Source: an uncultured Christensenellaceae bacterium (GTDB taxonomy: Bacteria > Bacillota > Clostridia > Christensenellales > UBA3700). Taken from it: 64,000 bases of DNA. Within the stretch, counting starts at the first letter, position 1, and each line of letters begins with the position of its first letter. The stretch spans positions 123,999 through 187,998 of the forward strand of contig CAJUOU010000003.1 in assembly GCA_910588545.1 (NCBI GenBank), in the 5' to 3' direction. The notes below the pieces were generated by a model, which ran no database searches, was not told where the DNA came from, and saw only the letters and a list, made by a program, of their open reading frames with translations. Made by a program: the position numbers and the translations under genes. This document shows positions 1 through 64,000 of the stretch, piece by piece.

Positions 1-827
1 CTAAACACTTTGCTGACATCAAACGGTTTTACGCTTATTGCATACTCTCCTACATTGATAACACTATCCGTTGTTATTCCATCCTTTGTAAACTGTGGCA
101 CTATTTTGCTGTAGTCTATATTAAACAATGCCTCTATACTTTTATGTGACTCTGTTCCAACTGCATTATGGGTTATTGTTAACCAATTTGAGAGTGTTAT
201 ATTTTTGCCGTTATACAAAAAAGTTTTGTCATTAGTCTTTATATCTATTGTCAATTCGGCTGGTCGAATTGCAAAATAAGTACTATTTGTTGCGGAATTA
301 ATCTTATAATTGCTGTTGCTTAAACCTATCGCTTTGGCAACATAACCTGTTCCAACATTTTTTGCACTTCCGCTTACACTAACAGTACATATATCTGCAT
401 CTAATAATCCACCTGCTTTGACTTGAGCGGACGGAGATTGCGGATAGCAATTATAAGTCAAGTTATTTTCCCATTCTATATCAACCACTTTAGGCTCTAT
501 TGTTACCGTAAATACAGGATTAATATAGCTAATTGTTTGAGCAATTCCGACATTTACAACACAAAACGAATAAGTACCGACATTTTTTATCTCAAACATT
601 GACTCCGCTTTGCTGTCCTTTACCGACCAAAAACTTGCAAGAGATGATTTAATAGTATAGTTACTGCCTTTATATGGTAACGTTACATTTGTCAAAGTAG
701 TTTTATCTGTATCACTCCAATACCAATCCACCTTTTGAGTAGGTTTTGTAGTTGCCGTATCCAATCCCACTTCGCCGTCAATCAATTTCAACCCTTCTGT
801 AGAATTTGATAAAAAGAAAAACAACAT
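1..827 (-). CDS. Partial ORF (3' end runs off the left edge): cell-surface repeat protein fragment with MBG/YDG-like repeats. The 5' end looks decayed.
   Basis: Absent from the ORF track because no stop lies inside the window. My minus-strand translation is stop-free from 881 down to 1: MLFFFLSNSTEGLKLIDGEV...IKNVGTYSFCVVNV...VSGSAKNVGTGYVAKAIGLSNSNYKI...FLYNGKNITL...INVGEYAISVKPFDVSKVF. The recurring NVG(T/E)Y and YNG patterns are typical of MBG-type surface-protein repeats. The only ATG (827) has no SD and no signal peptide, and an in-frame TAA lies at 882-884. Confidence 0.5.
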   Translation of the reverse strand, partial: MLFFFLSNSTEGLKLIDGEVGLDTATTKPTQKVDWYWSDTDKTTLTNVTLPYKGSNYTIKSSLASFWSVKDSKAESMFEIKNVGTYSFCVVNVGIAQTISYINPVFTVTIEPKVVDIEWENNLTYNCYPQSPSAQVKAGGLLDADICTVSVSGSAKNVGTGYVAKAIGLSNSNYKINSATNSTYFAIRPAELTIDIKTNDKTFLYNGKNITLSNWLTITHNAVGTESHKSIEALFNIDYSKIVPQFTKDGITTDSVINVGEYAISVKPFDVSKVF

Positions 828-1020
828 AGGATTGAATGAAGTTATGACAATAACAAATTTAAAACAATCGCTGCAAACAAATTACAGCAAGCTGAAAAGC
901 GCTACAAACGGTATGATTAATCACACTTATCTTTTCACCGCATAAGTATATTGGTAAAAAACAAAAACAATTTACTTTTAAATAATCATTATTTAATAGT
1001 TATAAATCTTTGATTAAACA

Positions 1021-1052
1021 AAATACGCAAGTTAAAAACTTGCGTATTTTGT
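1021..1052. terminator. Orphan bidirectional hairpin terminator
   Basis: AAATACGCAAGTT-AAAA-ACTTGCGTATTT has T-runs on both strands. No intact gene ends next to it. Confidence 0.45.
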
Positions 1053-1168
1053 TGTACAATTTTTGAAGTTATGCATCTCCAAAGAAAAAAATTCATTTAA
1101 AGCTTTTGTGTATTTTTGCACCGCAAACTTTTTTGCGGCAGCAAAAATACTAACTTTTTACAATCTTT

Positions 1169-1247
1169 ACACCGAATTATTTGGTATTTTATATATTATA
1201 CACCTAATTTTTTGAGTTTGTCAAGTAAAATACCGAATTTTTTGGCA
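1169..1247 (+). promoter_or_regulatory. Three ~18-bp direct repeats, a candidate operator array upstream of the XRE gene
   Basis: The copies are ACACCGAATTATTTGGTA (1169), ACACCTAATTTTTTGAGT (1200) and ATACCGAATTTTTTGGCA (1230), spaced 31 and 30 bp apart. They end about 120 bp before the XRE start codon. Confidence 0.4.
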
Positions 1248-1368
1248 TTGTGTAGATAATAATAAAAATATGCTTTATTTCGACTTTTTCGTAAATATAA
1301 ATTGCTTTAATACTGAAATAAATCACTAAATATTTCTCAAATTTTATTTTTATAGAGGGGGTAGCAAT

Positions 1369-1710
1369 ATGGAGTACAATAACAAGCTAAAAGAATTGAG
1401 AATATCCAAAGGTTTTTTCCAAAAAGACATTGCAAATAAAATTGGGGTTGCAACGAACACTTATCAATCTTGGGAGCGAGGAATAACTCAACCTGATATT
1501 TCCAATTTGATAAAACTTAGCAATGTTTATGCCTGCTCTGTCGATTACATTATCGGCAAGGAAACCGAGGAAGGTATGATAATGTTTACTAACAATTTAA
1601 GTGAAGATGAAAACATTTTTATTAACACCGTAAGACAACTCAGTCTAAAGGACAAAGGCATTCTGTTTGATTTGGCCATGACTATGCTTAAAGCAAAAAA
1701 TATAAAATAA
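1369..1710 (+). CDS. XRE-family helix-turn-helix transcriptional regulator
   Basis: The N-terminus LKELRISKGFFQKDIANKIGVATNTYQSWERGITQPDISNLIKLSNVYACSVDYIIG is a classic HTH_3 pattern. An SD (AGAGGGGG) precedes the ATG. Confidence 0.85.
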   Translation: MEYNNKLKELRISKGFFQKDIANKIGVATNTYQSWERGITQPDISNLIKLSNVYACSVDYIIGKETEEGMIMFTNNLSEDENIFINTVRQLSLKDKGILFDLAMTMLKAKNIK

Positions 1711-1856
1711 TAGTATTTTTAAAAAATTTTATAAATAAGTAATTATTAAAATACTTTTAATCAAAATTTTCGGCTCAAATGCTAAGTTTTTGTAAAATTG
1801 CTTTATTTAATATTGTAATTATGTTATAATATATAAAATAATAAAGGAGGTGTGCT

Positions 1857-2324
1857 ATGCGAAAGTCAAATAGAGAAATACACGACTTTGATAAAATTGT
1901 TGACATTATAAAAAACACAAGTACAATAAGGTTGGGCATTAATGACTACCCTTACCCTTATGTTGTACCCGTTTCTTTTGGTTTTGATGTGCAAGATGAC
2001 AAACTTTGTTTTTATTTTCACGGTGCAACCATAGGCAAAAAAGTTCAGCTTTTGGATAAAAACCCTTTGGTTTGCGTGGAAGGGGACATTTTTCACCGCT
2101 ATATGGATACGATAAAATCGGTAACTTGCCTTTACGAAAGTTTTATAGCATACGGCAAATGCTCTTTACTCGACGGAAATGATGCCATCCACGGGCTAAA
2201 ACAAATTTTAAAGCATTGTAACTATTTCGACCACTCTTTTAATACGGATGTTTTACCTATAGTAAATGTTTATAAAATAGAGGTAGAAAGCGTAACCGCA
2301 AAACATAGGACAAAAGATAATTGA
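1857..2324 (+). CDS. Pyridoxamine 5'-phosphate oxidase-fold (Nim-like / Pyridox_ox_2) family protein
   Basis: 155 aa. The profile FDKIVDIIKNTSTIRLGINDYPYPYVVPVSFGF...LCFYFHGATIGKKVQLL..NPLVCVE resembles Nim/PNPOx family members. A strong SD (AAGGAGG) is present. Confidence 0.7.
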   Translation: MRKSNREIHDFDKIVDIIKNTSTIRLGINDYPYPYVVPVSFGFDVQDDKLCFYFHGATIGKKVQLLDKNPLVCVEGDIFHRYMDTIKSVTCLYESFIAYGKCSLLDGNDAIHGLKQILKHCNYFDHSFNTDVLPIVNVYKIEVESVTAKHRTKDN

Positions 2325-2527
2325 TATATAATTAAAAATATATAAAATATGATATATAAATATTTTTACAATTATATATCTGCAATGCAGTTTGATAATC
2401 TCTATTTGTTGTAGATAAACGTAAAATATAATTTGTTAAAATAAAAAGAAAATTTTAAAATAACACTTACCTATTTACTTGACATTACCGCAAATTTTGT
2501 ATATACTTTTTAGGTAACCGAATAAAT

Positions 2528-2604
2528 GGACGATTAGCTCAGCTGGATAGAGCGTTGCGCTACGGACGCAAAGGTCAGGGGTTCGAATCCCTTATCGTTC
2601 ACCA
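2528..2604 (+). tRNA. tRNA-Arg (anticodon ACG), CCA encoded
   Basis: Hand-folded cloverleaf: acceptor GGACGAT/ATCGTTC, D arm GCTC-AGCTGGATA-GAGC, anticodon arm TTGCG-CTACGGA-CGCAA (anticodon ACG, G37), variable loop AGGTC, T arm AGGGG-TTCGAAT-CCCTT, then discriminator A and CCA. Confidence 0.93.
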
Positions 2605-2617
2605 TAAGGGAATAAGA

Positions 2618-2656
2618 CGAACTCTTTATCTAGTAAGGAGTTCGGTTTGTTTTTTA
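2618..2656 (+). terminator. Rho-independent terminator after the tRNA
   Basis: The CGAACTC...GAGTTCG stem is followed by GTTTGTTTTTT. Confidence 0.7.
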
Positions 2657-2663
2657 TGAATGA

Positions 2664-2804
2664 TTATTTTGGGTTAAAGTTGAAGGTTGTGGAGAAAAAA
2701 CGGAAAAAACATATTTTCTTAGTTCAGGCTGGATGGTTTTTTCAAATGGAAAGTTAAAAAGTAATACATTGATAGCGGATTGGTGGAAAGATGAAATTAT
2801 TTGA
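2664..2804 (+). pseudogene. Start-less 3' remnant of the 3306-3923 gene (orphan putative toxin C-terminus)
   Basis: The in-frame translation is VKVEGCGEKTEKTYFLSSGWMVFSNGKLKSNTLIADWWKDEII*. The full copy reads VKVEGSGEKTGKTYYVRSGWMVFSNGKLKSNTLIAGWWLNEVV*. There is no start codon (a TGA lies at 2661-2663). It has the same 14-nt overlap with the following 120-aa gene as the intact copy. Confidence 0.75.
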
Positions 2805-3167
2805 TAAAGTAAAAGTATTGGTTTCAAAGCCAGAATATGAAAAATGGGGAATTTTTAAAGGAATGGTCGGCACGATAATTGATGCGGAAATTCAATTTAG
2901 AGCTTTTCAAGTAATATTTACTGATCCTAGACCATTTAGTGAAGAAATAATGTATGATCTTAAAGGCGATATTGTAGATTATATTGAAATAAAAGACTTG
3001 GAAGTTGTAGAAGAGAGCGATTGCACAGATGATTATTTATTGATAAATTTACCAAAACAAAATCCAAAATGGTTTTGTAAGGTAGAAGATGGATATATAA
3101 CCAACTTGCTTGGCGAAAAATTGAATAAGATTCCTTATGATTATGATAGTTGATTTATAATGAATTT
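2672..3167 (+). repeat. Direct repeat copy A (toxin 3' end plus 120-aa gene plus 14 nt downstream)
   Basis: Aligns without indels to 3791-4286 at a constant offset of 1119 bp. The last ~177 nt are nearly identical, while the middle is diverged. Confidence 0.85.
2791..3153 (+). CDS. 120-aa putative immunity/antitoxin protein, paralogue A (DUF4926-like N-terminal half)
   Basis: MKLFDKVKVLVSKPEYEKWGIFKGMVGTIIDAEI...FQVIFTD recalls the D.V.L...G...G.VGTVV...YEVEF pattern of DUF4926. This is from memory, not searched. The gene overlaps the upstream toxin remnant by 14 nt. Confidence 0.6.
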   Translation: MKLFDKVKVLVSKPEYEKWGIFKGMVGTIIDAEIQFRAFQVIFTDPRPFSEEIMYDLKGDIVDYIEIKDLEVVEESDCTDDYLLINLPKQNPKWFCKVEDGYITNLLGEKLNKIPYDYDS

Positions 3168-3305
3168 AATTTGATAATTAATTTTTTTTAACAAGCTTTA
3201 AAATAACATTTTTTATACAATAATGCAAAAGAATTTGTCATAAAACCATTTAAAAATAATTTTTATGCCTTACAATATAGTTATAAAAATTATGTGGGGT
3301 GGAAA

Positions 3306-3923
3306 ATGTTAGCAGAGTGGACAAGCAAATGGATTAAAGTTTTTGACAAATTAAACGATATTGTCATTGATGATTTTGATTATGAACATGGTATACGTGG
3401 TCTAATAACAACTAAACATTGTGTAAAATGTATTGCAACAAATCAGTGTTGGTTTGTGGATGAAAAAAATAAAAAACCTGAACGTATGGAATATAGCTTT
3501 GAAGAGATCTTAAAGGATACAAAGAATAAAAGAGGGTTGTACCATTATAATTGTCATTGCAAAGAAATAAACATTCCTACCCCCAAAGAATCTGAAATAG
3601 AATTAATTATTCCCGAAGGAAAAATTGGATGGTTGTTTAAAGATAAAGAGGGATTGGTAAAAAAAGCTTTGGGTTATGAGCCAAATGATGAATTCTTAGA
3701 ATATTTTAAAAAACAGGTTTTGAAAAGTTATTGTAAAGGACAATATTATATATTAAATATCAATAAATATGGTGTATCCATAAGTATTAAGGTTAAAGTT
3801 GAAGGTAGTGGAGAAAAAACGGGAAAAACTTATTATGTTAGGTCAGGCTGGATGGTTTTTTCAAATGGAAAATTAAAGAGTAATACATTAATAGCAGGAT
3901 GGTGGTTAAATGAAGTTGTTTGA
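3306..3923 (+). CDS. Putative small toxin: MuF-C-terminal-like Cys/His motif domain plus a C-terminal alpha+beta (BECR/RelE-like?) module
   Basis: The track ORF starts at GTG 3294. ATG 3306 is preceded by GGGGTGG, so I prefer it. HCVKCIATNQCWF...(38 aa)...YHYNCHCKE matches the C-x2-C...H-x-N-C-x-C signature of phage Mu-F/SPP1-gp7 C-termini. The C-terminal 100 aa look like helices followed by beta strands (YYILNINKYGVSISIKVKVEG..KTYYVRSGWMVFSNGKLK). No signal peptide. Confidence 0.55.
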   Translation: MLAEWTSKWIKVFDKLNDIVIDDFDYEHGIRGLITTKHCVKCIATNQCWFVDEKNKKPERMEYSFEEILKDTKNKRGLYHYNCHCKEINIPTPKESEIELIIPEGKIGWLFKDKEGLVKKALGYEPNDEFLEYFKKQVLKSYCKGQYYILNINKYGVSISIKVKVEGSGEKTGKTYYVRSGWMVFSNGKLKSNTLIAGWWLNEVV

Positions 3924-4286
3924 CAAAGTTAAAGTTTTAGTTTCAAAAGCTGAATATGAAGAGCAAGAAGTTTATAAAGGAATGGTAGGGACAATAATTG
4001 ATGCAGAAATTAGAGGAAGGTCGTTTCATGTGATTTTTACTGACCCCACACCATTTACTGAAGAAACGATGTATTCAATTAAGCCAGATATTTTATGCGT
4101 TATAGACATAAAAGATTTGGAAGTTGTTGAAGAGAGCGATTGCACAGATGATTATTTATTGATAAATTTACCAAAACAAAATCCAAAATGGTTTTGTAAG
4201 GTAGAAGATGGATATATAACCAACTTGCTTGGCGAGAAATTGAATAAAATTCCTTACGATTACGATAGTTGATTTATAATGAATTT
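3791..4286 (+). repeat. Direct repeat copy B
   Basis: Partner of 2672-3167 at an offset of 1119 bp. Confidence 0.85.
3910..4272 (+). CDS. 120-aa putative immunity/antitoxin protein, paralogue B
   Basis: It differs from paralogue A at 20 of the first 66 residues, and the last 54 residues are identical. Its ATG overlaps the 3' end of 3306-3923 by 14 nt. Confidence 0.6.
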   Translation: MKLFDKVKVLVSKAEYEEQEVYKGMVGTIIDAEIRGRSFHVIFTDPTPFTEETMYSIKPDILCVIDIKDLEVVEESDCTDDYLLINLPKQNPKWFCKVEDGYITNLLGEKLNKIPYDYDS

Positions 4287-4378
4287 CTATTATCGGAAGT
4301 TGTCGTCAAGCGACACTAAGTGGTCTTTGACTACAGCGATTGTTAATTTAAACTATTTGTAAAATTTGAAAATCTATT

Positions 4379-4415
4379 GGTGCTATGGTCTTAAATGACT
4401 ATGGCACTATTTTTT
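4379..4415 (+). terminator. Terminator of the toxin/immunity-like islet
   Basis: The GGTGCTATGGTC-TTAAAT-GACTATGGCACT hairpin (with G-U pairs) is followed by ATTTTTTAT. Confidence 0.6.
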
Positions 4416-4704
4416 ATGTGTTTTAATCTAGATTTTTTATGTGTTAAAAACCAATTTAGCCTAAATTGTGCCAAAATCTGACATTTGTTTTTTGCTATTG
4501 CCAATTTTTGGTAATTGTTTTATAAAAATAGTAATCATTATCACTTTTTACATAAATTTTTCTTTTCATATTATAATGCTATATGATTTGAATAATTAAA
4601 TGTATAATAATAACTCTTAGTTTTTTAAACTAAACAAAAGGTATAAAATAAAGTAAAAAGTAGCAAAAATATGTGATAAAAATTTTACATAAATTTTTAC
4701 TTGA

Positions 4705-4763
4705 ACACAACATATTGTGGTCAAATTGCCAAAATCTCAAAAAATGACCACAATATATTGATT
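4705..4763 (+). promoter_or_regulatory. Two NrdR boxes upstream of nrdD
   Basis: ACACAACATATTGTGG (4705-4720) and CCACAATATATTGATT (4748-4763) both match the NrdR-box consensus acaCwAtATaTwgtgt. Their centres are 43 bp apart. Confidence 0.75.
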
Positions 4764-4770
4764 TTTCCTC

Positions 4771-4799
4771 TTGACAACGAATATAATTTGTTGTATACT
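4771..4799 (+). promoter_or_regulatory. Sigma-A type promoter of nrdDG
   Basis: TTGACA (4771-4776), a 17-nt spacer, then TATACT (4794-4799). Confidence 0.7.
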
Positions 4800-4842
4800 G
4801 AATGAGCAATATCAGTAAACCCAAAGAAGAAGGAGAAATTTT

Positions 4843-7152
4843 ATGATTAAAAGCATTATTAAAAGAGATGGCAGAAAAGTTCCATTTAATTTGCAAAAAA
4901 TTGCCGATGCTATTTTTAAGGCAGCAGCATCTGTCGGAGGAAGCGACCATGATACCGCATTAGAGCTTGCAGTTGAGGCTTGCGAGTATTTGGAAAGTCA
5001 AGGCAACACTACCCCAACCGTGGAGGAAATCCAAAACGCAGTTGAAAAGACATTAATTGAAAAGGGACACGCACAAACTGCCAAAAACTATATTCTTTAC
5101 AGAGCAAACCGTACAAGAGCAAGAGAAATGAAAACCTCTCTTATGGAAATCTATAAAGATTTAACTTTTAAAGATGCAAAAGATAACGATATAAAAAGAG
5201 AGAACGCTAACATTGACGGCGACACTGCAATGGGTACAATGTTGAAGTATGGTAGCGAAGGTGCAAAACAATTTAACAAATTGTTTGTATTGCGTCCTGA
5301 ACATGCAAAAGCTCATGAAGAGGGAGACATTCATATTCATGATTTAGACTTTTTGACATTGACTGAAACATGCTGTCAAATTGACCTAATCAAATTGTTT
5401 AAAGGCGGTTTTTGTACAGGACATGGCTTTTTGAGAGAGCCTAACGATATAGCATCCTACTCCGCACTTGCAGCAATAGCTATTCAATCCAACCAAAATG
5501 ACCAGCACGGTGGACAAAGTATTCCTAACTTTGAGTACGCAATGGCTATAGGTGTTGCAAAATCTTATAAGAAAATTTACAAGAAAAATCTTATCAAGGC
5601 TTTGGATATTTACGAAATCGAAAACGCTGAGGAAGTTGCTAATAAAATAACTGAAACACTTGCAGCAAAAGATATCGTACCTAAACTAGAGAAAGATGAA
5701 TATATGATAGAAGAAGCAAAAGAGCTTGCAAAAATCGGTATTAAAGACGAAAATATCAAAAAAATTCAAAAGTTCACAAAGAAATATTCGGAGCAAGAAA
5801 TTGACCGTGCAACATACCAAGCAATGGAGGCTTTTGTTCACAATTTGAACACAATGCACTCTCGAGCAGGCGCACAAATTCCATTTAGCAGTATCAACTA
5901 CGGTACAGATACTACTCCTGAAGGCAGACTTGTTATTAAAAACATTATGCTAGCAACAGATGCAGGTTTGGGTAACGGCGAAACAGCTATCTTCCCTATC
6001 CACATCTTTAAAGTAAAAGAGGGTGTCAACTATAATAAACAAGACCCTAACTACGATTTGTTTAAACTTGCTATTAGAGTATCTGCAAAAAGGCTGTTCC
6101 CTAACTTCTCGTTTATCGATGCTCCATTTAACCTACAATACTACAAAGAGGGCGACTACAGAACAGAAATAGCTTACATGGGTTGCCGTACAAGGGTTGC
6201 AGGTAACGTTTATGACAAAGATAGAGAGATTGTTACTCAAAGAGGCAACTTATCATTTACATCAATCAACTTGCCTAGACTTGGTATTCTTGCAAAAGGC
6301 GATATTAACAAATTCTATGAAATGCTTGACGAAAAACTTAATTTGGTTTCCGACCAATTAATGGACAGATACAAAATTCAAGCTAAAAAGAGAGTTAAAA
6401 ACTATCCTTTCCTAATGGGTCAAGGTGTATGGCTAGACAGCGATAAGCTAGACTACGAAGATGAAATCGGCGAGATTTTAAAACACGGTACATTGTCTAT
6501 CGGATTTATCGGTCTTGCAGAGTGTTTGGTAGCACTTACAGGCAAACACCACGGAGAGAGTGAGGAGTGTCAAAAACTAGGTTTGGAAATTATCAAACAC
6601 ATGAGAGACTTTACTGACAGACTTTGTGAAGAGACTCACTTTAACTATTCTGTTATTGCAACACCTGCTGAAGGCTTATCTGGTAGATTTGTGAGAATCG
6701 ATGCTAAGAAATTTGGTAAAATTAAAGGCATTACTGATAGAGAATACTATACTAACTCTTTCCATGTACCTGTTTATTACAATATCGGTGCACTTGACAA
6801 AATTAAAATCGAGGCACCTTACCACGCTTTGACAAACGGCGGACATATCAGCTATATCGAGCTTGACGGAGACCCTCTAAAGAACTTGGATGCTTTTGAA
6901 GCTTGCGTTCGTTGCATGAAAGAGGCTGGTATAGGATACGGTTCAATCAACCACCCTATAGACCGTGACCCTGTTTGCGGATATAATGGTATAATCGATA
7001 ACGTTTGTCCTAAATGCGGCAGAAAAGAGGGCGACGGCAAACAAAACTTTGAGAGAATCCGCAGAATTACAGGATACTTGGTAGGTACTGTTGATAGATT
7101 TAACAACGCAAAACGTGCCGAAGTAAACGACAGAGTAAAACACCATGTGTAA
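4843..7152 (+). CDS. nrdD: Anaerobic ribonucleoside-triphosphate reductase (class III RNR) with N-terminal ATP-cone
   Basis: The N-terminal ATP-cone is IIKRDGRKVPFNLQKI. A C-terminal Zn ribbon (CGYNG..CPKCG) and the glycyl-radical motif RRITGYLVG are present. SD is GAAGGAG. Confidence 0.95.
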   Translation: MIKSIIKRDGRKVPFNLQKIADAIFKAAASVGGSDHDTALELAVEACEYLESQGNTTPTVEEIQNAVEKTLIEKGHAQTAKNYILYRANRTRAREMKTSLMEIYKDLTFKDAKDNDIKRENANIDGDTAMGTMLKYGSEGAKQFNKLFVLRPEHAKAHEEGDIHIHDLDFLTLTETCCQIDLIKLFKGGFCTGHGFLREPNDIASYSALAAIAIQSNQNDQHGGQSIPNFEYAMAIGVAKSYKKIYKKNLIKALDIYEIENAEEVANKITETLAAKDIVPKLEKDEYMIEEAKELAKIGIKDENIKKIQKFTKKYSEQEIDRATYQAMEAFVHNLNTMHSRAGAQIPFSSINYGTDTTPEGRLVIKNIMLATDAGLGNGETAIFPIHIFKVKEGVNYNKQDPNYDLFKLAIRVSAKRLFPNFSFIDAPFNLQYYKEGDYRTEIAYMGCRTRVAGNVYDKDREIVTQRGNLSFTSINLPRLGILAKGDINKFYEMLDEKLNLVSDQLMDRYKIQAKKRVKNYPFLMGQGVWLDSDKLDYEDEIGEILKHGTLSIGFIGLAECLVALTGKHHGESEECQKLGLEIIKHMRDFTDRLCEETHFNYSVIATPAEGLSGRFVRIDAKKFGKIKGITDREYYTNSFHVPVYYNIGALDKIKIEAPYHALTNGGHISYIELDGDPLKNLDAFEACVRCMKEAGIGYGSINHPIDRDPVCGYNGIIDNVCPKCGRKEGDGKQNFERIRRITGYLVGTVDRFNNAKRAEVNDRVKHHV

Positions 7153-7633
7153 AATAAGAATTGCAGGCTTAGTCAATGACTCTATTGTAGACGGCCCGGG
7201 AATGAGACTTACCATCTTTTGCCAAGGCTGTCCACATAACTGCAAAGGCTGTCATAACAAACATACCCACGACTTTAAAGGTGGATATGATATGGACATT
7301 GACGAAATTGTTGAAAAAGCCAAAAAAAATAAAATACTAAGCGGAGTAACTTTTAGCGGTGGCGAGCCAATGTGTCAACCAAAAGCCTTTTTACAGCTTG
7401 CAAAAAAAATAAAAGCCGAAACCGACTTAAACATAATTTGCTACACAGGTTACACAATCGAAGAGCTTGAGCAAATGAACAATGCGGATATAAATGAATT
7501 GCTTGATATTTGCGATTGGTTGATAGATGGCAGATTTTGCGAAGAACTAAAGGATTTAACTCTTCCTTTCCGCGGAAGTTCCAATCAGCGAATAATAGAA
7601 CTTAAAAACAATACTATCGATTGGACAAGATAA
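7145..7633 (+). CDS. nrdG: Anaerobic RNR activating protein (radical SAM)
   Basis: The CQGCPHNCKGCHN cluster and the FSGGEP motif are present. It overlaps nrdD by 8 nt. Confidence 0.93.
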   Translation: MCKIRIAGLVNDSIVDGPGMRLTIFCQGCPHNCKGCHNKHTHDFKGGYDMDIDEIVEKAKKNKILSGVTFSGGEPMCQPKAFLQLAKKIKAETDLNIICYTGYTIEELEQMNNADINELLDICDWLIDGRFCEELKDLTLPFRGSSNQRIIELKNNTIDWTR

Positions 7634-7653
7634 AAAAATATATTTAATAAGCA

Positions 7654-7690
7654 AAAAGAGATTTGAAAATTCAAATCTCTTTTTTGTATA
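7654..7690. terminator. Bidirectional terminator between nrdG and the convergent LRR gene
   Basis: The AAAGAGATTTGA-AAAT-TCAAATCTCTTT hairpin is flanked by A and T runs. Confidence 0.75.
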
Positions 7691-7743
7691 ATTTCAAAAG
7701 ATTTAAAACAACTTAATATTGCTTATTTTTAGAAATTGATTAA

Positions 7744-9615
7744 TTAAAGAACTTCGCCGGATTTGCTTATTGTACCATCGGAACATTTAATAATATAATC
7801 TCCTGTTTGGCTATTCCAACCACTACCTTTTGTGATATTTGTCCAATCTTCCATTGTGCCACTGTACTCAATTTCTTCAAGCAACAAACAGTTTGCAAAT
7901 GCACCTACACCAATGCTTTTAATGGTAAACGGAATTACTATTTTTGTCAAAACACTATTTCCTGCAAATAGGTTGTCGCCTATTTTTGTCATATTGTAAT
8001 TAATACTATTGTATGTGGTATAAGACGGTATGTTTGCAATTTTAGAATCCATTATATTTTCTTGGAATATAACCTCGGCAGTTCTATCTTGAGTATTTAG
8101 CAAATAAATTGATACACCCTCATTTTCTAAAATTATTCTGCCATCCGATGTAATATTGTTATTGCCGTCTCCACCATCCGTATATCCCCAAATAACAGGG
8201 CGGTTTGAAGAATTCCAATCATCTTTCCAATCGTTCGGTTTAGCCTGTGCTTCACATTTTATAACTAATTTCAAGCAATATCTAAAAGCATCACTGCCTA
8301 TTTTTACAACTGTGTCAGGAATAATAATTTTACTTATTCTATCACAGCCTTGCAACATAGCTGCTCCAATAGAAGTAACGGTATCCGGAATTACAAAACT
8401 ATCCAAAAGATTACATTCCGCAAAAGCACATGCACCTATTTCCTCAACGTCAACATCGATTTCGTTTTTGCCGTTTTCCCTCCAATTAACAACTGTTAAA
8501 TTACTACAAGCATAAAAAGCGTAATTGCCTATTGTTAAAGTATTTCTTTGAATTTCTATTTGAGTAATAACATCGTTCCTATAAAAAGCGTAGCCCATGA
8601 TACTTGTGACATTATATGTTTTACCATCATACTCGACAGCAGGTCGCAACTCTATATTATCGTTTGTAATAGGTTGTTTAGCTACAATAGCCTCGTTGCC
8701 TTTGATGCCGTATTTTACAGTCCCTCTATTAGTATCGATAAAATAAATATATCCGTCATCCGCAACATTATTATTGTCTGCATTCCACACAATAGGATAG
8801 CGGCTAAATTGGTCTATCTTCCAATCATAGGTAATCCAACCTGCAGGTTTTTCTTTAGCTTGGGCATTGATTGTTATTCCGTAGCAATTTTCAAATACAC
8901 CTTCCTCTATATCTTTTACACTTGTAGGTATGTATATTTCCGCCAAAGCCGAACAACCGTAAAAAGCTCTCTCCTTGATTGTTGCAACAGTTTTAGGTAT
9001 ATAAACTTTTGATAACGCACGTTTGCCGTAAAAAGCCTTGTCTCCTATTACAGTTACAGGTTTGCCGTCATAATACTCGCTGATTACAACTTCCGTAATC
9101 ATATTTTCGATATCTCTTTCAACCCCGCTGACAGTGTAGGAATATCCGTCGGTATTTAATGAATAAATAAGTCCCTCCGAGCCTTTCATAAAACCGCAAA
9201 CAGCACATTTCCCTTTTTCGAATGTGTGATTTACTTCTTCTTTGGAAATATCGCAAATATCGCTGCAATCATACCAATGATTTTTATCGTCATATTTTAT
9301 TGTATGGCTATGCTTATTGCCACACAAAGTACAAATATCTTCGCTGTTATAAGTATGAACAACTTTATCCTTTTCATATCCGCAAACGGAACACTCATGC
9401 CAATGATAATTGTTATCAAAATTCAACTCAAAGCTATGCTCTGCGTAGTCATTTCTTTCCTTGCATTTCTTCTTAGTGCAGTCATGCCAATGATGTGTTT
9501 CGTTATTTGACCATTCTATATTCCATTCGTGGTTGTGCTTACAGGCAACCAAGCCCGTGCACATAACACAAAGCAACACGATTATAGCAAAAATTATAAT
9601 TGATTTTCTTTTCAT
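7744..9615 (-). CDS. BspA-type leucine-rich-repeat (LRR_5) surface lipoprotein with N-terminal Cys/His-rich repeats
   Basis: The signal peptide plus lipobox is LVAC. Repeated FxxCxxLxxIxIPxSVxxIGxxAF units are present (e.g. AFYGCSALAEIYIPTSVKDI, AFAECNLLDSFVIPDTVTSIG). The N-terminus carries HxW(H/Y)xC...C modules. Confidence 0.85.
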   Translation of the reverse strand: MKRKSIIIFAIIVLLCVMCTGLVACKHNHEWNIEWSNNETHHWHDCTKKKCKERNDYAEHSFELNFDNNYHWHECSVCGYEKDKVVHTYNSEDICTLCGNKHSHTIKYDDKNHWYDCSDICDISKEEVNHTFEKGKCAVCGFMKGSEGLIYSLNTDGYSYTVSGVERDIENMITEVVISEYYDGKPVTVIGDKAFYGKRALSKVYIPKTVATIKERAFYGCSALAEIYIPTSVKDIEEGVFENCYGITINAQAKEKPAGWITYDWKIDQFSRYPIVWNADNNNVADDGYIYFIDTNRGTVKYGIKGNEAIVAKQPITNDNIELRPAVEYDGKTYNVTSIMGYAFYRNDVITQIEIQRNTLTIGNYAFYACSNLTVVNWRENGKNEIDVDVEEIGACAFAECNLLDSFVIPDTVTSIGAAMLQGCDRISKIIIPDTVVKIGSDAFRYCLKLVIKCEAQAKPNDWKDDWNSSNRPVIWGYTDGGDGNNNITSDGRIILENEGVSIYLLNTQDRTAEVIFQENIMDSKIANIPSYTTYNSINYNMTKIGDNLFAGNSVLTKIVIPFTIKSIGVGAFANCLLLEEIEYSGTMEDWTNITKGSGWNSQTGDYIIKCSDGTISKSGEVL

Positions 9616-9710
9616 AATCCCCTCTAGGTAACATTAATTACATTATAATTTTATCATAATAAATATTATAAGTCAATATTTATATAGACTTTAAAGGCAT
9701 ATTATACCAA

Positions 9711-9756
9711 TAAAAAAAGGATACAAACCAAAATATGGAATGTATCTCTGTTTTTA
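9711..9756 (-). terminator. Probable terminator downstream of the MMPL gene
   Basis: The minus strand reads GATACA...TGTATCC followed by TTTTTTT. Confidence 0.45.
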
Positions 9757-9823
9757 ATTATATAAAGTTTCGTTAACGTTTTTTTAACATCGGCAGTTTT
9801 ATTTTCTAACCTTTCCTACATTT

Positions 9824-12091
9824 TTATATTCGTTTTTCAATGTCGGAATTGCTGTCATTATCCTTTATACAGTTTTCTTCCTGCTCTTGCTCAGTCAAAA
9901 CATTTTGGTCAGCTGCCACCATTGCAACTTGCTTTTTATTACGCTTACTTTGCAGTTTACTACCGATTTTCAAACGGATTTTATGAAAAATATCATCGTT
10001 TGTAGGAGGTTTTCTTGTAATGGCAATTAGCAGTGCCGGCAAAACAAACAGTATCAATAGCGCGCTAATTATTGCGCCTCTACCAATAAGCAAAGTAATT
10101 TGTCCTATAATAGCATTTGTTGTTATTGCGCATACTGCCAAACACAAAACACCCAAAATCGTAGCCGATGTAAGTATTGACAATGTGCTATCTTTTGTGG
10201 CTTTTAAACAAGCTTGTTTAACAGGCATAGTTGCCATATTACGCTTAAATTTAGTTGCCAGCAATATCGCATAATCTACCGTTGCACCCATTTGTACACT
10301 GCTTATTATGATATATGCCATAAAGTTGACAGGTGATTGGATAATAAAATTAAGCGCTAAATTTATAAATATACCAAACTCCACAACACCCATAAGTGCG
10401 AGCGAGTATTTTGCACTTCGTATGGACAGCATTAGTATTATAAATATAATGATTGCACTTATTGCGGAAACCAAAGCAAAGTCCTTTGGCGTTACCACCG
10501 ACAAGTCGTTTACCGCCTGTGCCATACCCGTAATGTAATATTTGTCGCCGAAATATTTTTTGAGCGTATCTCTTACATTTTGCAGTAATATACCCTCTTC
10601 CGCCGATTCCGACTCTGTTTCTATCATAAGAGTATACAGCACATATCCATTGTTTGCATACGCTTTTAATTGTGGCAAATTCCATTTAATTGCAAGCGAT
10701 AATTGCTCTGCCATTTCCTCGGGTGCAAGTGCATAAATGCTACTTACTACGCTTACATTTTCAATCTTTTTCAAATCTTCGATAAAATCTAGGTGTACGG
10801 CTGCTTTATCGTTAGGAGCACAAATCAAAATACTGTTTCCCATAACTTCAACAACTTGTTGAACTTCGCTAAGTTCCGATTTGTCCTTATCCATTTTCAT
10901 ATACGAATAAGATATGCTAAGCCCACAATAAATCATTGGCACCAAAGCTATCAATGCGATTGCAAGTATAGGTTTTCTGCCCTTGATAGCTACTTCCGCA
11001 CTTTTTTGAAATTTAGGTAAATGTACGGGGTGCTCAAGCTTGGCAGTAGTTTTTGTAGTAAACAATATCAAACAAGGTTGCAAAAACAAAACCGTAAGCA
11101 TTGACATTAACACACCCTTTGCAAGCACGATACCCAAATCGGCACCTATACCGAACTGCATAAACATTAAAGCAATAAAGCCCCCGACCGTAGTAAGTGC
11201 AGAGGCACAAACCGTCGATAAAGTTTTTGGTATAGCTCGTTTCATTGCAGTCCTGTCATCAAAACACATTTTCCGTTCTTCCTTAAATGCATGCATCAAG
11301 AAAATCGAGTAGTCCATTGACAAAGCAAGTTGCAATATTGCGGAAGTAGCAAATGTAATGACCGATACATCCCCCAAAATGATATTACTACCCATATTAA
11401 GGAAAATGCTAATTGCCAAAGTTGTCAGCAAAATAACAGGCTCGAAAAAGCTTGTCGTAGTCAAAACCAACACCAAAATTGCGATTATACACGCAACAAT
11501 TAGGAAATACGGCATTTCTTTTACAACAGTTCCTAGCAAGTTTGTGGAAATCTCCGCGCTGCCACCAATAGCATAATCCAAACCATAGCTTTCAATTATC
11601 TTTTTGGTTTGTTTTAAAATACCGCTCGCCTCGTTAGTACTTGATGCAACTGACATTTGTACCATAATGGTATAAATATCCTCTTGTGGACAAAACAGTT
11701 TTTTAACATCTGGGTTGTTTTTAATTTGCTCAACAAGTTCATTGGCATCTACACCACCGATATTACCCATACTTGCAAAGCTATCCAAAGTTCCGTACCA
11801 AGTTATGCCGTTCGCACGTACTCCTTCAAGCTCTTGCATTTTCTTTGTAATTTCCGTCATTTGCTCTTCGCTAGCACCTTTTACGGCAACAATGGCATCA
11901 CTTTCCATATCAAAAGTTTTCTTTAAAAAAGCATATCCCTCGGAAGTTGTCATATCATCCGGCAAATAGGATATAATATCGGAATTTATAGGCACAAAAA
12001 ACAAGCATACAAGGGCAATTATCGTAAGTATCAAAAACGCAACGCTTATTGCAAGTTTATGTTTTACGATAAAATCAGAAAACTTTTCCAT
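9824..12091 (-). CDS. MMPL/RND-superfamily membrane transporter
   Basis: 755 aa. Two blocks of about 6 TM helices are each preceded by a large soluble loop. The motif LALSMDYSIFLMHAFKEE and the second-half GATVDYAILL are typical of MMPL proteins. Confidence 0.85.
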   Translation of the reverse strand: MEKFSDFIVKHKLAISVAFLILTIIALVCLFFVPINSDIISYLPDDMTTSEGYAFLKKTFDMESDAIVAVKGASEEQMTEITKKMQELEGVRANGITWYGTLDSFASMGNIGGVDANELVEQIKNNPDVKKLFCPQEDIYTIMVQMSVASSTNEASGILKQTKKIIESYGLDYAIGGSAEISTNLLGTVVKEMPYFLIVACIIAILVLVLTTTSFFEPVILLTTLAISIFLNMGSNIILGDVSVITFATSAILQLALSMDYSIFLMHAFKEERKMCFDDRTAMKRAIPKTLSTVCASALTTVGGFIALMFMQFGIGADLGIVLAKGVLMSMLTVLFLQPCLILFTTKTTAKLEHPVHLPKFQKSAEVAIKGRKPILAIALIALVPMIYCGLSISYSYMKMDKDKSELSEVQQVVEVMGNSILICAPNDKAAVHLDFIEDLKKIENVSVVSSIYALAPEEMAEQLSLAIKWNLPQLKAYANNGYVLYTLMIETESESAEEGILLQNVRDTLKKYFGDKYYITGMAQAVNDLSVVTPKDFALVSAISAIIIFIILMLSIRSAKYSLALMGVVEFGIFINLALNFIIQSPVNFMAYIIISSVQMGATVDYAILLATKFKRNMATMPVKQACLKATKDSTLSILTSATILGVLCLAVCAITTNAIIGQITLLIGRGAIISALLILFVLPALLIAITRKPPTNDDIFHKIRLKIGSKLQSKRNKKQVAMVAADQNVLTEQEQEENCIKDNDSNSDIEKRI

Positions 12092-12169
12092 AAATCTCCC
12101 TCCTTTTATGCTTGTAATTTTTAAAAACCTATCAAAAATCGAGGCTATTATATATTTTATACAAATATA

Positions 12170-14512
12170 TTATCGTCTGTTAAACTTGTTTTGCAATTTT
12201 AACAACAAGTCATCCATACTTTGTTCAGGCTTTTTAGGTTTATTGTTATTTTTAAAATTATTCCCCTTATTACCTTTAAAATCCTTGTTTTTATTTCTAT
12301 CTTTTCTGTCTTGAAGTTTTGGGTCTTTTACAGTGCTTTCCGACTTAGGTTTAGCATTGCTTGCCCCCTTTATTGTAAGGCTTATCCTGTTTTTGGCAGG
12401 GTCGACACCAATAACTTTTACAGTAACAATATCGCCTACAGTCAAAGCATCGGATGGATGTTTGATATAGTCATTGCTTATTTCACTTATATGCACCAAA
12501 CCGTCTTGATGAACACCGATATCAACAAACGCACCAAAGTCGATAACATTTCTTACAGTACCCACAATTTCCATGCCCTCTTTCAAGTTGGAAATATCAA
12601 GCAAGTCATCACGCAAAATAGGCTTTGGCAAACTATCACGAATATCCCTGCCCGGTTTTTTAATTTCTTCGATAATATCCTCTAATGTAGGCATACCGAT
12701 ATTAAGTTCGCCGGCAAGTTTTGCTTTTCCGTAACTATTGATTTTTTCTTCCAAATCGCCCAAGTTTCCACTTGTTACATCATTTTCAGTCAAACCGAAA
12801 GTTGCAAGCAATGCTCTTGTAGCCTCATAAGACTCCGGATGCACCGAAGTATTATCCAAAGCTTCCTCTCCATCGGTAATCCTTAAGAAACCTGCACATT
12901 GCTCATAAGCTTTAGGACCAAGCTTTGGCACTTTTAGCAGTTGTTCTCTTTTTGTAAAAGGCTTGCTCTTTCTGTACTCAACGATATTTTTTGCAATAGC
13001 CAAGTTAAGGCCGGATACAAATGAAAGCAATTTGTAAGATGCTGTATTCAAATCCACACCTACGCTGTTTACGCAATCTTCTACTACGCCCTCAAGTACT
13101 TCGGTAAGTCTTTTTTGTGGCATATCGTGTTGATATTGACCTACACCGATACTCTTAACGTCTATTTTAATCAACTCGGCAAGCGGGTCTTGCAATCTTC
13201 TACCTATACTTACAGCACTACGCAATGATACATCAAATTCAGGGAATTCCTCTGCACCCAATTCACTTGCACTGTATACGGATGCACCCGCCTCGTTTAC
13301 GACCATATATTGCAAAGGTCTATCAAGCTTTTTAATCAAATTGGCAACAAAAATCTCCGTTTCCTTGCTTGCTGTTCCGTTACCGATAGAAATAACTTGT
13401 ACGCTATGTGCTTTAATAAGAGCTGTTAGTTTTTCTTCCGCCTCTTCTACTCTGCTTTGAGGTGGGGTCGGATAAACCACGCCTGTTGCAAGCACATTAC
13501 CATTTTCGTCCAATACCGCAACCTTACAACCTGTTCTGTAAGCAGGGTCAAGTGCCAATACAACATTGTTTTTTAGCGGTGGTTGCATTAAAAGAGGTTT
13601 CAAGTTTGTCTCGAACATTTTAATAGCACCCTCGTTGGCATTATCAGTCAAATCGTTCCTTATCTCTCTTTCGATTGACGGCAAAATCAACCTTTCGTAA
13701 CTGTCTTCTACAGCCTCGGTCATTAATTGAGTAAACAAACAATCGGTATGTACATATTTTGTGTAAATAGTCGAAAGCGCTGTTTCCTTATCCAATTTCA
13801 AATCAACTTTCAAGCAATCTTCCTTTTCGCCACGGTTGATTGCAAGGATTCTGTGCGATGGGATAGCTTTGATTTTTTCCGTATAATCTTTGTACATGCC
13901 AAAAATAGCGCCTTTTTCGTTGTCCTTTTCTTCGTCCAAAGTTGTGGTAATATCGCCGATACCCACAAAAAGCTCACGCAACTCTTTACGAACTTCCGCA
14001 TCGTCGCTTATTCTTTCAGCTATAATATCTTTTGCACCGTCATAAGCCTCTTTAACGCTGTTTACGCCTTTTTCCTCGTTAACAAAAGGTGTTGCGATAG
14101 CAACTATGTCACCATCTTTCAAATCGCTCATAACGATATCCGCAAGTTCGGAAAGACCTTTTTCGATAGCAACGGATGCTCTTGTCTTTTTCTTTTTCTT
14201 ATATGGGCGATAAATATCTTCCACTTCGGTCATAGTCTCCGCCTTAGAAACTGCCTCTGCCAACTCGTCAGTCCATTTGCCTTGAGACTCTATGCTGTTT
14301 TTGACCTCTTCCTTTCTCTTTTCCAAATTTCTCAAATAAGTTAGGCGGTCAGCAAACTTACGCAAAGTTTGGTCGTCACAAGTGCCGTGCATTTCCTTAC
14401 GGTAACGGGCAATGAACGGAATTGTGCAACCCTCGTCGATAAGTTTGATAATATTATCGCTATACTCCTGTTTTAACTGAAATTCTCCTGCTAATCTTTC
14501 ACTGATTATCAT
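12170..14512 (-). CDS. tex: Tex-like RNA-binding transcription accessory protein (YqgF/HhH/S1 domains) with a Lys/Asn-rich C-terminal tail
   Basis: The N-terminus IIKLIDEGCTIPFIARYRKEMHG is the Tex signature. The C-terminal S1 domain is EGMEIVGTVRNVIDFGAFVDIGVHQDGLVHISE. Confidence 0.9.
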   Translation of the reverse strand: MIISERLAGEFQLKQEYSDNIIKLIDEGCTIPFIARYRKEMHGTCDDQTLRKFADRLTYLRNLEKRKEEVKNSIESQGKWTDELAEAVSKAETMTEVEDIYRPYKKKKKTRASVAIEKGLSELADIVMSDLKDGDIVAIATPFVNEEKGVNSVKEAYDGAKDIIAERISDDAEVRKELRELFVGIGDITTTLDEEKDNEKGAIFGMYKDYTEKIKAIPSHRILAINRGEKEDCLKVDLKLDKETALSTIYTKYVHTDCLFTQLMTEAVEDSYERLILPSIEREIRNDLTDNANEGAIKMFETNLKPLLMQPPLKNNVVLALDPAYRTGCKVAVLDENGNVLATGVVYPTPPQSRVEEAEEKLTALIKAHSVQVISIGNGTASKETEIFVANLIKKLDRPLQYMVVNEAGASVYSASELGAEEFPEFDVSLRSAVSIGRRLQDPLAELIKIDVKSIGVGQYQHDMPQKRLTEVLEGVVEDCVNSVGVDLNTASYKLLSFVSGLNLAIAKNIVEYRKSKPFTKREQLLKVPKLGPKAYEQCAGFLRITDGEEALDNTSVHPESYEATRALLATFGLTENDVTSGNLGDLEEKINSYGKAKLAGELNIGMPTLEDIIEEIKKPGRDIRDSLPKPILRDDLLDISNLKEGMEIVGTVRNVIDFGAFVDIGVHQDGLVHISEISNDYIKHPSDALTVGDIVTVKVIGVDPAKNRISLTIKGASNAKPKSESTVKDPKLQDRKDRNKNKDFKGNKGNNFKNNNKPKKPEQSMDDLLLKLQNKFNRR

Positions 14513-16152
14513 AAAATTTGCTCCTTTTCCTTTAATTTGTTATAATCTACTTTGCCTATTGCTGTAAGCGGTAATTCGCTAACACATTCTATTTCTTTTG
14601 GCAAAGAATATTTCATTAAATTGGTTTTTATTGTATTTTTTATCTTTTGTTCCACCATTTGTGAAAACTCGTATCCCTCTTTCATCATAACATAAAGTTT
14701 GATATAAGGCTTCCCGTTTTTTTCAAAATCTATTGCGCAACACTTGTCTATTTCTTGCACATTTTCGCCGACGATATATTCAATCTCGTTAGGGAAAACA
14801 TTCATTCCGCTAATTTTAACCATTCGTTTTATCCTGTCCACGAAAAACAAATGTCCGCTTTCCTCAAGATAACCGTAGTCGCCTGTTGCTAGCCAAACAA
14901 CGCCGTCGCTATCCTCAAAAATAACCTTGTTGGTAGTTTGCTCATCCGCAAAATATCCGCTCATAATATTATCGCCGGATAGGCAGATTTCCCCACGCAT
15001 TCCATAATCTAGTTTTTTATGCTCGCTATCCACAATGCAAACCTTAATATCTCCAAGCGGTTTGCCGACAGAGCCAACCTTGCTGTAAGCCTCAACATTT
15101 ACATTGCATACACCAGCTTCGGTCAAGCCGTAGCCCTCGCATAATCTGCAATCGGACTTATATTTTTTCATAAGATTGTCAAAATCTTGCTTAATCTCTT
15201 GTTTAAGCTTGTCCCCACCGCAGTAGCAATATTTCATTTTTCTAAGATACCTACCACCAAAAGCTTTTACTTTTATAAGCTTAGCGTACATTGAAGGAAC
15301 ACCCGTCATATAAGTTGCCCGCTCTCGCCTTACTACTTTTGCAAGCGACTTTGGATTAAAGCTTGGCACCAAAATGCATCTTGCTCCTGCTGTCAGCGTA
15401 GAGTGCATGCACACACCAAGGCCAAAAATGTGAAACATAGGCAATACCATAAGCATACTTTCGCCCTTTTGCACTTCATCCCCAATTAACGTGCGTATGC
15501 TGTAGCTACATTCGTTAATTGCACGGTTTGCAAGCATTGCGGTTTTTGGCATGCCCGTTGTTCCGCCCGAGTGAATATATGCCGCTATCTCATCCCCGAT
15601 ACCTGTATAATGCTCGCGTACGGGTGCGGGTTGTAATTGATATTTAATAAAATCATTAAAATATAAAACATTATCCGCATTGTTCAAACTAGGTTTTTTG
15701 CGGCTTGTCCACAAATCATATCCCCATTTATAAATGTTTTTAAGGTAGTCGGATGGTCTGCACAAAACTGTAGTTACATTTTTTTGTTCTAATACCGAAC
15801 GATTTTTATTGTAAAACATATCAAACACAAACACCAATTTGCTGTTTAACACTTCTACCATATCGCCAAGCACTTTAGGTGGCACTAACGGATGTATCAA
15901 ATTTACCCCGACACCTAATTTGTTTGCGGCATAAAATATAATAATCGCATTGGGAATATTAGGCAAACACAGTGCAATATTATCTCCGCATTTTACCCCA
16001 AACGAATTTAAAGCATTTGCAACAATATCCACCTGTTCAAAAAATGTATTTGTAGATATACGATTATTGTAGTAGGAAATTAAAGGTCTGTTATCCCCTT
16101 TATCCCTAGCTTTCAAATATTCGTACATACTAAAATCATTCGATTGTTTCAT
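14509..16152 (-). CDS. AMP-dependent acyl-CoA ligase/synthetase (adenylate-forming, FadD-like)
   Basis: The core motifs are HSGGTTGMPK, EGYGLTE, ATGDYGYL, DRIKRMVKISGMNVFPNEIE, and a terminal GKVDY. Its stop overlaps the tex start (ATGA). Confidence 0.85.
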   Translation of the reverse strand: MKQSNDFSMYEYLKARDKGDNRPLISYYNNRISTNTFFEQVDIVANALNSFGVKCGDNIALCLPNIPNAIIIFYAANKLGVGVNLIHPLVPPKVLGDMVEVLNSKLVFVFDMFYNKNRSVLEQKNVTTVLCRPSDYLKNIYKWGYDLWTSRKKPSLNNADNVLYFNDFIKYQLQPAPVREHYTGIGDEIAAYIHSGGTTGMPKTAMLANRAINECSYSIRTLIGDEVQKGESMLMVLPMFHIFGLGVCMHSTLTAGARCILVPSFNPKSLAKVVRRERATYMTGVPSMYAKLIKVKAFGGRYLRKMKYCYCGGDKLKQEIKQDFDNLMKKYKSDCRLCEGYGLTEAGVCNVNVEAYSKVGSVGKPLGDIKVCIVDSEHKKLDYGMRGEICLSGDNIMSGYFADEQTTNKVIFEDSDGVVWLATGDYGYLEESGHLFFVDRIKRMVKISGMNVFPNEIEYIVGENVQEIDKCCAIDFEKNGKPYIKLYVMMKEGYEFSQMVEQKIKNTIKTNLMKYSLPKEIECVSELPLTAIGKVDYNKLKEKEQIL

Positions 16153-16320
16153 ACTATTCTCTTTTATATAAATATATATAGCATTATAGCACTTATTTTA
16201 TTTATTGTAAATAGTTTTTTTCAATTTGGGGTAAAATTGTATTTTATTTAAAAATAAATAATCGGATTTAATTGCACTCTATTTTTGTAATTTTTAAGAT
16301 TTTTACAGGCTTAAAGCATA

Positions 16321-16370
16321 AAAAATCGCAAATAGCCCCGATTTTCAAAGGATATTTGCGATTTATTTAA
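16321..16370 (-). terminator. Terminator after amino-acid ABC operon 1
   Basis: The minus strand reads AATCGCAAATA...TATTTGCGATT followed by TTTT. Confidence 0.6.
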
Positions 16371-16422
16371 CATTATAAACTGTAATTTATATACAATTAC
16401 TTTCATTTTAACAAATATACAA

Positions 16423-17658
16423 TTACAAAACTTTTGATAAGAAAGTCTTTAGTCTTTCGTTTTGCGGATTGTCAAACAACTCTATTGGCGTATTATCTTC
16501 CATAATTTTTCCGCCATCCATAAACAATACACGAGTTGCAACTTCTTTTGCAAAGCCCATTTCATGAGTTACAATTACCATTGTCATCCCTTCGTCGGCA
16601 AGTTGCTTGATAAGTTCTAAAACTTCCCCAACCATTTCTGGGTCTAAGGCTGAAGTAGGCTCGTCAAACAACATTACTTCCGGTTTCATTGCAAGGGCTC
16701 TTATTATAGCAATTCTTTGTTTTTGTCCACCAGATAAAGTATTAGGATAAGCTTTTGCTTTTTCTTCAAGCCCAATTCGCTCTAGTAATTGTTTTGCATA
16801 ATCCTCTATTTCTTGCTTTCTTGCCTTTTTATACTCTGCTTGAGTTTCTTTTGTGATTTCCTTATTTTTAAGTTTTTCCTTTATTTCCTTTGACAAATAC
16901 TCAAGCGGTGCAAAAGTAATGTTTTCCATAACCGTCATGTGTGGGAAAAGGTTAAAGTGTTGGAACACCATTCCCATATTTTTTCTGACAGCATTTTCAT
17001 TTACCTTGATGGATTTATTTGCTTTGCTTTTAGCAGTTTTAATCAAGCTTGAAACTTTGCTTTGCAACTTTTTGATATTTGCTCTGTACTCGCTGTCACG
17101 ACTTAAGTTATCATTAACTTTAGTAACAACCTCGGACAAATTCAAGTTTTCAAAACTTAAATTCAAATTTGTATCTGCAAAAAAGGTTTGTTTAACCTCA
17201 TCCGATAAAAACTGCAATTCTATATTTTTAATGTTTTCCCTTACTTCTATATCGAATTCAAGCTCTCTTACCAATTCGTCACGAAGTACGGTACAGTCTT
17301 TTATTTTCTTTTCACACTCTTGCGACTTCTTTATTATTTTTTCGTCCGTAATGCCCTTTAAACCTTCTGCCTTTAAAATCAATTTACTTATTTTTTTATC
17401 ATACTGCTTAATTTTGAAATTGATAAACTTTTTGGAAAGTGCAGAAATTTTTGGATAATAAGTTATTTCCTTATCCTTAAAATAAAGATGTCCCATGGTA
17501 GGTCTTTCAAGCAAATTCAAGCACCTTAAAAAAGTAGATTTACCACTACCCGACGGGCCGATAACCGCAACCTTTTCGCCTTGCTCTATATCAATATCAA
17601 TTCCATCCAAAACTACAAGGCTACCAAAATGTTTGTGTAAATTTTTAACGCTTATCAC
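16423..17658 (-). CDS. Polar amino-acid ABC transporter ATP-binding protein (GlnQ/ArtP type) with a ~140-aa Lys/Glu-rich insertion
   Basis: Motifs present: Walker [11 protein letters not shown]-loop [13 protein letters not shown], signature LSGGQKQR, Walker [12 protein letters not shown], and H-loop VTHEM. It is 411 aa against the usual ~240. The GTG start has a GGAGG SD and overlaps the permease stop by 14 nt. Confidence 0.9.
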
Positions 17659-18349
17659 TCTTTGACAACCTCCTTTCGATTAGTTTCATAACTTTTGTTA
17701 ATGCATATACAATTATAAAATAAATTACACCTAAAACAAAATATGCAACAAAATAGTCATAGGTACTTGACGCAATAGTTTGCAATGCAAATGTTATATC
17801 CATTACTGTAACATAACCTGCAACCGAAGTCTCTTTTGTCAATGATATCAACTCATTACCTAATGTAGGGATAATATTTTTTATTGCTTGAGGCATAACA
17901 ATTTTTAACATTGTTTTGCTGTAAGATAAACCAAGTGACCTACCTGCTTCTAGTTGTCCGCTCTCCACAGATGCTATACCGCCACGAATAATTTCAGACA
18001 CATAAGCACCACTATTCAGACCAAAAACCAAAATTGCAACAAACAATTTATTAAATCCCAAAGGCGATAGCATTGCAAAGTATATGAATAAAAGCTGAAC
18101 TGCAATCGGAGTGCCTCTAAATAAGGAAACATAAAGGTTGTTTATCCACTTCCATATTTTAATAAAAATATTTTTGCTTGGAACATAATACGCTATACCT
18201 ACTAATGACCCTAAAAAAATACCTATTGGAAAGGCACAAAGCACAATTAGAAGGGTGTTTAACAACCCTCCTAAAAGTAACGATATAGAATCAACAAATA
18301 TATATTTCCAAATATTTGCACTGACTGCAGATATTAAATTCAATATCAT
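17645..18349 (-). CDS. Amino-acid ABC transporter permease (HisM/GlnP family)
   Basis: 234 aa, multi-TM. The EAA-like loop is [26 protein letters not shown]. Confidence 0.9.
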
Positions 18350-18359
18350 AAATTATTCC

Positions 18360-19151
18360 TTAACCGAAGTATTTTGCAGTGATTTCAGCAAACTTACCGT
18401 TTTCTTCCAAAGCTTTCATAGCTTCGTTGATTTTATTTAGCATTTCGTTGTTGCCTTTCTTTACAGCAATAGCATATTTTTCATCGCCCATTGCAACTTT
18501 ACTTGCTTTTACACCTTTATCAGCGAATTTCTTAGCGAACTCTTGTGCAGGAGCATTGTCGATAACTACAACATCAATTTTACCGTTTACTAACTCTTGT
18601 ACTGCAAGGCCACCTGTCTTAAACTTAGTAGTTGTTGCACCGCTTGCTGCTAAGATACCGCCCTCAGCCAAAGCTTCGTCTATCATTAAATCCCCACTGA
18701 AACCTTTAGCAACACCGATTTTTTTGCCTTTTAAGAAATTCCAAAGCTCTTCTTCAGTAGTATAATTTAAAGTCTCACCTTTATAAATGATTGTTTGTGA
18801 AGCATTAAAATATGTGTTAGAAAAATCAACTTTTTCTTTTCTTTCATCATCAACGGTTAATCCTGCAATAGCCACATCATATTGACCGCTTTGAACAGAA
18901 GGGATTACTGAATCAAAATCCATGTGCTCAATTTTTGCTCCATCATAACCCATTTGTTTTGCGATAGCATCAATGTACTCCATATCAAAGCCTACGATTT
19001 TATCTCCTTCGTAATATTCAAATGGAGAGAACTCTGCATTTGTTGCAACAGTTAAATAATTACCTTTATCGCAACCTACTAGAGCGAAAGTAGCAATAGC
19101 GGCAGTAACTAGTACCATAAGTGCAATAAATAATGTCTTAAATTTTTTCAT
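18360..19151 (-). CDS. Amino-acid ABC transporter substrate-binding lipoprotein (SBP family 3)
   Basis: The lipobox is LVGC. The domain order is canonical: LTVATNAEFSPFEY..GFDMEYIDAIAK...AGLTVDDERKEKVDFSNTY... Confidence 0.9.
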   Translation of the reverse strand: MKKFKTLFIALMVLVTAAIATFALVGCDKGNYLTVATNAEFSPFEYYEGDKIVGFDMEYIDAIAKQMGYDGAKIEHMDFDSVIPSVQSGQYDVAIAGLTVDDERKEKVDFSNTYFNASQTIIYKGETLNYTTEEELWNFLKGKKIGVAKGFSGDLMIDEALAEGGILAASGATTTKFKTGGLAVQELVNGKIDVVVIDNAPAQEFAKKFADKGVKASKVAMGDEKYAIAVKKGNNEMLNKINEAMKALEENGKFAEITAKYFG

Positions 19152-19310
19152 TTTTATGTCCTCTCAAAAAATTTATTTCTTGTTTTGTGTATACATTCTA
19201 ACATACATATATGCATAAATCAACTAATTTTTGAATAAATTTTGCATAAATCTGAAAAAATTTGTATTTTTTGCTAATTTTATGTATAAAATACAGTTTT
19301 TGAATAGTTT

Positions 19311-21149
19311 TTATACATTTTTGTATTTCAACACCGCAAAATCGCCAACCTTTAGAGAAATCTCGCCGTCCATAGCTTTATTTGTTACACAGTTTACGCA
19401 ATTTTTGGCTAAAATCTGCTTTTTAGTCTCGCTATTATTGTATATAAAGTGTATATTTTGTGTATTATCGGCACTTTTTCGTATAATATACAACAAGCCA
19501 TTATCCGCAAATATTTCCATTGTGCCGCTAAAAGCTTTTTTGTATTTCGAACGTAACTTTCCAAGGCTTTTATAATGTTCCAATAATTGGTTATCCATAT
19601 TATTCCAAGGAAATGGTCTGCGGTTGATTGGGTCTTCATACCCTTCAAGCCCTACTTCGTCCCCGTAAAAAATTGTAGGCAGCCCCGGCAACGCATACAA
19701 AATGGCAGTTGCTAGTTTCAATTTTTCTTTTGCTCTGCTTTTTACTTCTTCGGGTAGTTTTATTTGCAACCTATCTTGCTTGCTTGTACCATCTATATTG
19801 TAGTCGCAAAAAGTATTCAATGCCCTTACGGTATCGTGAGTACCCAAAAAGTTCATACAGGAGTTTAATGCGCAAAGCGGATAATTTTCATAAATAGTCA
19901 TTATATTATTTATAAATTTATTTATATCCTTATTCCATACATAATCAATAATAGCATTTTTAAAAGGATAATTCATAACGCCGTCAAGTTGATTGCCTTG
20001 CAAATAAGGGCGTCTTTTGCTGTATGCAATTTTTGTAGAGGCATCTTCCCACACCTCGCCGATTACATAAGCATTTTTATCCACGCTTTTTACTCTTTTT
20101 CTTATATCGTTGACAAACTCGATATCCAATTCGTCTACAACATCCAAACGCCAACCTGCTAGTCCGAATTTTGTCCATTTATCAAGCACACCGTTTTCGC
20201 CCAAAATAAATTTGCGATAGCTTTCGTTGTTTTTATTGACGGTCGGAGTAACAGTTATCCCCCACCAACAGCCGTATTCGTCAGGATAGTTGATAAAATA
20301 ATACCAATCGTAATAAGGAGATTTTATGCCTTGATAAGCACCAAAGCTATCATACTTGCCAAGTTTGTTAAAATATTTACTGTCACTGCCCGTGTGGTTA
20401 AACACTCCGTCAAGCATTATTCCTATACCTTTTTCCTTAGCTTTTGCAATTAGCCTTGCAAGTGAACTTTCGTCACCCAAAAGCTCGTCAATGCACATGT
20501 AGTCGCCTGTATCATACCTGTGGTTGGAGCTTGACTTGAAAATTGGCGACAAATATATCATTGTCACGCCTAAACCTTTTATGTAGTCTAGTTTATCGAT
20601 AATTCCTTGCAAGTTGCCACCATAAAAATCGTTGGCACGAAAAACTCCATCGCTGTCGACTATTGTTACATCTTGCTCCCAATCTTTTAATATACCATCT
20701 TTATTCCAAGTACAAGCCTTGTCTTCGCCTTTATTAAACCTATCTGCAAAGATTTGATAAATAACACCGCCGCTTTGAGTTTGCGGTGCAAAACATTCCT
20801 CACTGTAAACAGTAAGACTATAAGGCTCTGCATTTTGCAACAGCTCTGCATTTTCCCCTTTACCAAAAACAAAACTGCCAAGCTCAGTGTTTGTCACGAA
20901 CTTGTACCAATACAACCCGCTGTCATTTATACTTAAAGATAATGCAAAAACAGAGTGTCCATCCTCGGCACCTTGGTAGTTCATTTGGTAGTAACAATCA
21001 TCCTCTCCGTCCTTTGTCAAAACAAGATAAATGCTCTCTACAAAAATACCGTCGCGAGCGGTAATTTTAAAATCGATTTGTTTGCCACATGCTACTGCAC
21101 CAAAAGGATTTTTGTATTTCAAATCTCTGCTGTTGTAATAAAAAATCAT
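19311..21149 (-). CDS. GH13 alpha-glycosidase (neopullulanase/cyclomaltodextrinase-like), cytoplasmic
   Basis: GH13 regions I-IV are DGVFNHTG, GWRLDVVDE, GEVWED and NFLGTHD. No signal peptide. Confidence 0.88.
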   Translation of the reverse strand: MIFYYNSRDLKYKNPFGAVACGKQIDFKITARDGIFVESIYLVLTKDGEDDCYYQMNYQGAEDGHSVFALSLSINDSGLYWYKFVTNTELGSFVFGKGENAELLQNAEPYSLTVYSEECFAPQTQSGGVIYQIFADRFNKGEDKACTWNKDGILKDWEQDVTIVDSDGVFRANDFYGGNLQGIIDKLDYIKGLGVTMIYLSPIFKSSSNHRYDTGDYMCIDELLGDESSLARLIAKAKEKGIGIMLDGVFNHTGSDSKYFNKLGKYDSFGAYQGIKSPYYDWYYFINYPDEYGCWWGITVTPTVNKNNESYRKFILGENGVLDKWTKFGLAGWRLDVVDELDIEFVNDIRKRVKSVDKNAYVIGEVWEDASTKIAYSKRRPYLQGNQLDGVMNYPFKNAIIDYVWNKDINKFINNIMTIYENYPLCALNSCMNFLGTHDTVRALNTFCDYNIDGTSKQDRLQIKLPEEVKSRAKEKLKLATAILYALPGLPTIFYGDEVGLEGYEDPINRRPFPWNNMDNQLLEHYKSLGKLRSKYKKAFSGTMEIFADNGLLYIIRKSADNTQNIHFIYNNSETKKQILAKNCVNCVTNKAMDGEISLKVGDFAVLKYKNV

Positions 21150-21288
21150 ATTTCACCTTATAGTAATTTATTTGCTTATTTATTATGCAAAAGCATATTT
21201 TTTATTGCCGATATAGACTTTTTTATCTTAAAAATTGTCAAAAACCGATAATAGTACCGATTTTTGACGCTATTTTTATAATGTTAAT

Positions 21289-21981
21289 TTAATTGTTTGC
21301 GTTTTCCTTTTCCGTCCACAAATATCCTGCATTTTTTATAGTTTGTAAATGATTGGAAAGCCCACCTTTTTCAAGCAACTTGCGTAGTTTGCTTATATAA
21401 ACCTCTACCACCGAAAAAGTAGTTTCACTCTCAAATCCCCATACCCTGTTAAACAATGTGTTTTTGGAAATTATAATTTCCTTATGTCTTACCATATACT
21501 CAAAAACTTCGTACATTTTGGCAACGATATTCATTTGTTCGCCGTCTATTTTAACGGAACGCTCAAAAAAGTTTATTTGCAAGTTTTTAAACTCATAAAT
21601 ATTTGTTCCGAAATTGCAGTAATACCTACGTAACACGCTGTTTATTACGGCAAGAAATTCGTTGTTGTCAAAATCATAAGGCATATAACTATCTGCACCG
21701 CTGTTTAATAAATCTATTTTTACCTCTAAATCCTTATCGTTGGACAGCACTACAATAGGCACCGAATTATCTACCCTAACTTTGGTAATCAAATTTTTTA
21801 CGGCTGTTTTAACGCCATTGCAACCTATTACAATCATATCGTACTTGCCGACGATTGCCATATCAAGTCCTCTATCCAAATCATAGGCACTCTCACAAGT
21901 ACTGCCACCTTTGTATTCGGACAAAAGCACCGAAATATTGTGGTTTATCCCCTCATTTTGTTCCACAATCAAAAACTTCAT
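21289..21981 (-). CDS. OmpR/PhoB-type winged-helix regulator with a degenerate (pseudo-)receiver domain
   Basis: The C-terminus has the Trans_reg_C pattern (NRVWGFESETTFSVVEVYISKLRKLL...IKNAGYLW). In the receiver domain the conserved D/D/K positions read Q, G and Y (LIVEQNE, MIVIGCNG, GADSYMPYDF). Confidence 0.8.
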   Translation of the reverse strand: MKFLIVEQNEGINHNISVLLSEYKGGSTCESAYDLDRGLDMAIVGKYDMIVIGCNGVKTAVKNLITKVRVDNSVPIVVLSNDKDLEVKIDLLNSGADSYMPYDFDNNEFLAVINSVLRRYYCNFGTNIYEFKNLQINFFERSVKIDGEQMNIVAKMYEVFEYMVRHKEIIISKNTLFNRVWGFESETTFSVVEVYISKLRKLLEKGGLSNHLQTIKNAGYLWTEKENANN

Positions 21982-22046
21982 AATTTTAGCCCCTCTAAAT
22001 AGTTTAAATCATATTCCCTTATTCATAAAACTTTTTACACTTTCAA

Positions 22047-22769
22047 TCATTTAAAATTTCGTTGTCTTATCACTTCAAATGAGATTATCCCACTTGCAAC
22101 CGAAGCGTTTAAAGAGTTAACATTTCCTTTCATAGGTATGCTTATCACTTGGTCGCAAAGCTTTCTTGTCAATGCTTTTACACCATTACCCTCACTGCCT
22201 ATAACCACTGCGATATCGTCTGTCATATCCACTTTGTACATAGGACTACCATCCGCTTCGGCACATACGATTTTTACAAAGTCTTCTTTCAGTTCCCTTA
22301 TCGTATCATTTATATTGGTTACCATTGCTACTTTGACATAGTTGCTTGCACCGCTGGAAACTTTTACAACCGTATCGTTGACCGAACAGGCCCTGTGTTT
22401 TGGCAAAATTACGCCATGTGCGCCACTGCAATCGGCTACCCTTAATATACTGCCTACATTATGAGGGTCTTCCACCCCGTCAAGGATGATAATAAAAAGT
22501 TTTTCGCCTTTTTTCGCAGCAAGTTCCCTCATATCAGCTATTGTAGAATATTTAAAGTCTTCACAAGTTGCGATAAAACCTTGGTGCTTTTTACTTTCGC
22601 TGAGTTTATCCATTTTTATTTTGTCGCAAAAAACAAACCGTATCCCTTTGTCTTTGGCAAGACCTATTACATTGTCATTGTCGTGAATACCTTTTTGAAC
22701 TTTTAGCTCGGATATGGTAACACCGCTTTTTATTGCCTCTTTAACAGCATTTTTGCCTTCGATTATCAT
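22047..22769 (-). CDS. rlmB: 23S rRNA (guanosine-2'-O)-methyltransferase RlmB (SpoU/TrmH family)
   Basis: Motifs DGVEDPHNVGSILRVADCSGA, VVIGSEGNGV and IPMKGNVNSLNASVASGI are present. The track ORF begins at TTG 22787. ATG 22769 (MIIEGKNAVKEAI) fits the family N-terminus better. Confidence 0.88.
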   Translation of the reverse strand: MIIEGKNAVKEAIKSGVTISELKVQKGIHDNDNVIGLAKDKGIRFVFCDKIKMDKLSESKKHQGFIATCEDFKYSTIADMRELAAKKGEKLFIIILDGVEDPHNVGSILRVADCSGAHGVILPKHRACSVNDTVVKVSSGASNYVKVAMVTNINDTIRELKEDFVKIVCAEADGSPMYKVDMTDDIAVVIGSEGNGVKALTRKLCDQVISIPMKGNVNSLNASVASGIISFEVIRQRNFK

Positions 22770-22787
22770 ATAAATTTTCCTATTCAA

Positions 22788-23219
22788 TCAATTATTAATC
22801 TTGTCGTTTTTTTCTATAAACTCAAACAATTCTTCCAGCCTTTCGTTTTTGCCCAAAAGGTACAAATATCCGATAACCGCCTCAAAACCACTCGCCTTTT
22901 TATAGTCTGCAACACTTGCATTTTTTGCCATTGTATTCATGTGAGTATTGCGTGCCCTTTTAAATATTGCGATTTCATCTTCCGTCAAAATGGACATTAT
23001 TTCGTCCATATATTTTGCCTGTGCGGAGGCTTTTATTTGTTCACTTTGTAATTTGTGCAGTTCCCCTGCTTTTGCAGTAGAAGTAGATGCTAGCTTTGTC
23101 CTTACCATAAGTTGCTGTACGCTATCCCCCACAAAAGCCAAAACTAACGGATTGAGCCCTAAAATTTCCTTTTCGGAAAGATATTCTTTTGCTATAGGTA
23201 AATAAACTTTCATTTTCAA
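22788..23219 (-). CDS. mrnC: Mini-ribonuclease 3
   Basis: 143 aa with the LAFVGDSV RNase-III-like signature. It sits in the conserved position between gltX/cysS and rlmB. Confidence 0.85.
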   Translation of the reverse strand: MKMKVYLPIAKEYLSEKEILGLNPLVLAFVGDSVQQLMVRTKLASTSTAKAGELHKLQSEQIKASAQAKYMDEIMSILTEDEIAIFKRARNTHMNTMAKNASVADYKKASGFEAVIGYLYLLGKNERLEELFEFIEKNDKINN

Positions 23220-24658
23220 CCTTTCAAATACTCCAAGCTGTATTTAAGCCTGCGAACTGTTTCCTGCTTGCCAAGCAAATCTGCCATTTCGGTAGCACCG
23301 CCCGGGGTCATTTGTGCACCCGTCAATGCAAGCCTTATTGTCAAAAATACTTGACCTTTTTTGTATCCGCCTTGCTCGATAATTTCGGATATAATTGCTT
23401 GCAAATTTTCCTCGCTGTAATCATCCGTTTGCTCAAATTTAGGTATGCACTTTTCCAAAATTTCTACAGCAATCTGCTTGTCCATTTTGTTTTTCTTGTT
23501 TTCGTACAACTCCTTATCATAGCCCTCAAACTCTTCCAAAAAGTCGATTTTACTTGGGATATCGCTCAAAATTTCCACCCTAGGGATAAGCAATTTTGCA
23601 AGTTTTTTATAGTCGTATTTGCCTGCTGCTTTGCTCTTTTCGAAAAACGGTTTTGCAAGTGCAACAAATTCGTCCTCGCTAAGCTCTTTGATATATTGCG
23701 AGTTTAGCCATTTCATTTTTGCCTCGTCCAAAATGCTACCGCTTTTGCTTATACCTTTAATATCAAAAGCCTCCATAAGCTCTGCCATACTCATTTTTTC
23801 CCTATTATCGCTAGGTGCCCAACCTAAAAGTGCTATATAGTTTACAATAGCGGGTACCAAATATCCTTTTTCAAGAAAATCTTCAAAGTTTGCATCCCCG
23901 TGTCTTTTGGATAGTTTATGTGTGGCGTCACGCATGATAGGTGGCAAGTGCATATATTGCGGTCTTTCCCAACCGAACTTATCGTACATTAAATTGTATT
24001 TAGGAGTGCTTGACAAATACTCCATACCGCGAATAACGTGAGTTATATTCATTAAATGGTCGTCTACAACGTTTGCAAAGTTATAGGTTGGCATACCATC
24101 GCTTTTAATAAGTATTCCGTCTTCCATATCCGCATTAGGCACTGCAATTTCGCCAAATACCATATCGTTGTAGGAAGAAACACCATCCTGCGGTATATTT
24201 TGCCTAATAACATAAGGCACGCCTCTTGCAAGCTTTTGTTGCACCTGTTCAGGGGTTAAATTCATACAATGTTTATCGTATTTTTTGATGCCGTTTTCGC
24301 CTGCCAAACTATCAAGCCTTTCCTTATCGCAAAAGCAATAGTAAGCTCCGCCCAATTCCACAAGTTTTTTTGCATACTCAAGATAAATAGCTTTCCTCTC
24401 GCTTTGAATGTACGGACCTACTCCGCCATCCTTATCCGGGCCCTCGTCATGCTCTATGCCCGCTTTTTTTAATGTGTTATAAATTATTTCAACAGCACCC
24501 TCTACATACCTTTCTTGGTCTGTATCCTCTATCCTCAAAATAAATTTACCGTTATTTTTTTTCGCAAACAAATATCCGTATAGACATGTTCTCAAATTTC
24601 CGACATGCATAAAACCCGTAGGGCTTGGTGCAAATCTTGTTCTTACTTCCATTATCAA
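23216..24658 (-). CDS. gltX: Glutamate--tRNA ligase
   Basis: HIGH region PSPTGFMHVGNLRT and KMSKS variant KLSKR. 480 aa. Confidence 0.95.
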   Translation of the reverse strand: MIMEVRTRFAPSPTGFMHVGNLRTCLYGYLFAKKNNGKFILRIEDTDQERYVEGAVEIIYNTLKKAGIEHDEGPDKDGGVGPYIQSERKAIYLEYAKKLVELGGAYYCFCDKERLDSLAGENGIKKYDKHCMNLTPEQVQQKLARGVPYVIRQNIPQDGVSSYNDMVFGEIAVPNADMEDGILIKSDGMPTYNFANVVDDHLMNITHVIRGMEYLSSTPKYNLMYDKFGWERPQYMHLPPIMRDATHKLSKRHGDANFEDFLEKGYLVPAIVNYIALLGWAPSDNREKMSMAELMEAFDIKGISKSGSILDEAKMKWLNSQYIKELSEDEFVALAKPFFEKSKAAGKYDYKKLAKLLIPRVEILSDIPSKIDFLEEFEGYDKELYENKKNKMDKQIAVEILEKCIPKFEQTDDYSEENLQAIISEIIEQGGYKKGQVFLTIRLALTGAQMTPGGATEMADLLGKQETVRRLKYSLEYLKG

Positions 24659-24740
24659 TCAACACTCCTTAAGTTTACTATATAATATTATAAATTGAAA
24701 TTACTTTAAAAACCTTACAAAAATCGGTATTAAAAGGCAG

Positions 24741-25469
24741 TTAATATCTTACATCCTTAATTCTTCCGCGAAGCAGTTCAAATCTTCCGTTACTCATCGA
24801 GTCTAATAAACCGCTTTGCCTAAACGAAAAATATCCGCTTTTTGCTATAATAATATGGTCGTCAAACCGTATGCCCAACATTGTTAGCGTAAGGTATAAC
24901 TGCTCGGTCAAATTTTTATCTGCCACGCTTGGCGTAACATTGTCCGACGGATGATTGTGCACCAATATGACTTTGCAAGACTCATTCCTTAAAGCTATAT
25001 CCGCAATTTCTCTTACATTACAAAAAGCTTCGTTAACCACACCTCTGTTTAAGACCACTCTTTTTATTAGTTTGCCTGCACTATCGCCCATAAGCATGTG
25101 TATTTCTTCCCTTGGCAAAGTAACCATTATAGGTTGCATAAGCGAAAGTACATTTTCAATATTGTTGATATAAACATCGTCTAAACTTTTCCTGTAATAC
25201 CTACGGCTTACATCGCTTAAACTGTGTAAAAATATTGCCATATTATAGCTTATGCCTTTAACCTTTTGCAATCTTTCAATCGGCTGGTCAAAGACGTTAC
25301 CCAAACTTCCAAATTCATCTAGTATAGTATGGGCAAGCTCGTTAGTATCCTTACGCGGCACAACAGCATATAACAAGTATTCCAAGACTTCGTGGTCCTG
25401 CAAGCTATCGATGCCATACTGCTCGATTCTCTTTCTCATTCTGTCCCTATGTCCATCATGAACTGCCAT
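24741..25469 (-). CDS. radC: RadC-like JAB/MPN domain protein
   Basis: The N-terminus HRDRMRKR...L.DHEVLEYLL has a HhH-like region. The JAMM motif is ILVHNHPSDNVTPSVAD. Confidence 0.88.
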   Translation of the reverse strand: MAVHDGHRDRMRKRIEQYGIDSLQDHEVLEYLLYAVVPRKDTNELAHTILDEFGSLGNVFDQPIERLQKVKGISYNMAIFLHSLSDVSRRYYRKSLDDVYINNIENVLSLMQPIMVTLPREEIHMLMGDSAGKLIKRVVLNRGVVNEAFCNVREIADIALRNESCKVILVHNHPSDNVTPSVADKNLTEQLYLTLTMLGIRFDDHIIIAKSGYFSFRQSGLLDSMSNGRFELLRGRIKDVRY

Positions 25470-25664
25470 ATTTATCCCCTACTGCTAAATTTTTTACTTT
25501 AATTTTTTAATATACGCAAATATTATACCACCTTTGTATTTTTTTTGCAATATTTTAAATAACTTTATTCAAATTAGTTCTCATTTATTTGCTAATAGTA
25601 TATACTTATAATTAAGAAGACTTTTGATTTAGCTTTTAACCAAATAACTTTATGCGGAGTGATT

Positions 25665-26954
25665 ATGAATTATTTTAACGAGTATTTAAACGCGGCTAAG
25701 GAACTTATAAAAATAAATAGCGTGGAAAGCAATGCCGTTGACGGCAAACCTTTTGGCGTGGGCGTGGACGATTGCTTGAGGAAAGCGCTTGCCATTGCCG
25801 AAAGTTTGGGCTTTAAAACTTTTTACGGAAACGGCTACTACGGCTATGCCGAAATAGGAGAAGGGGAAGAAATGCTTGGTATTTTGGGGCATTTAGACAC
25901 CGTTCCTATCGGTAACGATTGGGATATCCCTGCATTAGGCGGAGATATTATCGATGGTTATTTATGCGGCCGCGGGGTACTTGACGACAAAGGTCCTATC
26001 CTAGCAACTTTGTTTGCCACAAAACAACTTATCGACAGCGGTTTTGTGCCTAACAAACGTATACGTATTATTTTTGGTTGCGATGAAGAATCGGGATGGC
26101 AATGTATAGACAAGTACTGTGAATTGGAGGAAATACCTACCATAGCTTTTACTCCTGACGGAGATTTTCCTGTCATAAACTGCGAAAAAGGCGTAGCTTA
26201 CTTTACAGTGCATATCAAAAAGCCTAAATATGTCGTAAGCGTGTGCGGTGGCGAGCGTGCCAATATGGTTATGGATAAAATCAAATGTGTTGTTTGCGAC
26301 GAAATGGCGGAAAAATTACCTGCAAATAACAACTTTGGCGTAACTGTGGACGGAAACACACTTACCGCAAGCGGCAAATCCGCTCACGGCTCTTCCCCAC
26401 ATCTTGGGGACAATGCTCTTTGGAAAGTTGTCAAATTTTTATCCGATTATGACCAAACCGCCAAAAATTTTGCAAACATAATTTGCAACACCGACGGCTC
26501 AAATTACAATATTAAATGCAGCGACGAAATTAGTGGGAATTTAACAATAAATATCGGTACAATCTCCAGCGACAGCGAAAATATAACCTTTAGTCTTGAT
26601 ATAAGACATCCTCTTTGCATTACAAGGGAACAACTTTATGAAAAATTGTGCAAAACATTTGATAACGGAACTGTGGAATATGGTTTTTTCCATAATCCTC
26701 TTTACATTGCTCCCGACCACCCGCTTTGCACTAAATTATTAAAAGCTTACGGCGATGTTACGGGCGAAAACTTAAAGCCTATAACTATCGGCGGAGGAAC
26801 TTATGCAAGAGCTTTGCCGGTAGCCGTTGCTTTCGGTCCTATTTTCCCTAATCAAGAGTCAACTATTCATCAAAAAAATGAAAAAGCAAAACTTTCCGAT
26901 TTGGAAAATATGTATAAAATCTATGTGAAAGCTATTGAAGAATTATGTAAATGA
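25665..26954 (+). CDS. pepV: M20-family dipeptidase (PepV/Sapep-like)
   Basis: HLDTVP, GRGVLDDKGP and CDEESG metal-binding motifs are present. ATG 25665 with a GGAG SD is preferred over GTG 25659. Confidence 0.8.
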   Translation: MNYFNEYLNAAKELIKINSVESNAVDGKPFGVGVDDCLRKALAIAESLGFKTFYGNGYYGYAEIGEGEEMLGILGHLDTVPIGNDWDIPALGGDIIDGYLCGRGVLDDKGPILATLFATKQLIDSGFVPNKRIRIIFGCDEESGWQCIDKYCELEEIPTIAFTPDGDFPVINCEKGVAYFTVHIKKPKYVVSVCGGERANMVMDKIKCVVCDEMAEKLPANNNFGVTVDGNTLTASGKSAHGSSPHLGDNALWKVVKFLSDYDQTAKNFANIICNTDGSNYNIKCSDEISGNLTINIGTISSDSENITFSLDIRHPLCITREQLYEKLCKTFDNGTVEYGFFHNPLYIAPDHPLCTKLLKAYGDVTGENLKPITIGGGTYARALPVAVAFGPIFPNQESTIHQKNEKAKLSDLENMYKIYVKAIEELCK

Positions 26955-26988
26955 TTAGTTGGAATTCCTTAAATTGTGAATTATAATA

Positions 26989-27022
26989 AAAATCACTTTG
27001 ACAAATTCAAAGTGATTTTTTG
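26989..27022. terminator. Bidirectional terminator (pepV / LRR gene)
   Basis: AAATCACTTTG-ACAAAT-TCAAAGTGATTT followed by TTTT. Confidence 0.75.
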
Positions 27023-27027
27023 TATTT

Positions 27028-28776
27028 TTAATTAATTTCTTTTTCTTCTACAACTTCTCCTGCCTTGTTAAGTGTTCCGTCGGTACACTCTACAATAAAC
27101 TCCCCTGTATCTCTCCAAGCTACCTCTTTTGTAACTTTCTTCCAATCAACCATACTACCCCCAAAAATAATACGCGTTAACTTTGAAAACCCGTCAAAAG
27201 CATATTTTGCTATACTTACTTTACTATTGGAGATTGTGATAGATACAAACTCGCTACCCCCCTCAAACGTATTGTTTTTTATTTGAGTTATCGCCTCAGG
27301 TATTACCAATTCGGTTATCAACGCTTCATTTAAATATAAATTATGTGCATAATATAATGGGTTTGAACGGTTTGCACCAAAATCTATATTACACCATGCC
27401 TCTAAGTCGTTTATTAAAACTGCTCTAAGTTCACTGCATTGTTCAAAAGCATAATCTCCAATAAAATTTACACTTTCCGATATTTTAACTTGTTCTAGAG
27501 AATTACAATATTCAAAAGCTCTGGCACCAATTTGAGTTACGCCATTTGGAATTTCCAAAGTTACAAGGCTACGACAAAGACCAAACGCACTTTCGCCGAT
27601 ACTGACTACGCTGTCGGAAATTGTCAAATCGATTAACCTTGTACATACATAAAATGCTTGTATGCCTATGCTTTGCAATTTGTTGCCAATAACAACGCTG
27701 GTAAGTCCGCTACAATCTCTAAACGCAAAATCGCCCAATGTAACCACACTATTTGGTAGTGTTAAATCGGTAAGTCCGCTGCAAAAATAAAAAGCACTTT
27801 CCCCTATTTCCGTTATATTTTCATGCAAAGTCACACTTTTTAAAGCATTGCAACCGACAAATGTATTATTTTTTATAACCTTAACGCTATCTGGTACTAT
27901 TAAATCACTGATTACTTGGTTATTCAAATACAATTTGCCTGCATAATACAACGGGTTAGATAAACTATCTTGAAAATATATATTAAACCAAGCTTGCAAA
28001 TTTGTTATATAAATACCATTTAATTTACTACATCTTTCAAACGCCCTACTATCAATTTGACCAACCGTTTCAGGAATTGTGATTTTTGTTAAATTGCTAC
28101 ATCCTCCAAAAGCGTAACTCCCTATTTTTGTAATTCCATTTCCTAATGTTAAACTGCTTATACCTCTACAATCATAAAAGGCACTATTCTCTATCACTGA
28201 CACACAGTCGGATAAAACTATTTCCTTAAGACTATAACACTCGTAAAAAGTATTGCTTTTAATAACTGCAACATTTTCGGAAATTTTTATTTCCGCAAGA
28301 TTACTACATCTTTCAAATGCACCTATACCCAAACTTGTCAAACTGTTTGGTAAAGACATACTTGTAAGAGCATTGCAACCTTTAAATGCGTAATCTCCGA
28401 TTTTGGTAACAGTTTCAGGTATATTTATTTTGATTAGTTGTTTGCAATCTTTAAACGCACTTTCCCCTATTTCAGTCACTCCGTTAGGTATAGTAACGCT
28501 TTTTATATTTTTACATCCGTCAAATACATTGTTTTTTATCCCTACAACATTTATATCGTTATACTTAGACGGAATAACAATATCCGTTGCTTTTGCATCC
28601 AACAACTCACTTACGTAATATCCATTGCTAGACAGGTCGTATTTAAAAGTTTCAATAATATCTTGAGGTTGCTCCTCATTTTTACTTTCGTTTTTATCAC
28701 ATCCTATCAAAATAACCGACATTGTCAGCATTAAAGCAATTAAAATAAATATCAATAACCTTTTTGATTTATGCAT
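27028..28776 (-). CDS. BspA-type leucine-rich-repeat surface lipoprotein
   Basis: The start is set at MHKSKRLL (ATG 28776, SD TAGGAGG), whereas the track ORF starts further upstream. The lipobox is LIGC. It has more than 15 LRR_5 units (e.g. AFKDCKQLIKINIPETVTKIGDYAF). Confidence 0.85.
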   Translation of the reverse strand: MHKSKRLLIFILIALMLTMSVILIGCDKNESKNEEQPQDIIETFKYDLSSNGYYVSELLDAKATDIVIPSKYNDINVVGIKNNVFDGCKNIKSVTIPNGVTEIGESAFKDCKQLIKINIPETVTKIGDYAFKGCNALTSMSLPNSLTSLGIGAFERCSNLAEIKISENVAVIKSNTFYECYSLKEIVLSDCVSVIENSAFYDCRGISSLTLGNGITKIGSYAFGGCSNLTKITIPETVGQIDSRAFERCSKLNGIYITNLQAWFNIYFQDSLSNPLYYAGKLYLNNQVISDLIVPDSVKVIKNNTFVGCNALKSVTLHENITEIGESAFYFCSGLTDLTLPNSVVTLGDFAFRDCSGLTSVVIGNKLQSIGIQAFYVCTRLIDLTISDSVVSIGESAFGLCRSLVTLEIPNGVTQIGARAFEYCNSLEQVKISESVNFIGDYAFEQCSELRAVLINDLEAWCNIDFGANRSNPLYYAHNLYLNEALITELVIPEAITQIKNNTFEGGSEFVSITISNSKVSIAKYAFDGFSKLTRIIFGGSMVDWKKVTKEVAWRDTGEFIVECTDGTLNKAGEVVEEKEIN

Positions 28777-28907
28777 AATAAGACCTCCTATACGAAATTT
28801 ATTATACAGTGCTTTACACTGCAAGTCAAGCATTTTACAGTGGTTTGCACTACAACATTAGTGATAAACGATTAGCATTGTTACAAACTAATAAGTAGTG
28901 AGGGATT

Positions 28908-29120
28908 ATGATAGCACAAGAATTAGGAAGAAGATTAAAAAACGAACGCAAGGCAAAAGGCTTTACTCAAAAAGTAATGGCGGAAAAAATGGGAATGGTT
29001 TTACAGCAATACCAAACTTATGAAAGTGGCAGGTATCAGCTTGACTACGAAAAGCTTAAACAAGTATGTATAATTTTGGATATATCTGCTGACTATTTAC
29101 TTGGAATTACACAATATTAA
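28908..29120 (+). CDS. Small XRE-family HTH regulator
   Basis: 70 aa with the HTH_3 pattern LKNERKAKGFTQKVMAEKMGMVLQQYQTYESG...LKQVCIILDISADYLLG. Confidence 0.85.
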   Translation: MIAQELGRRLKNERKAKGFTQKVMAEKMGMVLQQYQTYESGRYQLDYEKLKQVCIILDISADYLLGITQY

Positions 29121-29218
29121 ATGCAAAGCAAATAAAATACATTTTGACATTAGCTTAAAAACAAGTAAAAAAACCTTTGAAAATCGGTACTAATAATGCT
29201 ACTTTTGGCAAAAATTAA

Positions 29219-29247
29219 GGAACACTCAGTTTGAGTGTTCCTTTTTT
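29219..29247 (+). terminator. Terminator of the XRE gene
   Basis: GGAACACTC-AGTT-TGAGTGTTCC followed by TTTTTT. Confidence 0.75.
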
Positions 29248-29263
29248 ATTAGCATTTTTAAAG

Positions 29264-29292
29264 AAAAAAACCGAAAATAAATTTCGGTTTTT
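29264..29292 (-). terminator. Terminator of pdxS (bidirectional hairpin)
   Basis: AAAAAAACCGAAA-TAAA-TTTCGGTTTTTT. Confidence 0.75.
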
Positions 29293-29312
29293 TATTATTT
29301 TTTGTTTATTAA

Positions 29313-30176
29313 TTATTGACCGCGTTCTTCCATTTTGATTTTGATTTCGTCGCAGTTGATACCAACGATTGGCTCGCCCAAATCTTCGGACAATCTTGCA
29401 ATCAAATCATAGTCCATATAATTTTCTACCGAGCGAACGATTGCATCAGCTCTTTTTGCAGGGTTGCCGGACTTAAATATACCGCTACCTACAAATACAC
29501 CCTCTGCACCTAAATGCCTCATTAAAACTGCATCTGCAGGAGTTGCAACGCCACCAGCTGAGAAGTTTGGAACAGGCAATTTGCCGTTTTCGTGAACAAA
29601 CTTAATCAAATCGTAAGGAACTTGAAGTTGCTTTGCCTCCTCATAAAGTTCGTCTGGGCTCATAGCCTTAACTGCTCTCATTTGCGCTTGCATTGCTCTC
29701 ATGTGTCTAACAGCTTGAACAACGTCTCCTGTACCTGCCTCGCCCTTAGTTCTTATCATGCTTGCACCCTCTTGCACACGGCGAAGAGCTTCGCCTAAGT
29801 TTCTTGCACCGCAAACAAATGGAGCTTTGAAAGACATTTTGTCAACATGATAAACATCGTCTGCAGGAGTTAAAACCTCACTTTCGTCGATAAAATCAAT
29901 ATCCATAGCCTCAAGTAATCTTGCCTCTATAAAATGACCGATTCTGCATTTAGCCATTACAGGAATTTTAACTGCTTTTTGAATTTCCCTAATCATTTTA
30001 GGGTCGCTCATACGGCTTACGCCGCCCTCTCTTCTGATATCTGCAGGAACTCTTTCCAAAGCCATAACTGCACCAGCACCTGCTGCCTCAGCGATTTTAG
30101 CTTGCTCAACAGTGGTAACATCCATAATTACTTTGCCTTTCAAACTTTCTGCGATAGGATTGTTAATTTTGTACAT
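29313..30176 (-). CDS. pdxS: Pyridoxal 5'-phosphate synthase lyase subunit PdxS
   Basis: [23 protein letters not shown] and the rest of the (beta/alpha)8 PdxS pattern are present. 287 aa. Confidence 0.95.
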
Positions 30177-30455
30177 ATATATAAATCTCCTTTGTAGGTT
30201 TTATAATTTTTTCTACTTTAGTATAGCACAAATTAGTAAAAATTTACAAGCAATAATAAATAATTAACTTAAAATTTTATTTATTATCTGCCATAAAATT
30301 TAGTTATATTGCTTTTAGCAAAATATTTAAAATGTTTTTGATAAGTTAATTAAATATAAATGTTGAAATTTTTTAAGTCTTTTAAGACTTAACCAATACA
30401 TTTCCAATTTTATTTGATATAATATGTACATTAACATTTTAAAAAAGGAGTTTTT

Positions 30456-30722
30456 ATGACTTTAATTGAGGCAATAGCAATAAAAACAAAAAATTTAATG
30501 CAAGAAAAAAATATTTCTCAACAAATGTTGGAGACAAAAACGAATATATCTCATTATAGTATGAACAAAATACTTAAATGCAAATACAAAGATATCGACA
30601 TTGTAACAATACTTAAAATATGTAATGCCTTTGGCATAACAATAAACGAATTTTTAAATGATGATTTATTTACAATGTCAAATTTACAAATAACAAACAA
30701 TAGCCAACATATAAATAGATAA
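30456..30722 (+). CDS. Small HTH (XRE-like) protein
   Basis: 88 aa: LMQEKNISQQMLETKTNISHYSMNKIL......ILKICNAFGITINEFLND. SD is AAGGAG. Confidence 0.7.
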   Translation: MTLIEAIAIKTKNLMQEKNISQQMLETKTNISHYSMNKILKCKYKDIDIVTILKICNAFGITINEFLNDDLFTMSNLQITNNSQHINR

Positions 30723-30750
30723 AAAAGATTGCGATTTCGCAATCTTTTTT
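30721..30750. terminator. Bidirectional terminator
   Basis: AAAAAAGATTGCGA-TT-TCGCAATCTTTTTT. Confidence 0.8.
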
Positions 30751-30751
30751 A

Positions 30752-31036
30752 TTATTTTAATATAGATTTTTCCACTGCTTTTTTGTAGCCGTCCGAGCCG
30801 TGATTTACGCACTTGGAAACTCTGCTTAATGTAGCGGAAGAAATACCTGTTTGTGATATTACTTCGTTGTAAGTCATACCTTCCAACAAAAGTTTTGCCG
30901 CTCTTAAACGTTGAGCCATTTGCTCAACTTCCTTATATGTACAAAGGTCGTCAAACAAAGCCTTACATTCCTCCACGCTTTCTATATCCGTTATTGCCTT
31001 ATACAAATCGGGCAAAAATTCTTCATAATTCGACAT
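30752..31036 (-). CDS. YerC/YecD-family TrpR-like DNA-binding protein
   Basis: 94 aa: EECKALFDDLCTYKEVEQMAQRLRAAKLLLEGMTYNEVISQTGISSATLSRVSKC is the YerC/YecD signature. It lies 11 nt downstream of the ABC ATPase gene. Confidence 0.8.
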   Translation of the reverse strand: MSNYEEFLPDLYKAITDIESVEECKALFDDLCTYKEVEQMAQRLRAAKLLLEGMTYNEVISQTGISSATLSRVSKCVNHGSDGYKKAVEKSILK

Positions 31037-31047
31037 TTTCTCCCCCT

Positions 31048-32016
31048 TTATGCCTTAAGTATTTTATCCATAAACTCTTTTGTTCTTTGCTCTGTTGGGT
31101 TGTCGATAACTGCTTTTGCATCGCCATACTCCAAAATCTTACCGCCATCAAGGAAGATTACTTTGTCCGCAATTTCCCTTGCAAACATAATTTCGTGCGT
31201 AACGATTAGCATTGTTGTACCGCTTTCCCTTAGTCCGCTTATAACTTTTAATACCTCGCCTGTAAGCTCTGGGTCAAGTGCCGAAGTCGGCTCGTCAAAA
31301 CACAAAATTTCAGGAGATAGGCAAAGTGCTCTTGCTATTGCAACCCTTTGTTTTTGTCCGCCGCTTATCTCGCAAGGATATGCGTTTTCCTTATCGGATA
31401 GTCCTACTTTTGCAAGTTGTTCTTTTGCTAAATTTATAGCTACTTGCTTATCCATATTTTTAACCAACATTGGCGCCATTATCAAGTTTTCTATCACTGT
31501 TTTGTGTGGGAACAAATTAAAATCTTGAAAAACAAGTCCCATTTTCAACGCTTTTTCCCTCAAAACATTGTCTTTCGGATATAGACTAACATTGATTTCG
31601 GAAAGTGGATTTCCGTTTTCATCCGTAGGGATATATTTTTTGAAAAAATTATATTTGTAAGTCATATCTACGGGTACTGTAGTAAAAAACTTAAATTTTT
31701 TCTTACCGTTTTCCTCATATTTATTTACAAACTTAAACTTTTTGCCACTGCCGCAAGGCAACTTTTGCACAAACATAAACTTAGGTTTTACAGGTTGTAA
31801 TTCACTTGGGACAATTTCTTCCCCGCCAATCCAAATACTTCCGCTTTGTGCTTTTTCCAAAAATGTTAAACATCTTAGCAAAGTTGACTTTCCGCCACCG
31901 CTTGAGCCGATAATTGCAATTACTTCGCCCTTTTGCATACTAAAGCTTATATCTTTAAGTACATGGTTTAATCCAAAGGACTTATTCAAATTTTTTATTT
32001 CCAAAATCTTTTCCAT
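31048..32016 (-). CDS. Polar amino-acid ABC transporter ATP-binding protein with a ~70-aa Lys/Phe-rich insertion
   Basis: Motifs present: Walker A GSSGGGKST, Q-loop MGLVFQDFNLFPH, signature ISGGQKQR, Walker [12 protein letters not shown], and H-loop VTHEI. It is 322 aa against the usual ~240. Confidence 0.9.
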   Translation of the reverse strand: MEKILEIKNLNKSFGLNHVLKDISFSMQKGEVIAIIGSSGGGKSTLLRCLTFLEKAQSGSIWIGGEEIVPSELQPVKPKFMFVQKLPCGSGKKFKFVNKYEENGKKKFKFFTTVPVDMTYKYNFFKKYIPTDENGNPLSEINVSLYPKDNVLREKALKMGLVFQDFNLFPHKTVIENLIMAPMLVKNMDKQVAINLAKEQLAKVGLSDKENAYPCEISGGQKQRVAIARALCLSPEILCFDEPTSALDPELTGEVLKVISGLRESGTTMLIVTHEIMFAREIADKVIFLDGGKILEYGDAKAVIDNPTEQRTKEFMDKILKA

Positions 32017-32027
32017 AAAATCCTCCC

Positions 32028-32675
32028 TTACCTGTACCTATTTGTTCGCTTTTCAAGCTGTGCAAATACGATTGACAATATTCCAACAAATACAAGATAA
32101 AAAATTCCTGTGCCAAACATAGGCCAAATATTTGCGGTAATACTTCTTATGCTGTTAGCTCTAAACAATAATTCCGGCAAACCAATAACTCTTGCTATCG
32201 AAGTATCTTTTACCAATGTAATAATTTCGTTACTCATTGGAGGCAATATATTTTTATAAATTTGCGGCATTGCAACATTTACAAATGCTTGAGATTTTTT
32301 CATACCCAAAACTTGACAAGCTTCGTATTGACCTTTTGGGACAGCGTTTATACCACCTTTGAATATTACCGAAAAATAACAAGCATAATTTATTGCAAAA
32401 GCAATTATTGTAGCTGTAAACTCAAAATCCCTTAATCTTACATCAAAAAGTAGCCCCGGACCATAATATATAATCATTAATTGCAACATTAGCGGAGTAC
32501 CTCTTACTACCCAAATTATGGAATTCATAAGTCCGCTTACTATTTTTATCTTGCTTTTTTGTAAAAATGAAAAAATAAGTCCTAAAGGCAAAGCAATGAC
32601 AAGGGTAGCAAAAAATATTGCTACCGTCATGCCAAAGCCTTTAAATAAACTATCCATTATAACTTGAATACTCAT
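32028..32675 (-). CDS. Amino-acid ABC transporter permease
   Basis: 215 aa, multi-TM. The EAA loop is KGQYEACQVLGMKKSQAFVNVAMPQ. Confidence 0.9.
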   Translation of the reverse strand: MSIQVIMDSLFKGFGMTVAIFFATLVIALPLGLIFSFLQKSKIKIVSGLMNSIIWVVRGTPLMLQLMIIYYGPGLLFDVRLRDFEFTATIIAFAINYACYFSVIFKGGINAVPKGQYEACQVLGMKKSQAFVNVAMPQIYKNILPPMSNEIITLVKDTSIARVIGLPELLFRANSIRSITANIWPMFGTGIFYLVFVGILSIVFAQLEKRTNRYR

Positions 32676-32701
32676 AATAACCTTGATAAATAACTTTTAT
32701 G

Positions 32702-33604
32702 TTATTTAATTTCTTCCCATACAGTTTTTTGCTCAGGATTTTTTTCTAACCAAGCTGCAAATACTTCATTATCGATAGTATTAAAGATTTTTAAAGCTTC
32801 GTTATTTCCTGCGGAACCTTTTTCTACGGAGATTATACAACCTTTCAAGTCCTCAATTTTCTTATAACTATTTGCCTTATCTTTTCTTGCTACGATAACT
32901 TGCTCATTTGTTAAGTAAGGTACAGAAATTTCAGCTTTGTCTTCAAAACCTTTTCTAATTGTCATACCATTCCAAACCAAATCGATTGCATTAGAATTTA
33001 ACTCATCAAATTTGCTATCCCATTCAATTACTTTTCCTTTAATAGTAATACCTTGGTCAGCGAAAACTGCTTTTGCCAAATCAAAGTCAAAACCTTCCGG
33101 TGCTTCATTTGACCCCATACCATAAGGCGGTGCGATTGTAAATCCGATAGTGATTGTATTATTTACAATTTCGCTCTTCCAATCTTCCCATTCGCCTGTA
33201 GGTGCTGCAAATTCAACTGCTCTGCTCTGTAGACCGTATTTTTTGCAAATTTCTTTGTAATCGGTATCTTTAATTTCATAAAGTCTTTTGTTGATAAAAT
33301 TCATCAATTTTGTTTTACCTTTCTTTGCCGCTACACCATAAGACTCAGCTTCAGGTTTGAAATCTTCTAGTTCGATAATCGTTAATTTGTCATAAGAGTT
33401 GCCTTCTTGTGCCAAAGTGTATCCTGCAAATACACCATCAACGATAGCTATGTCTGCTTGATTAGCTTGCACATCCATTAAAGCATCTGTTTGTGCTGTA
33501 GGGGTTTTTAAATCTGTATCTGGTTTTGCACAACCTACTAGACTGACGATTGAGATTACTGCTGTTGCTACTACTGCTAGCACAATACCTAATTTCTTTT
33601 TCAT
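32702..33604 (-). CDS. Family-3 solute-binding lipoprotein with apparently circularly permuted domain order
   Basis: The start is set at ATG 33604 (MKKKLG, SD AAGGAG), whereas the track ORF begins at a TTG. The lipobox is LVGC. The C-lobe-like segment (ADIAIVDGVFAGY...YGVAAKKGKTKLMNFINKRLYEIK.TDYKEICKKYGL) precedes the N-lobe-like segment (ITIGFTIAPPYG...GFDFDLAKAVFA...VWNGMTIRKGFEDKAEISVPYL). Confidence 0.8.
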   Translation of the reverse strand: MKKKLGIVLAVVATAVISIVSLVGCAKPDTDLKTPTAQTDALMDVQANQADIAIVDGVFAGYTLAQEGNSYDKLTIIELEDFKPEAESYGVAAKKGKTKLMNFINKRLYEIKDTDYKEICKKYGLQSRAVEFAAPTGEWEDWKSEIVNNTITIGFTIAPPYGMGSNEAPEGFDFDLAKAVFADQGITIKGKVIEWDSKFDELNSNAIDLVWNGMTIRKGFEDKAEISVPYLTNEQVIVARKDKANSYKKIEDLKGCIISVEKGSAGNNEALKIFNTIDNEVFAAWLEKNPEQKTVWEEIK

Positions 33605-33658
33605 TTTTATTCTCCTTATTAATTGCATTTTGCAATCTTGTTTTTTGTTTATGCTACT

Positions 33659-33687
33659 ATTATACTTTAGTACGCTAAAGTTGTAAA
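33659..33687 (-). promoter_or_regulatory. Promoter of amino-acid ABC operon 2
   Basis: The minus strand reads TTTACA, a 17-nt spacer, then TATAAT. The spacer is entirely occupied by the palindrome at 33664-33681. Confidence 0.65.
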
Positions 33688-33739
33688 GTGTTTTTCGGTA
33701 ATTTCTTTGATTTTTGCAAATACTTTACCGTGCTAAAGT
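33664..33739. promoter_or_regulatory. Two copies of the palindrome ACTTTAG-N4-CTAAAGT (candidate operators)
   Basis: ACTTTAGTACGCTAAAGT (33664-33681, perfect 7-bp arms) and ACTTTACCGTGCTAAAGT (33722-33739, 6/7). Their centres are 58 bp apart. Confidence 0.55.
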
Positions 33740-33910
33740 ACAATTGCACAAACACACTTATATTTGTTACTTATATTTAGCCGTAAATATACTAAAATTA
33801 AAGTTTTACGCATAAAAAGGAGTATTTTTATCAACCCAATGTCAATTTTGTGCATTGTTCGATAGTAACCTTAAAAACTCGACTTTTATTTTATAAAAGC
33901 ATTTACAAAA

Positions 33911-33945
33911 AAATTACACCGTACATAATATACAGTGTAATTAAT
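33911..33945 (-). terminator. Probable terminator downstream of the beta-galactosidase gene
   Basis: The minus strand reads ATTACAC...GTGTAAT followed by TTTTTTT. Confidence 0.5.
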
Positions 33946-33961
33946 AATTATAATATTAAAA

Positions 33962-37018
<3,057 letters not shown>

Positions 37019-37227
37019 TTATTATAAATTTTTTATTATTCACAAAATTTTTTTAACAATTCTTTTAATTTTCAATATCTCATTATTACTTGCTAATGTT
37101 TGTATTTAACTGTCATATTTAAAAATATCTAAGCAAAATAATTTTCAGTTATTTTAAACACACTTTTCAAAAAATGCAATTAATACCGATTTTTGAAAAA
37201 TTTTTCAAAATATTAGTATTTAAATTA

Positions 37228-38802
37228 TTATTCCATATCCAAATAATCTTCGTAATTCATTTCCTTATCGAACACCTTAGTGCCGTTAATTTCGATTATC
37301 CTATTTGCAACGGTAGACAAAATTTCTTGGTCGTGTGTTGCAAAAAGCATATTGCCTTTAAAGTTTATCATACCTTTGTTAAGCGAAGTGATAGACTCCA
37401 AATCCAAATGGTTTGTTGGCTCGTCCATAATCAAAAAGTTACCTCCTGCAAGCATCATTCTTGCAAGCATACATCTAACCTTTTCGCCACCACTTAGCAC
37501 TTTTGCGGATTTTTTAACTTCCTCGCCGGAGAATAACATTCTGCCAAGCCAACCACGCAAAAACTCTTCATATTGCTCCTTAGGAGAATATTGTCCTATC
37601 CATTGCACCAAATTCAAATCGCAACCATCAAAGTACTTAGAGTTATTTTCGGGAAGATAGCTTGGAATAATAGTTTTTCCCCATTCAATAGTACCGCTGT
37701 CTGCACTTTCCTCGCCCATCAAAATGTCAAAAAGCATTGTGATAGTGGTTGATTTATCTGCCAAAAATGCAATTTTTTCATCCGCTTTTACCATAAAGCT
37801 GACATTTTCAAAATAACCTTTTTTGGTCAAATTTTCAACCTTTAAAATCTCTCTTCCTATCTCCCTTTCATACTTAAAATCCACAAACGGATATTTACGC
37901 ATAGATGGTTTGATATCATTCAAGGTCAATTTTTCAAGCTCTTTTTTACGGCTTGTTGCTTGTCTTGATTTTGACGCATTTGCAGAGAATTTTGCAATAA
38001 ACTCTTGCAACTCTTTTGCTCTTGCCTCAGCTTTTTTATTTTGTTCCCTTGCTTGTCTTGCAAGTAATTGCGAGGTTTCGTACCAAAAATCGTAGTTGCC
38101 GACAAATACGTTTATATGCCCAAAGTCCACATCACAAATATGTGTACAAACTCTGTTTAAAAAGTGTCTATTGTGAGAAACGATAATGATAGTATTTTCA
38201 AAATCCATCAAATAATTTTCAAGCCATCTTGTGGTTTTTGCATCCAAGTTGTTAGTTGGCTCGTCTAAAATCAAAATATCCGGATTGCCAAAAAGCGCTT
38301 GAGCAAGCAATACTTTTACCTTGGTTTTTGCATCCAAATCTGCCATTAAGGTATTGTTTAAAGAGTTATCTATCTTTAATTCGTTAAGCAATGTTTCCGC
38401 TTCGCTCTCTGCCTCCCAGCCGCCAAGCTCTGCAAACTCTCCCTCAAGTTCCGATGCTAAAATGCCGTCTTCCTCGGTAAAATCCTCTTTTGCATAAAGA
38501 GCTTCCTTTTGTATCATAATTTCATACATTCTGCTATGACCTTTTAAAACAGTTTGCAAAACTGTCAAATCGTCATAAGCATTTTGGTTTTGTTGCAAAA
38601 CGGACATTCTCTCTTGCTTGCCTATACTTACATTGCCGTGGGTAGGCTCGATATCTCCCGATAAGATTTTTAAAAATGTAGATTTCCCCGCACCATTCGC
38701 ACCGATAACTCCATAGCAATTACCTTTGGTAAACTTTATATTAACTTCCTCAAATAATTTCCTTTGTCCAAACTGTAAACTCAAATCATTAACTTGTAAC
38801 AT
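37228..38802 (-). CDS. ABC-F family ATPase (YbiT-like) with a degenerate second P-loop
   Basis: Near-colinear with E. coli YbiT as I recall it (MLQVNDLSLQFG.., GANGAGKST, FSANASKSRQATSR linker). ATG 38802 (SD AAAGGTG) is preferred over GTG 38811. The NBD2 Walker A position reads LADKSTTIT. Confidence 0.85.
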   Translation of the reverse strand: MLQVNDLSLQFGQRKLFEEVNIKFTKGNCYGVIGANGAGKSTFLKILSGDIEPTHGNVSIGKQERMSVLQQNQNAYDDLTVLQTVLKGHSRMYEIMIQKEALYAKEDFTEEDGILASELEGEFAELGGWEAESEAETLLNELKIDNSLNNTLMADLDAKTKVKVLLAQALFGNPDILILDEPTNNLDAKTTRWLENYLMDFENTIIIVSHNRHFLNRVCTHICDVDFGHINVFVGNYDFWYETSQLLARQAREQNKKAEARAKELQEFIAKFSANASKSRQATSRKKELEKLTLNDIKPSMRKYPFVDFKYEREIGREILKVENLTKKGYFENVSFMVKADEKIAFLADKSTTITMLFDILMGEESADSGTIEWGKTIIPSYLPENNSKYFDGCDLNLVQWIGQYSPKEQYEEFLRGWLGRMLFSGEEVKKSAKVLSGGEKVRCMLARMMLAGGNFLIMDEPTNHLDLESITSLNKGMINFKGNMLFATHDQEILSTVANRIIEINGTKVFDKEMNYEDYLDME

Positions 38803-39120
38803 GTATTTCACCTTTTATAAATATAATATTGTAATTATATCATAATACTACCCTAATTGCAAGAGAATTATCGTTTAACCCTTTATTTATTAATATTATA
38901 TATATGAGCTATTATATCATTACATATTTTTCAAGTCAATTTAAAAAACTTTATGATATACTGTTTAACTAATTTTTACAAAAAATAAGAATTTTTACAC
39001 ATTTTCTACTTGATAATCAATTTCAAATCTATCCTAAGCTATAAATATTTCGTATTACCATTTACATCTATGATAAATTTACTTTAAAAATTTTATTCGT
39101 TCATTCTATTATTGTTTACA

Positions 39121-39165
39121 AAAATACTGCCGATTTTCAATCGAAAATCGGCAGTATTTTGTTTT
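39121..39165 (-). terminator. Terminator downstream of the ade operon (bidirectional hairpin)
   Basis: AATACTGCCGATTTTC-AAT-CGAAAATCGGCAGTATT has T-runs on both strands. Confidence 0.8.
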
Positions 39166-39232
39166 TTGATTATAATTGATATTATATTAATTATAGATTT
39201 GTCCAAATATTATATTACGTTTTTCAACTCAA

Positions 39233-40522
39233 TTATTCATTATTTTCGCTGTATTCTTCACGAGAGAATTTATCTACAAAATTGTTTTCCGCCTTTTTGG
39301 CAACCAAGTGTAAAAACAATGCCAAATAACAATCCGTAAGCTCGGAACAAACTGCTTCGCCATGAACATTACGATATTGATTGCAACCTTGGAAAGTAAA
39401 TTTTTCGTTATGCTTAAAAGTTTTTTCTATAAGTTTCATTCTTGCTTTTGCCCATTCACGGGAGCTAATGTCTATTGTTTGTCCCGCACCTAAAATATAC
39501 GCAAAAATATCCATAACATACAGCGCAGATTCATTGACTCTGCCACCTCTTATCCCGTCTGGATAAAGTATGCCGCCGCAAGGTCTATTTTTTTTATCAT
39601 AAACAGTAAATAGCCCGTTTCGCTTTCCGTCACTTTGAATTTCATAACCATAAAAAGCTTTGTAAATATCTTCGAAGTTCCTACAAGCACCGCTAGGCAA
39701 ATCTTGCTCCGCAATTTTGGAAAAAATAAATGCTTTTATACCAACGCCTATATAGCTTGTTGCAAAAGGACTTCTTGTATCAAACCTATGGATAAGCATA
39801 TCTTCATCCACATTATATCCTGCCATATCTCCATGATTTTTGGATGCAAAACAAGCCCTGTATGTCAAAATCGCCTTTTCGCGAAAGCCTTGTGCTGTTT
39901 TATCGGATTCAGTCATAACACTGATTAGATACAACAAATTTGCGTTTTCCATATTAACAATCGTTTTGCACTCTCCGTCGTTTCGGGTGCCGTCCGAATT
40001 ATAATTATATTCTATAGTTTGATTGATTACCCGTTCCCCTTCCAAATTCAAAAGATTTACGGCGTATTCCTTATCACGAAGATTTAATTTGTCCCAAACA
40101 AGCCAACAAACAAAAAGCAGCTCGGTAACGGCAGATAAATGCTCACTGCAACCGCCCCAACCATCTGTACTATTTGCTATGTGGTGGTAAAGGCAAGAAC
40201 GTATAAGTTTCATATACCTATCACGTGCTACATAAAGTTTGTGTCCGACTTCCTTTTCGTCATAAAACTTAAACTTTACAGCTGCGGCAATAGTTTTTGC
40301 CATATAAACACATTGTCTTACCGTCCTGTCGAAAGGTCCTTTTAAGCTTAGATATTCACTTTTACTTTCCTTGTTAAACCCTTTGTATTTCCACCAATCA
40401 TTCAAGCCGAATTTGACAAATTTATTGATAATCTTGCCCAAATCTTCTGCCAAATCTCCACCCAAAGGCTCGGGCTCTACCTGAATCCACTCGATTTTTT
40501 TTATATCATCCAAAACAAACAT
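39233..40522 (-). CDS. Hypothetical 429-aa cytoplasmic protein, translationally coupled to adenine deaminase
   Basis: A long ORF with no recognisable motif by eye and a largely helical composition. Its ATG shares one nucleotide with the ade stop codon (TAATG). Confidence 0.7.
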   Translation of the reverse strand: MFVLDDIKKIEWIQVEPEPLGGDLAEDLGKIINKFVKFGLNDWWKYKGFNKESKSEYLSLKGPFDRTVRQCVYMAKTIAAAVKFKFYDEKEVGHKLYVARDRYMKLIRSCLYHHIANSTDGWGGCSEHLSAVTELLFVCWLVWDKLNLRDKEYAVNLLNLEGERVINQTIEYNYNSDGTRNDGECKTIVNMENANLLYLISVMTESDKTAQGFREKAILTYRACFASKNHGDMAGYNVDEDMLIHRFDTRSPFATSYIGVGIKAFIFSKIAEQDLPSGACRNFEDIYKAFYGYEIQSDGKRNGLFTVYDKKNRPCGGILYPDGIRGGRVNESALYVMDIFAYILGAGQTIDISSREWAKARMKLIEKTFKHNEKFTFQGCNQYRNVHGEAVCSELTDCYLALFLHLVAKKAENNFVDKFSREEYSENNE

Positions 40523-42228
40523 TACTTTTCCACCTCAATTTGTACAAAATTAAAGGATGAATAGTCAAATAGTCCCCTATCGCTTATTTTAAGCTCCGGT
40601 ATTACCACCAACGACATAAATGATAATGTCATAAATGGCTCGACTTGCTTATTCACGCTCAAAACTTTGTAAGCGTACTCATTTAGCTTTGCCGTCATTG
40701 TAGCAATATAGTCGATATCTTTATCGCACATTAAACCTGCGATAGGTAGCTCCAAAGTATCAAAAATATTACCATTGTGAACGGCAGTCATTCCTCCGCC
40801 TACACGTTTAATTTCATTAACGGCAATCGCCATATCTCTGTCATTATCTCCGCAAACGATTATATTATGGCTGTCATGTGCTACACTGACCGCAATAGCA
40901 CCGTTTTTAATATCGTAACCGTCAAGCAAACCAATGCCTATATTACCCGTATTTTTGTGTCTTTCTACCACACAAATTTTGCTTAAACCGTCCTTAAAGT
41001 CATATTCTCCGTTTGTTACGCTGACTTTTTTTACAAGGCTTTTGGTAGTAACGTTATGAGGCTCTATCCCCATAACTCTTACTATATCGGAGTTTAATTT
41101 TAAAGCCAAATCCTCAGCTTTAATGTGTGCACAATGAACGGTATTTCTTACTTCGCTGCAATTTAACACTTGGGCATCGAACAACGCCTTGCCATTTTCC
41201 GCAACAAGCTTACCATTTTTATAAACCTGCAAAACATTGAACTTATACAAATCGTCAAGCACTACAATATCCGCAATTTTCCCCGGAGCCAAAGCTCCCC
41301 TATCATTCAACTTGTAGCACTCGGCAGCATTCAATGTTGCCATAGTAACCGCATCCACAGGCGACAAGCCCATTTCTATAGCTATTTTTATATTGTTATT
41401 GATATGTCCGATTGTAAGCAAATCATGCACCTGTCTATCATCGGTACAAAACACAAGTCTTCTTAATGTTTTGCTGTTAATAATAGGGAACAAGTCACGC
41501 AAATTCCTTGTCGCACTTCCCTCCCTGACAAGCACATACATACCGCGTCTTAATTTATCGCAAGCATCCTTGACATCTACACACTCATGGTCGGTTGTAA
41601 TGCCCGCACCTATATATGCATTAAGTTCCTTTTCGCCTGCAAGAGGATAATGCCCGTCTACCACAACTCCTCGTTTTTTTGCATACTTAAGCTTGTTCAT
41701 AACATCGCTGTCACGATAGATAACGCCAGGGGCATTCATAAATTCGCCAACCCCATGGCATTTATCAAGCAACTTGTCAAGTCCATCAGCATCTATAGTT
41801 GCACCATTATTTTCGTAAGGAGTAGCAGGAACACAGCTAGGAGCCATAAACATTGCATCAAAAGGTACTATTTTACTTTCTTTTATCATATAATCTACGC
41901 CCGCCTCGCCGCATACATTGGCAATTTCATGCGGGTCGCAAATACCTGTTGTAGTACCCCATGGCAAAACCGCTTTTGCAAAGTTAGACGGAGATAGCAT
42001 TGTGCTTTCTATATGCAAATGCCCGTCGATAAAACCCGGTGACAAATACTTGCCTTGCACATTAACTTCCGTTTTACCGCAATAGTTACCTATACCGGCA
42101 ATTATTCCGTCCGAAATCGCAATATCCGCAACTTCCACCTCGCCTGTATAAACATTGATAACATTACCGCCTTTAAGCACCAAATCGGCTTTTTCAACTC
42201 CCATAGCAACAGCAATTTGTTTTTCCAT
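40522..42228 (-). CDS. ade: Adenine deaminase
   Basis: Amidohydrolase motif PGFIDGHLHIESTML, with family-typical length and C-terminal domain. ATG 42228 (MEKQIAVAMG, SD GGAG) is preferred over the track start at 42267. Confidence 0.9.
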   Translation of the reverse strand: MEKQIAVAMGVEKADLVLKGGNVINVYTGEVEVADIAISDGIIAGIGNYCGKTEVNVQGKYLSPGFIDGHLHIESTMLSPSNFAKAVLPWGTTTGICDPHEIANVCGEAGVDYMIKESKIVPFDAMFMAPSCVPATPYENNGATIDADGLDKLLDKCHGVGEFMNAPGVIYRDSDVMNKLKYAKKRGVVVDGHYPLAGEKELNAYIGAGITTDHECVDVKDACDKLRRGMYVLVREGSATRNLRDLFPIINSKTLRRLVFCTDDRQVHDLLTIGHINNNIKIAIEMGLSPVDAVTMATLNAAECYKLNDRGALAPGKIADIVVLDDLYKFNVLQVYKNGKLVAENGKALFDAQVLNCSEVRNTVHCAHIKAEDLALKLNSDIVRVMGIEPHNVTTKSLVKKVSVTNGEYDFKDGLSKICVVERHKNTGNIGIGLLDGYDIKNGAIAVSVAHDSHNIIVCGDNDRDMAIAVNEIKRVGGGMTAVHNGNIFDTLELPIAGLMCDKDIDYIATMTAKLNEYAYKVLSVNKQVEPFMTLSFMSLVVIPELKISDRGLFDYSSFNFVQIEVEK

Positions 42229-42431
42229 AAATACTCCAAAACTTTTATGCACATAATTTTTAATCATAAAAGAGCCACAAGTAAAAAACCTTTACTTTGC
42301 TCTCTTTTTTATATTTTAACATTAATATAATATAAAGTCAAGATAAAAAATAAGCTCACACCTTACAAAAAAAGCAGCTTTAAGCATAATATACAAAAGC
42401 AGACGCATACATTATATCCAAGGGGGATATT

Positions 42432-42983
42432 ATGTGTGAAAATGAATTATTGCCATCCGAAGACCAAATAAATATGATGAATAAGGAATATAACGAAATT
42501 ACAAGAAGACGCGAGCTTATGTGCGAAAATTGCGAAAAATATAAAAGCAATATAAACGGTTACCGACCTGTGGCTCTTTGCAAAAGTGCCAAATGCGGTA
42601 CTGACCCAAAACAAAAAAAATTGTTCGAACGTATATACTTTGCCGAACAAGATTTGATAATGGCTTTAAGACAGTTGTTCACAATAGCTCCGCTTGCCGC
42701 AAAAGACGATATCGCCGATGTAATAAAACTTAAAAAAGCCACATCGACATTATCGCTAAAATGCTACTATGCGGTGTCCGACAAACAAATCAGTTATGCA
42801 CCTATACTAAGCCACGAAGAAGACTATTGCAAGCTTTTAAGGCATATTGTCACAATGCAAAAACAGTTGCTATTAATGCTTAATAAAGCAAAATATATGT
42901 GCGCACACAGTAAAAAAATGATTAAAAACGAATGGACAGCAAGCTATATTTTAACAACAATAAGCATATATTGCAGATATTAA
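42432..42983 (+). CDS. Hypothetical Cys-rich protein (183 aa)
   Basis: A strong SD (AAGGGGG) is present. The N-terminus has CENCEKYK...CKSAKCG (C-x2-C...C-x4-C) and the rest looks helical. No family recognised. Confidence 0.6.
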   Translation: MCENELLPSEDQINMMNKEYNEITRRRELMCENCEKYKSNINGYRPVALCKSAKCGTDPKQKKLFERIYFAEQDLIMALRQLFTIAPLAAKDDIADVIKLKKATSTLSLKCYYAVSDKQISYAPILSHEEDYCKLLRHIVTMQKQLLLMLNKAKYMCAHSKKMIKNEWTASYILTTISIYCRY

Positions 42984-43000
42984 TTTACAAAAACACTTCA

Positions 43001-43029
43001 AAAATCGGCACTAATGTGCCGATTTTTTT
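43001..43029 (+). terminator. Terminator
   Basis: AAAATCGGCAC-TAAT-GTGCCGATTTT followed by TTT. Confidence 0.75.
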
Positions 43030-43117
43030 ATTTCAAACTAAATTTTTCAAATATATTACTTTATCTTAGGCAAGTATTTTGAACTATAATTTTTAAAAAG
43101 CAATAAAATAATTATTT

Positions 43118-44509
43118 TTAAAGCTTTTTAAGCTCGTAACCTTCTTTGCTGTCAAGCACGCTGTATCCCATTTCTTTGATTTTACCCCTCAATTCGTCAG
43201 CTTTCGCCCAATCTTTTTGTTGTTTTGCAAGTAATCTTTCCTCTGCCAAAGCAACTACCTCGTCAGGAACGTCAGTGCCATTTTTCTTTATATACTCTTC
43301 TGCTTTATCAAGTGACAAACCTAAAACTTTATCCATTTGCAATGCCAATTTATAAACATCCGAACACAATGGTAATTTTGTCATTTTCCAAAGCACTCCA
43401 AGTGCCATAGGAATGTTTATATCGTCATTTATAGCATTGTCAAATTCTTGTTTAAACTCGTTCAAAGTATCTTGGTCAACCAAAGCCAAGCCATAGCTGT
43501 GACTCCTTAAAATACCGCACAACCTTTCGTAAGAAACTTTTGCAGCATCCATACCGTCAAAAGTGAAATTCAACTTTTTCCTGTAGTGCGCATTTAAGCA
43601 GAAATAACGGAAAACCATAGGGCTGTAACCCATTTGCTCAAGTTGCGCAATAGTATAGGTATTGCCCAAACTTTTGCTCATTTTACCATTATCTACAAGC
43701 ATAAATTCGCCGTGCATCCAATAGTCTACAGATTTTCTGCCTGTCAAAGCCTCGTTTTGAGCAATCTCGTTTTCGTGATGTACAGGTATATGGTCCACAC
43801 CGCCCGTATGAATATCAAAAACCTCTCCCAAATACTTTTGGCTCATTGCCGAACATTCGATATGCCAACCGGGGTATCCCATTCCCCAAGGACTTGGCCA
43901 TTGTTGGATATGGTTAGGGTCAGCTTTTTTCCAAACGGCAAAATCTTGTGGATTGCGTTTTTCCGAGTTTACCTCTACCCTTGCACCTGCAATTTGCTCA
44001 TCTAAATTTAACCTAGATAGCTCCCCGTATTTAGGAAATTTACTAATGTCAAAATACACGCCGTCACTTGTTTCGTAAGCAAAGCCCGCATCCACAAGTC
44101 TTTGCACATACTGAATCATATCGTCGATATGCTCGGTTGCTTTTGCGATAATTTCGGGCAAACCGATATTAAGCTTTGCAAGGTCAGTCATAAAAATGTT
44201 AGTATAATAATCGGCAATCTCCTTAGGCGTTTTGCCTGTTTCCTTTGCCCTTTTATCCATTTTGTCCTCGCCCTCATCTCCGTCGCTTGTCAAATGTCCG
44301 ACGTCGGTTATATTCATAACTCCTTTAAGTTTGTAACCGTCATACTTCAAAACACGCCTTAACAAATCCATAAAAACATACGTTCTCAAATTTCCGATAT
44401 GTGCGTAGTTATACACTGTCGGACCGCAGGAATACATTGTGATTTCCCCTTTGTTAAGCTCGTTAAAATCTTCCTTTTTTCTACTTAAAGTGTTGTATAC
44501 TTTTAACAT
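43118..44509 (-). CDS. cysS: Cysteine--tRNA ligase
   Basis: HIGH region AHIGNLRT and KMSKSLGN. 463 aa. Confidence 0.95.
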   Translation of the reverse strand: MLKVYNTLSRKKEDFNELNKGEITMYSCGPTVYNYAHIGNLRTYVFMDLLRRVLKYDGYKLKGVMNITDVGHLTSDGDEGEDKMDKRAKETGKTPKEIADYYTNIFMTDLAKLNIGLPEIIAKATEHIDDMIQYVQRLVDAGFAYETSDGVYFDISKFPKYGELSRLNLDEQIAGARVEVNSEKRNPQDFAVWKKADPNHIQQWPSPWGMGYPGWHIECSAMSQKYLGEVFDIHTGGVDHIPVHHENEIAQNEALTGRKSVDYWMHGEFMLVDNGKMSKSLGNTYTIAQLEQMGYSPMVFRYFCLNAHYRKKLNFTFDGMDAAKVSYERLCGILRSHSYGLALVDQDTLNEFKQEFDNAINDDINIPMALGVLWKMTKLPLCSDVYKLALQMDKVLGLSLDKAEEYIKKNGTDVPDEVVALAEERLLAKQQKDWAKADELRGKIKEMGYSVLDSKEGYELKKL

Positions 44510-44551
44510 TTCGATATCTCCTAAACTAAAATATATTTATTGCTGTTGTTA

Positions 44552-45271
44552 TCAATTTTCTTGTTTTTCTTTGTTTTTTTCTCTTTTTTCCACAAGCATT
44601 TGCAAATAAGCCTCATCCTCTATAACCTCGGTGTTGCAAATGGAATACTTGCAAGACTCAATACCCAATTTTTCTTCCAATACGGCAAGCCTTTTGCAAA
44701 CTCTTTGAAACTCTTGCAAAATAGGGTCAGGCACATTTTGATTAAGGTCAATTTTAGTTTCATGCCTTTTTACTATTCTGCCGGGAACACCCACAACAGT
44801 ACTGTGTGACGGAACGTCTTTTAAAACAACCGAGCCCGCACCGATTTTGCTATACTCCCCGATATTAATAGGCCCAAGTACCTTTGCACCACTGCTTATC
44901 ATACAATTATTACCTATAGTTGGGTGTCTTTTACCTATATCTTTACCCGTACCGCCAAGTGTTACCCCTTGATAAATCGTAACATTGTCGCCTATCTCGC
45001 AAGTTTCGCCTATAACAACGCCAACACCATGGTCAATAAAAACACCTTGACCGATTTTTGCGGCAGGATGAATATCCACGCCTGTTTTTCTCCTTGTTTT
45101 TGCAGAAATAAGCTCTGCAATGCCAACCATTTTATGCCTGTAAAACCAATTTGCACGCCTATGCCTACGGATAGCCCTAAAACCACCATAAGTCAAAAAA
45201 ACTATTAATTTACTTGTTGCAGCGGGGTCTCTATCCATAACCGCTTGCAAATCACTTTTAAACTGTTTCAT
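44552..45271 (-). CDS. cysE: Serine O-acetyltransferase
   Basis: The SATase N-terminus is DRDPAA and the hexapeptide repeats are IHPAAKIGQGVFIDHGVGVVIGETCEIGDNVTIYQGVTLGG. ATG 45271 (SD GAGG) is preferred over TTG 45283. Confidence 0.9.
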   Translation of the reverse strand: MKQFKSDLQAVMDRDPAATSKLIVFLTYGGFRAIRRHRRANWFYRHKMVGIAELISAKTRRKTGVDIHPAAKIGQGVFIDHGVGVVIGETCEIGDNVTIYQGVTLGGTGKDIGKRHPTIGNNCMISSGAKVLGPINIGEYSKIGAGSVVLKDVPSHSTVVGVPGRIVKRHETKIDLNQNVPDPILQEFQRVCKRLAVLEEKLGIESCKYSICNTEVIEDEAYLQMLVEKREKNKEKQEN

Positions 45272-45476
45272 AATATACCTCAAATACCATATTAGACTAA
45301 CTCAATCAAATTTATTACTACGCAACTACCATAAAACAACTTTTATATATCTTTTATTACCACATACCTAAAAATAGTTGCAACAATTTTTAACAGTGAT
45401 TTTTTGTGACATTTACAAAAATACTTGTAATATAACCATATATTTTTACGTTTATAATAGTTTTTTACTTAAAATA

Positions 45477-45721
45477 CAAAAACACGGCATAACATAAAGA
45501 CGCTATACCGTGATTCCACTTTAATTCAACAACAAAAAAGTTGTTCTTGTATGCAGATAACGATGCCCCGAGCGACATTTCCTTCGCCTGACTATGTCAA
45601 CGCACTTCACAAAAGCATTTGCAAATAGGCTTCCACCCGACGGCCTATACTCTCTGTTACAATAACTTTAGCTACTCTTTTGACAATTTTGTGGCAAGCC
45701 ACAACCGCCTTATCAAATTGT
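45477..45721 (-). promoter_or_regulatory. T-box riboswitch leader, Cys specifier (UGC), controlling cysE-cysS
   Basis: The minus strand shows a Stem I base TGTCAA...TTGACA, AGAGTAG (GA/K-turn), distal AGAGAG...GGGTGGAA, and a specifier loop with TGC followed by A. The T-box sequence is AATTAAAGTGGAATCACGGTA. The terminator is CACGGTAT...ATGCCGTG followed by TTTTTG. Confidence 0.75.
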
Positions 45722-45727
45722 AATTGA

Positions 45728-45757
45728 ATTATATCATAATATAAATATGTTTGTCAA
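45728..45757 (-). promoter_or_regulatory. Promoter of the T-box-cysES transcript
   Basis: The minus strand reads TTGACA, an 18-nt spacer, then TGaTATAAT (extended -10). Confidence 0.65.
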
Positions 45758-45820
45758 TACTTTTTGGTTACTTGTACTTTGCAGCCCAAATACACATATT
45801 GTTTGAGCGTTGCAGACACT

Positions 45821-48800
45821 TTATACAAGCGATTTTATTGTTTCGCTATCGTTATAATATTTACCGCCGATAGCAATTAATTTTACATCAGTGTAGCCAT
45901 CCAAATCCGCTTTTGAGATAACCAACTCTGTTACCCCCGTACTGATTTCGTAGTCCGATTTATCCACACCCGTAAATACCAACTTATATCTTAATGCGTT
46001 GTCTACTTTATTCCAACTAAACACATAGTTGTCGCCGTCCATCTTAATTTCAAGCGATGGAGCAGCCAAATCAACATTTATAGGGTCGAACTTGGCATAA
46101 GCTTTAGCACTTGAATTAATACCATCTACACTGCTTTTTGCTACAATGATTATAGAGTGGTTACCGGGAGTAGTAAGCAAACTAGCAAACTTAGCCTCAC
46201 CGCTCAAATTAAAGGAAATTTCCTCCCCTGCTTTAACATTGTCATTTTTAATAGTCATTACAATACCATCAAAAACTATCTCGTAAGTTTCGGCAAAATG
46301 CACTGCTTTAAAAGTCAAAACATACTCATTGTTGTTATTTTTATCAACCTTTGGAGTTCCTACTTTATCAAGTGTGATATAGTGTGTGTGTTGTGTAAAG
46401 TAAGGGTCGCTATCTCTTATAAATTCGGGCTCGTCAGAGCGCAATACAATTTTAATCGAGTGGTTGCCTACAGTGTTTAAAACAGTTCCCAAATCAAATA
46501 CGTAGTTCGGTATACCATCGCTGTCCCTGTCTATTGCAAATTCCAAAGGAGTTTCCGCGTTATCAATAGTTACCAAAACTTTGGTAGCTAAACTATCGAT
46601 AGAAGAAAGTTCAAGCGTAGCTTTATCGCCGACTCTTTCGATAACTGCAAATTGAGGAGTCTCAAGCCAATCTATATATTTTTCGTTTTGAACATTGATA
46701 ATCAATGCGTTATTATCTTTCAAACTCTCTTTACTTATCCAAACAGTGTTGGTGCCGATGATTTTTTTGAAACCGCCGTTTTCACTTACGTAAACAAGTT
46801 TACCGCCACTGATTGTACCAAGTTCGCCGCTATTAAAATTGTTGTAAGTAAAGCCTACCAATCTTAGTTCCGATTGCTCGTCCAATACTGCATTACCAAT
46901 ATCGCTGTTTGCACGAACACGCGCATTTTGCAAATTAATGTCGATTTTTGTAGCTTTATTAAATGTAATATCCGAATTTACGGCATTAATACTACTTATA
47001 TTTTCGCCAAAAGCTAGTTGGTCAAAAACGACTTTACTACTTCTTATATTAAACGAATTGTTTGCTTGAATACTACCTATAGAATTGCCTTGAGCAATGC
47101 TGTCAAACTCGATATCATTAGCAGAGACATTTGTCAAAATAGTTATTGTATTTGCATTTTTTATTAACAATTTGCCGTTAACGGTAATTTTACCACCCAA
47201 AGTATACTCTTTGCCCGACTTAACACCAAGCGTCATAGCACCGCCTTTAGGGTTTTCCAACGTAAGGTTACCATTTACTGTCAAAGTTTTTTTGTTTAAA
47301 TCCACATTTAAACCAAGTGTCAAATCGCCGTCAACCGTTATATCCTTTTCCAAATAATACAGTTCCTTTTTGTCCTTGATAGGCTTTGCAAAATCTTCCG
47401 CGCTGCTTATCAATACTTTAGGCGCATTAATAACCAAAATAGGTGTTAAAACAGATACCAAAATAACAACCGCAAGCACAGCAACGGCAATTAAAATTGT
47501 AATAAGCTTTTTCTTTTTAGGGGAAGCTTTGCCTTTTTTATCCCCGCCTTTCTTTTTGCCATTTTTATCTGTGCTTTGCTCATCGCCCTCACTGTTTTGC
47601 TCAATAGGGTCGATTTTTGTTGCATTTTCCGTAGTACTATCATCTACGATAACTATATCGCTGTTTGCATCTTTAACTTCGTCATTGCTGTTTTGTTTGT
47701 CAACAGGAATATCGCTTTCTTTGTCAACCACTTGGTCGTTAACGTTATCAACTTCTGCGACACTTTCATTTATCTCCTGCTCTTCCAAATCATTTTGCTC
47801 GTCTATTACAGCATCGATATTATCTTTTTCTTGCATATCTTCTTCCTTTTGCAAAAACAAATCTACCAATTCATCGCCCGAATTTAGCATAATTCCTGTT
47901 TTTGCACATTCACTTTCAGTATATGCAGAAACACCTTGTTTAATACAAGTGCTGTCGTAAATAATAAACGGAATAGGCTCACTGCTGTGAGTTTTTGTGA
48001 CAAGCGGTGTTGGATGGTCAGGGCATACCAAAATACGCAAGTCCTCGTCCTCGAGCTCGCTCAAAATATATGCTACAACCTTTTCGTCAATAAGCTCGAT
48101 AGATTTTACCTTGCCTTTGCTATCTCCTTGATGTCCGCACTCATCAGGCGCCTCCATGTGAAGATATACATAGTCAAAGCCGTCGCGTATAGCTTGCACG
48201 CAAGCTTGTGCTTTACCCGCAAAATTGGTATGTACAGTGCCTGTAGCACCCTCTACTTCTATAATTTCCATACCGCTTGCAATGCCTATGCCTTTTAGCA
48301 AATCGACAGCGGAAATCACAGCACCCTTCAAGCCGCGTAAGCTCTCAAAGTTAGGAAGAGTAGGTTTGCTACCCTCTCCCCATAGCCAAATGCTGTTTGC
48401 AGGGTTTTTACCGTCTGCTATCCTTTTTAAATTTATAGGGTGGTCTTTTAAAATATCATACGACTTAACCATAAGGTCAAGCATTTTATCTCCGTAAAGA
48501 CCTTTTGGCAAGTAATCGCCAATAACTTTACCGCTAATGTCATGCGGAGGTGTGTATTCCGTACCGCGCTCGCCGTTATGTTTAATCAAACAGTGTCTGT
48601 AACTTACACCGCTGTAAAAAGCAAACTCGTCATCTCCAAGCGCCTCTTGAACAAAGCTGATAAGCTCTGCTGCCTCTTCGGTAGAAATTTCGCCCGCACT
48701 GTAGTCCAGCATGCTTTTATCTGCATAGTTTTCTTCCTCGGACAAAGTAACAAGGTTACATCTTACAGCCAAATCACTGTCCGCCATATCAACACCTATA

Positions 48801-49072
48801 CTTAGTGCCTCCAAAGGTGACCTGCCGCTGTAATACTTTAACGGAGAATATCCCATAACCGACAAATTGGCAACATCACTGCCGGGTTTTATGCCGTCGG
48901 GAACAGTCTTGCACATACCGCAAATTGCCTTTTGTGCCAAGCTGTCAATATTAGGCTTGTATGCAACCTCAAGAGGGGTCATACCGCCTAGTGCGTCCGA
49001 TGGCATATCTGCCATTCCGTCCCCTAAAATCACAATATATTTCATATCATACCTACCTTTGGCATACGCCAA
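45821..49072 (-). CDS. Fusion protein: ApgM-type cofactor-independent phosphoglycerate mutase-family domain, acidic linker, one TM helix, then an extracellular beta-helix/Ig-like repeat region
   Basis: A single 1083-aa ORF. The likely start is MKYIVILGDGMAD at 49045 (SD AGGTAGG). Residues ~10-415 match the COG3635/ApgM pattern (PGSDVANLSVMGY, YSGVSYRHCL, PPHDISGK, HMEAPDECGH, CPDHPTPL). These are followed by a ~100-aa D/E/N-rich linker, KKKGGDKKGKASPKKKK, the TM LITILIAVAVLAVVILVSVLTPILVI (about 47430-47510), and 530 aa of repeats. Confidence 0.8.
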   Translation of the reverse strand: MAYAKGRYDMKYIVILGDGMADMPSDALGGMTPLEVAYKPNIDSLAQKAICGMCKTVPDGIKPGSDVANLSVMGYSPLKYYSGRSPLEALSIGVDMADSDLAVRCNLVTLSEEENYADKSMLDYSAGEISTEEAAELISFVQEALGDDEFAFYSGVSYRHCLIKHNGERGTEYTPPHDISGKVIGDYLPKGLYGDKMLDLMVKSYDILKDHPINLKRIADGKNPANSIWLWGEGSKPTLPNFESLRGLKGAVISAVDLLKGIGIASGMEIIEVEGATGTVHTNFAGKAQACVQAIRDGFDYVYLHMEAPDECGHQGDSKGKVKSIELIDEKVVAYILSELEDEDLRILVCPDHPTPLVTKTHSSEPIPFIIYDSTCIKQGVSAYTESECAKTGIMLNSGDELVDLFLQKEEDMQEKDNIDAVIDEQNDLEEQEINESVAEVDNVNDQVVDKESDIPVDKQNSNDEVKDANSDIVIVDDSTTENATKIDPIEQNSEGDEQSTDKNGKKKGGDKKGKASPKKKKLITILIAVAVLAVVILVSVLTPILVINAPKVLISSAEDFAKPIKDKKELYYLEKDITVDGDLTLGLNVDLNKKTLTVNGNLTLENPKGGAMTLGVKSGKEYTLGGKITVNGKLLIKNANTITILTNVSANDIEFDSIAQGNSIGSIQANNSFNIRSSKVVFDQLAFGENISSINAVNSDITFNKATKIDINLQNARVRANSDIGNAVLDEQSELRLVGFTYNNFNSGELGTISGGKLVYVSENGGFKKIIGTNTVWISKESLKDNNALIINVQNEKYIDWLETPQFAVIERVGDKATLELSSIDSLATKVLVTIDNAETPLEFAIDRDSDGIPNYVFDLGTVLNTVGNHSIKIVLRSDEPEFIRDSDPYFTQHTHYITLDKVGTPKVDKNNNNEYVLTFKAVHFAETYEIVFDGIVMTIKNDNVKAGEEISFNLSGEAKFASLLTTPGNHSIIIVAKSSVDGINSSAKAYAKFDPINVDLAAPSLEIKMDGDNYVFSWNKVDNALRYKLVFTGVDKSDYEISTGVTELVISKADLDGYTDVKLIAIGGKYYNDSETIKSLV

Positions 49073-49279
49073 AAAAGATTTTTTGTTGTTTAAATGTATG
49101 TATTAATTATATTTATTAAAAATACCATATAAACAAAATAGCATCTAACATATTATATTAATATTATAATAAGTATATAAATACAATTATATTTTATTTA
49201 TACATTTTAATTATACACTCAAATAACCATTAAGTCAAGAAAATTAAATATCGCAAGTAAACGTAAGCCAAAACATCTT

Positions 49280-49348
49280 TCTTGGACGGTTGTTGGACAG
49301 TTTGTTGAACGGTATGCAAAAAGCACCTACTAATTAGGTGCTTTTTTA
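49280..49348. repeat. Fic-flanking repeat R1 (3 tandem TTGRACRG units plus ATGCAAAAA plus terminator hairpin)
   Basis: TCTTGGACGGTTGTTGGACAGTTTGTTGAACGGTATGCAAAAAG followed by the hairpin CACCTA-CTAAT-TAGGTG and a T-run. It is the partner of 50370-50437. Confidence 0.75.
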
Positions 49349-49352
49349 GATT

Positions 49353-50318
49353 TTACTTTTTATAATACTTTTGATTACGATTGTTTGGCATATCGGGATA
49401 AGTCATAGCGATTAAGCCTTTTTCTAATGCAGGTTTCAAATAACTTTCGCGGAGAGTTTGCTTACGAGTAAGCCCAAGTTTAGCCATAAGTTCATTTGCA
49501 CTTTGTGGTTCGTAATCGATTACACCCATTAATCGTTCAATATTTTCAGGAAGTTTTTCGTCTTTCAGCTCACAAAGGCTATCGTAAATAATTTGCAACA
49601 AAAATTCCACAAATACGCTTGAATCCACACTGCTATCGGCACAAGCAAGACATTTGTAATATTCCTTTTGCCTTGATTTTATAAGAGTTTCTATAGGCAA
49701 ATAAATGAATATAGGATGATAAGTAGATAAAAGCAAAGTTTGCCACAAACGCCCCATCCTGCCATTTCCGTCTTGAAAAGGATGTATAAATTCAAACTCA
49801 TAATGAAAAACACATGACTTTATTAAAATATGCAGTTCGCTTTGTTCAACCCATTGCAAAAGGTTATGAATATGCCCTTTTACCATGTGTGCAGGTGGAG
49901 CTAAATGCACAAGCCTATCTCCCTCAAAAACACCTACACTACCTGTACGAAATTTGCCTGCCTCGCATACAAGCGATTGCATCATTAACTTATGTGCTTG
50001 TAGCAAATCAGAAATACTGTAAGGATTAAAAGATAAAATATGTTCGTATGCCTCAAAAGCATTTTTAACTTCCTGTATTTCAGACGGCATACCCAATATT
50101 CTTTTACCATTTACAATGGCCGTAACCTGCTCAATACTTAAAGTATTATTTTCTATAGCTAGCGACGAATGAATTGTTTTTATCCGATTTTCGCGACGTA
50201 AACGAATATCTGGAACAGGTCTATTGTCATATTTAAATTTTCCTATTATTTCGCTTATTTTAGCCACTAAGTTAACAATTTTTGTATTTAAATTAAAAGG
50301 CGGTTTATACTCTTCCAT
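49353..50318 (-). CDS. Class-II Fic (AMPylase-type) protein with N-terminal inhibitory helix and C-terminal wHTH
   Basis: The Fic motif is HPFQDGNGRMGR. The inhibitory motif (S/T)xxxE(G/N) reads SLAIEN. 321 aa. SD is AAGGAG. Confidence 0.9.
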   Translation of the reverse strand: MEEYKPPFNLNTKIVNLVAKISEIIGKFKYDNRPVPDIRLRRENRIKTIHSSLAIENNTLSIEQVTAIVNGKRILGMPSEIQEVKNAFEAYEHILSFNPYSISDLLQAHKLMMQSLVCEAGKFRTGSVGVFEGDRLVHLAPPAHMVKGHIHNLLQWVEQSELHILIKSCVFHYEFEFIHPFQDGNGRMGRLWQTLLLSTYHPIFIYLPIETLIKSRQKEYYKCLACADSSVDSSVFVEFLLQIIYDSLCELKDEKLPENIERLMGVIDYEPQSANELMAKLGLTRKQTLRESYLKPALEKGLIAMTYPDMPNNRNQKYYKK

Positions 50319-50369
50319 AAAAAATCTCCTTATATATATATTACCATATTACAAAAATATAGTCAACTA

Positions 50370-50437
50370 TCTTGAACGGTTGTTGAACGGTATGTTGAAC
50401 GACATGCAAAAACTCCCGACATAAATCGGGAGTTTTG
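50370..50437. repeat. Fic-flanking repeat R2
   Basis: TCTTGAACGGTTGTTGAACGGTATGTTGAACGACATGCAAAAAC followed by the hairpin TCCCGA-CATAAA-TCGGGA and a T-run. About 37/43 positions match R1 in the linear part. The hairpin sequence differs but its structure is retained. Confidence 0.75.
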
Positions 50438-50469
50438 TATGTTTATAAATTAACTATGGAAAGTTTTTA

Positions 50470-53400
50470 TTAGTTAATTCTTTTGATAATCATAATTTCG
50501 TCAAATACGTAATCCTCAACTTGTAAGAATGTTGCGATTTCCGCATTGTTACCAAATCTGCACTCAATTTCCTTTTCAGGGATTACCATACTAATTTGAT
50601 ATACATTGCCTTGTCTTACATATTGAGTAAAGTCAGAAGCATTAAAGCCATTGATTGTTAGATTAGGCTTATTTGTTTCTGTATCATATTCTGCATCTAC
50701 TTTACCATATACAAATGTAGCACTTATGTAATAAATACCGTCCAACAAGAAAGACTCGTATTTCATTGATTTTTCTTTAACAACACCGGGGAAAGTAGCA
50801 ATATTTTCAACTTTCTCGATATTCAAATCGGTAATAGCATAAATTACCGATGGCTGTTCGCCAACATCAACGCGCGCACTATTTACCAAATATGTTGTAT
50901 TAGCCTCCAATGTTATAGGAGCACCATAATCCATAAATACGGAATTTTTATTGTCGTAAACTACTTTAACTTTAGGAGCATCAGCAGTCTCTTCAAACAA
51001 AGCCTTAAATTCTACAACTTTGTTCACTTCATCCTTTGATACTTCTTCCCAGCCTTTAAATATCCAACCCATTTCATTAGGCAATCTGTATTCTGCATCG
51101 TATGCCGGGATATGATAATAACATTCTCTCTTTAATTCGTTGTAGTTCGCACGATAAATATGTTTCCAAGGCTTTGCCGCCATGTCGATATCTTCATAAA
51201 CAGCTGTTAAAGTAAAGTTTTCTTGAACTTTTAACGAATATTTAGGAAGATAAGTCAAATAGCTGCCGTCTTTTCTTTGCCAACCTACAAAAATTTCACC
51301 TTCTTTGGCAGCAGGAGCGTCCAAATAAACTTTATCACCATATTTATAGTCGGTTTTTTCCACTATATCAACACCATCATCGATAGATACTGTATAAAAT
51401 CTTTCTGCATAATCGACAAATGCAATTTCTTTCAAACTATCATCGGTAGCTGTATAAGTTGCAGTCATTAAGCCGTTATTGTCATTCCAACTAATACCTG
51501 TAATTTCGTTGCCGTTTTTATCTATTAGTTTTACGGCACTTGCAGTAAAGTGGCTATCGTCCAATCTTGCAGTGATGGTAATTGTACGTTTTTGAGCGTT
51601 TTTATCTGCATTTCCAAAATCAAAGTTGCTCATAAAGTTGTACTCACCGCCTACGGCTGCACCATTTATATAAATACTTGGGTGTACTTTTACAGTGTGA
51701 GGCTTGATTACCGCTGCAAAATAACTTCCTATCTCTTCTAGTACCATATGACCGTTGCTAAGCTCTACTTCTTGATACAAAATATAGTTGTTTGTAGATG
51801 GTCTTAATAATTGTCTGCCCGCAATATTTAGTTTAATGCTAACACCTTCGTTATATCCTGTATCTTGCCACATCATTTGTTCGTTAGCAGCAAATCCGGA
51901 GTATACACCTGCCCTATCGTCGGTCATTTTATTAAAGGAAACATACGCATTTCCGAAAATAGTTGTTTCTCCTCGTTTGTAACCTGCAGAAGTTCTAACC
52001 AATAAACTTCTTTTTTGGATAGTAATGGTTCTTGACATACTATCGTTAATAACATTATTCAAAAGTACGACAACTTTTTCCTGCTCGTCACTGTAAGCAA
52101 CGGCATGTTCTCTATCGCCGTTATCGTCACAATAAAGCTTTACTGCTCTTCCGTTAAAAACATTCATAGAGTTTTTAAGGTCTCCTACGTTTATAACTCG
52201 CAATCCTTTATCGTAAAGCTGACCATTTATTTTCATTTTCAATTCGTATGTAGTACCATCGTAATACAAAGGAGAATCTACACCGCCATTTTTAGCCATT
52301 CTGGTCTGGTCGGACATTTCCATCCATCTTACGCCGTTGGTATCGGCAACCTCTCCATTGCTAGCCATCTTATAAAATCCTATTTCGCCGGTACTATTTA
52401 TACCTACTTCGATTTCCGAGGTTGTAGCTGCATCCGGATAGTTGGTTTTTACAATAATGCCCGACTCTAAGTTAGAGAATGTTGGAGAGCTATACAAAGT
52501 CCACAAAATTTTACCTTGAGGTACAAAAATCACTACACCTTGACCATCGTGATTGAAAAAGTAAGGTATTGCAACACCATTGTTACCGTTATTTCTTCCG
52601 TTTGTTGTAAGAATTGCCCTTTCTCCGCAATCTCCGTAACCTTGATTGTATGCACTTCCGCCACCTTCGTTACCCTCCTTATTGGTACCGCCTGTAGCGT
52701 TCATATAAATCATTGTTCCGGGCAAAGGTCCTTCCGCAATATAAATATTCTTCATTTGGTCTACGTATTCGCCGTCGCCTGTACCGCCACTTGAGCCCTC
52801 TGCTATCATACAATCCAAATTGCCGGATACCATTGCAGTTGTTACGCTAGCACCTGAGTTAACACCTATAATACCACCTATCTTTCTATAGCACTTATAA
52901 GGTCCTCTATTTGCTCCGTTTTGATGGGTTTTTATATAGCCATGTAATCTACTATTATTCTCAAATTTAGCATATAGGTTGTTAAGTTTTGCACCATTTG
53001 CAACATAACCAGCTATACCACCAATCAAAGTTGAGCCCGAATTTCTATAGGTTTTAACCGGGAAGGTACCTGACCAATATCCCGACCTACCTTCTGCATA
53101 TAGCTTGCTATTAGTTCCAAAAATTGCAGTTGCATTGCTTATAGTTCCACCTCTGCTTGCACCTACAACAAGTCCTAATAATATAGCTCCGTTACAACCT
53201 GATTTAGAAAAAGTATCGTCTCTATCTATCCCCTCGTGAGAAGAAACATATAATTGCTTATCGGCAGCCAATTCCACAACTACGTTATCTATATCGCCGC
53301 CGCTGTTATAGCCCACTAGACCGCCAAAGGCTATATGCGCATCTAATCTACCCTCATTATTATTTACACTGCCGGTATCTCTATATGTTATTTTATGATT

Positions 53401-54039
53401 CCATGGGATATAAAATTTAAAGTTAAACAATTTACCGCCTGTGCCAAGCTCGTTAAGCATACCGCCAAAGCAATGGTAAGCTACAGGATACGGATTACCA
53501 CTATTATCCGGCATTTCATATCCAGGTATATCTTTTGCTGTTACATGAGGTCTTTGACCTACTGATTGAGCATGATCACAGGCTATAATATCCGGACCGC
53601 CGCCTTCTAAAGTTACTGTATATCCGCATCCGTCAAACCATTTTGTAAACTTACCCACGCTGCCGGGTGCAAGACCCGCATAAGTTGAGTTTGTTCCCCA
53701 ATCCAAGGTAACATTAGCGGTCAAATATCCGCTTTTGCCGGAATAACTACCCTCTTGTTTTAAAAAACTTTGTAATTGAGTGCCGTTGCTTATAGCAACC
53801 CAATCGGTTGATTCCACATAACCGGAACTGTTTATGTACCTTTCTTGGTCGCCAACACCGCCCAAATAGTTATTTTCGGTATAGCCCTCGTTAAGAACAG
53901 GCTGTACTGTATCCAAATAAGTGCCATTGCTGATATCCGACTTGTTTAATGTTAACACACCAAACAAAGCCAAAATCAAAGACAATGTAAGCATTATACT
54001 GATACAAATACCGAATATCCTTGTCTTTCTTCTTTCCAT
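50470..54039 (-). CDS. Large membrane-anchored surface protein with GLUG motifs and C-terminal Listeria-Bacteroides (Flg_new) repeats
   Basis: The N-terminal signal-anchor is IFGICISIMLTLSLILALFGVL. GLUG-like units include GGLVGYNSGGDIDNVVV, IGGIAGYVANGAKLNNLYA and IGGIIGVNSGASVTTAMV. Flg_new-like units include EGEIFVGWQRKDGSY...FTLTAVYE and GWIFKGWEEV....FKALFE. Confidence 0.8.
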   Translation of the reverse strand: MERRKTRIFGICISIMLTLSLILALFGVLTLNKSDISNGTYLDTVQPVLNEGYTENNYLGGVGDQERYINSSGYVESTDWVAISNGTQLQSFLKQEGSYSGKSGYLTANVTLDWGTNSTYAGLAPGSVGKFTKWFDGCGYTVTLEGGGPDIIACDHAQSVGQRPHVTAKDIPGYEMPDNSGNPYPVAYHCFGGMLNELGTGGKLFNFKFYIPWNHKITYRDTGSVNNNEGRLDAHIAFGGLVGYNSGGDIDNVVVELAADKQLYVSSHEGIDRDDTFSKSGCNGAILLGLVVGASRGGTISNATAIFGTNSKLYAEGRSGYWSGTFPVKTYRNSGSTLIGGIAGYVANGAKLNNLYAKFENNSRLHGYIKTHQNGANRGPYKCYRKIGGIIGVNSGASVTTAMVSGNLDCMIAEGSSGGTGDGEYVDQMKNIYIAEGPLPGTMIYMNATGGTNKEGNEGGGSAYNQGYGDCGERAILTTNGRNNGNNGVAIPYFFNHDGQGVVIFVPQGKILWTLYSSPTFSNLESGIIVKTNYPDAATTSEIEVGINSTGEIGFYKMASNGEVADTNGVRWMEMSDQTRMAKNGGVDSPLYYDGTTYELKMKINGQLYDKGLRVINVGDLKNSMNVFNGRAVKLYCDDNGDREHAVAYSDEQEKVVVLLNNVINDSMSRTITIQKRSLLVRTSAGYKRGETTIFGNAYVSFNKMTDDRAGVYSGFAANEQMMWQDTGYNEGVSIKLNIAGRQLLRPSTNNYILYQEVELSNGHMVLEEIGSYFAAVIKPHTVKVHPSIYINGAAVGGEYNFMSNFDFGNADKNAQKRTITITARLDDSHFTASAVKLIDKNGNEITGISWNDNNGLMTATYTATDDSLKEIAFVDYAERFYTVSIDDGVDIVEKTDYKYGDKVYLDAPAAKEGEIFVGWQRKDGSYLTYLPKYSLKVQENFTLTAVYEDIDMAAKPWKHIYRANYNELKRECYYHIPAYDAEYRLPNEMGWIFKGWEEVSKDEVNKVVEFKALFEETADAPKVKVVYDNKNSVFMDYGAPITLEANTTYLVNSARVDVGEQPSVIYAITDLNIEKVENIATFPGVVKEKSMKYESFLLDGIYYISATFVYGKVDAEYDTETNKPNLTINGFNASDFTQYVRQGNVYQISMVIPEKEIECRFGNNAEIATFLQVEDYVFDEIMIIKRIN

Positions 54040-54424
54040 AATTTCCTCCCTAAGAAGTCAGAATTTGCCCACCACACAATATAAACAGCGGATAAAAAAC
54101 GTATTGCAAACCAAACAAATAATATTGGGCGCAATAGCAGTTTTTTATTATACCCTTATATATGCGTGGTATAATACAATATTATAATAGAACATATACC
54201 TTAATCAAACCTTAAACAAGGGAAATGCTACAAAAATTTTACACAAAAATTATACAAAATAAATATTATTTCCTATTTTAGAAATTCTTTGTCTACTAAA
54301 TTTTTACCGATAGCAATCTTTTGTCTAACAAAATTAATGCTCTTAAACAACTTGACTTTAGCTATTTTAAGATAATATCTGAATTTGTTCAATATAATAT
54401 TAACAAGCTACCATAAACTTTTAG

Positions 54425-54970
54425 AGTATCAGCCTTTTTCAAGCAAAGAACATCGGTTTACTTGACCCGATTATTTTGATACCTATTTTTATACTCGATT
54501 TCCTTTGCATACATCCGTTTAACGATGGCAACGGAGGATTAAGCAGATTGCTAACTACCCTTTTGCTTTATCAAAACGACTTTTTTGTTGGCAAATATAT
54601 AAGTATTGAAAGAAAAATAGAACAAAATAAGGAATCATACTATGTTGCACTTGAAAAAAGCAATATGGGCTGGCAGGACAGCACAAACGACCCTATGCCT
54701 TTTGTAAACTTCATTTTAAATATTTTGCTTGCGGCTTATAAAGATTTTGAGGAACGCGTAGACCTAGTAGGCTTAAAGCAAAAAAATATTAACATTATAA
54801 AAAATGCGATTAAAAAAACTTTAGGCAAATTTACAAAAAATAAATTGATGGAGTTGTGCCCTACAGCAAGTAAAAGCAGTATAGAAAATTGCCTAAAAAC
54901 TTTGGTGGAAAGTAACGAAATAACACGCTACGGTAAAGGAAAAAATACTTACTACACCAAAAACTGTTGA
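54425..54970 (+). pseudogene. 5'-truncated Fic-family remnant with a degenerate active-site motif
   Basis: The frame is open only from 54425, and the track ORF starts at TTG 54476. The motif reads HPFNDGNGGLSR, with the first Arg of HxFx(D/E)GNGRxxR replaced by Gly. The usual ~150-200 aa N-terminal region is absent, while the C-terminal wHTH-like part is retained. Confidence 0.6.
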
Positions 54971-55088
54971 TTTTGGAAAATTTTAGGTAAATTACAGGCT
55001 ATATATTGATAAACCTTACAATTTGTGCTATAATAATTATAGTTACAATAAAAAGAATTTATCTTGAACAAGATAATAAGGAGATAAT

Positions 55089-55391
55089 ATGTTAACTCAC
55101 ATTAATAATAAGGAAGAATTTGAACAAAAAATAGCAAACGGCACTGTGCTTGTAGACTTTTTTGCAACATGGTGCGGACCTTGCAAAATGTTAGCACCTG
55201 TGCTTGAGCAACTAGCAAACGAAATGCCTGAAATCGAAATTTTGAAAATCGATGTCGACCAAGTGTCCGACGTTGCAAAGGAATACGGCATAATGTCAAT
55301 CCCTACGCTTATCCTTTTTAAAGACGGCGTTAAACAAAACACACAAGTAGGTTTTATGAATATTAACCAACTTAAAAGTTTTGTAAAATAA
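55089..55391 (+). CDS. trxA: Thioredoxin
   Basis: WCGPCK active site. 100 aa. SD is AAGGAG. Confidence 0.95.
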   Translation: MLTHINNKEEFEQKIANGTVLVDFFATWCGPCKMLAPVLEQLANEMPEIEILKIDVDQVSDVAKEYGIMSIPTLILFKDGVKQNTQVGFMNINQLKSFVK

Positions 55392-55416
55392 CTATTACCT
55401 GTATTTGATAAATATA

Positions 55417-55450
55417 AATGCTTGCTTTTACAGCAGGCATTTTTTATTTT
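55417..55450 (+). terminator. trxA terminator
   Basis: AATGCTTGC-TTTTACA-GCAGGCATT followed by TTTTTATTTTTT. Confidence 0.7.
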
Positions 55451-55552
55451 TTACAATATCCACAGCAAATAGATTTTCTTATAATAATTATTATCAATAT
55501 TTATCGCCTTTTTAAAAGTGATAAAACTTTTTGATTTTTTGCTTTTAAATAA

Positions 55553-55581
55553 TTGACAGTTATATAAAAGTATGCTATACT
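55553..55581 (+). promoter_or_regulatory. Promoter of the regulator-potABCD operon
   Basis: TTGACA (55553-55558), a 17-nt spacer, then TATACT (55576-55581). Confidence 0.7.
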
Positions 55582-55598
55582 CTTTTTGTTTAATAAAA

Positions 55599-55677
55599 CT
55601 AAACTTTAGGTTTAGCAAAAATTGTTTTACTAAACTTTTGGTTTAATATTATAAAATTCATTAAACTTGAAGTTTAG
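55599..55677 (+). promoter_or_regulatory. Three 17-bp palindromes CTAAAC-N5-GTTTAG spaced exactly 31 bp apart (candidate operators in the 5' UTR)
   Basis: CTAAACTTTAGGTTTAG (55599-55615), CTAAACTTTTGGTTTAA (55630-55646) and TTAAACTTGAAGTTTAG (55661-55677). Confidence 0.6.
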
Positions 55678-55709
55678 TATGTAAAACTAAAGTAGTTAAG
55701 GAGTTAAAT

Positions 55710-56243
55710 ATGGAAATAGGCTCAAAAATAAAAAGACTAAGGTTGCAACTTTCGCTCACGCAGTCCGAGCTTGCGGACAGATGCGAACTTACAAAAGGAT
55801 ATATATCGCAGCTTGAAAACGACTTGACAAGCCCGTCAATCTCAACGCTTATAGATATATTGTCCGCACTTGGTACGGATGCTCAAACCTTTTTTAAGGA
55901 AGAAGAAGACGAACAGGTCGTATTTACCGAAAACGATTTTATCGTAAAGGATAGCTTGGAGCAAGAAAAAGTTTGGTTGGTACCAAACTGTCAAAAAAAC
56001 GAAATGGAGCCTTTGTTGGTTACCATAAAACCAAAATACTCACTACCCGGAGATATGCCGCATGAGGGGGAGGAATTCGGGTATGTTTTATCAGGTAAAA
56101 TTATACTGCATTTAGGTAAAAACAGTTATACGGTAAAAGCTAAGGAAAGTTTTTACTTTGTATCGGACAAATTACATTATATTGAAAATGCGAGCAATAT
56201 CCCCGCAAAAATAATTTGGATATCAAGTCCACCTACTTTTTAA
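55710..56243 (+). CDS. XRE-HTH plus cupin domain transcriptional regulator (PuuR-like)
   Basis: The N-terminus has the HTH_3 pattern IKRLRLQLSLTQSELADRCELTKGYISQLENDLTSPSISTLIDILSALG. The C-terminal cupin is GEEFGYVLSGKIILHLG... Confidence 0.85.
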   Translation: MEIGSKIKRLRLQLSLTQSELADRCELTKGYISQLENDLTSPSISTLIDILSALGTDAQTFFKEEEDEQVVFTENDFIVKDSLEQEKVWLVPNCQKNEMEPLLVTIKPKYSLPGDMPHEGEEFGYVLSGKIILHLGKNSYTVKAKESFYFVSDKLHYIENASNIPAKIIWISSPPTF

Positions 56244-56258
56244 TGGAGAAATAAATAT

Positions 56259-57707
56259 ATGAGTACACTTATTGAATTGAAAGATGTTTGCAAAGCTTAT
56301 GACGGTCAAAATGTTGTTGACCATGTAAATCTTAATATCGAAAAGGGGGAATTTGTTACCCTTTTAGGTCCAAGCGGTTGCGGTAAAACCACTACTTTGA
56401 GAATGATTGCGGGTTTTGAAAAACCTACCGACGGCGAAATTTTGCTTGACGGCAAATCGGTGCTTGATATTCCGCCTCATTTAAGACCTGTAAACACCGT
56501 ATTTCAAAGATACGCACTTTTCCCGCATTTAAATGTTTTTGACAACATTGCGTTTGGTTTGAAGCTTAAGAAAAAAGAGCTTTGCCGTGAGGTAAAAGGT
56601 TTTTGGGCAAGACAAAAAGCTATTAAAGCCTTGATTTCCGAAAAAGTTAAAAAAGCTTTGAAAATTGTTGGTCTTACAGACTACGAATATAGAAATGTTA
56701 CAAGCCTAAGCGGCGGACAGCAACAAAGGGTGGCTATTGCACGCGCTATCGTAAATGAACCACAAGTTTTGTTGTTGGACGAGCCTTTGGGTGCTTTGGA
56801 CTTAAAAATGCGTCAAGAAATGCAGCTTGAGCTTAAAAATATGCACCGCAGACTTGGCATTACTTTTGTTTACGTAACCCACGACCAAGAGGAGGCTCTT
56901 ACAATGAGCGACCGCATTGTGGTTATGAAAAACGGTATTATACATCAAGTGGGAACACCTATCGACATTTACAATGAGCCTTCTAATGCGTTTGTTGCGG
57001 ACTTTATAGGCGAATCCAACATCATAAACGGTATTATGCTCGAAGATAAACTTGTTAGATTTGCAGGCGCGGAATTTGTTTGCGTGGACAGCGGTTTTGA
57101 AAAAAATCAAACTATCGACGTTGTTATTCGTCCGGAAGATATTTATTTGATGGACGAGGAAAAAGGTCAAATAAAAGGTGTTGTAATTTCCTCGCTATTT
57201 AAAGGCGTACACTACGAAATGAGCGTAATTGCAAACAAGGTAGAATTTTTGATTCACTCGACTACCGAGTGGAAGGCAGGCGAAAAAGTCAGCCTTTACA
57301 TTCGCCCGGATGACATTCACATAATGAAAAAGGAAAAAAACAGTAACGTTATCAACGCCAAAGTTTTGAACGAGACAGAGATTGAATTTGCCGACGGCGT
57401 ATTTAATTATGACAAAAAAACCTTTGAAAATGGGGGCTTTTCCGAAAATGACTATTTGAAAGAGGAAGTTAAAATCTCCATTGACTTTGACAAAATCGAC
57501 CTTACCGACTATGAGGACTCTGCACCAATCGCAGGTAATATCGTATCAAGCATTTTCAAGGGAGATAAATATCAATATGTTGTAAAATCCGATAACGGTT
57601 TCGATTTCTTTGTAGATACCGAGGACGAGTATGACAGCAATGACCGTGTGGGAATTACTATCAAACCGGAAGACATTAAGTTGGAAAGAATTATTTCTTC
57701 CAAGTAG
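56259..57707 (+). CDS. potA: Spermidine/putrescine ABC transporter ATP-binding protein with duplicated C-terminal TOBE-like domain
   Basis: Motifs present: Walker [46 protein letters not shown], and VTHDQEEAL. There are two TOBE-like units ([16 protein letters not shown]...[11 protein letters not shown] and [16 protein letters not shown]...[10 protein letters not shown]). It is 482 aa against the usual ~370. Confidence 0.88.
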
Positions 57708-57717
57708 GAGCAAAAAA

Positions 57718-58527
57718 ATGAAAAAAATTACTATTAAAAGAAAATATCTTGCTTTTCCTTACGCGATATTTATGTTGCTTTTTGTGCTTTTGCCTCTTGC
57801 TTTGATAGTCTTTTACGCTTTTACAAATGCGGATGGTAGCATCAGTTTGGAAAACTTTATAAACTTTTTTACTGACGGAGTAACTTTCAACTCTTTCCTT
57901 GACTCTATTTGGATTGCCTTTATTACAACAGTAATTTGCTTTGTTATAGGCTTTCCCGTTGCTTACATTTTGGCAAACAAAAAATATAACAGAAACAAGA
58001 CTTTGTTTTTGCTTTTCTTGTTGCCTATGTGGATAAACTTTTTGCTAAGAACAATCGCAACGCGTGCTATGTTCGAGGCTTTTGGCTCTTGGCTTGATAT
58101 AGAGATAACTTTTGGCAAAGCAACCACTATTTTTGGTATGGTTTACAACTTTTTGCCCTTTATGATTATTCCTATTTACTCCACACTTTCCAGCTTGGAC
58201 AAAAGTTATACGGAAGCAGCACTTGATTTGGGGGCTACACCTACAAAAGTTTTAACACGTGTTATTTTACCACTTGCAATACCCGGTATTATAAGCGGTA
58301 TAACAATGGTGTTTATGCCTACACTTTCCACTTTCGTTATATCAGACCTTTTGGGCAACAACTTAGTTCAACTGCTTGGTAACATTATTAACTTGGAGTT
58401 TACTCAAAACTCTTGGAACTATGGCTCTGCTCTTTCTATCATTTTGCTGCTTCTTATGGGGCTTACAATGTTTATCGAGAAAAAGTATAACAACAAAACT
58501 CAAACTGCGGGAGGTAGAATATGGTAA
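57718..58527 (+). CDS. potB: Spermidine/putrescine ABC transporter permease
   Basis: The start is set at ATG 57718 (MKKITIKRKYLAF, SD AGGAG), whereas the track ORF is extended upstream. The EAA loop is YTEAALDLGATPTKVLTRVILPLAIPG. Confidence 0.88.
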   Translation: MKKITIKRKYLAFPYAIFMLLFVLLPLALIVFYAFTNADGSISLENFINFFTDGVTFNSFLDSIWIAFITTVICFVIGFPVAYILANKKYNRNKTLFLLFLLPMWINFLLRTIATRAMFEAFGSWLDIEITFGKATTIFGMVYNFLPFMIIPIYSTLSSLDKSYTEAALDLGATPTKVLTRVILPLAIPGIISGITMVFMPTLSTFVISDLLGNNLVQLLGNIINLEFTQNSWNYGSALSIILLLLMGLTMFIEKKYNNKTQTAGGRIW

Positions 58528-59342
58528 AAAAGATTTTAGCCAAAGGCTACGTTTACTTGGTACTTTTATTCCTTTACGCTCCTATTGCAGTATTGGTTAT
58601 TTACTCCTTTACTCCTGCGGCAACTATGCAATGGCAAGGTTTCAGCCTTGAACTTTATCAAGATTTGTTTAATCCCGCAAAAAGCGCAGATATATTGGAC
58701 GCTTTGAAAAACACTTTGATTATCGCAGGAATATCTTCCGTAATATCGACATTGATTGGTATTTTTGCGGCAATCGGTATTTACAACATGAAAAACCGCT
58801 CTAAAGAGGCGATGATGACTGTAAGTAAAATACCTATGATGAACGCCGAAATCGTGACAGGTGTTTCGCTAATGCTATTGTTTTTGCTGTTTGGCATACC
58901 TTTTGGAATGGTTACCGTTATTATTGCGCACATAGTTTTTTGCACTCCTTACGTTATACTTTCCATTATGCCTAAATTGCAACAAATGGATAACAATTTG
59001 TACGAGGCTGCTTTAGATTTGGGCTGCACTCCTATGAAAGCGTTATTCAAGGCAGTACTTCCTCAAATTATGTCAGGTATTGTAAGCGGTTTCTTCCTTG
59101 CTTTTACATTGTCTATCGACGATTTTGTTATAACTATTTTCAACATTCAAGGCATTAATACATTGTCGACATTTATCTATGCAGATGCTGCTAAAAACGG
59201 TTTGACACCATCTTTGCGTGCACTTTCGACTATGATTCTTGTTTCGGTTTTGTTATTGCTTGTTATAGTAAATATTTTCTCTCATCGTGAGAAAAAATCA
59301 AAAAATAAAGCTGTCGCTAAAACAAAGGGGGTTAAAATATGA
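58521..59342 (+). CDS. potC: Spermidine/putrescine ABC transporter permease
   Basis: The EAA loop is LYEAALDLGCTPMKALFKAVLPQIMSG. It overlaps potB by 7 nt. Confidence 0.88.
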   Translation: MVKKILAKGYVYLVLLFLYAPIAVLVIYSFTPAATMQWQGFSLELYQDLFNPAKSADILDALKNTLIIAGISSVISTLIGIFAAIGIYNMKNRSKEAMMTVSKIPMMNAEIVTGVSLMLLFLLFGIPFGMVTVIIAHIVFCTPYVILSIMPKLQQMDNNLYEAALDLGCTPMKALFKAVLPQIMSGIVSGFFLAFTLSIDDFVITIFNIQGINTLSTFIYADAAKNGLTPSLRALSTMILVSVLLLLVIVNIFSHREKKSKNKAVAKTKGVKI

Positions 59343-60916
59343 AAAACAAAAGATTAACTGTGTTGGTTTTGCTTACTTTACTCCTTGCTACTATACTTGT
59401 CCCTGTGCTTAGCGGTTGCAACAACAATGTGATTGTACTTAAAGTTTACAACGCTCAAGACTATATTCAACACGGGGAAGAAGAAAGCGTTTTAAGAGAC
59501 TTTGAAAAATACTACTTGGAAAAAACAGGTCAAAAAGTTCGTATTCAATATGATACTTTTGATACTTTGGAAAGAGCTTACACCATTATCAACAAGCGCG
59601 AGGCTGATTATGATGTTATGTGTCCAAGTGACTATATCATTGAAAAAATGAAGAAAAACGACCTTTTGGTTGAGCTTGACAAAAATAAAATTCCTAACCT
59701 TTCAAATATTCCGCCTTACCTTTTGGACAGAAACTTTGACAGAGGCAACAAATACAGCGTGCCTTATATGTGGGGAACTGTAGGTATTATGTACAACACC
59801 GATAAAGTTGACGAGGAAGACGTTAAAAATTGGGGTTTATTGTGGAATGACAAGTACAAAAATAAAATACTTATGAAAGACAGTATTCGTGACTCGGTAT
59901 TTATCGCAACAATTTACGCTTATCGTGAGGAATTGGAGGAACTTGCAAAAACAGCTACTCCTGAGGAATATCGCAACAAAATAAGCGATTTGACAAACAA
60001 TATTACCGCAGATAAACTTGCTCTTGTAGAAAAGGAATTGCGTACTCAATACGATATACTTTATGCTTACGAGGTTGACAGCGGTAAAGACTCTATGATA
60101 AATGGCGAAGCGTATGTAAACCTTGCTTGGAGCGGAGACGCTGTTTGGGCAATAGAGGAAGCTTTGGCAAACGGAATAAACCTTGATTACTATATCCCTG
60201 AAGAGGGGTCTAATGTTTGGTTTGATAATTGGGTTATACCTAAGTATTCCAAAAATGTGGACATTGCTCACGAATTTATAAACTTTATGTGTGACCCCGA
60301 CATTGCTCTTCGCAATATGGACGAAACAGGCTACACCACTGCTGTAATCTCCCCTGACATTATAGACTATATGACTGACGAAGAAGTAGATGCCAACGAT
60401 TTTACTTACCTTTTCGAAGATAAAGATGGCAATGTTTCCGCAGAAAATCTTGCTTTAATAAAATACTATAACGATGAGTACGGCATTGATTTTTACGCAT
60501 TGCAAATACCGGAATTGACAATGCCTTCCACAGATAGTGCCGAAAGATTAGTCGAAATGACAGACTTTGGCGAAAAACAGGATATGGTTGTTAAAATGTG
60601 GACAAGAGTTAAAGCCTTGCCGTTGGGATTGGAAGTTAAAATATTCAGCATTTTGCTTGCTATTTCAATAGTCGCAATTATCGCTTACTCTATTTACAAA
60701 AAAATCGCAAACAAAAAACTTGTTGCAGGCAAAATCGAACAAATGGGAAATAGCACTGCTGCGGTATCAGGTAATTTGTTTAGTAATATAAGCACTAAAA
60801 CAAAAGACTTGTTTGCTACAACTAAAAAGAAGTTTACCGCTTTATTCGATAGCTTTAAAAACAAAAAGTCCGAAAATGATAAAATCGATAATAATGACAA
60901 TCGGGACAATAATTAA
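59339..60916 (+). CDS. potD: Spermidine/putrescine-binding lipoprotein with an extra C-terminal TM helix and Lys/Asn-rich tail
   Basis: The lipobox is LSGC. The PotD-like core includes YDVMCPSDYIIEKM, YMWGTVGIMYN and NLAWSGDAVWA. A predicted TM (IFSILLAISIVAIIAYSIY, 60641-60697) is followed by a 72-aa tail. Confidence 0.85.
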   Translation: MKNKRLTVLVLLTLLLATILVPVLSGCNNNVIVLKVYNAQDYIQHGEEESVLRDFEKYYLEKTGQKVRIQYDTFDTLERAYTIINKREADYDVMCPSDYIIEKMKKNDLLVELDKNKIPNLSNIPPYLLDRNFDRGNKYSVPYMWGTVGIMYNTDKVDEEDVKNWGLLWNDKYKNKILMKDSIRDSVFIATIYAYREELEELAKTATPEEYRNKISDLTNNITADKLALVEKELRTQYDILYAYEVDSGKDSMINGEAYVNLAWSGDAVWAIEEALANGINLDYYIPEEGSNVWFDNWVIPKYSKNVDIAHEFINFMCDPDIALRNMDETGYTTAVISPDIIDYMTDEEVDANDFTYLFEDKDGNVSAENLALIKYYNDEYGIDFYALQIPELTMPSTDSAERLVEMTDFGEKQDMVVKMWTRVKALPLGLEVKIFSILLAISIVAIIAYSIYKKIANKKLVAGKIEQMGNSTAAVSGNLFSNISTKTKDLFATTKKKFTALFDSFKNKKSENDKIDNNDNRDNN

Positions 60917-60937
60917 AATTAACGTTAAAAAATTAGG

Positions 60938-60968
60938 GTGCAAGTTAAATCTTGCACCAATTTTTATA
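60938..60968 (+). terminator. potD terminator
   Basis: GGTGCAAG-TTAAAT-CTTGCACC followed by AATTTTTAT. Confidence 0.65.
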
Positions 60969-61136
60969 AATATAGCGATTTTCGCAAGGTATTTTTCATT
61001 TTCCAATAATTTAGTTTGAAATTATTTATTATTTTAACCGCAATTTCATTGTAGCAAAAGGAATTTTATGTTTCAAGAATTATATGTGCAACATTTTTTA
61101 AACTCACGTACATGACACGTGGTTTTGTTCACAACA

Positions 61137-61170
61137 AAAATGCCGAAATAAATTCGGCACTTTTATTATA
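61137..61170. terminator. Bidirectional terminator downstream of the beta-mannosidase gene
   Basis: AAAAATGCCGAA-ATAAA-TTCGGCACTTTT. Confidence 0.7.
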
Positions 61171-61186
61171 TTCAAACCTTTTAAAA

Positions 61187-63736
61187 TTATTTGAAAAACC
61201 ATTTTAAAACTACGTCTTTGATATTTTTAGGGGCTAGCAACACTCCTGTATTTTTTGCTATGTCACGTACTACATTACCTTTTGAGTCGATATTTGCAAC
61301 CGATTTGATACGCAATTTTTCAAGAACTTCCTGCTCTTTCATTTTACCCACGGGGATAGTGATTTCCGCTCTTCCGCCTGCCATAATATCAAAATAGTTA
61401 TTACTAAACGGCGTTTTTATGTTTTCCATAGATAATGCTACATATCTTGCAAATTTTTCCGCTTGAATACTTATTTTTGCAATGCCTTTCTTACAAACCA
61501 CACTAACTTTTAACTTAGGGTCAGGCAGCATAGCAAGTTTATTTTGCACAAACAAAAAGTCTTCCGCCGCAATTATTCTGCCCGACTTATCCGTAAGCTG
61601 TGCAACAAAAACAATCTCTCTTTCCTTGCCTGTTACAACTTCCTTTAAGTCCAATGTTGCTATAGTGCTGTTTTGATTTCCTGCAATCTCCACATTAAGT
61701 TCCCCGTTTGACATTACTATGCCGTCAAAGTCCTCGATTCTCCAATTTAAATTGCATTCCTCACTAATATTTACATCCGAGCTTAAATCGACTTTAACCA
61801 CGCCTTTATTGCAAGTAACCGTCATTAAGATAGGGGAAAATACTTTTTTTAATTTGTACATTACCGCTTTATAATGTCCCAAATAATCAATACCCGAGCA
61901 ATCTATACCCGCCCAACAGTCATTTAACGAAGTCATTATTACCCCTCGGCATTTTGACATATTACGTCTTAAATGCTCTATCATTTCGGTATAGTACTCC
62001 GCTTGAGTAAGTTGCGAATAATATATCAAATCAGACATACTTCTCGGAACTCTGAATCTTGACGAAATATAGTAAAGCATTTTATTGTTTCCGTCACGAT
62101 ACTTTTGCCTTTTTTCAAGCTCCAATCCGGATATGGTAAATTGCTTTTTGGATATAAATTCATCAAATACATTTGAGCTTGGCATTGACGGCATACCGAA
62201 CTCGCCGCAAAACCTAGGAGTATGTTTGCCTAATTTTTGCATAGACCTCATACCGCCCCAAACTTCCCACATGTTTGTGATTCCGTTTTTGTAATTGTTT
62301 ACCTTATCACAAAATTTGCCCGAAAGCGGAGAGGACGGAATATACAAGAAACCGCACCCCATATTTTTAATTCTTTCGGGGATTTTTTTATAAAACACGT
62401 CAAAAATCGCACCTTTTAACGGTTTTTTACCAAATGTCCTTGATAGTTTGTGCTCCATTTCGTAGCTACCGCATAGCAAAACTACCGACGGATGATAATG
62501 TAATTTTATTACGTTATATTTTATTTCCTTATCGACATTGGCAGAAAAATCTTGGTTTTCAAACGGATAAATCATGCCCGCAAAAGGCATATCTTGCCAT
62601 ACCATTATACCCCTTTCGTCGCACATAGTGTAAAATTCGTCAGGCATATATCCGTTGCCCGCAAACACTCTTATTAAGTTTGCGTTTATATTGATTATGC
62701 TATCCAAATAGCTTTCCATCTTCTTTTTATTAAAAAGCGATGACATGCTGTCAAGCGGCATTAAAGTAACACCTTTTACAAAAACCTTTTCGCCATTTAA
62801 AACTATTCCGAATTTTTTGTAGCTGTCTACTTCTTCCTCTTCAAACCTAATGTCTTTTAAGCCGTAATTGAATGTTTTGCTATCTATTATTTCGTCGTTT
62901 TTTAACAAATCAAGCGAAATTTTATATAGTGCGGGTTTTTGAACTTTTGTGTAAATATCCCAAAGTTCTGGTTTGTTTATAGTGGCAACCAAGTCGTTTT
63001 GTTCTTCCACCTTAGCGCTTACTACTTTTATTACATTACCATTCGGCTCGGTTATGTTAAGTTTTAATGAATAATTTACATTGTCGCCAAGCTGTTTGCC
63101 TTTTACAGGTGCTTTGACAATGATTATTTGCGATTTGGAAATAGCCTCATTCCTAACCTGCGGTTTGCCTAAATAAATTTCGTCGTATCCAACAATTTTT
63201 ATATTTCCGCAAATCCCGCTAAAAGGCAAAATCACATTATTGTTCCACCCGAAATGCACGGCAGGTTTACGTATAAACTGTACACCTGTCATACCCTCCT
63301 TATTGGTTGGCATTGGATTGTTTTCCAACTTATTCTCTATATATGTAATCGGCGAACGGAATTTTATCCTTATCTTATTTGTAAGCCTAGATACAAAATT
63401 TTTGATATCTACTGTGTATTTTATAAACGAATTTTCCGCCCTGGCAACTAACCTGTCATTTATATAAATATCCGCAATACAATCTAACTTATCCGCCTCA
63501 AGCATAATAACAGGTTTTTTTAGTATATCCAAAGGTAAAGTAAACTCGCGGGCGTATTCCCAATCACGCTCGCCTATCCATTGAGTCAAATCTTCATTAT
63601 TGTCATAATACGGGTGGTCAATCAAATTGTTCGCAAGCAAGTCGATATAATTGCTGCCGGGAACGACTGCCGTATACCATTTGCCTCTACCAACCTCATG
63701 AAAAGACCATTTTCCGTTTAAATCGAACTCTTTCAT
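61187..63736 (-). CDS. GH2 beta-mannosidase-like glycoside hydrolase
   Basis: The N-terminus NGKWSF...VPGSNYIDLLANNLIDHPYYDNNE...RDWEY, MVWQDMPFA and the nucleophile-region CGEFGMPS resemble beta-mannosidases. 849 aa, no signal peptide. Confidence 0.8.
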   Translation of the reverse strand: MKEFDLNGKWSFHEVGRGKWYTAVVPGSNYIDLLANNLIDHPYYDNNEDLTQWIGERDWEYAREFTLPLDILKKPVIMLEADKLDCIADIYINDRLVARAENSFIKYTVDIKNFVSRLTNKIRIKFRSPITYIENKLENNPMPTNKEGMTGVQFIRKPAVHFGWNNNVILPFSGICGNIKIVGYDEIYLGKPQVRNEAISKSQIIIVKAPVKGKQLGDNVNYSLKLNITEPNGNVIKVVSAKVEEQNDLVATINKPELWDIYTKVQKPALYKISLDLLKNDEIIDSKTFNYGLKDIRFEEEEVDSYKKFGIVLNGEKVFVKGVTLMPLDSMSSLFNKKKMESYLDSIININANLIRVFAGNGYMPDEFYTMCDERGIMVWQDMPFAGMIYPFENQDFSANVDKEIKYNVIKLHYHPSVVLLCGSYEMEHKLSRTFGKKPLKGAIFDVFYKKIPERIKNMGCGFLYIPSSPLSGKFCDKVNNYKNGITNMWEVWGGMRSMQKLGKHTPRFCGEFGMPSMPSSNVFDEFISKKQFTISGLELEKRQKYRDGNNKMLYYISSRFRVPRSMSDLIYYSQLTQAEYYTEMIEHLRRNMSKCRGVIMTSLNDCWAGIDCSGIDYLGHYKAVMYKLKKVFSPILMTVTCNKGVVKVDLSSDVNISEECNLNWRIEDFDGIVMSNGELNVEIAGNQNSTIATLDLKEVVTGKEREIVFVAQLTDKSGRIIAAEDFLFVQNKLAMLPDPKLKVSVVCKKGIAKISIQAEKFARYVALSMENIKTPFSNNYFDIMAGGRAEITIPVGKMKEQEVLEKLRIKSVANIDSKGNVVRDIAKNTGVLLAPKNIKDVVLKWFFK

Positions 63737-64000
63737 ACTTACCTCGGCTATAATTTTAGCATAAAATTATTAAAATGTAAAGAGAAAAGGAAAAACATAT
63801 CAACCAAAACGCATATATATTGCCTTCTTTTAGCAAATTATTTTTTACAAAATTCCCTATATATCATACATAAAAACCACCCTTAATGTTAAAATTTTCC
63901 AAATTATGTTGTTTAAAAGTTAATTTTGTGGTACAATTATTGTAATTATAAATTTTTATTGACATTTTTCAATAAATTTTAAGAGGTAAATATGACTCAA

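Follow-up and report, generated by a model that had tools for sequence, protein, structure and literature searches.

Toxins of the DUF6883 family with DUF4926 proteins encoded downstream, and fusions of such toxins to MuF domains, have been reported in silico in bioRxiv 10.64898/2026.08.28.747851, which also cites Iyer et al. 2017 for MuF-fused PBECR domains. Canonical MuF toxins, described from temperate phages as polymorphic toxins (Jamet et al. 2017, PMC5576092), have the whole MuF domain and are encoded in prophage head modules. The CdiA-CT/CdiI pair of Klebsiella pneumoniae 342 (PDB 6CP9) includes a BECR tRNase whose active-site set is K157, Y160, H170, R252 and T255. BECR is also the fold of the RelE/ParE toxins of type II TA modules.

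Within the window, a stretch of 64,000 nucleotides analysed as a whole, we consider it probable that the locus next to tRNA-Arg is an allele-specific toxin-immunity array with one decayed cassette; this estimate leaves the delivery route aside. The kind of conflict system is already known, and the window locus is a divergent, phage-related example of it. An earlier reading made from the sequence alone (hereafter the sequence-only reading) had proposed an uncharacterised conflict system. That description holds for experiment, but the pairing of the two families had been described in silico in the preprint named above, and the locus is therefore uncharacterised only experimentally.

Beyond tRNA-Arg(ACG) and its terminator lies the 3' remnant of a toxin gene without a start codon, and then two 120-aa genes with a 205-aa gene between them. 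In the window and in relatives of the same species, the interval is flanked by tRNA-Arg and a Pyridox_ox_2 protein upstream and by nrdD/nrdG downstream. ARAGORN, Rfam, a terminator scan and ORF calls reproduced exactly the tRNA, terminator, gene order and coordinates given by the sequence-only reading.

2528-2604, + strand: tRNA-Arg(ACG) (ARAGORN; Rfam RF00005, 63.9 bits), left boundary of the variable interval
2618-2654, + strand: tRNA terminator, a 12-bp stem at 2618-2644 followed by the T-run GTTTGTTTTT (terminator scan)
2664-2804, + strand: 3' remnant, without a start codon, of a toxin gene of the gamma allele (tblastn homology 2673-2801, toxin residues 163-205)
2791-3153, + strand: immA, intact orphan immunity gene (120-aa ORF), allele c, cognate of gamma toxins
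3154-3305, + strand: spacer between the cassettes, carrying a putative promoter and ribosome-binding site for the toxin gene
3306-3923, + strand: toxin gene, alpha allele, 205 aa from ATG
3306-3590, + strand: toxin N-terminal domain, aa 1-95, with the Cys/His knuckle HCxxC...C...YHxNCHC, MuF-C-terminus-like
3591-3923, + strand: toxin C-terminal domain, aa 96-205, plus stop codon; predicted BECR-fold RNase, DUF6883/BECR-Tox3-like
3730-3819, + strand: toxin hypervariable patch, aa ~142-171, strands beta1-beta2, putative immunity-specificity determinant
3910-4272, + strand: immB, immunity gene (120-aa ORF), allele a, partner of the alpha toxin encoded directly before it
3910-4128, + strand: variable N-domain of immB, aa 1-73 (the C-domain, aa 74-120, is conserved)
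4378-4419, + strand: terminator-like hairpin closing the array, a 13-bp stem at 4378-4409 followed by TTTTTTATGT

A full cassette encodes a ~200-aa cytoplasmic toxin and then a 120-aa immunity protein in overlapping frames. The window contains one live cassette, alpha toxin (3306-3923) with immunity a (3910-4272), and upstream of it the wreck of another, in which the last 43 codons of a gamma toxin precede an intact cognate immunity c gene (2791-3153). Each 120-aa gene overlaps the preceding frame by 14 nt (2791-2804 and 3910-3923), the identical overlaps that had been pointed out before. The perfect register of the two units was likewise borne out: 2672-3167 and 3791-4286 (offset 1119 bp) align over 496 bp without indels at 84.9% identity, a similarity far beyond chance. 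Identity along the repeat is mosaic, with 78.3% over the first 318 bp and 96.6% over the last 178 bp.

The stop-to-stop segment of the remnant (2664-2804) has no ATG, GTG or TTG start ahead of its SGWMVF motif, and tblastn aligned 2673-2801 with toxin residues 163-205 at 77% amino acid identity. Its translation, VKVEGCGEKTEKTYFLSSGWMVFSNGKLKSNTLIADWWKDEII, carries the gamma-specific tail TYFLSS...IADWWKDEII found in P0005/L015_t2/L020_t2. Because this gamma tail is followed by the immunity partner of gamma toxins, the segment is the end of a decayed second cassette and not a copy of the present toxin. The sequence-only reading had taken it for a fragment of the gene at 3306-3923; it is indeed start-less and in frame, but comes from the 3' end of another allele. 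That reading had also named a duplicated type II TA module as compatible with the layout; as alleles of different specificity, the two 120-aa genes do not represent a simple duplication. Remnants lie at the same position in L001, L015, L020, L053 and L055, where they begin after a common ATGAATGATT motif downstream of the tRNA and differ from haplotype to haplotype in their first retained residue.

Toxin remnants followed by intact immunity genes are also a feature of CDI/Rhs loci. Typical CDI orphan modules are complete CT domains with conserved homology for re-attachment, whereas the window remnant is a 43-codon stump without the conserved homology needed for this. It also lacks the conserved K114, Y124, Y142 and Y147, and with 43 codons only is therefore a dead stump and not a swappable complete CT module. 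The earlier suggestion of a displaced toxin C-terminus with its partner gene behind it is confirmed with unusual directness by the gamma tail in front of allele c, although the module is not complete.

We compared the toxin with known families by profile and by predicted structure. The window toxin matched PF21814 (DUF6883/BECR-Tox3) at 15.9 bits (E 0.016, aa 121-189), below the gathering score of 27 bits, and 5 of 20 close relatives matched it at E<=1. A toxin-family profile search found 333 proteins; those retrieved at E 1e-9 to 1e-13 themselves pass the PF21814 cut-off, and scores of retrieved proteins include 36.0 bits for P0262, 33.4 for P0268, 33.0 for P0278, 32.7 for P0261 and 30.3 for P0236, with 30.7 for both P0219 and P0257. 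Proteins with the toxin domain at their C-terminus include one of the Rhs type (2022 aa), one resembling CdiA (DUF637 and PT-VENN) and one with PG_binding_1, each of which passes or approaches this cut-off, as well as some with unassigned N-termini. As judged from these matches, the domain is common to families with different delivery domains, as is characteristic of polymorphic toxins.

The AF2 model of the C-domain (pLDDT 80-96) has three helices (106-113, 115-121, 128-143) and four antiparallel strands (147-153, 156-166, 175-184, 189-204), a predicted BECR fold with the colicin-like pre-alpha, alpha and beta1-4 topology. Its best structural match among the systems compared was the Kp342 CdiA-CT complex (6cp9_G; Foldseek probability 0.95, TM(target) 0.65, rmsd 2.7 over 108 columns, E only 0.24); chain G was taken as the toxin from topology alone. 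By profile transitivity and predicted structure, the C-domain is judged to be homologous to DUF6883/BECR-Tox3. The profile and Foldseek searches that the sequence-only reading had proposed therefore left its toxin assignment standing, through this homology and the match to the Kp342 tRNase.

The family-conserved residues K106, K114, Y124, Y142, Y147, G156 and T194 are all present in the window toxin, and all of these except G156 are candidate active-site residues for a putative RNase activity. The Lys/Tyr/.../Thr set of Kp342 and the conserved K114, Y124/Y142/Y147 and T194 are alike; no conserved His or Arg equivalent to the Kp342 site was identified in the window toxin family. The toxin would thus cleave RNA, most likely tRNA, through a Lys/Tyr/Thr site (K114, Y124/Y142/Y147, T194). 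CDI/Rhs loci share the toxin domain, on CdiA-like and Rhs proteins, but the window toxin has no CdiA/CdiB, Rhs shell or PT-VENN.

The N-domain of the toxin, where AF2 pLDDT is low, has the invariant residues H38, C39, C42, C48, H80, C83 and H84. No signal peptide was seen on reading the 205-aa sequence, and a Pfam search detected no LXG, WXG100, Rhs or PT-VENN domain in it. The sequence-only reading had likewise recognised no trafficking domain or signal peptide; none was found, but the N-domain does carry a MuF-like CxxC...HxNCxC knuckle. In hhalign, its profile matched the last 37 aa of gp04 of Clostridium phage phi8074-B1, a true PF04233 member (probability 76%, E 2.3e-5), and tblastn of P0184 aa 4-83 matched the same C-terminus at E 9e-3. 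Sub-threshold PF04233 matches over the last 40-50 model positions were obtained for P0184 (E 0.17) and P0243 (E 0.26). At E<=1, PF04233 matched neither the window toxin nor any of 20 relatives, and an N-domain profile search retrieved no PF04233-annotated protein. The N-domain resembles the last ~40 residues of phage MuF, and looks derived from the MuF C-terminus.

Further likeness to the MuF polymorphic toxins lies in the C-terminal position of the toxin domain ahead of a small immunity ORF, the Firmicutes bias and the CxxC...HPNCxC motif. In BFVD, the top structural matches are annotated 'minor capsid protein' (473 and 497 aa). At L058, the gene order is a P22-like portal (E 9e-26), a toxin homologue, three immunity genes and a major capsid protein, so that by gene order this homologue occupies exactly the MuF slot between the portal and scaffold/capsid genes of a phage. 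The window toxin differs in being only 205 aa long, without a complete MuF, and chromosomal, with no phage genes near; compared with MuF-fused DUF6883 toxins, it retains only a knuckle-sized MuF piece.

The 120-aa proteins gave similarly marginal family matches. DUF4926 (PF16277; gathering score 29.1 bits) matched aa 3-45 of both immA (15.9 bits, E 0.0086) and immB (14.6 bits, E 0.022); it matched 13 of 38 immunity-family members at E<=0.01 (best 1.4e-6), and four relatives carry a precomputed PF16277 annotation. The AF2 model of immB (pLDDT 96.9) shows an SH3/KOW-like barrel and a small C-domain. The 120-aa proteins thus have a predicted DUF4926-related, SH3-like N-domain joined to a highly conserved C-domain. 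At 120 aa they are twice as long as the DUF4926 model (57 positions), the conserved C-domain being extra, and they differ from CdiI of Kp342, which has an alpha plus nine beta strand structure in place of the SH3-like barrel and small domain. The locus shares with the BECR-Tox3/DUF6883 and DUF4926 systems a profile-level toxin homology, the colicin-like topology, a putatively DUF4926-related gene directly downstream and a putative MuF link, but its proteins are divergent and score below both Pfam cut-offs. A multi-allele array with an orphan immunity gene was not found in the accessible part of bioRxiv 10.64898/2026.08.28.747851.

In 26 of the 27 species-level loci with downstream sequence, the toxin is immediately followed by an intact immunity gene. 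The immunity gene of L025 is truncated after about 30 codons while its toxin ORF is open, and L045 and L058 have three tandem immunity genes. The immA protein is identical to that following intact gamma toxins in L015 and L020; its exact sequence is indexed in 64 collection blocks and, in the contigs read, always stands at the same locus.

On independent contigs, each of four toxin alleles occurs strictly with its own one of four immunity alleles (alpha-a, beta-b, gamma-c, delta-d). This co-variation of toxin C-terminus and downstream immunity gene, as read from the contigs, is a polymorphic-toxin trait, and its maintenance across haplotypes argues for ongoing selection. Alpha and beta cassettes differ in two patches only, toxin aa 142-171 and immunity aa 1-73; identity in the hypervariable toxin patch is 73%, against 93-100% in its flanks, and the spacer is 96-100% identical among alpha, beta and gamma cassettes. 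Because these patches are the sole differences between otherwise near-identical cassettes, toxin residues ~142-171 and immunity residues ~1-73 would set allele specificity, with the immunity protein presumably blocking the toxin through direct binding. In the toxin patch, dS is 1.8 and dN/dS 0.11. A dN/dS of about 0.1 does not indicate positive selection.

Haplotypes at the tRNA site vary among strains of the same species, and the interval is hypervariable even where the flanks of the strains compared are 96-99% identical. Comparison of this interval across related genomes, as the sequence-only reading had advised, revealed cassettes gained, lost and varied at the same tRNA site. The window arrangement itself recurs among same-species strains; others have a window-type haplotype with a frameshifted toxin (L016/L052 and six more), two or three cassettes (L001, L015), an in-frame stop in the gene of a delta toxin (L015), or immunity genes only (L055, L056 and seven similar places; also L022). 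In L053/L057, a 2.66-kb element is inserted exactly at the tRNA-Arg 3' end. Comparison of the haplotypes shows an array remodelled by recombination between conserved cassette flanks. Haplotypes that keep an intact immunity gene but no toxin are common and are shared by lineages differing by 6-9% in DNA; as judged from this comparison, the arrangement is old. Immunity genes persist through repeated loss or breakage of toxins, which suggests that orphan immunity genes also guard against toxins arriving from outside the cell. A housekeeping enzyme in an invariant interval had also been considered; neither homology to core metabolism nor invariance was seen.

A serious competitor, to which we give rather less than an even chance, is a duplicated type II TA module that acts only inside its producer, in addiction, stress response or abortive infection, with the 120-aa proteins as antitoxins. 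The remnant and immA would then be a TA pair with a deleted toxin; the protein identities are the same and their use alone differs. RelE/ParE modules resemble the locus in the BECR fold, in small bicistronic operons with overlapping genes (here by 14 nt or 4 nt) and in chromosomal scatter, and the small proteins without export signals, the frequent inactivation of the toxin and the fact that some MAGs (L027/L028, L037/L040) have several loci each fit such a module too. Six further homologue contexts (P0022, P0028, P0029, P0315, P0326, P0357) are ordinary chromosomal neighbourhoods like that of the window's species group, and thus fit an intracellular module as well; scattered single pairs occur in housekeeping surroundings, e.g., among ribosomal protein genes or near dnaA. 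In RelE/ParE terms, however, the toxin gene comes first and carries an additional Zn-knuckle domain, the partner is without a recognisable DNA-binding fold (Pfam and structure searches detected no HTH, RHH or AbrB domain in the 120-aa protein), and the allele arrays keep persistent orphan partners. An old and common arrangement of intact immunity genes without toxin is unexpected for an antitoxin without a target, as are runs of three immunity genes after a single toxin. Exported Rhs and CdiA toxins terminate in this toxin domain, and one homologue lies within a phage head module. The species representative has this locus alone, in a search with two peptide patterns, and PADLOC gave no match.

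That the locus is a functionless relic of a decayed prophage head module (MuF toxin and immunity), kept by hitch-hiking or residual addiction, is improbable. The MuF-like knuckle, the L058 cassette inside a portal-to-capsid module, the tRNA-adjacent position where another element has inserted and the several toxin pseudogenes would be in keeping with such a relic, but no other phage gene lies beside the cassettes in the window or its relatives, the open reading frames of the toxin and of both immunity proteins are unbroken, at a dN/dS of about 0.1, the family-conserved residues are all retained, and allele pairing is maintained across haplotypes. Hardly any weight falls on the view that a housekeeping or regulatory operon without a role in conflict was simply duplicated in tandem: the repeat is in perfect register and its flanks are metabolic (Pyridox_ox_2 protein, nrdD, nrdG), yet the copies are different alleles with synonymous divergence >1 in the variable core, the interval is hypervariable despite flanks 96-99% identical, the toxin is homologous to Rhs/CdiA toxin C-terminal domains, and the cassette proteins had no housekeeping family match in Pfam or NCBIfam.

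If these predictions hold, the array offers a compact and tractable RNase toxin-immunity pair with natural specificity alleles; with four toxin types and four immunity types differing in two short patches, it would be a convenient system for how specificity is encoded. The locus also displays strain-level toxin turnover with immunity persistence in uncultured Christensenellaceae-like gut Clostridia, which bears on mutual exclusion of closely related gut strains. Because the family joins phage MuF head-protein toxins to small chromosomal cassettes, phage-particle delivery versus domesticated TA/immunity modules becomes a testable question.

The sole positive clue to delivery is the phage route, given by the L058 homologue in the MuF position. 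Neither the window nor its species relatives have head-morphogenesis or portal neighbours, which only this distant homologue has; the ten largest other window ORFs include no prophage or secretion genes, and a search of 50,697 isolated phage genomes gave no match. It is conceivable, though we think it unlikely, that the ~200-aa proteins are 'mini-MuF' toxins whose Cys/His knuckle is the minimal portal-docking piece of MuF. Chromosomal toxins might then be loaded in trans into the capsids of resident or visiting phages and injected into rivals, the arrays serving as a store of alleles for warfare by way of phages, and orphan immunity as protection against incoming particles. Alternatively, the knuckle might be a decoy that senses the portal of an invading phage and sets the RNase free to cause abortive infection. 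If true, each of these versions would be a new coupling of a host toxin-immunity locus to phage head assembly.

Candidate expression signals were also noted. A promoter-like TTGACA-17-TATACT lies at 2479-2507, upstream of tRNA-Arg, and the spacer has a promoter-like TTTAAA-16-TACAAT at 3249-3276, with a score not above shuffle expectation. A GTG at 3294, upstream of the toxin ATG, is not the start in homologues; the ATG at 3306 is preceded at 5-11 nt by GGGGTGG, a putative ribosome-binding site. The genes overlap by 4 nt in the P0022, P0028 and P0029 loci, compared with 14 nt in the window.

The interval from tRNA-Arg(ACG) to nrdD is organised as follows, tox being the putative toxin gene and immA and immB the putative immunity genes.

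2528-2604, plus strand: tRNA-Arg(ACG), also matched by Rfam
2618-2644: hairpin followed by a T-run, 3' of the tRNA
2664-2804, plus strand: start-less, in-frame toxin remnant
2791-3153, plus strand: immA, a 120-aa ORF
3306-3923, plus strand: tox, a 205-aa ORF
3910-4272, plus strand: immB, a second 120-aa ORF
4378-4409: terminator-like hairpin at the end of the interval

Both immunity genes overlap the preceding frame by 14 nt, and the two units repeat each other (2672-3167 versus 3791-4286, offset 1119 bp) without indels at 84.9% identity over 496 bp. The identity is mosaic, the first 318 bp matching at 78.3% and the final 178 bp at 96.6%. The tRNA, start-less fragment, overlaps, ORFs and in-register repeat described in the sequence-only reading were all re-derived and correct.

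The decisive evidence comes from comparison between contigs. Those of the same and sister species share the flanks of this interval, which upstream hold the genes for an HTH protein and a Pyridox_ox_2 protein and then tRNA-Arg, and on the downstream side nrdD, nrdG and the gene for an LRR_5 protein. The window's flanks are 96-99% identical to those of contig L012 and 91-94% to those of L001. Gain and loss of cassettes (a toxin gene with its downstream immunity gene), which the sequence-only reading had envisaged among relatives, are indeed seen here, as the content of the interval changes from contig to contig between the shared flanks.

Table. Content of the tRNA-Arg to nrdD interval by contig (remnant-imm, the toxin remnant with the immunity gene that follows it).
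L012: one full cassette, remnant absent
Window, L017-19, L021, L054: remnant-imm and one cassette
L016/L052 (+6 similar places): remnant-imm and one cassette with a frameshifted toxin
L055, L056 (+7), L022: remnant-imm alone
L001/L024, L015: remnant-imm and two cassettes
L020: remnant-imm and one cassette of a different type
L053, L057: remnant-imm, preceded by a 2.66-kb insertion with ASCH genes at the tRNA 3' end

Translation of every unit yielded four toxin and four immunity alleles, which are strictly paired.

Toxin alpha (the window tox) with immunity a (immB)
Toxin beta with immunity b
Toxin gamma (type of protein P0005, tail TYFLSSGWMVF...IADWWKDEII) with immunity c
Toxin delta (198 aa) with immunity d (122 aa)

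The window remnant translates to the gamma tail (...TYFLSSGWMVFSNGKLKSNTLIADWWKDEII), and immA is identical to the allele c found 3' of intact gamma toxins in L015 and L020; the remnant and immA are therefore a wrecked gamma cassette. Thus a start-less toxin 3' fragment does precede a 120-aa gene, as had been proposed, but its supposed origin from the gene at 3306-3923 does not hold: the resident toxin is alpha, and the gamma tail and allele c rule out a duplicate of it. The remnant occupies the same position in each remnant-bearing haplotype, starting after a shared ATGAATGATT motif 3' of the tRNA, which argues that the arrangement is old. Its first retained residues vary among haplotypes.

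Alpha and beta cassettes are 93-100% identical outside two patches, one at toxin residues ~142-171 (strands beta1-beta2) and the other at immunity residues ~1-73 (the SH3-like domain). In the variable core dS exceeds 1, against 0.1-0.2 in the conserved parts, with dN/dS ~0.1 throughout, and no positive selection was found in the variable patches. The low dN/dS and saturated dS argue that the alleles are old and not rapidly diversifying, and the disparity in dS between core and conserved parts suggests that recombination has homogenised their flanks. We infer that the specificity interface consists of these two patches. At the orphan position, the immunity genes are frequently two-allele chimeras (L001:3581-3946, L015:271-630, L055:3695-4057), in which c-like or d-like N-termini are joined to a-like or d-like remainders; these chimeras indicate gene conversion within the array.

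A word-indexed search recovered 29 close relatives of the toxin, all ~200 aa and all from uncultured Clostridia MAGs, whose C-terminal part carries invariant K114, G123, Y147, G156, N187, G188, K191, N193 and T194. AlphaFold2 models this part (aa 96-205, pLDDT 80-96) as three helices and then an antiparallel sheet of four strands. The single convincing toxin match of Foldseek in the PDB was 6cp9_G, a chain of the CdiA-CT/CdiI complex of Klebsiella pneumoniae 342 (probability 0.95, TM 0.65 by target, rmsd 2.7 Å over 108 columns, E-value only 0.24); at sequence level the toxin profile had no match in the PDB. According to a CDI review, the Kp342 toxin is a BECR tRNase of five helices and four strands with active site K157, Y160, H170, R252 and T255, and its immunity protein has one helix and nine strands (PMC9086364). 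Since that review gives helices and four strands for the toxin, our predicted topology fits the toxin chain, chain G being taken as the toxin by topology alone.

An exhaustive toxin-profile search collected 333 proteins (E<=0.001). The C-terminal domain, homologous to that of exported toxins, also ends a 2022-aa Rhs protein, an 886-aa DUF637/PT-VENN (CdiA-like) protein, a PG_binding_1-domain protein and several 400-530-aa proteins with unassigned N-termini. These longer proteins pass or nearly pass the Pfam cut-off for DUF6883 (PF21814); the window toxin scores only 15.9 bits, for a cut-off of 27. According to a 2026 preprint, DUF6883 is the BECR-Tox3 family of colicin-like BECR RNases, which has a conserved DUF4926 (PF16277) gene downstream and often carries a fused N-terminal Phage_Mu_F (MuF, PF04233) domain (10.64898/2026.08.28.747851). 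Positions conserved in at least 75% of 164 aligned relatives include K106, F111, K114, G123, Y124, Y142, G145, Y147, G156 and T194, all kept by the window toxin. We infer an RNase with a Lys/Tyr/Thr site, probably a tRNase.

The family of 120-aa proteins has more than 181 matches; its N-terminal half is variable and its C-terminal half strikingly conserved (LPxxNPxWWCKVEDGYIxNLLGEKKNKIPYDYDS). In the AlphaFold2 model (pLDDT 96.9) the N-terminal half is a predicted SH3/KOW-like barrel, with Foldseek probabilities of ~0.99 to ribosomal L24/KOW, NusG, PsaE and SH3 domains. DUF4926 matches the window proteins weakly (E 0.009 and 0.022), and 13 of 38 relatives at E<=0.01. For tox, immA and immB, NCBIfam and PADLOC offered no usable match and PHROGs only weak ones (best E 0.0056, to families of unknown function), which places the locus outside catalogued defence systems.

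The N-terminal part of the toxin, poorly modelled by AlphaFold2, carries H38, C39, C42, C48, H80, C83 and H84 (HCxxC...C...YHxNCHC), invariant among close relatives. Many distant relatives of ~195-200 aa have the pattern CxxC...(P)xHPNC[RHK]C, which we take to be the C-terminal motif of MuF/SPP1-gp7 head proteins, and kinship to MuF was checked because of this likeness. Pfam Phage_Mu_F matched two relatives below threshold (E 0.17 and 0.26), over the last 40-50 model positions. Residues 4-83 of one relative matched by tblastn the C-terminus of gp04 ('head morphogenesis') of Clostridium phage phi8074-B1 (E 9e-3), whose gene lies directly 3' of the portal gene and whose product genuinely belongs to PF04233 (E 4e-11); hhalign aligned the N-domain profile to the last 37 residues of gp04 with 76% probability. 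The closest structures to the complete toxin model in BFVD were 'minor capsid proteins' of 473 aa (E 6.6e-5) and 497 aa (E 4.9e-2). In the Pfam search, PF04233 was absent at E<=1 from the window toxin and its 20 relatives, and a search with the N-domain profile returned just further DUF6883 proteins of ~200 aa, none of them annotated as MuF. The N-domain looks like a MuF-derived knuckle, not a MuF domain.

In 50,697 isolated phage genomes, tblastn gave no match to the toxin, to the immunity protein or to a long DUF6883 protein, nor did a scan of IMG/VR with toxin-profile patterns give any; the immunity profile found two IMG/VR contigs. The phage contig L058 (IMGVR_UViG_3300031555_010284) contains, at 4629-10474, a head module that includes a ~200-aa toxin homologue. 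Its genes are, in order:

P22-like portal (Pfam E 9e-26)
full-length toxin homologue that begins at the portal stop codon
three tandem immunity genes
236-aa acidic, scaffold-like protein
major capsid protein of 401 aa, which matches annotated capsid genes by tblastn (E 4e-21)

The toxin homologue and immunity genes thus sit between portal and scaffold/capsid genes, the canonical slot of MuF/gp7 in phages. This arrangement points to a phage-head route, the sole positive clue to how the toxin might be delivered. Use of the cassette within the cell, as a toxin-antitoxin module or in abortive infection, is a serious rival to which we would give rather less than an even chance. The L058 proteins for portal, scaffold and capsid have no counterpart in the window or in the vicinity of the other loci compared. 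Six other annotated homologue contexts are chromosomal neighbourhoods of an ordinary kind. The 215-aa and 401-aa genes 3' of the cassette of homologue P0028, considered as scaffold and capsid, were dropped, having no similarity to the L058 proteins.

The 28 species-representative loci come from Christensenella, Christensenellaceae and other uncultured Clostridia from gut metagenomes. The position between tRNA-Arg and nrdD is not shared by other species and is specific to the window's species group. An intact immunity gene lies 3' of the toxin in 26 of the 27 loci with sequence there. At the exception (L025:21-690) the immunity gene is truncated after ~30 codons and the toxin ORF is open, the only such locus; its toxin carries C48R at a nearly invariant knuckle cysteine, a change that may have been inactivating and permitted loss of immunity. 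Stops or frameshifts interrupt four toxins (L038, L039, L040, L051), and in L045 one toxin is followed by three immunity genes. As a species-level statistical argument, four broken toxins against one truncated immunity gene and one partial extra copy are too few for significance, so the case for toxin loss with persistence of immunity rests on the within-species haplotypes, in which cassettes turn over and immunity genes persist.

We propose that the toxin would act as an RNase, and that the immunity protein would bind and neutralise it, its variable SH3-like domain reading the toxin's variable beta1-beta2 patch while its conserved C-domain may contact the conserved catalytic face. Cassettes would be created and deleted by unequal crossing-over and gene conversion between conserved flanks, and orphan immunity genes would be retained as protection against toxins made elsewhere. 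Polymorphic BECR RNase toxin-immunity pairs, the DUF6883-DUF4926 pairing and MuF toxins have already been described in silico. New at the level of variants are the ~200-aa 'mini-MuF' architecture, the two-domain immunity protein and, in gut Clostridia, a chromosomal array of several alleles that includes a fossil cassette and an orphan immunity gene.

The 2.66-kb element of L053 (6252-8907) and L057, strains of the window's species, lies exactly at the 3' end of tRNA-Arg(ACG), equivalent to ~2604/2605 in the window, with an ACCATAA direct repeat on both sides. It encodes two ASCH proteins, one of 621 aa with the domain at its N-terminus (Pfam E 7e-8) and one of 123 aa, and showed no integrase. 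The 3' end of the tRNA is therefore a hotspot for insertion in its own right, apart from the toxin cassettes. Promoter-like TTGACA-17-TATACT sequences with the same hexamers and spacing, the region's two best consensus matches, precede tRNA-Arg (2479-2507) and nrdD (4771-4799; gene at 4843). Just 5' of the latter are two AT-rich palindromes, ACACAACATATTGTGGT (4705-4721) and ACCACAATATATTGA (4747-4761), which we take to resemble NrdR boxes.

Two BspA-type LRR_5 surface-protein genes occur on the minus strand, at 7744-9615 and 27028-28833. The former (623 aa) adjoins nrdG in all relatives and carries, at its N-terminus, a series of repeats rich in Cys and His (HxWxxC...). Also on the minus strand, a 1083-aa ORF with a TTG start (45821-49072) matches phosphoglycerate mutase domains (PhosphMutase, Metalloenzyme) in its first ~390 residues only, the other ~690 having no Pfam match at E<=1e-5; the ORF may have been called too long, or the protein may be a fusion. 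The sole Pfam match of the 1189-aa ORF at 50470-54039, minus strand, is one GLUG motif.

Follow-up and report, generated by a model that had tools for sequence, protein, structure and literature searches.

A conserved and expressed gene fusion joins a probable HomK-type enzyme to a predicted type-II surface protein in gut Clostridia

Introduction

HomK, which adopts the ApgM fold, is a homoserine phosphotransferase that supplies O-phosphohomoserine to threonine synthesis; to our knowledge, its phosphate donor is not known. The HomK proteins described so far are soluble, with a length of about 400 aa. The archaeal-type cofactor-independent phosphoglycerate mutases of glycolysis (ApgM; PDB 2zkt, 3idd and 3kd8) have the fold and the metal and Ser chemistry in common with them and are likewise without a membrane link. 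Two members of the fold, BT2402 of Bacteroides thetaiotaomicron and DET_RS08350, have been shown experimentally to complement a thrB mutant, and the phosphoglycerate mutase names that they carry are wrong according to GapMind, whose criterion is a Glu in HomK at a position occupied by Lys in nearly all mutases (bioRxiv 10.1101/2024.10.14.618325). Two further comparisons bear on the present locus. Firmicute surface beta-helix/FN3 proteins (with HxuA, HMW1, SRRP, tapirin and FN3 stalks as comparators) combine a right-handed beta-helix with tandem FN3 modules behind an N-terminal signal-anchor helix and evolve fast. In Rosetta-stone fusion and fission, the same two parts occur either as one ORF or as overlapping or abutting ORFs, and the partners are usually soluble enzymes that act in the same pathway.

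Here we describe a gene from an uncultured Christensenellaceae bacterium, found in a window of 64,000 nt (the whole stretch of DNA that was analyzed), in which a full-length ApgM-fold domain is extended by an acidic tether, a transmembrane (TM) helix and a 525-aa ectodomain, all of which are additions relative to described HomK. The initial annotation of this DNA knew of no membrane-tethered ApgM, and our literature search likewise found no account of a long or membrane-bound HomK or ApgM.

Results

The fusion ORF is genuine and expressed

The ORF lies on the minus strand, as do all features below, and spans 45821-49072, 1083 codons when counted from a TTG; the residue ranges given for the parts of the protein follow this TTG numbering. 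Translation probably begins with the ATG at 49045 (MKYIVILGDG), which yields a gene at 45821-49045 of 1074 aa plus stop. We favor this ATG over the TTG because the resulting length is near the 1075 aa of a homologue with 98% identity (P0002), which itself begins MKYIVILGDG, and because AAAGGTAGG precedes the ATG.

Two contigs assembled from gut metatranscriptomes (3690 and 3652 nt) cover 45465-49133 and 45465-49095 with 0 gaps and contain the whole ORF; the fusion gene is expressed. A consensus scan yielded two promoter-like sites within 49106-49181, TTTATA-18-TATAAT (49181-49152) and TTTATA-16-TATAAT (49133-49106), both located at or slightly upstream of the 5′ ends of the RNA contigs (49133 and 49095). 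At gathering thresholds, Rfam gave no match in the 42-55 kb interval, and a permissive search returned a T-box leader.

The end of the enzyme domain had been singled out in the initial annotation as the place where support was needed. Across 47300-48300, Logan contigs from four runs of four studies, which are assembled contigs and not raw reads, were free of indels and showed no more than one substitution. In three of the four runs a single contig covers this interval, and the fourth (X14) is fragmented with one contig across the junction. The frame is open in these independent assemblies and in the RNA contigs, which confirms that the uninterrupted 1083-codon fusion ORF is genuine and not an error.

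The enzyme domain carries the HomK signature

The predicted cytoplasmic metalloenzyme domain (47852-49045, residues 10-408) matches the entire ApgM/HomK profile and ends in GDELVDLFL, in line with the full-length ApgM-family domain first proposed. PF10143 and PF01676 both match it, and its scores exceed the cut-offs of NF003242 (525.6 bits, cut-off 426) and TIGR00306 (519.4, cut-off 320), two profiles that do not separate HomK from mutases, as well as that of the HomK profile TIGR02535 (504.7 bits, cut-off 446.3, profile positions 1-397 of 397). Similarity to the mutase 2zkt extends over the fold (E = 2.6e-62; phmmer 214 bits over about 395 residues at modest identity). Catalytic Ser56, D9, D301, H305, D343, H344, H353 and Glu298 are invariant in 31 fused homologues, and Ser56 and the metal ligands align with the equivalent residues of 2zkt. 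However, Glu298, in the motif LHMEAPDECGH, takes the place of the Lys in LHFKPTDAAGH of 2zkt and in VNIKATDVAGH of 3idd. This Glu is also kept in the split homK genes described below. Under the GapMind criterion, and by alignment to 2zkt and 3idd, it would correspond to E299 of BT2402; the domain shares with BT2402 (TIGR02535) the full-length ApgM fold, Ser56, the metal ligands and the Glu at the proposed specificity position.

Since Glu replaces Lys and the TIGR02535 cut-off is exceeded, the enzyme half points to the threonine pathway. It is probably a HomK-type enzyme and not a glycolytic mutase, an assignment based on a profile score together with a single specificity residue, with TIGR00306 scoring slightly above TIGR02535. 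This favors the homoserine kinase function that the initial annotation had mentioned for some family members and speaks against its description of a central-metabolism enzyme. No threonine-pathway gene turned up near the window gene: hom, thrB and thrC were absent from the window ORFs scanned (33 of the 45 of at least 150 aa) and from the flanks of 10 loci.

An acidic tether and a single TM helix lead to a predicted beta-helix/FN3 ectodomain

Following the enzyme is an Asp/Glu/Asn-rich, presumably disordered linker of 94 aa with a net charge of -27 (47567-47848, residues 409-502), whose length and sequence vary strongly among homologues (about 28 to 250 aa). It leads into the Lys-rich juxtamembrane stretch KNGKKKGGDKKGKASPKKKK (47507-47566, residues 503-522, net +10) and a TM helix, LITILIAVAVLAVVILVSVLTPILVIN (47426-47506, residues 523-549), which is the sole strongly hydrophobic segment of the protein (Kyte-Doolittle maximum 3.28). 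A Lys cluster ahead of the TM helix was also found in the fused and split homologues inspected. The flanks of the helix carry +10 on the N-terminal side and net +2 in the next 20 residues, so by the positive-inside rule the N-terminus and the enzyme are predicted to be cytoplasmic (N-in/C-out). The protein has the features of a type-II (signal-anchor) protein, namely one TM helix with positive charge N-terminal to it and, beyond it, a part that is folded and rich in beta structure, with the orientation taken from the charges. The measured linker, Lys stretch, hydropathy and flank charges agree with the ~100-aa acidic linker, poly-Lys stretch, single TM helix and cytoplasmic enzyme of the initial annotation.

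Two other readings were considered and rejected. An extracellular enzyme of the alkaline phosphatase (AP) superfamily (LtaS/EptA type) is opposed by the layout: the domain has no signal peptide, it precedes the signal-anchor helix with +10 on the enzyme side, and a metal-binding Asp sits on its N-terminal strand. An anti-sigma or RsgI-like partner was rejected as the cytoplasmic part of the membrane protein is just low-complexity acidic sequence with no domain.

AlphaFold2 modeled residues 559-1083 (525 aa) as a beta-helix followed by three beta-sandwich modules with a mean pLDDT of 89.2, which bears out the beta-helix-like repeats and three Ig/FN3-like modules first read from the sequence. 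The predicted extracellular right-handed beta-helix (46667-47362) reached a pLDDT of 93.1 and a pTM of 0.88 when folded alone. AlphaFold2 and Foldseek place FN3-like module 1 at 46379-46666, module 2 at 46079-46378 and module 3, the C-terminus, at 45824-46078. In Foldseek, the ectodomain matched FN3 triplets at E of about 1e-10, and the FN3 modules dominated the first fold search. Searched by itself against the PDB, the beta-helix gave weak, generic beta-helix/adhesin matches (best E 0.2) and no significant relative, so that a lyase, hydrolase or other enzymatic function can be neither assigned nor excluded by fold. Pfam and NCBIfam returned nothing above threshold for the ectodomain or for standalone partners, with fn3 and GH85_C as the only sub-threshold matches. 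The architecture is that of the Firmicute surface beta-helix/FN3 proteins, including the N-terminal signal-anchor helix and the fast evolution; ectodomain identity is 22-34% compared with 55-65% for HomK, and Gly, Pro and hydrophobic residues make up most of the invariant ectodomain positions. In contrast to those proteins, however, the ectodomain matches no one family significantly, either in sequence or in structure, SLH, LPXTG and Pfam domains are lacking, and a long acidic cytoplasmic tail is present.

The same two parts occur fused and as adjacent genes

All 117 HomK proteins of at least 800 aa bear the same ectodomain family; fused forms are over-sampled in this set because the homologue search was limited by length. 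Many fused homologues align at 36-40% identity across 99% of the query. In all nine split relatives examined, a homK of 400-406 aa is directly followed by the gene that encodes the acidic tail, TM helix and ectodomain, and the split components are adjacent at loci L006-L010, L013-L017 and L095. The ATG of the second gene falls 1-10 nt past the homK stop or overlaps it by 4 nt, and its Shine-Dalgarno (SD) sequence (AAGGAG) is embedded in the last codons of homK, an arrangement that indicates translational coupling of the two genes. Fused and split ectodomains align end to end, which, together with the tree below, marks them as orthologous and not as chance look-alikes. Flanking genes differ among lineages while the homK/partner pair stays adjacent. 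The occurrence of both parts as neighboring, coupled genes in relatives identifies a recurrent natural gene fusion, and the finding that fused and split forms are both common runs counter to the prospect, raised at the outset, that orthologues might all be separate genes.

In the HomK-domain tree, all 45 fused rows and 8 split rows fall, interleaved, within one clade (SH-aLRT 98), and the starred branches force at least five fused/non-fused and at least four split/non-split changes. Of 65 solo rows, 21 fall inside this clade, and HomK outside it is solitary. The clade consists of uncultured, Christensenellales-like gut Clostridia and includes large, deep clades in which all members are fused and the internal Met is no longer present, as well as a 22-row subclade (Christensenellaceae, Ca. 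Coproplasma) with no partner within 4 kb of homK. An alignment of 19 ectodomain sequences contained no stretch with enough conservation for a related-locus search, and a search with the full-length alignment was driven by HomK motifs and returned mostly solitary HomK. The proteins that we found to match the ectodomain family over most of its length were either fused to HomK or, in the nine contigs examined, beside homK; most standalone matches lie outside those nine. Outside the fused/split clade, HomK is also covalently attached to an integral membrane protein in a DUF975 (PF06161)-HomK fusion. This form is rare (two clusters, P0120 and P0121), and its membrane part is an unrelated multi-pass segment at the N-terminus.

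The junction retains apparent marks of two genes

At the window junction, an SD-like AAGGAAG (47842-47848), which may be what is left of the ribosome-binding site that once served the downstream gene, precedes an in-frame ATG (47834-47836; Met 404 from the ATG start) at the presumed ancestral start of the membrane-protein gene. SD-like motifs at -14 to -5 were found for six of six junction ATGs and for 5 of 105 other in-frame ATGs (5% background). The junction Met is present in 18 of the 19 subclade members and is the sole linker column conserved at 80% or more. The sequence ...GAT ATG is what the deletion of one base from a TGA stop would leave, as reconstructed from present-day junctions: TGA T ATG would have become GAT ATG, joining the frames in the subclade of the window. 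Stop-codon loss between two genes, one of the explanations offered initially, thereby finds support as the evolutionary origin of a fixed, conserved fusion and not as an error. Internal initiation with two products, another of them, is plausible in this subclade: since the old SD and ATG are retained, a second product, a 671-aa membrane protein, may be made from the ATG at 47834-47836. The SD-like motif overlaps Lys-Glu/Asp codons, so its retention may partly reflect protein constraint.

Discussion

Taken together, these results make it likely that the gene is a conserved, expressed fusion of two neighboring genes, homK and a type-II membrane protein gene, that arose by stop-codon loss and whose products are partners. 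The homK product, with its predicted activity, would make O-phosphohomoserine for threonine synthesis, and the second ancestral gene would have encoded a type-II membrane protein with an acidic disordered tail, a Lys cluster, a TM helix, a beta-helix and three FN3 modules. Once fused, the enzyme would hang at the cytoplasmic face of the membrane on a flexible tether of roughly 110 aa, the beta-helix/FN3 part would be exposed outside the cell, where it would act as a binding or adhesin-like module, and the fusion mRNA would probably yield the separate 671-aa membrane protein too. The adjacency of the pair amid changing neighbors, the repeated switching between fused and split states and the DUF975-HomK fusion lead us to infer a functional partnership, either membrane recruitment of HomK or stoichiometric co-production.

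It is conceivable, if rather unlikely, that the fusion is neutral, in that co-transcribed and coupled neighbors with unrelated functions, threonine synthesis and a fast-evolving surface protein, tolerated the loss of a stop and have drifted between fused and split states. The long disordered linker should leave the enzyme unhindered and so could make fusion selectively neutral, and the variability of that linker, the fast evolution of an ectodomain with mostly Gly, Pro and hydrophobic invariant positions, the interleaving of states on the tree and the subclade with homK alone are all in keeping with drift. However, neutrality does not account well for adjacency in nine of nine split forms despite changing surroundings, for large deep clades that are all fused with the internal Met gone, for the independent DUF975-HomK fusion, or for ectodomains, matched over most of their length, that we found only fused to HomK or, in the nine contigs examined, next to homK.

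More specific versions of the partnership deserve less confidence. That the beta-helix/FN3 protein is a dedicated HomK partner, recruiting or controlling the enzyme at the membrane through its acidic tail in split forms and covalently in fused ones, is a tentative and doubtful proposal. We consider it improbable that the protein works as a receptor, with an ectodomain ligand controlling the cytoplasmic phosphotransferase much as in receptor kinases, or that the enzyme now phosphorylates a substrate in the membrane or envelope in place of homoserine. The layout does resemble the insulin-receptor ectodomain among the Foldseek matches, and the pair is conserved as a unit. Yet a conformational signal cannot pass along a disordered tether whose length ranges from about 28 to 250 aa, many relatives are split and lack a covalent link, the active-site residues, including the homoserine-type Glu, are the same as in solitary HomK, and we found no conserved juxtamembrane or dimerization motif. 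The sensor-type fusion suggested in the initial annotation is accordingly weakened. Equally improbable is a membrane-tethered, true cofactor-independent phosphoglycerate mutase. The NF003242 and TIGR00306 scores and the NCBI name of the homologues ("cofactor-independent phosphoglycerate mutase") would agree with glycolysis, but TIGR02535 is likewise above its cut-off, Glu stands where the solved mutases 2zkt and 3idd have the Lys that GapMind reports in nearly all mutases, and the same name is wrong for BT2402 and DET_RS08350 (bioRxiv 10.1101/2024.10.14.618325). Lastly, a sequencing or assembly artefact near 47840 that dropped a stop codon or shifted the frame is one that we can practically dismiss: split and fused forms are apparently one base apart, a change that an error could mimic, but independent assemblies from four studies match the window, a 99%-identical strain seen in RNA has the frame intact, and the frame is open in 19 subclade members (43-98% identity) and in 117 fused proteins overall.

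If the fusion arose as we propose, a single deleted stop-codon base fused two coupled genes while the internal start was kept, so that one gene would give two products. The alternation of fused and split forms, whose states have switched repeatedly, makes this a clean Rosetta stone of natural origin, but the partners are not soluble enzymes from a single pathway: an enzyme of amino-acid biosynthesis is connected across the membrane to a protein of the cell surface. Such a link is not predicted by pathway logic and therefore points to new HomK biology. More than 100 gut protein clusters of 950-1400 aa that are named phosphoglycerate mutase are more likely membrane-tethered HomK with an unannotated surface domain, and the beta-helix/FN3 ectodomain, a confident fold for which Pfam has no model, provides a basis for defining a new family. 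Should the ectodomain protein be a dedicated partner, it could couple threonine-branch phosphotransfer, or a further donor or acceptor of phosphate, to what happens at the cell surface, and HomK and its partner would constitute a previously unrecognized two-component module specific to gut Christensenellales-like Clostridia.

Organization and expression of the fusion gene

We read a single open frame from 49072 to 45821 on the minus strand. The initial annotation had described it as one uninterrupted ORF of 1083 residues; the open frame was correct, but the length probably was not. An ATG at 49045 (MKYIVILGDG) is preceded by AAAGGTAGG, and a database homologue of 98% identity starts at the same Met, so the fusion product is put at 1074 aa and the TTG given as the start is probably unused. 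Counted from that TTG, end-to-end profile matches place the ApgM-fold enzyme domain at residues 10-408. It is followed by a 94-residue acidic stretch (net charge -27), a Lys cluster (net charge +10), a transmembrane (TM) helix at residues 523-549, which is the sole strongly hydrophobic segment in the protein, and, after residue 549, an ectodomain comprising the last 525 residues. Profiles, charges, and hydropathy thus bear out the domain order first proposed. The TM helix resembles a signal anchor, and its flank towards the enzyme is strongly positive. Database names of homologues take no account of the C-terminal 670 residues.

A sequencing or assembly artefact was rejected. Contigs (not raw reads) assembled independently from the runs of four separate studies extend across the junction region 47300-48300 without an indel, and two mouse-gut metatranscriptome contigs (3690 and 3652 nt) span from 45465 to 49133 and 49095, respectively. 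As these RNA contigs carry 32 substitutions and no gap relative to the window, the same open frame is transcribed in a closely related strain; the fusion gene is expressed in vivo. Their 5′ ends fall at promoter-like sites, and the 3′ end lies just beyond the terminator hairpin of a T-box leader. Runs containing the window sequence were mostly mouse-gut and faecal metagenomes.

The T-box leader (RF00230; 45493-45691, minus strand) sits between the fusion gene and cysE-cysS, which it presumably controls as a Cys-specific element. The match is full-length at 72 bits (E = 1e-15), below the Rfam gathering score of 93. The leader has a perfect TTGACA-18-TGnTATAAT promoter upstream (45757-45728, minus strand) and ends in a 13-bp terminator hairpin (45512-45483, minus strand). 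Upstream of the fusion gene, a minus-strand gene (50470-54039) encodes a 1189-aa protein that has a TM helix at its N-terminus and matches nothing in Pfam or NCBIfam. Four related loci (L001, L091, L092, and L093) encode a counterpart of 1228-1269 aa, equated by position and size only and with no Pfam family on record. This is probably another uncharacterised surface protein. Between the two genes lies a Fic-domain gene (49353-50318, minus strand), which looks inserted or rearranged because it is found elsewhere and on the opposite strand in L001 and L002; a second, short Fic-like ORF occurs at 54476-54970 on the plus strand.

Identity of the enzyme domain

The TIGR02535-type ApgM-like proteins BT2402 and DET_RS08350 complement an E. 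coli thrB mutant and were named HomK, with an unknown phosphate donor; Glu299 of BT2402 sets HomK apart from the mutases, which almost always have Lys there (GapMind 2026 preprint, 10.1101/2024.10.14.618325). The window protein scored 504.7 against TIGR02535 (cut-off 446.3), and its LHMEAPDECGH segment aligns to LHFKPTDAAGH and VNIKATDVAGH of the solved mutases 2zkt and 3idd. The specificity Glu, catalytic Ser56, and metal ligands do not vary among 31 fused homologues and also occur in the split homK genes. By sequence, the HomK-type active site is intact in the fusion protein. TIGR00306 and NF003242 cut-offs were also exceeded, although these models do not tell mutase from HomK activity. The domain is likely HomK and probably not a phosphoglycerate mutase, the name under which the family is annotated. 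No threonine-pathway genes were found among the window ORFs scanned.

Structure of the ectodomain

As anticipated from its repeats, the AlphaFold2 model of the ectodomain (mean pLDDT 89) consists of a beta-helix followed by three FN3-like beta-sandwiches. In Foldseek, the sandwiches match FN3 triplets and the insulin-receptor ectodomain (E about 1e-10), which combines a beta-helical L domain with FN3 domains. The beta-helix modelled on its own (pLDDT 93, pTM 0.88) gave only weak, generic beta-helix neighbours, including adhesins, tailspikes, and lyases (best E = 0.2). An alignment of homologues revealed no conserved polar cluster, the invariant columns being mostly Gly, Pro, and hydrophobic. 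We infer that the ectodomain is a surface module for binding or of adhesin-like type. Stalk modules seem to vary in number, since two markedly longer fused homologues, P0025 (1251 aa) and P0119 (1396 aa), apparently carry extra C-terminal FN3-like repeats.

Fused and split states of the gene pair

A search restricted by length yielded 151 related clusters, and the same ectodomain family is present in every one of the 117 HomK proteins of at least 800 aa; orthologues are not all separate genes, a pattern that by the initial annotation would have refuted a genuine fusion. Searching exhaustively with just the ectodomain brought up further proteins, of about 590-800 aa, that consist of the acidic tail, Lys cluster, TM helix, and same ectodomain, with no other domain. 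In nine of nine cases with readable contigs (L006/L007, L008/L009, L010, L013, L014, L015, L016, L017, and L095), a homK of 400-406 aa lies directly upstream of this standalone partner. At the split junctions read, homK ends in ...F(L/I)KE with AAGGAG within its final codons, and the partner ATG follows the stop by 1-10 nt or overlaps it as ATGA. Flanking genes vary between lineages while adjacency of the pair is conserved. The pair is conserved, and fusion is one of its states. A divergently transcribed GH2 glycoside hydrolase of ~800 aa is a second recurrent neighbour, directly upstream of homK in several split and fused lineages (L008, L010, L094, and L095).

In a tree of 128 HomK domains (IQ-TREE, LG+G4, SH-aLRT), one clade with support of 98 holds all 45 fused rows, 8 split rows, and a 22-row subclade (Christensenellaceae, Ca. 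Coproplasma) in which no partner lies within 4 kb of homK. Fused rows are interspersed with split ones, and the two states require 10 and 6 changes, respectively, with at least 5 and at least 4 forced by well-supported branches. HomK outside the clade is solitary (Acetivibrio, Ruminiclostridium, Anaerotruncus, Lachnospiraceae, and others). Organism names point to uncultured gut Clostridia of the Christensenellales type.

Origin of the junction

In split relatives, the partner ATG is shifted by one base from the homK frame (AAC TGA T ATG in L013, GTC TGA A ATG in L010), and the fused junctions of the window subclade read GAA GAT ATG (window), TGC GAT ATG, and AGT GAT ATG. Deletion of the T of TGA would destroy the stop, restore the frame, and leave Asp-Met at the junction, consistent with the stop-codon loss raised earlier as one option. 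Of 19 subclade members, 18 retain the junction Met; no other linker column reaches 80% conservation. An SD-like motif lies 5-14 nt before the junction ATG in 6/6 genes versus 5/105 other in-frame ATGs. Given this retention, we lean toward a 671-aa membrane protein still being made from ATG 47834-47836 besides the fusion. Neither feature survives in older fused clades (FLSKPEETQ..., LLSSESEG...), which must make the fusion only; this shows that the fused protein is itself functional.

Proposed functional link between enzyme and ectodomain

The enzyme would be active on the cytoplasmic side of the membrane, attached by a flexible tether. From the conserved adjacency, the repeated fusion, and an independent membrane fusion of HomK, we infer that enzyme and ectodomain are functionally linked. 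The main rival, a neutral fusion of co-expressed neighbours, strikes us as possible yet doubtful. Receptor-like signalling, the sensor-type option suggested initially, is improbable: the tether is disordered, its length varies from about 28 to 250 aa, and split forms lack a covalent link. Our literature search found no mention of a long or membrane-bound HomK/ApgM. The independent fusion occurs in the database proteins P0120 and P0121 (640-645 aa), where HomK, again beginning at a Met, follows an N-terminal multi-pass DUF975 (PF06161) membrane domain. DUF975-HomK represents a second, independent route of membrane tethering for HomK.
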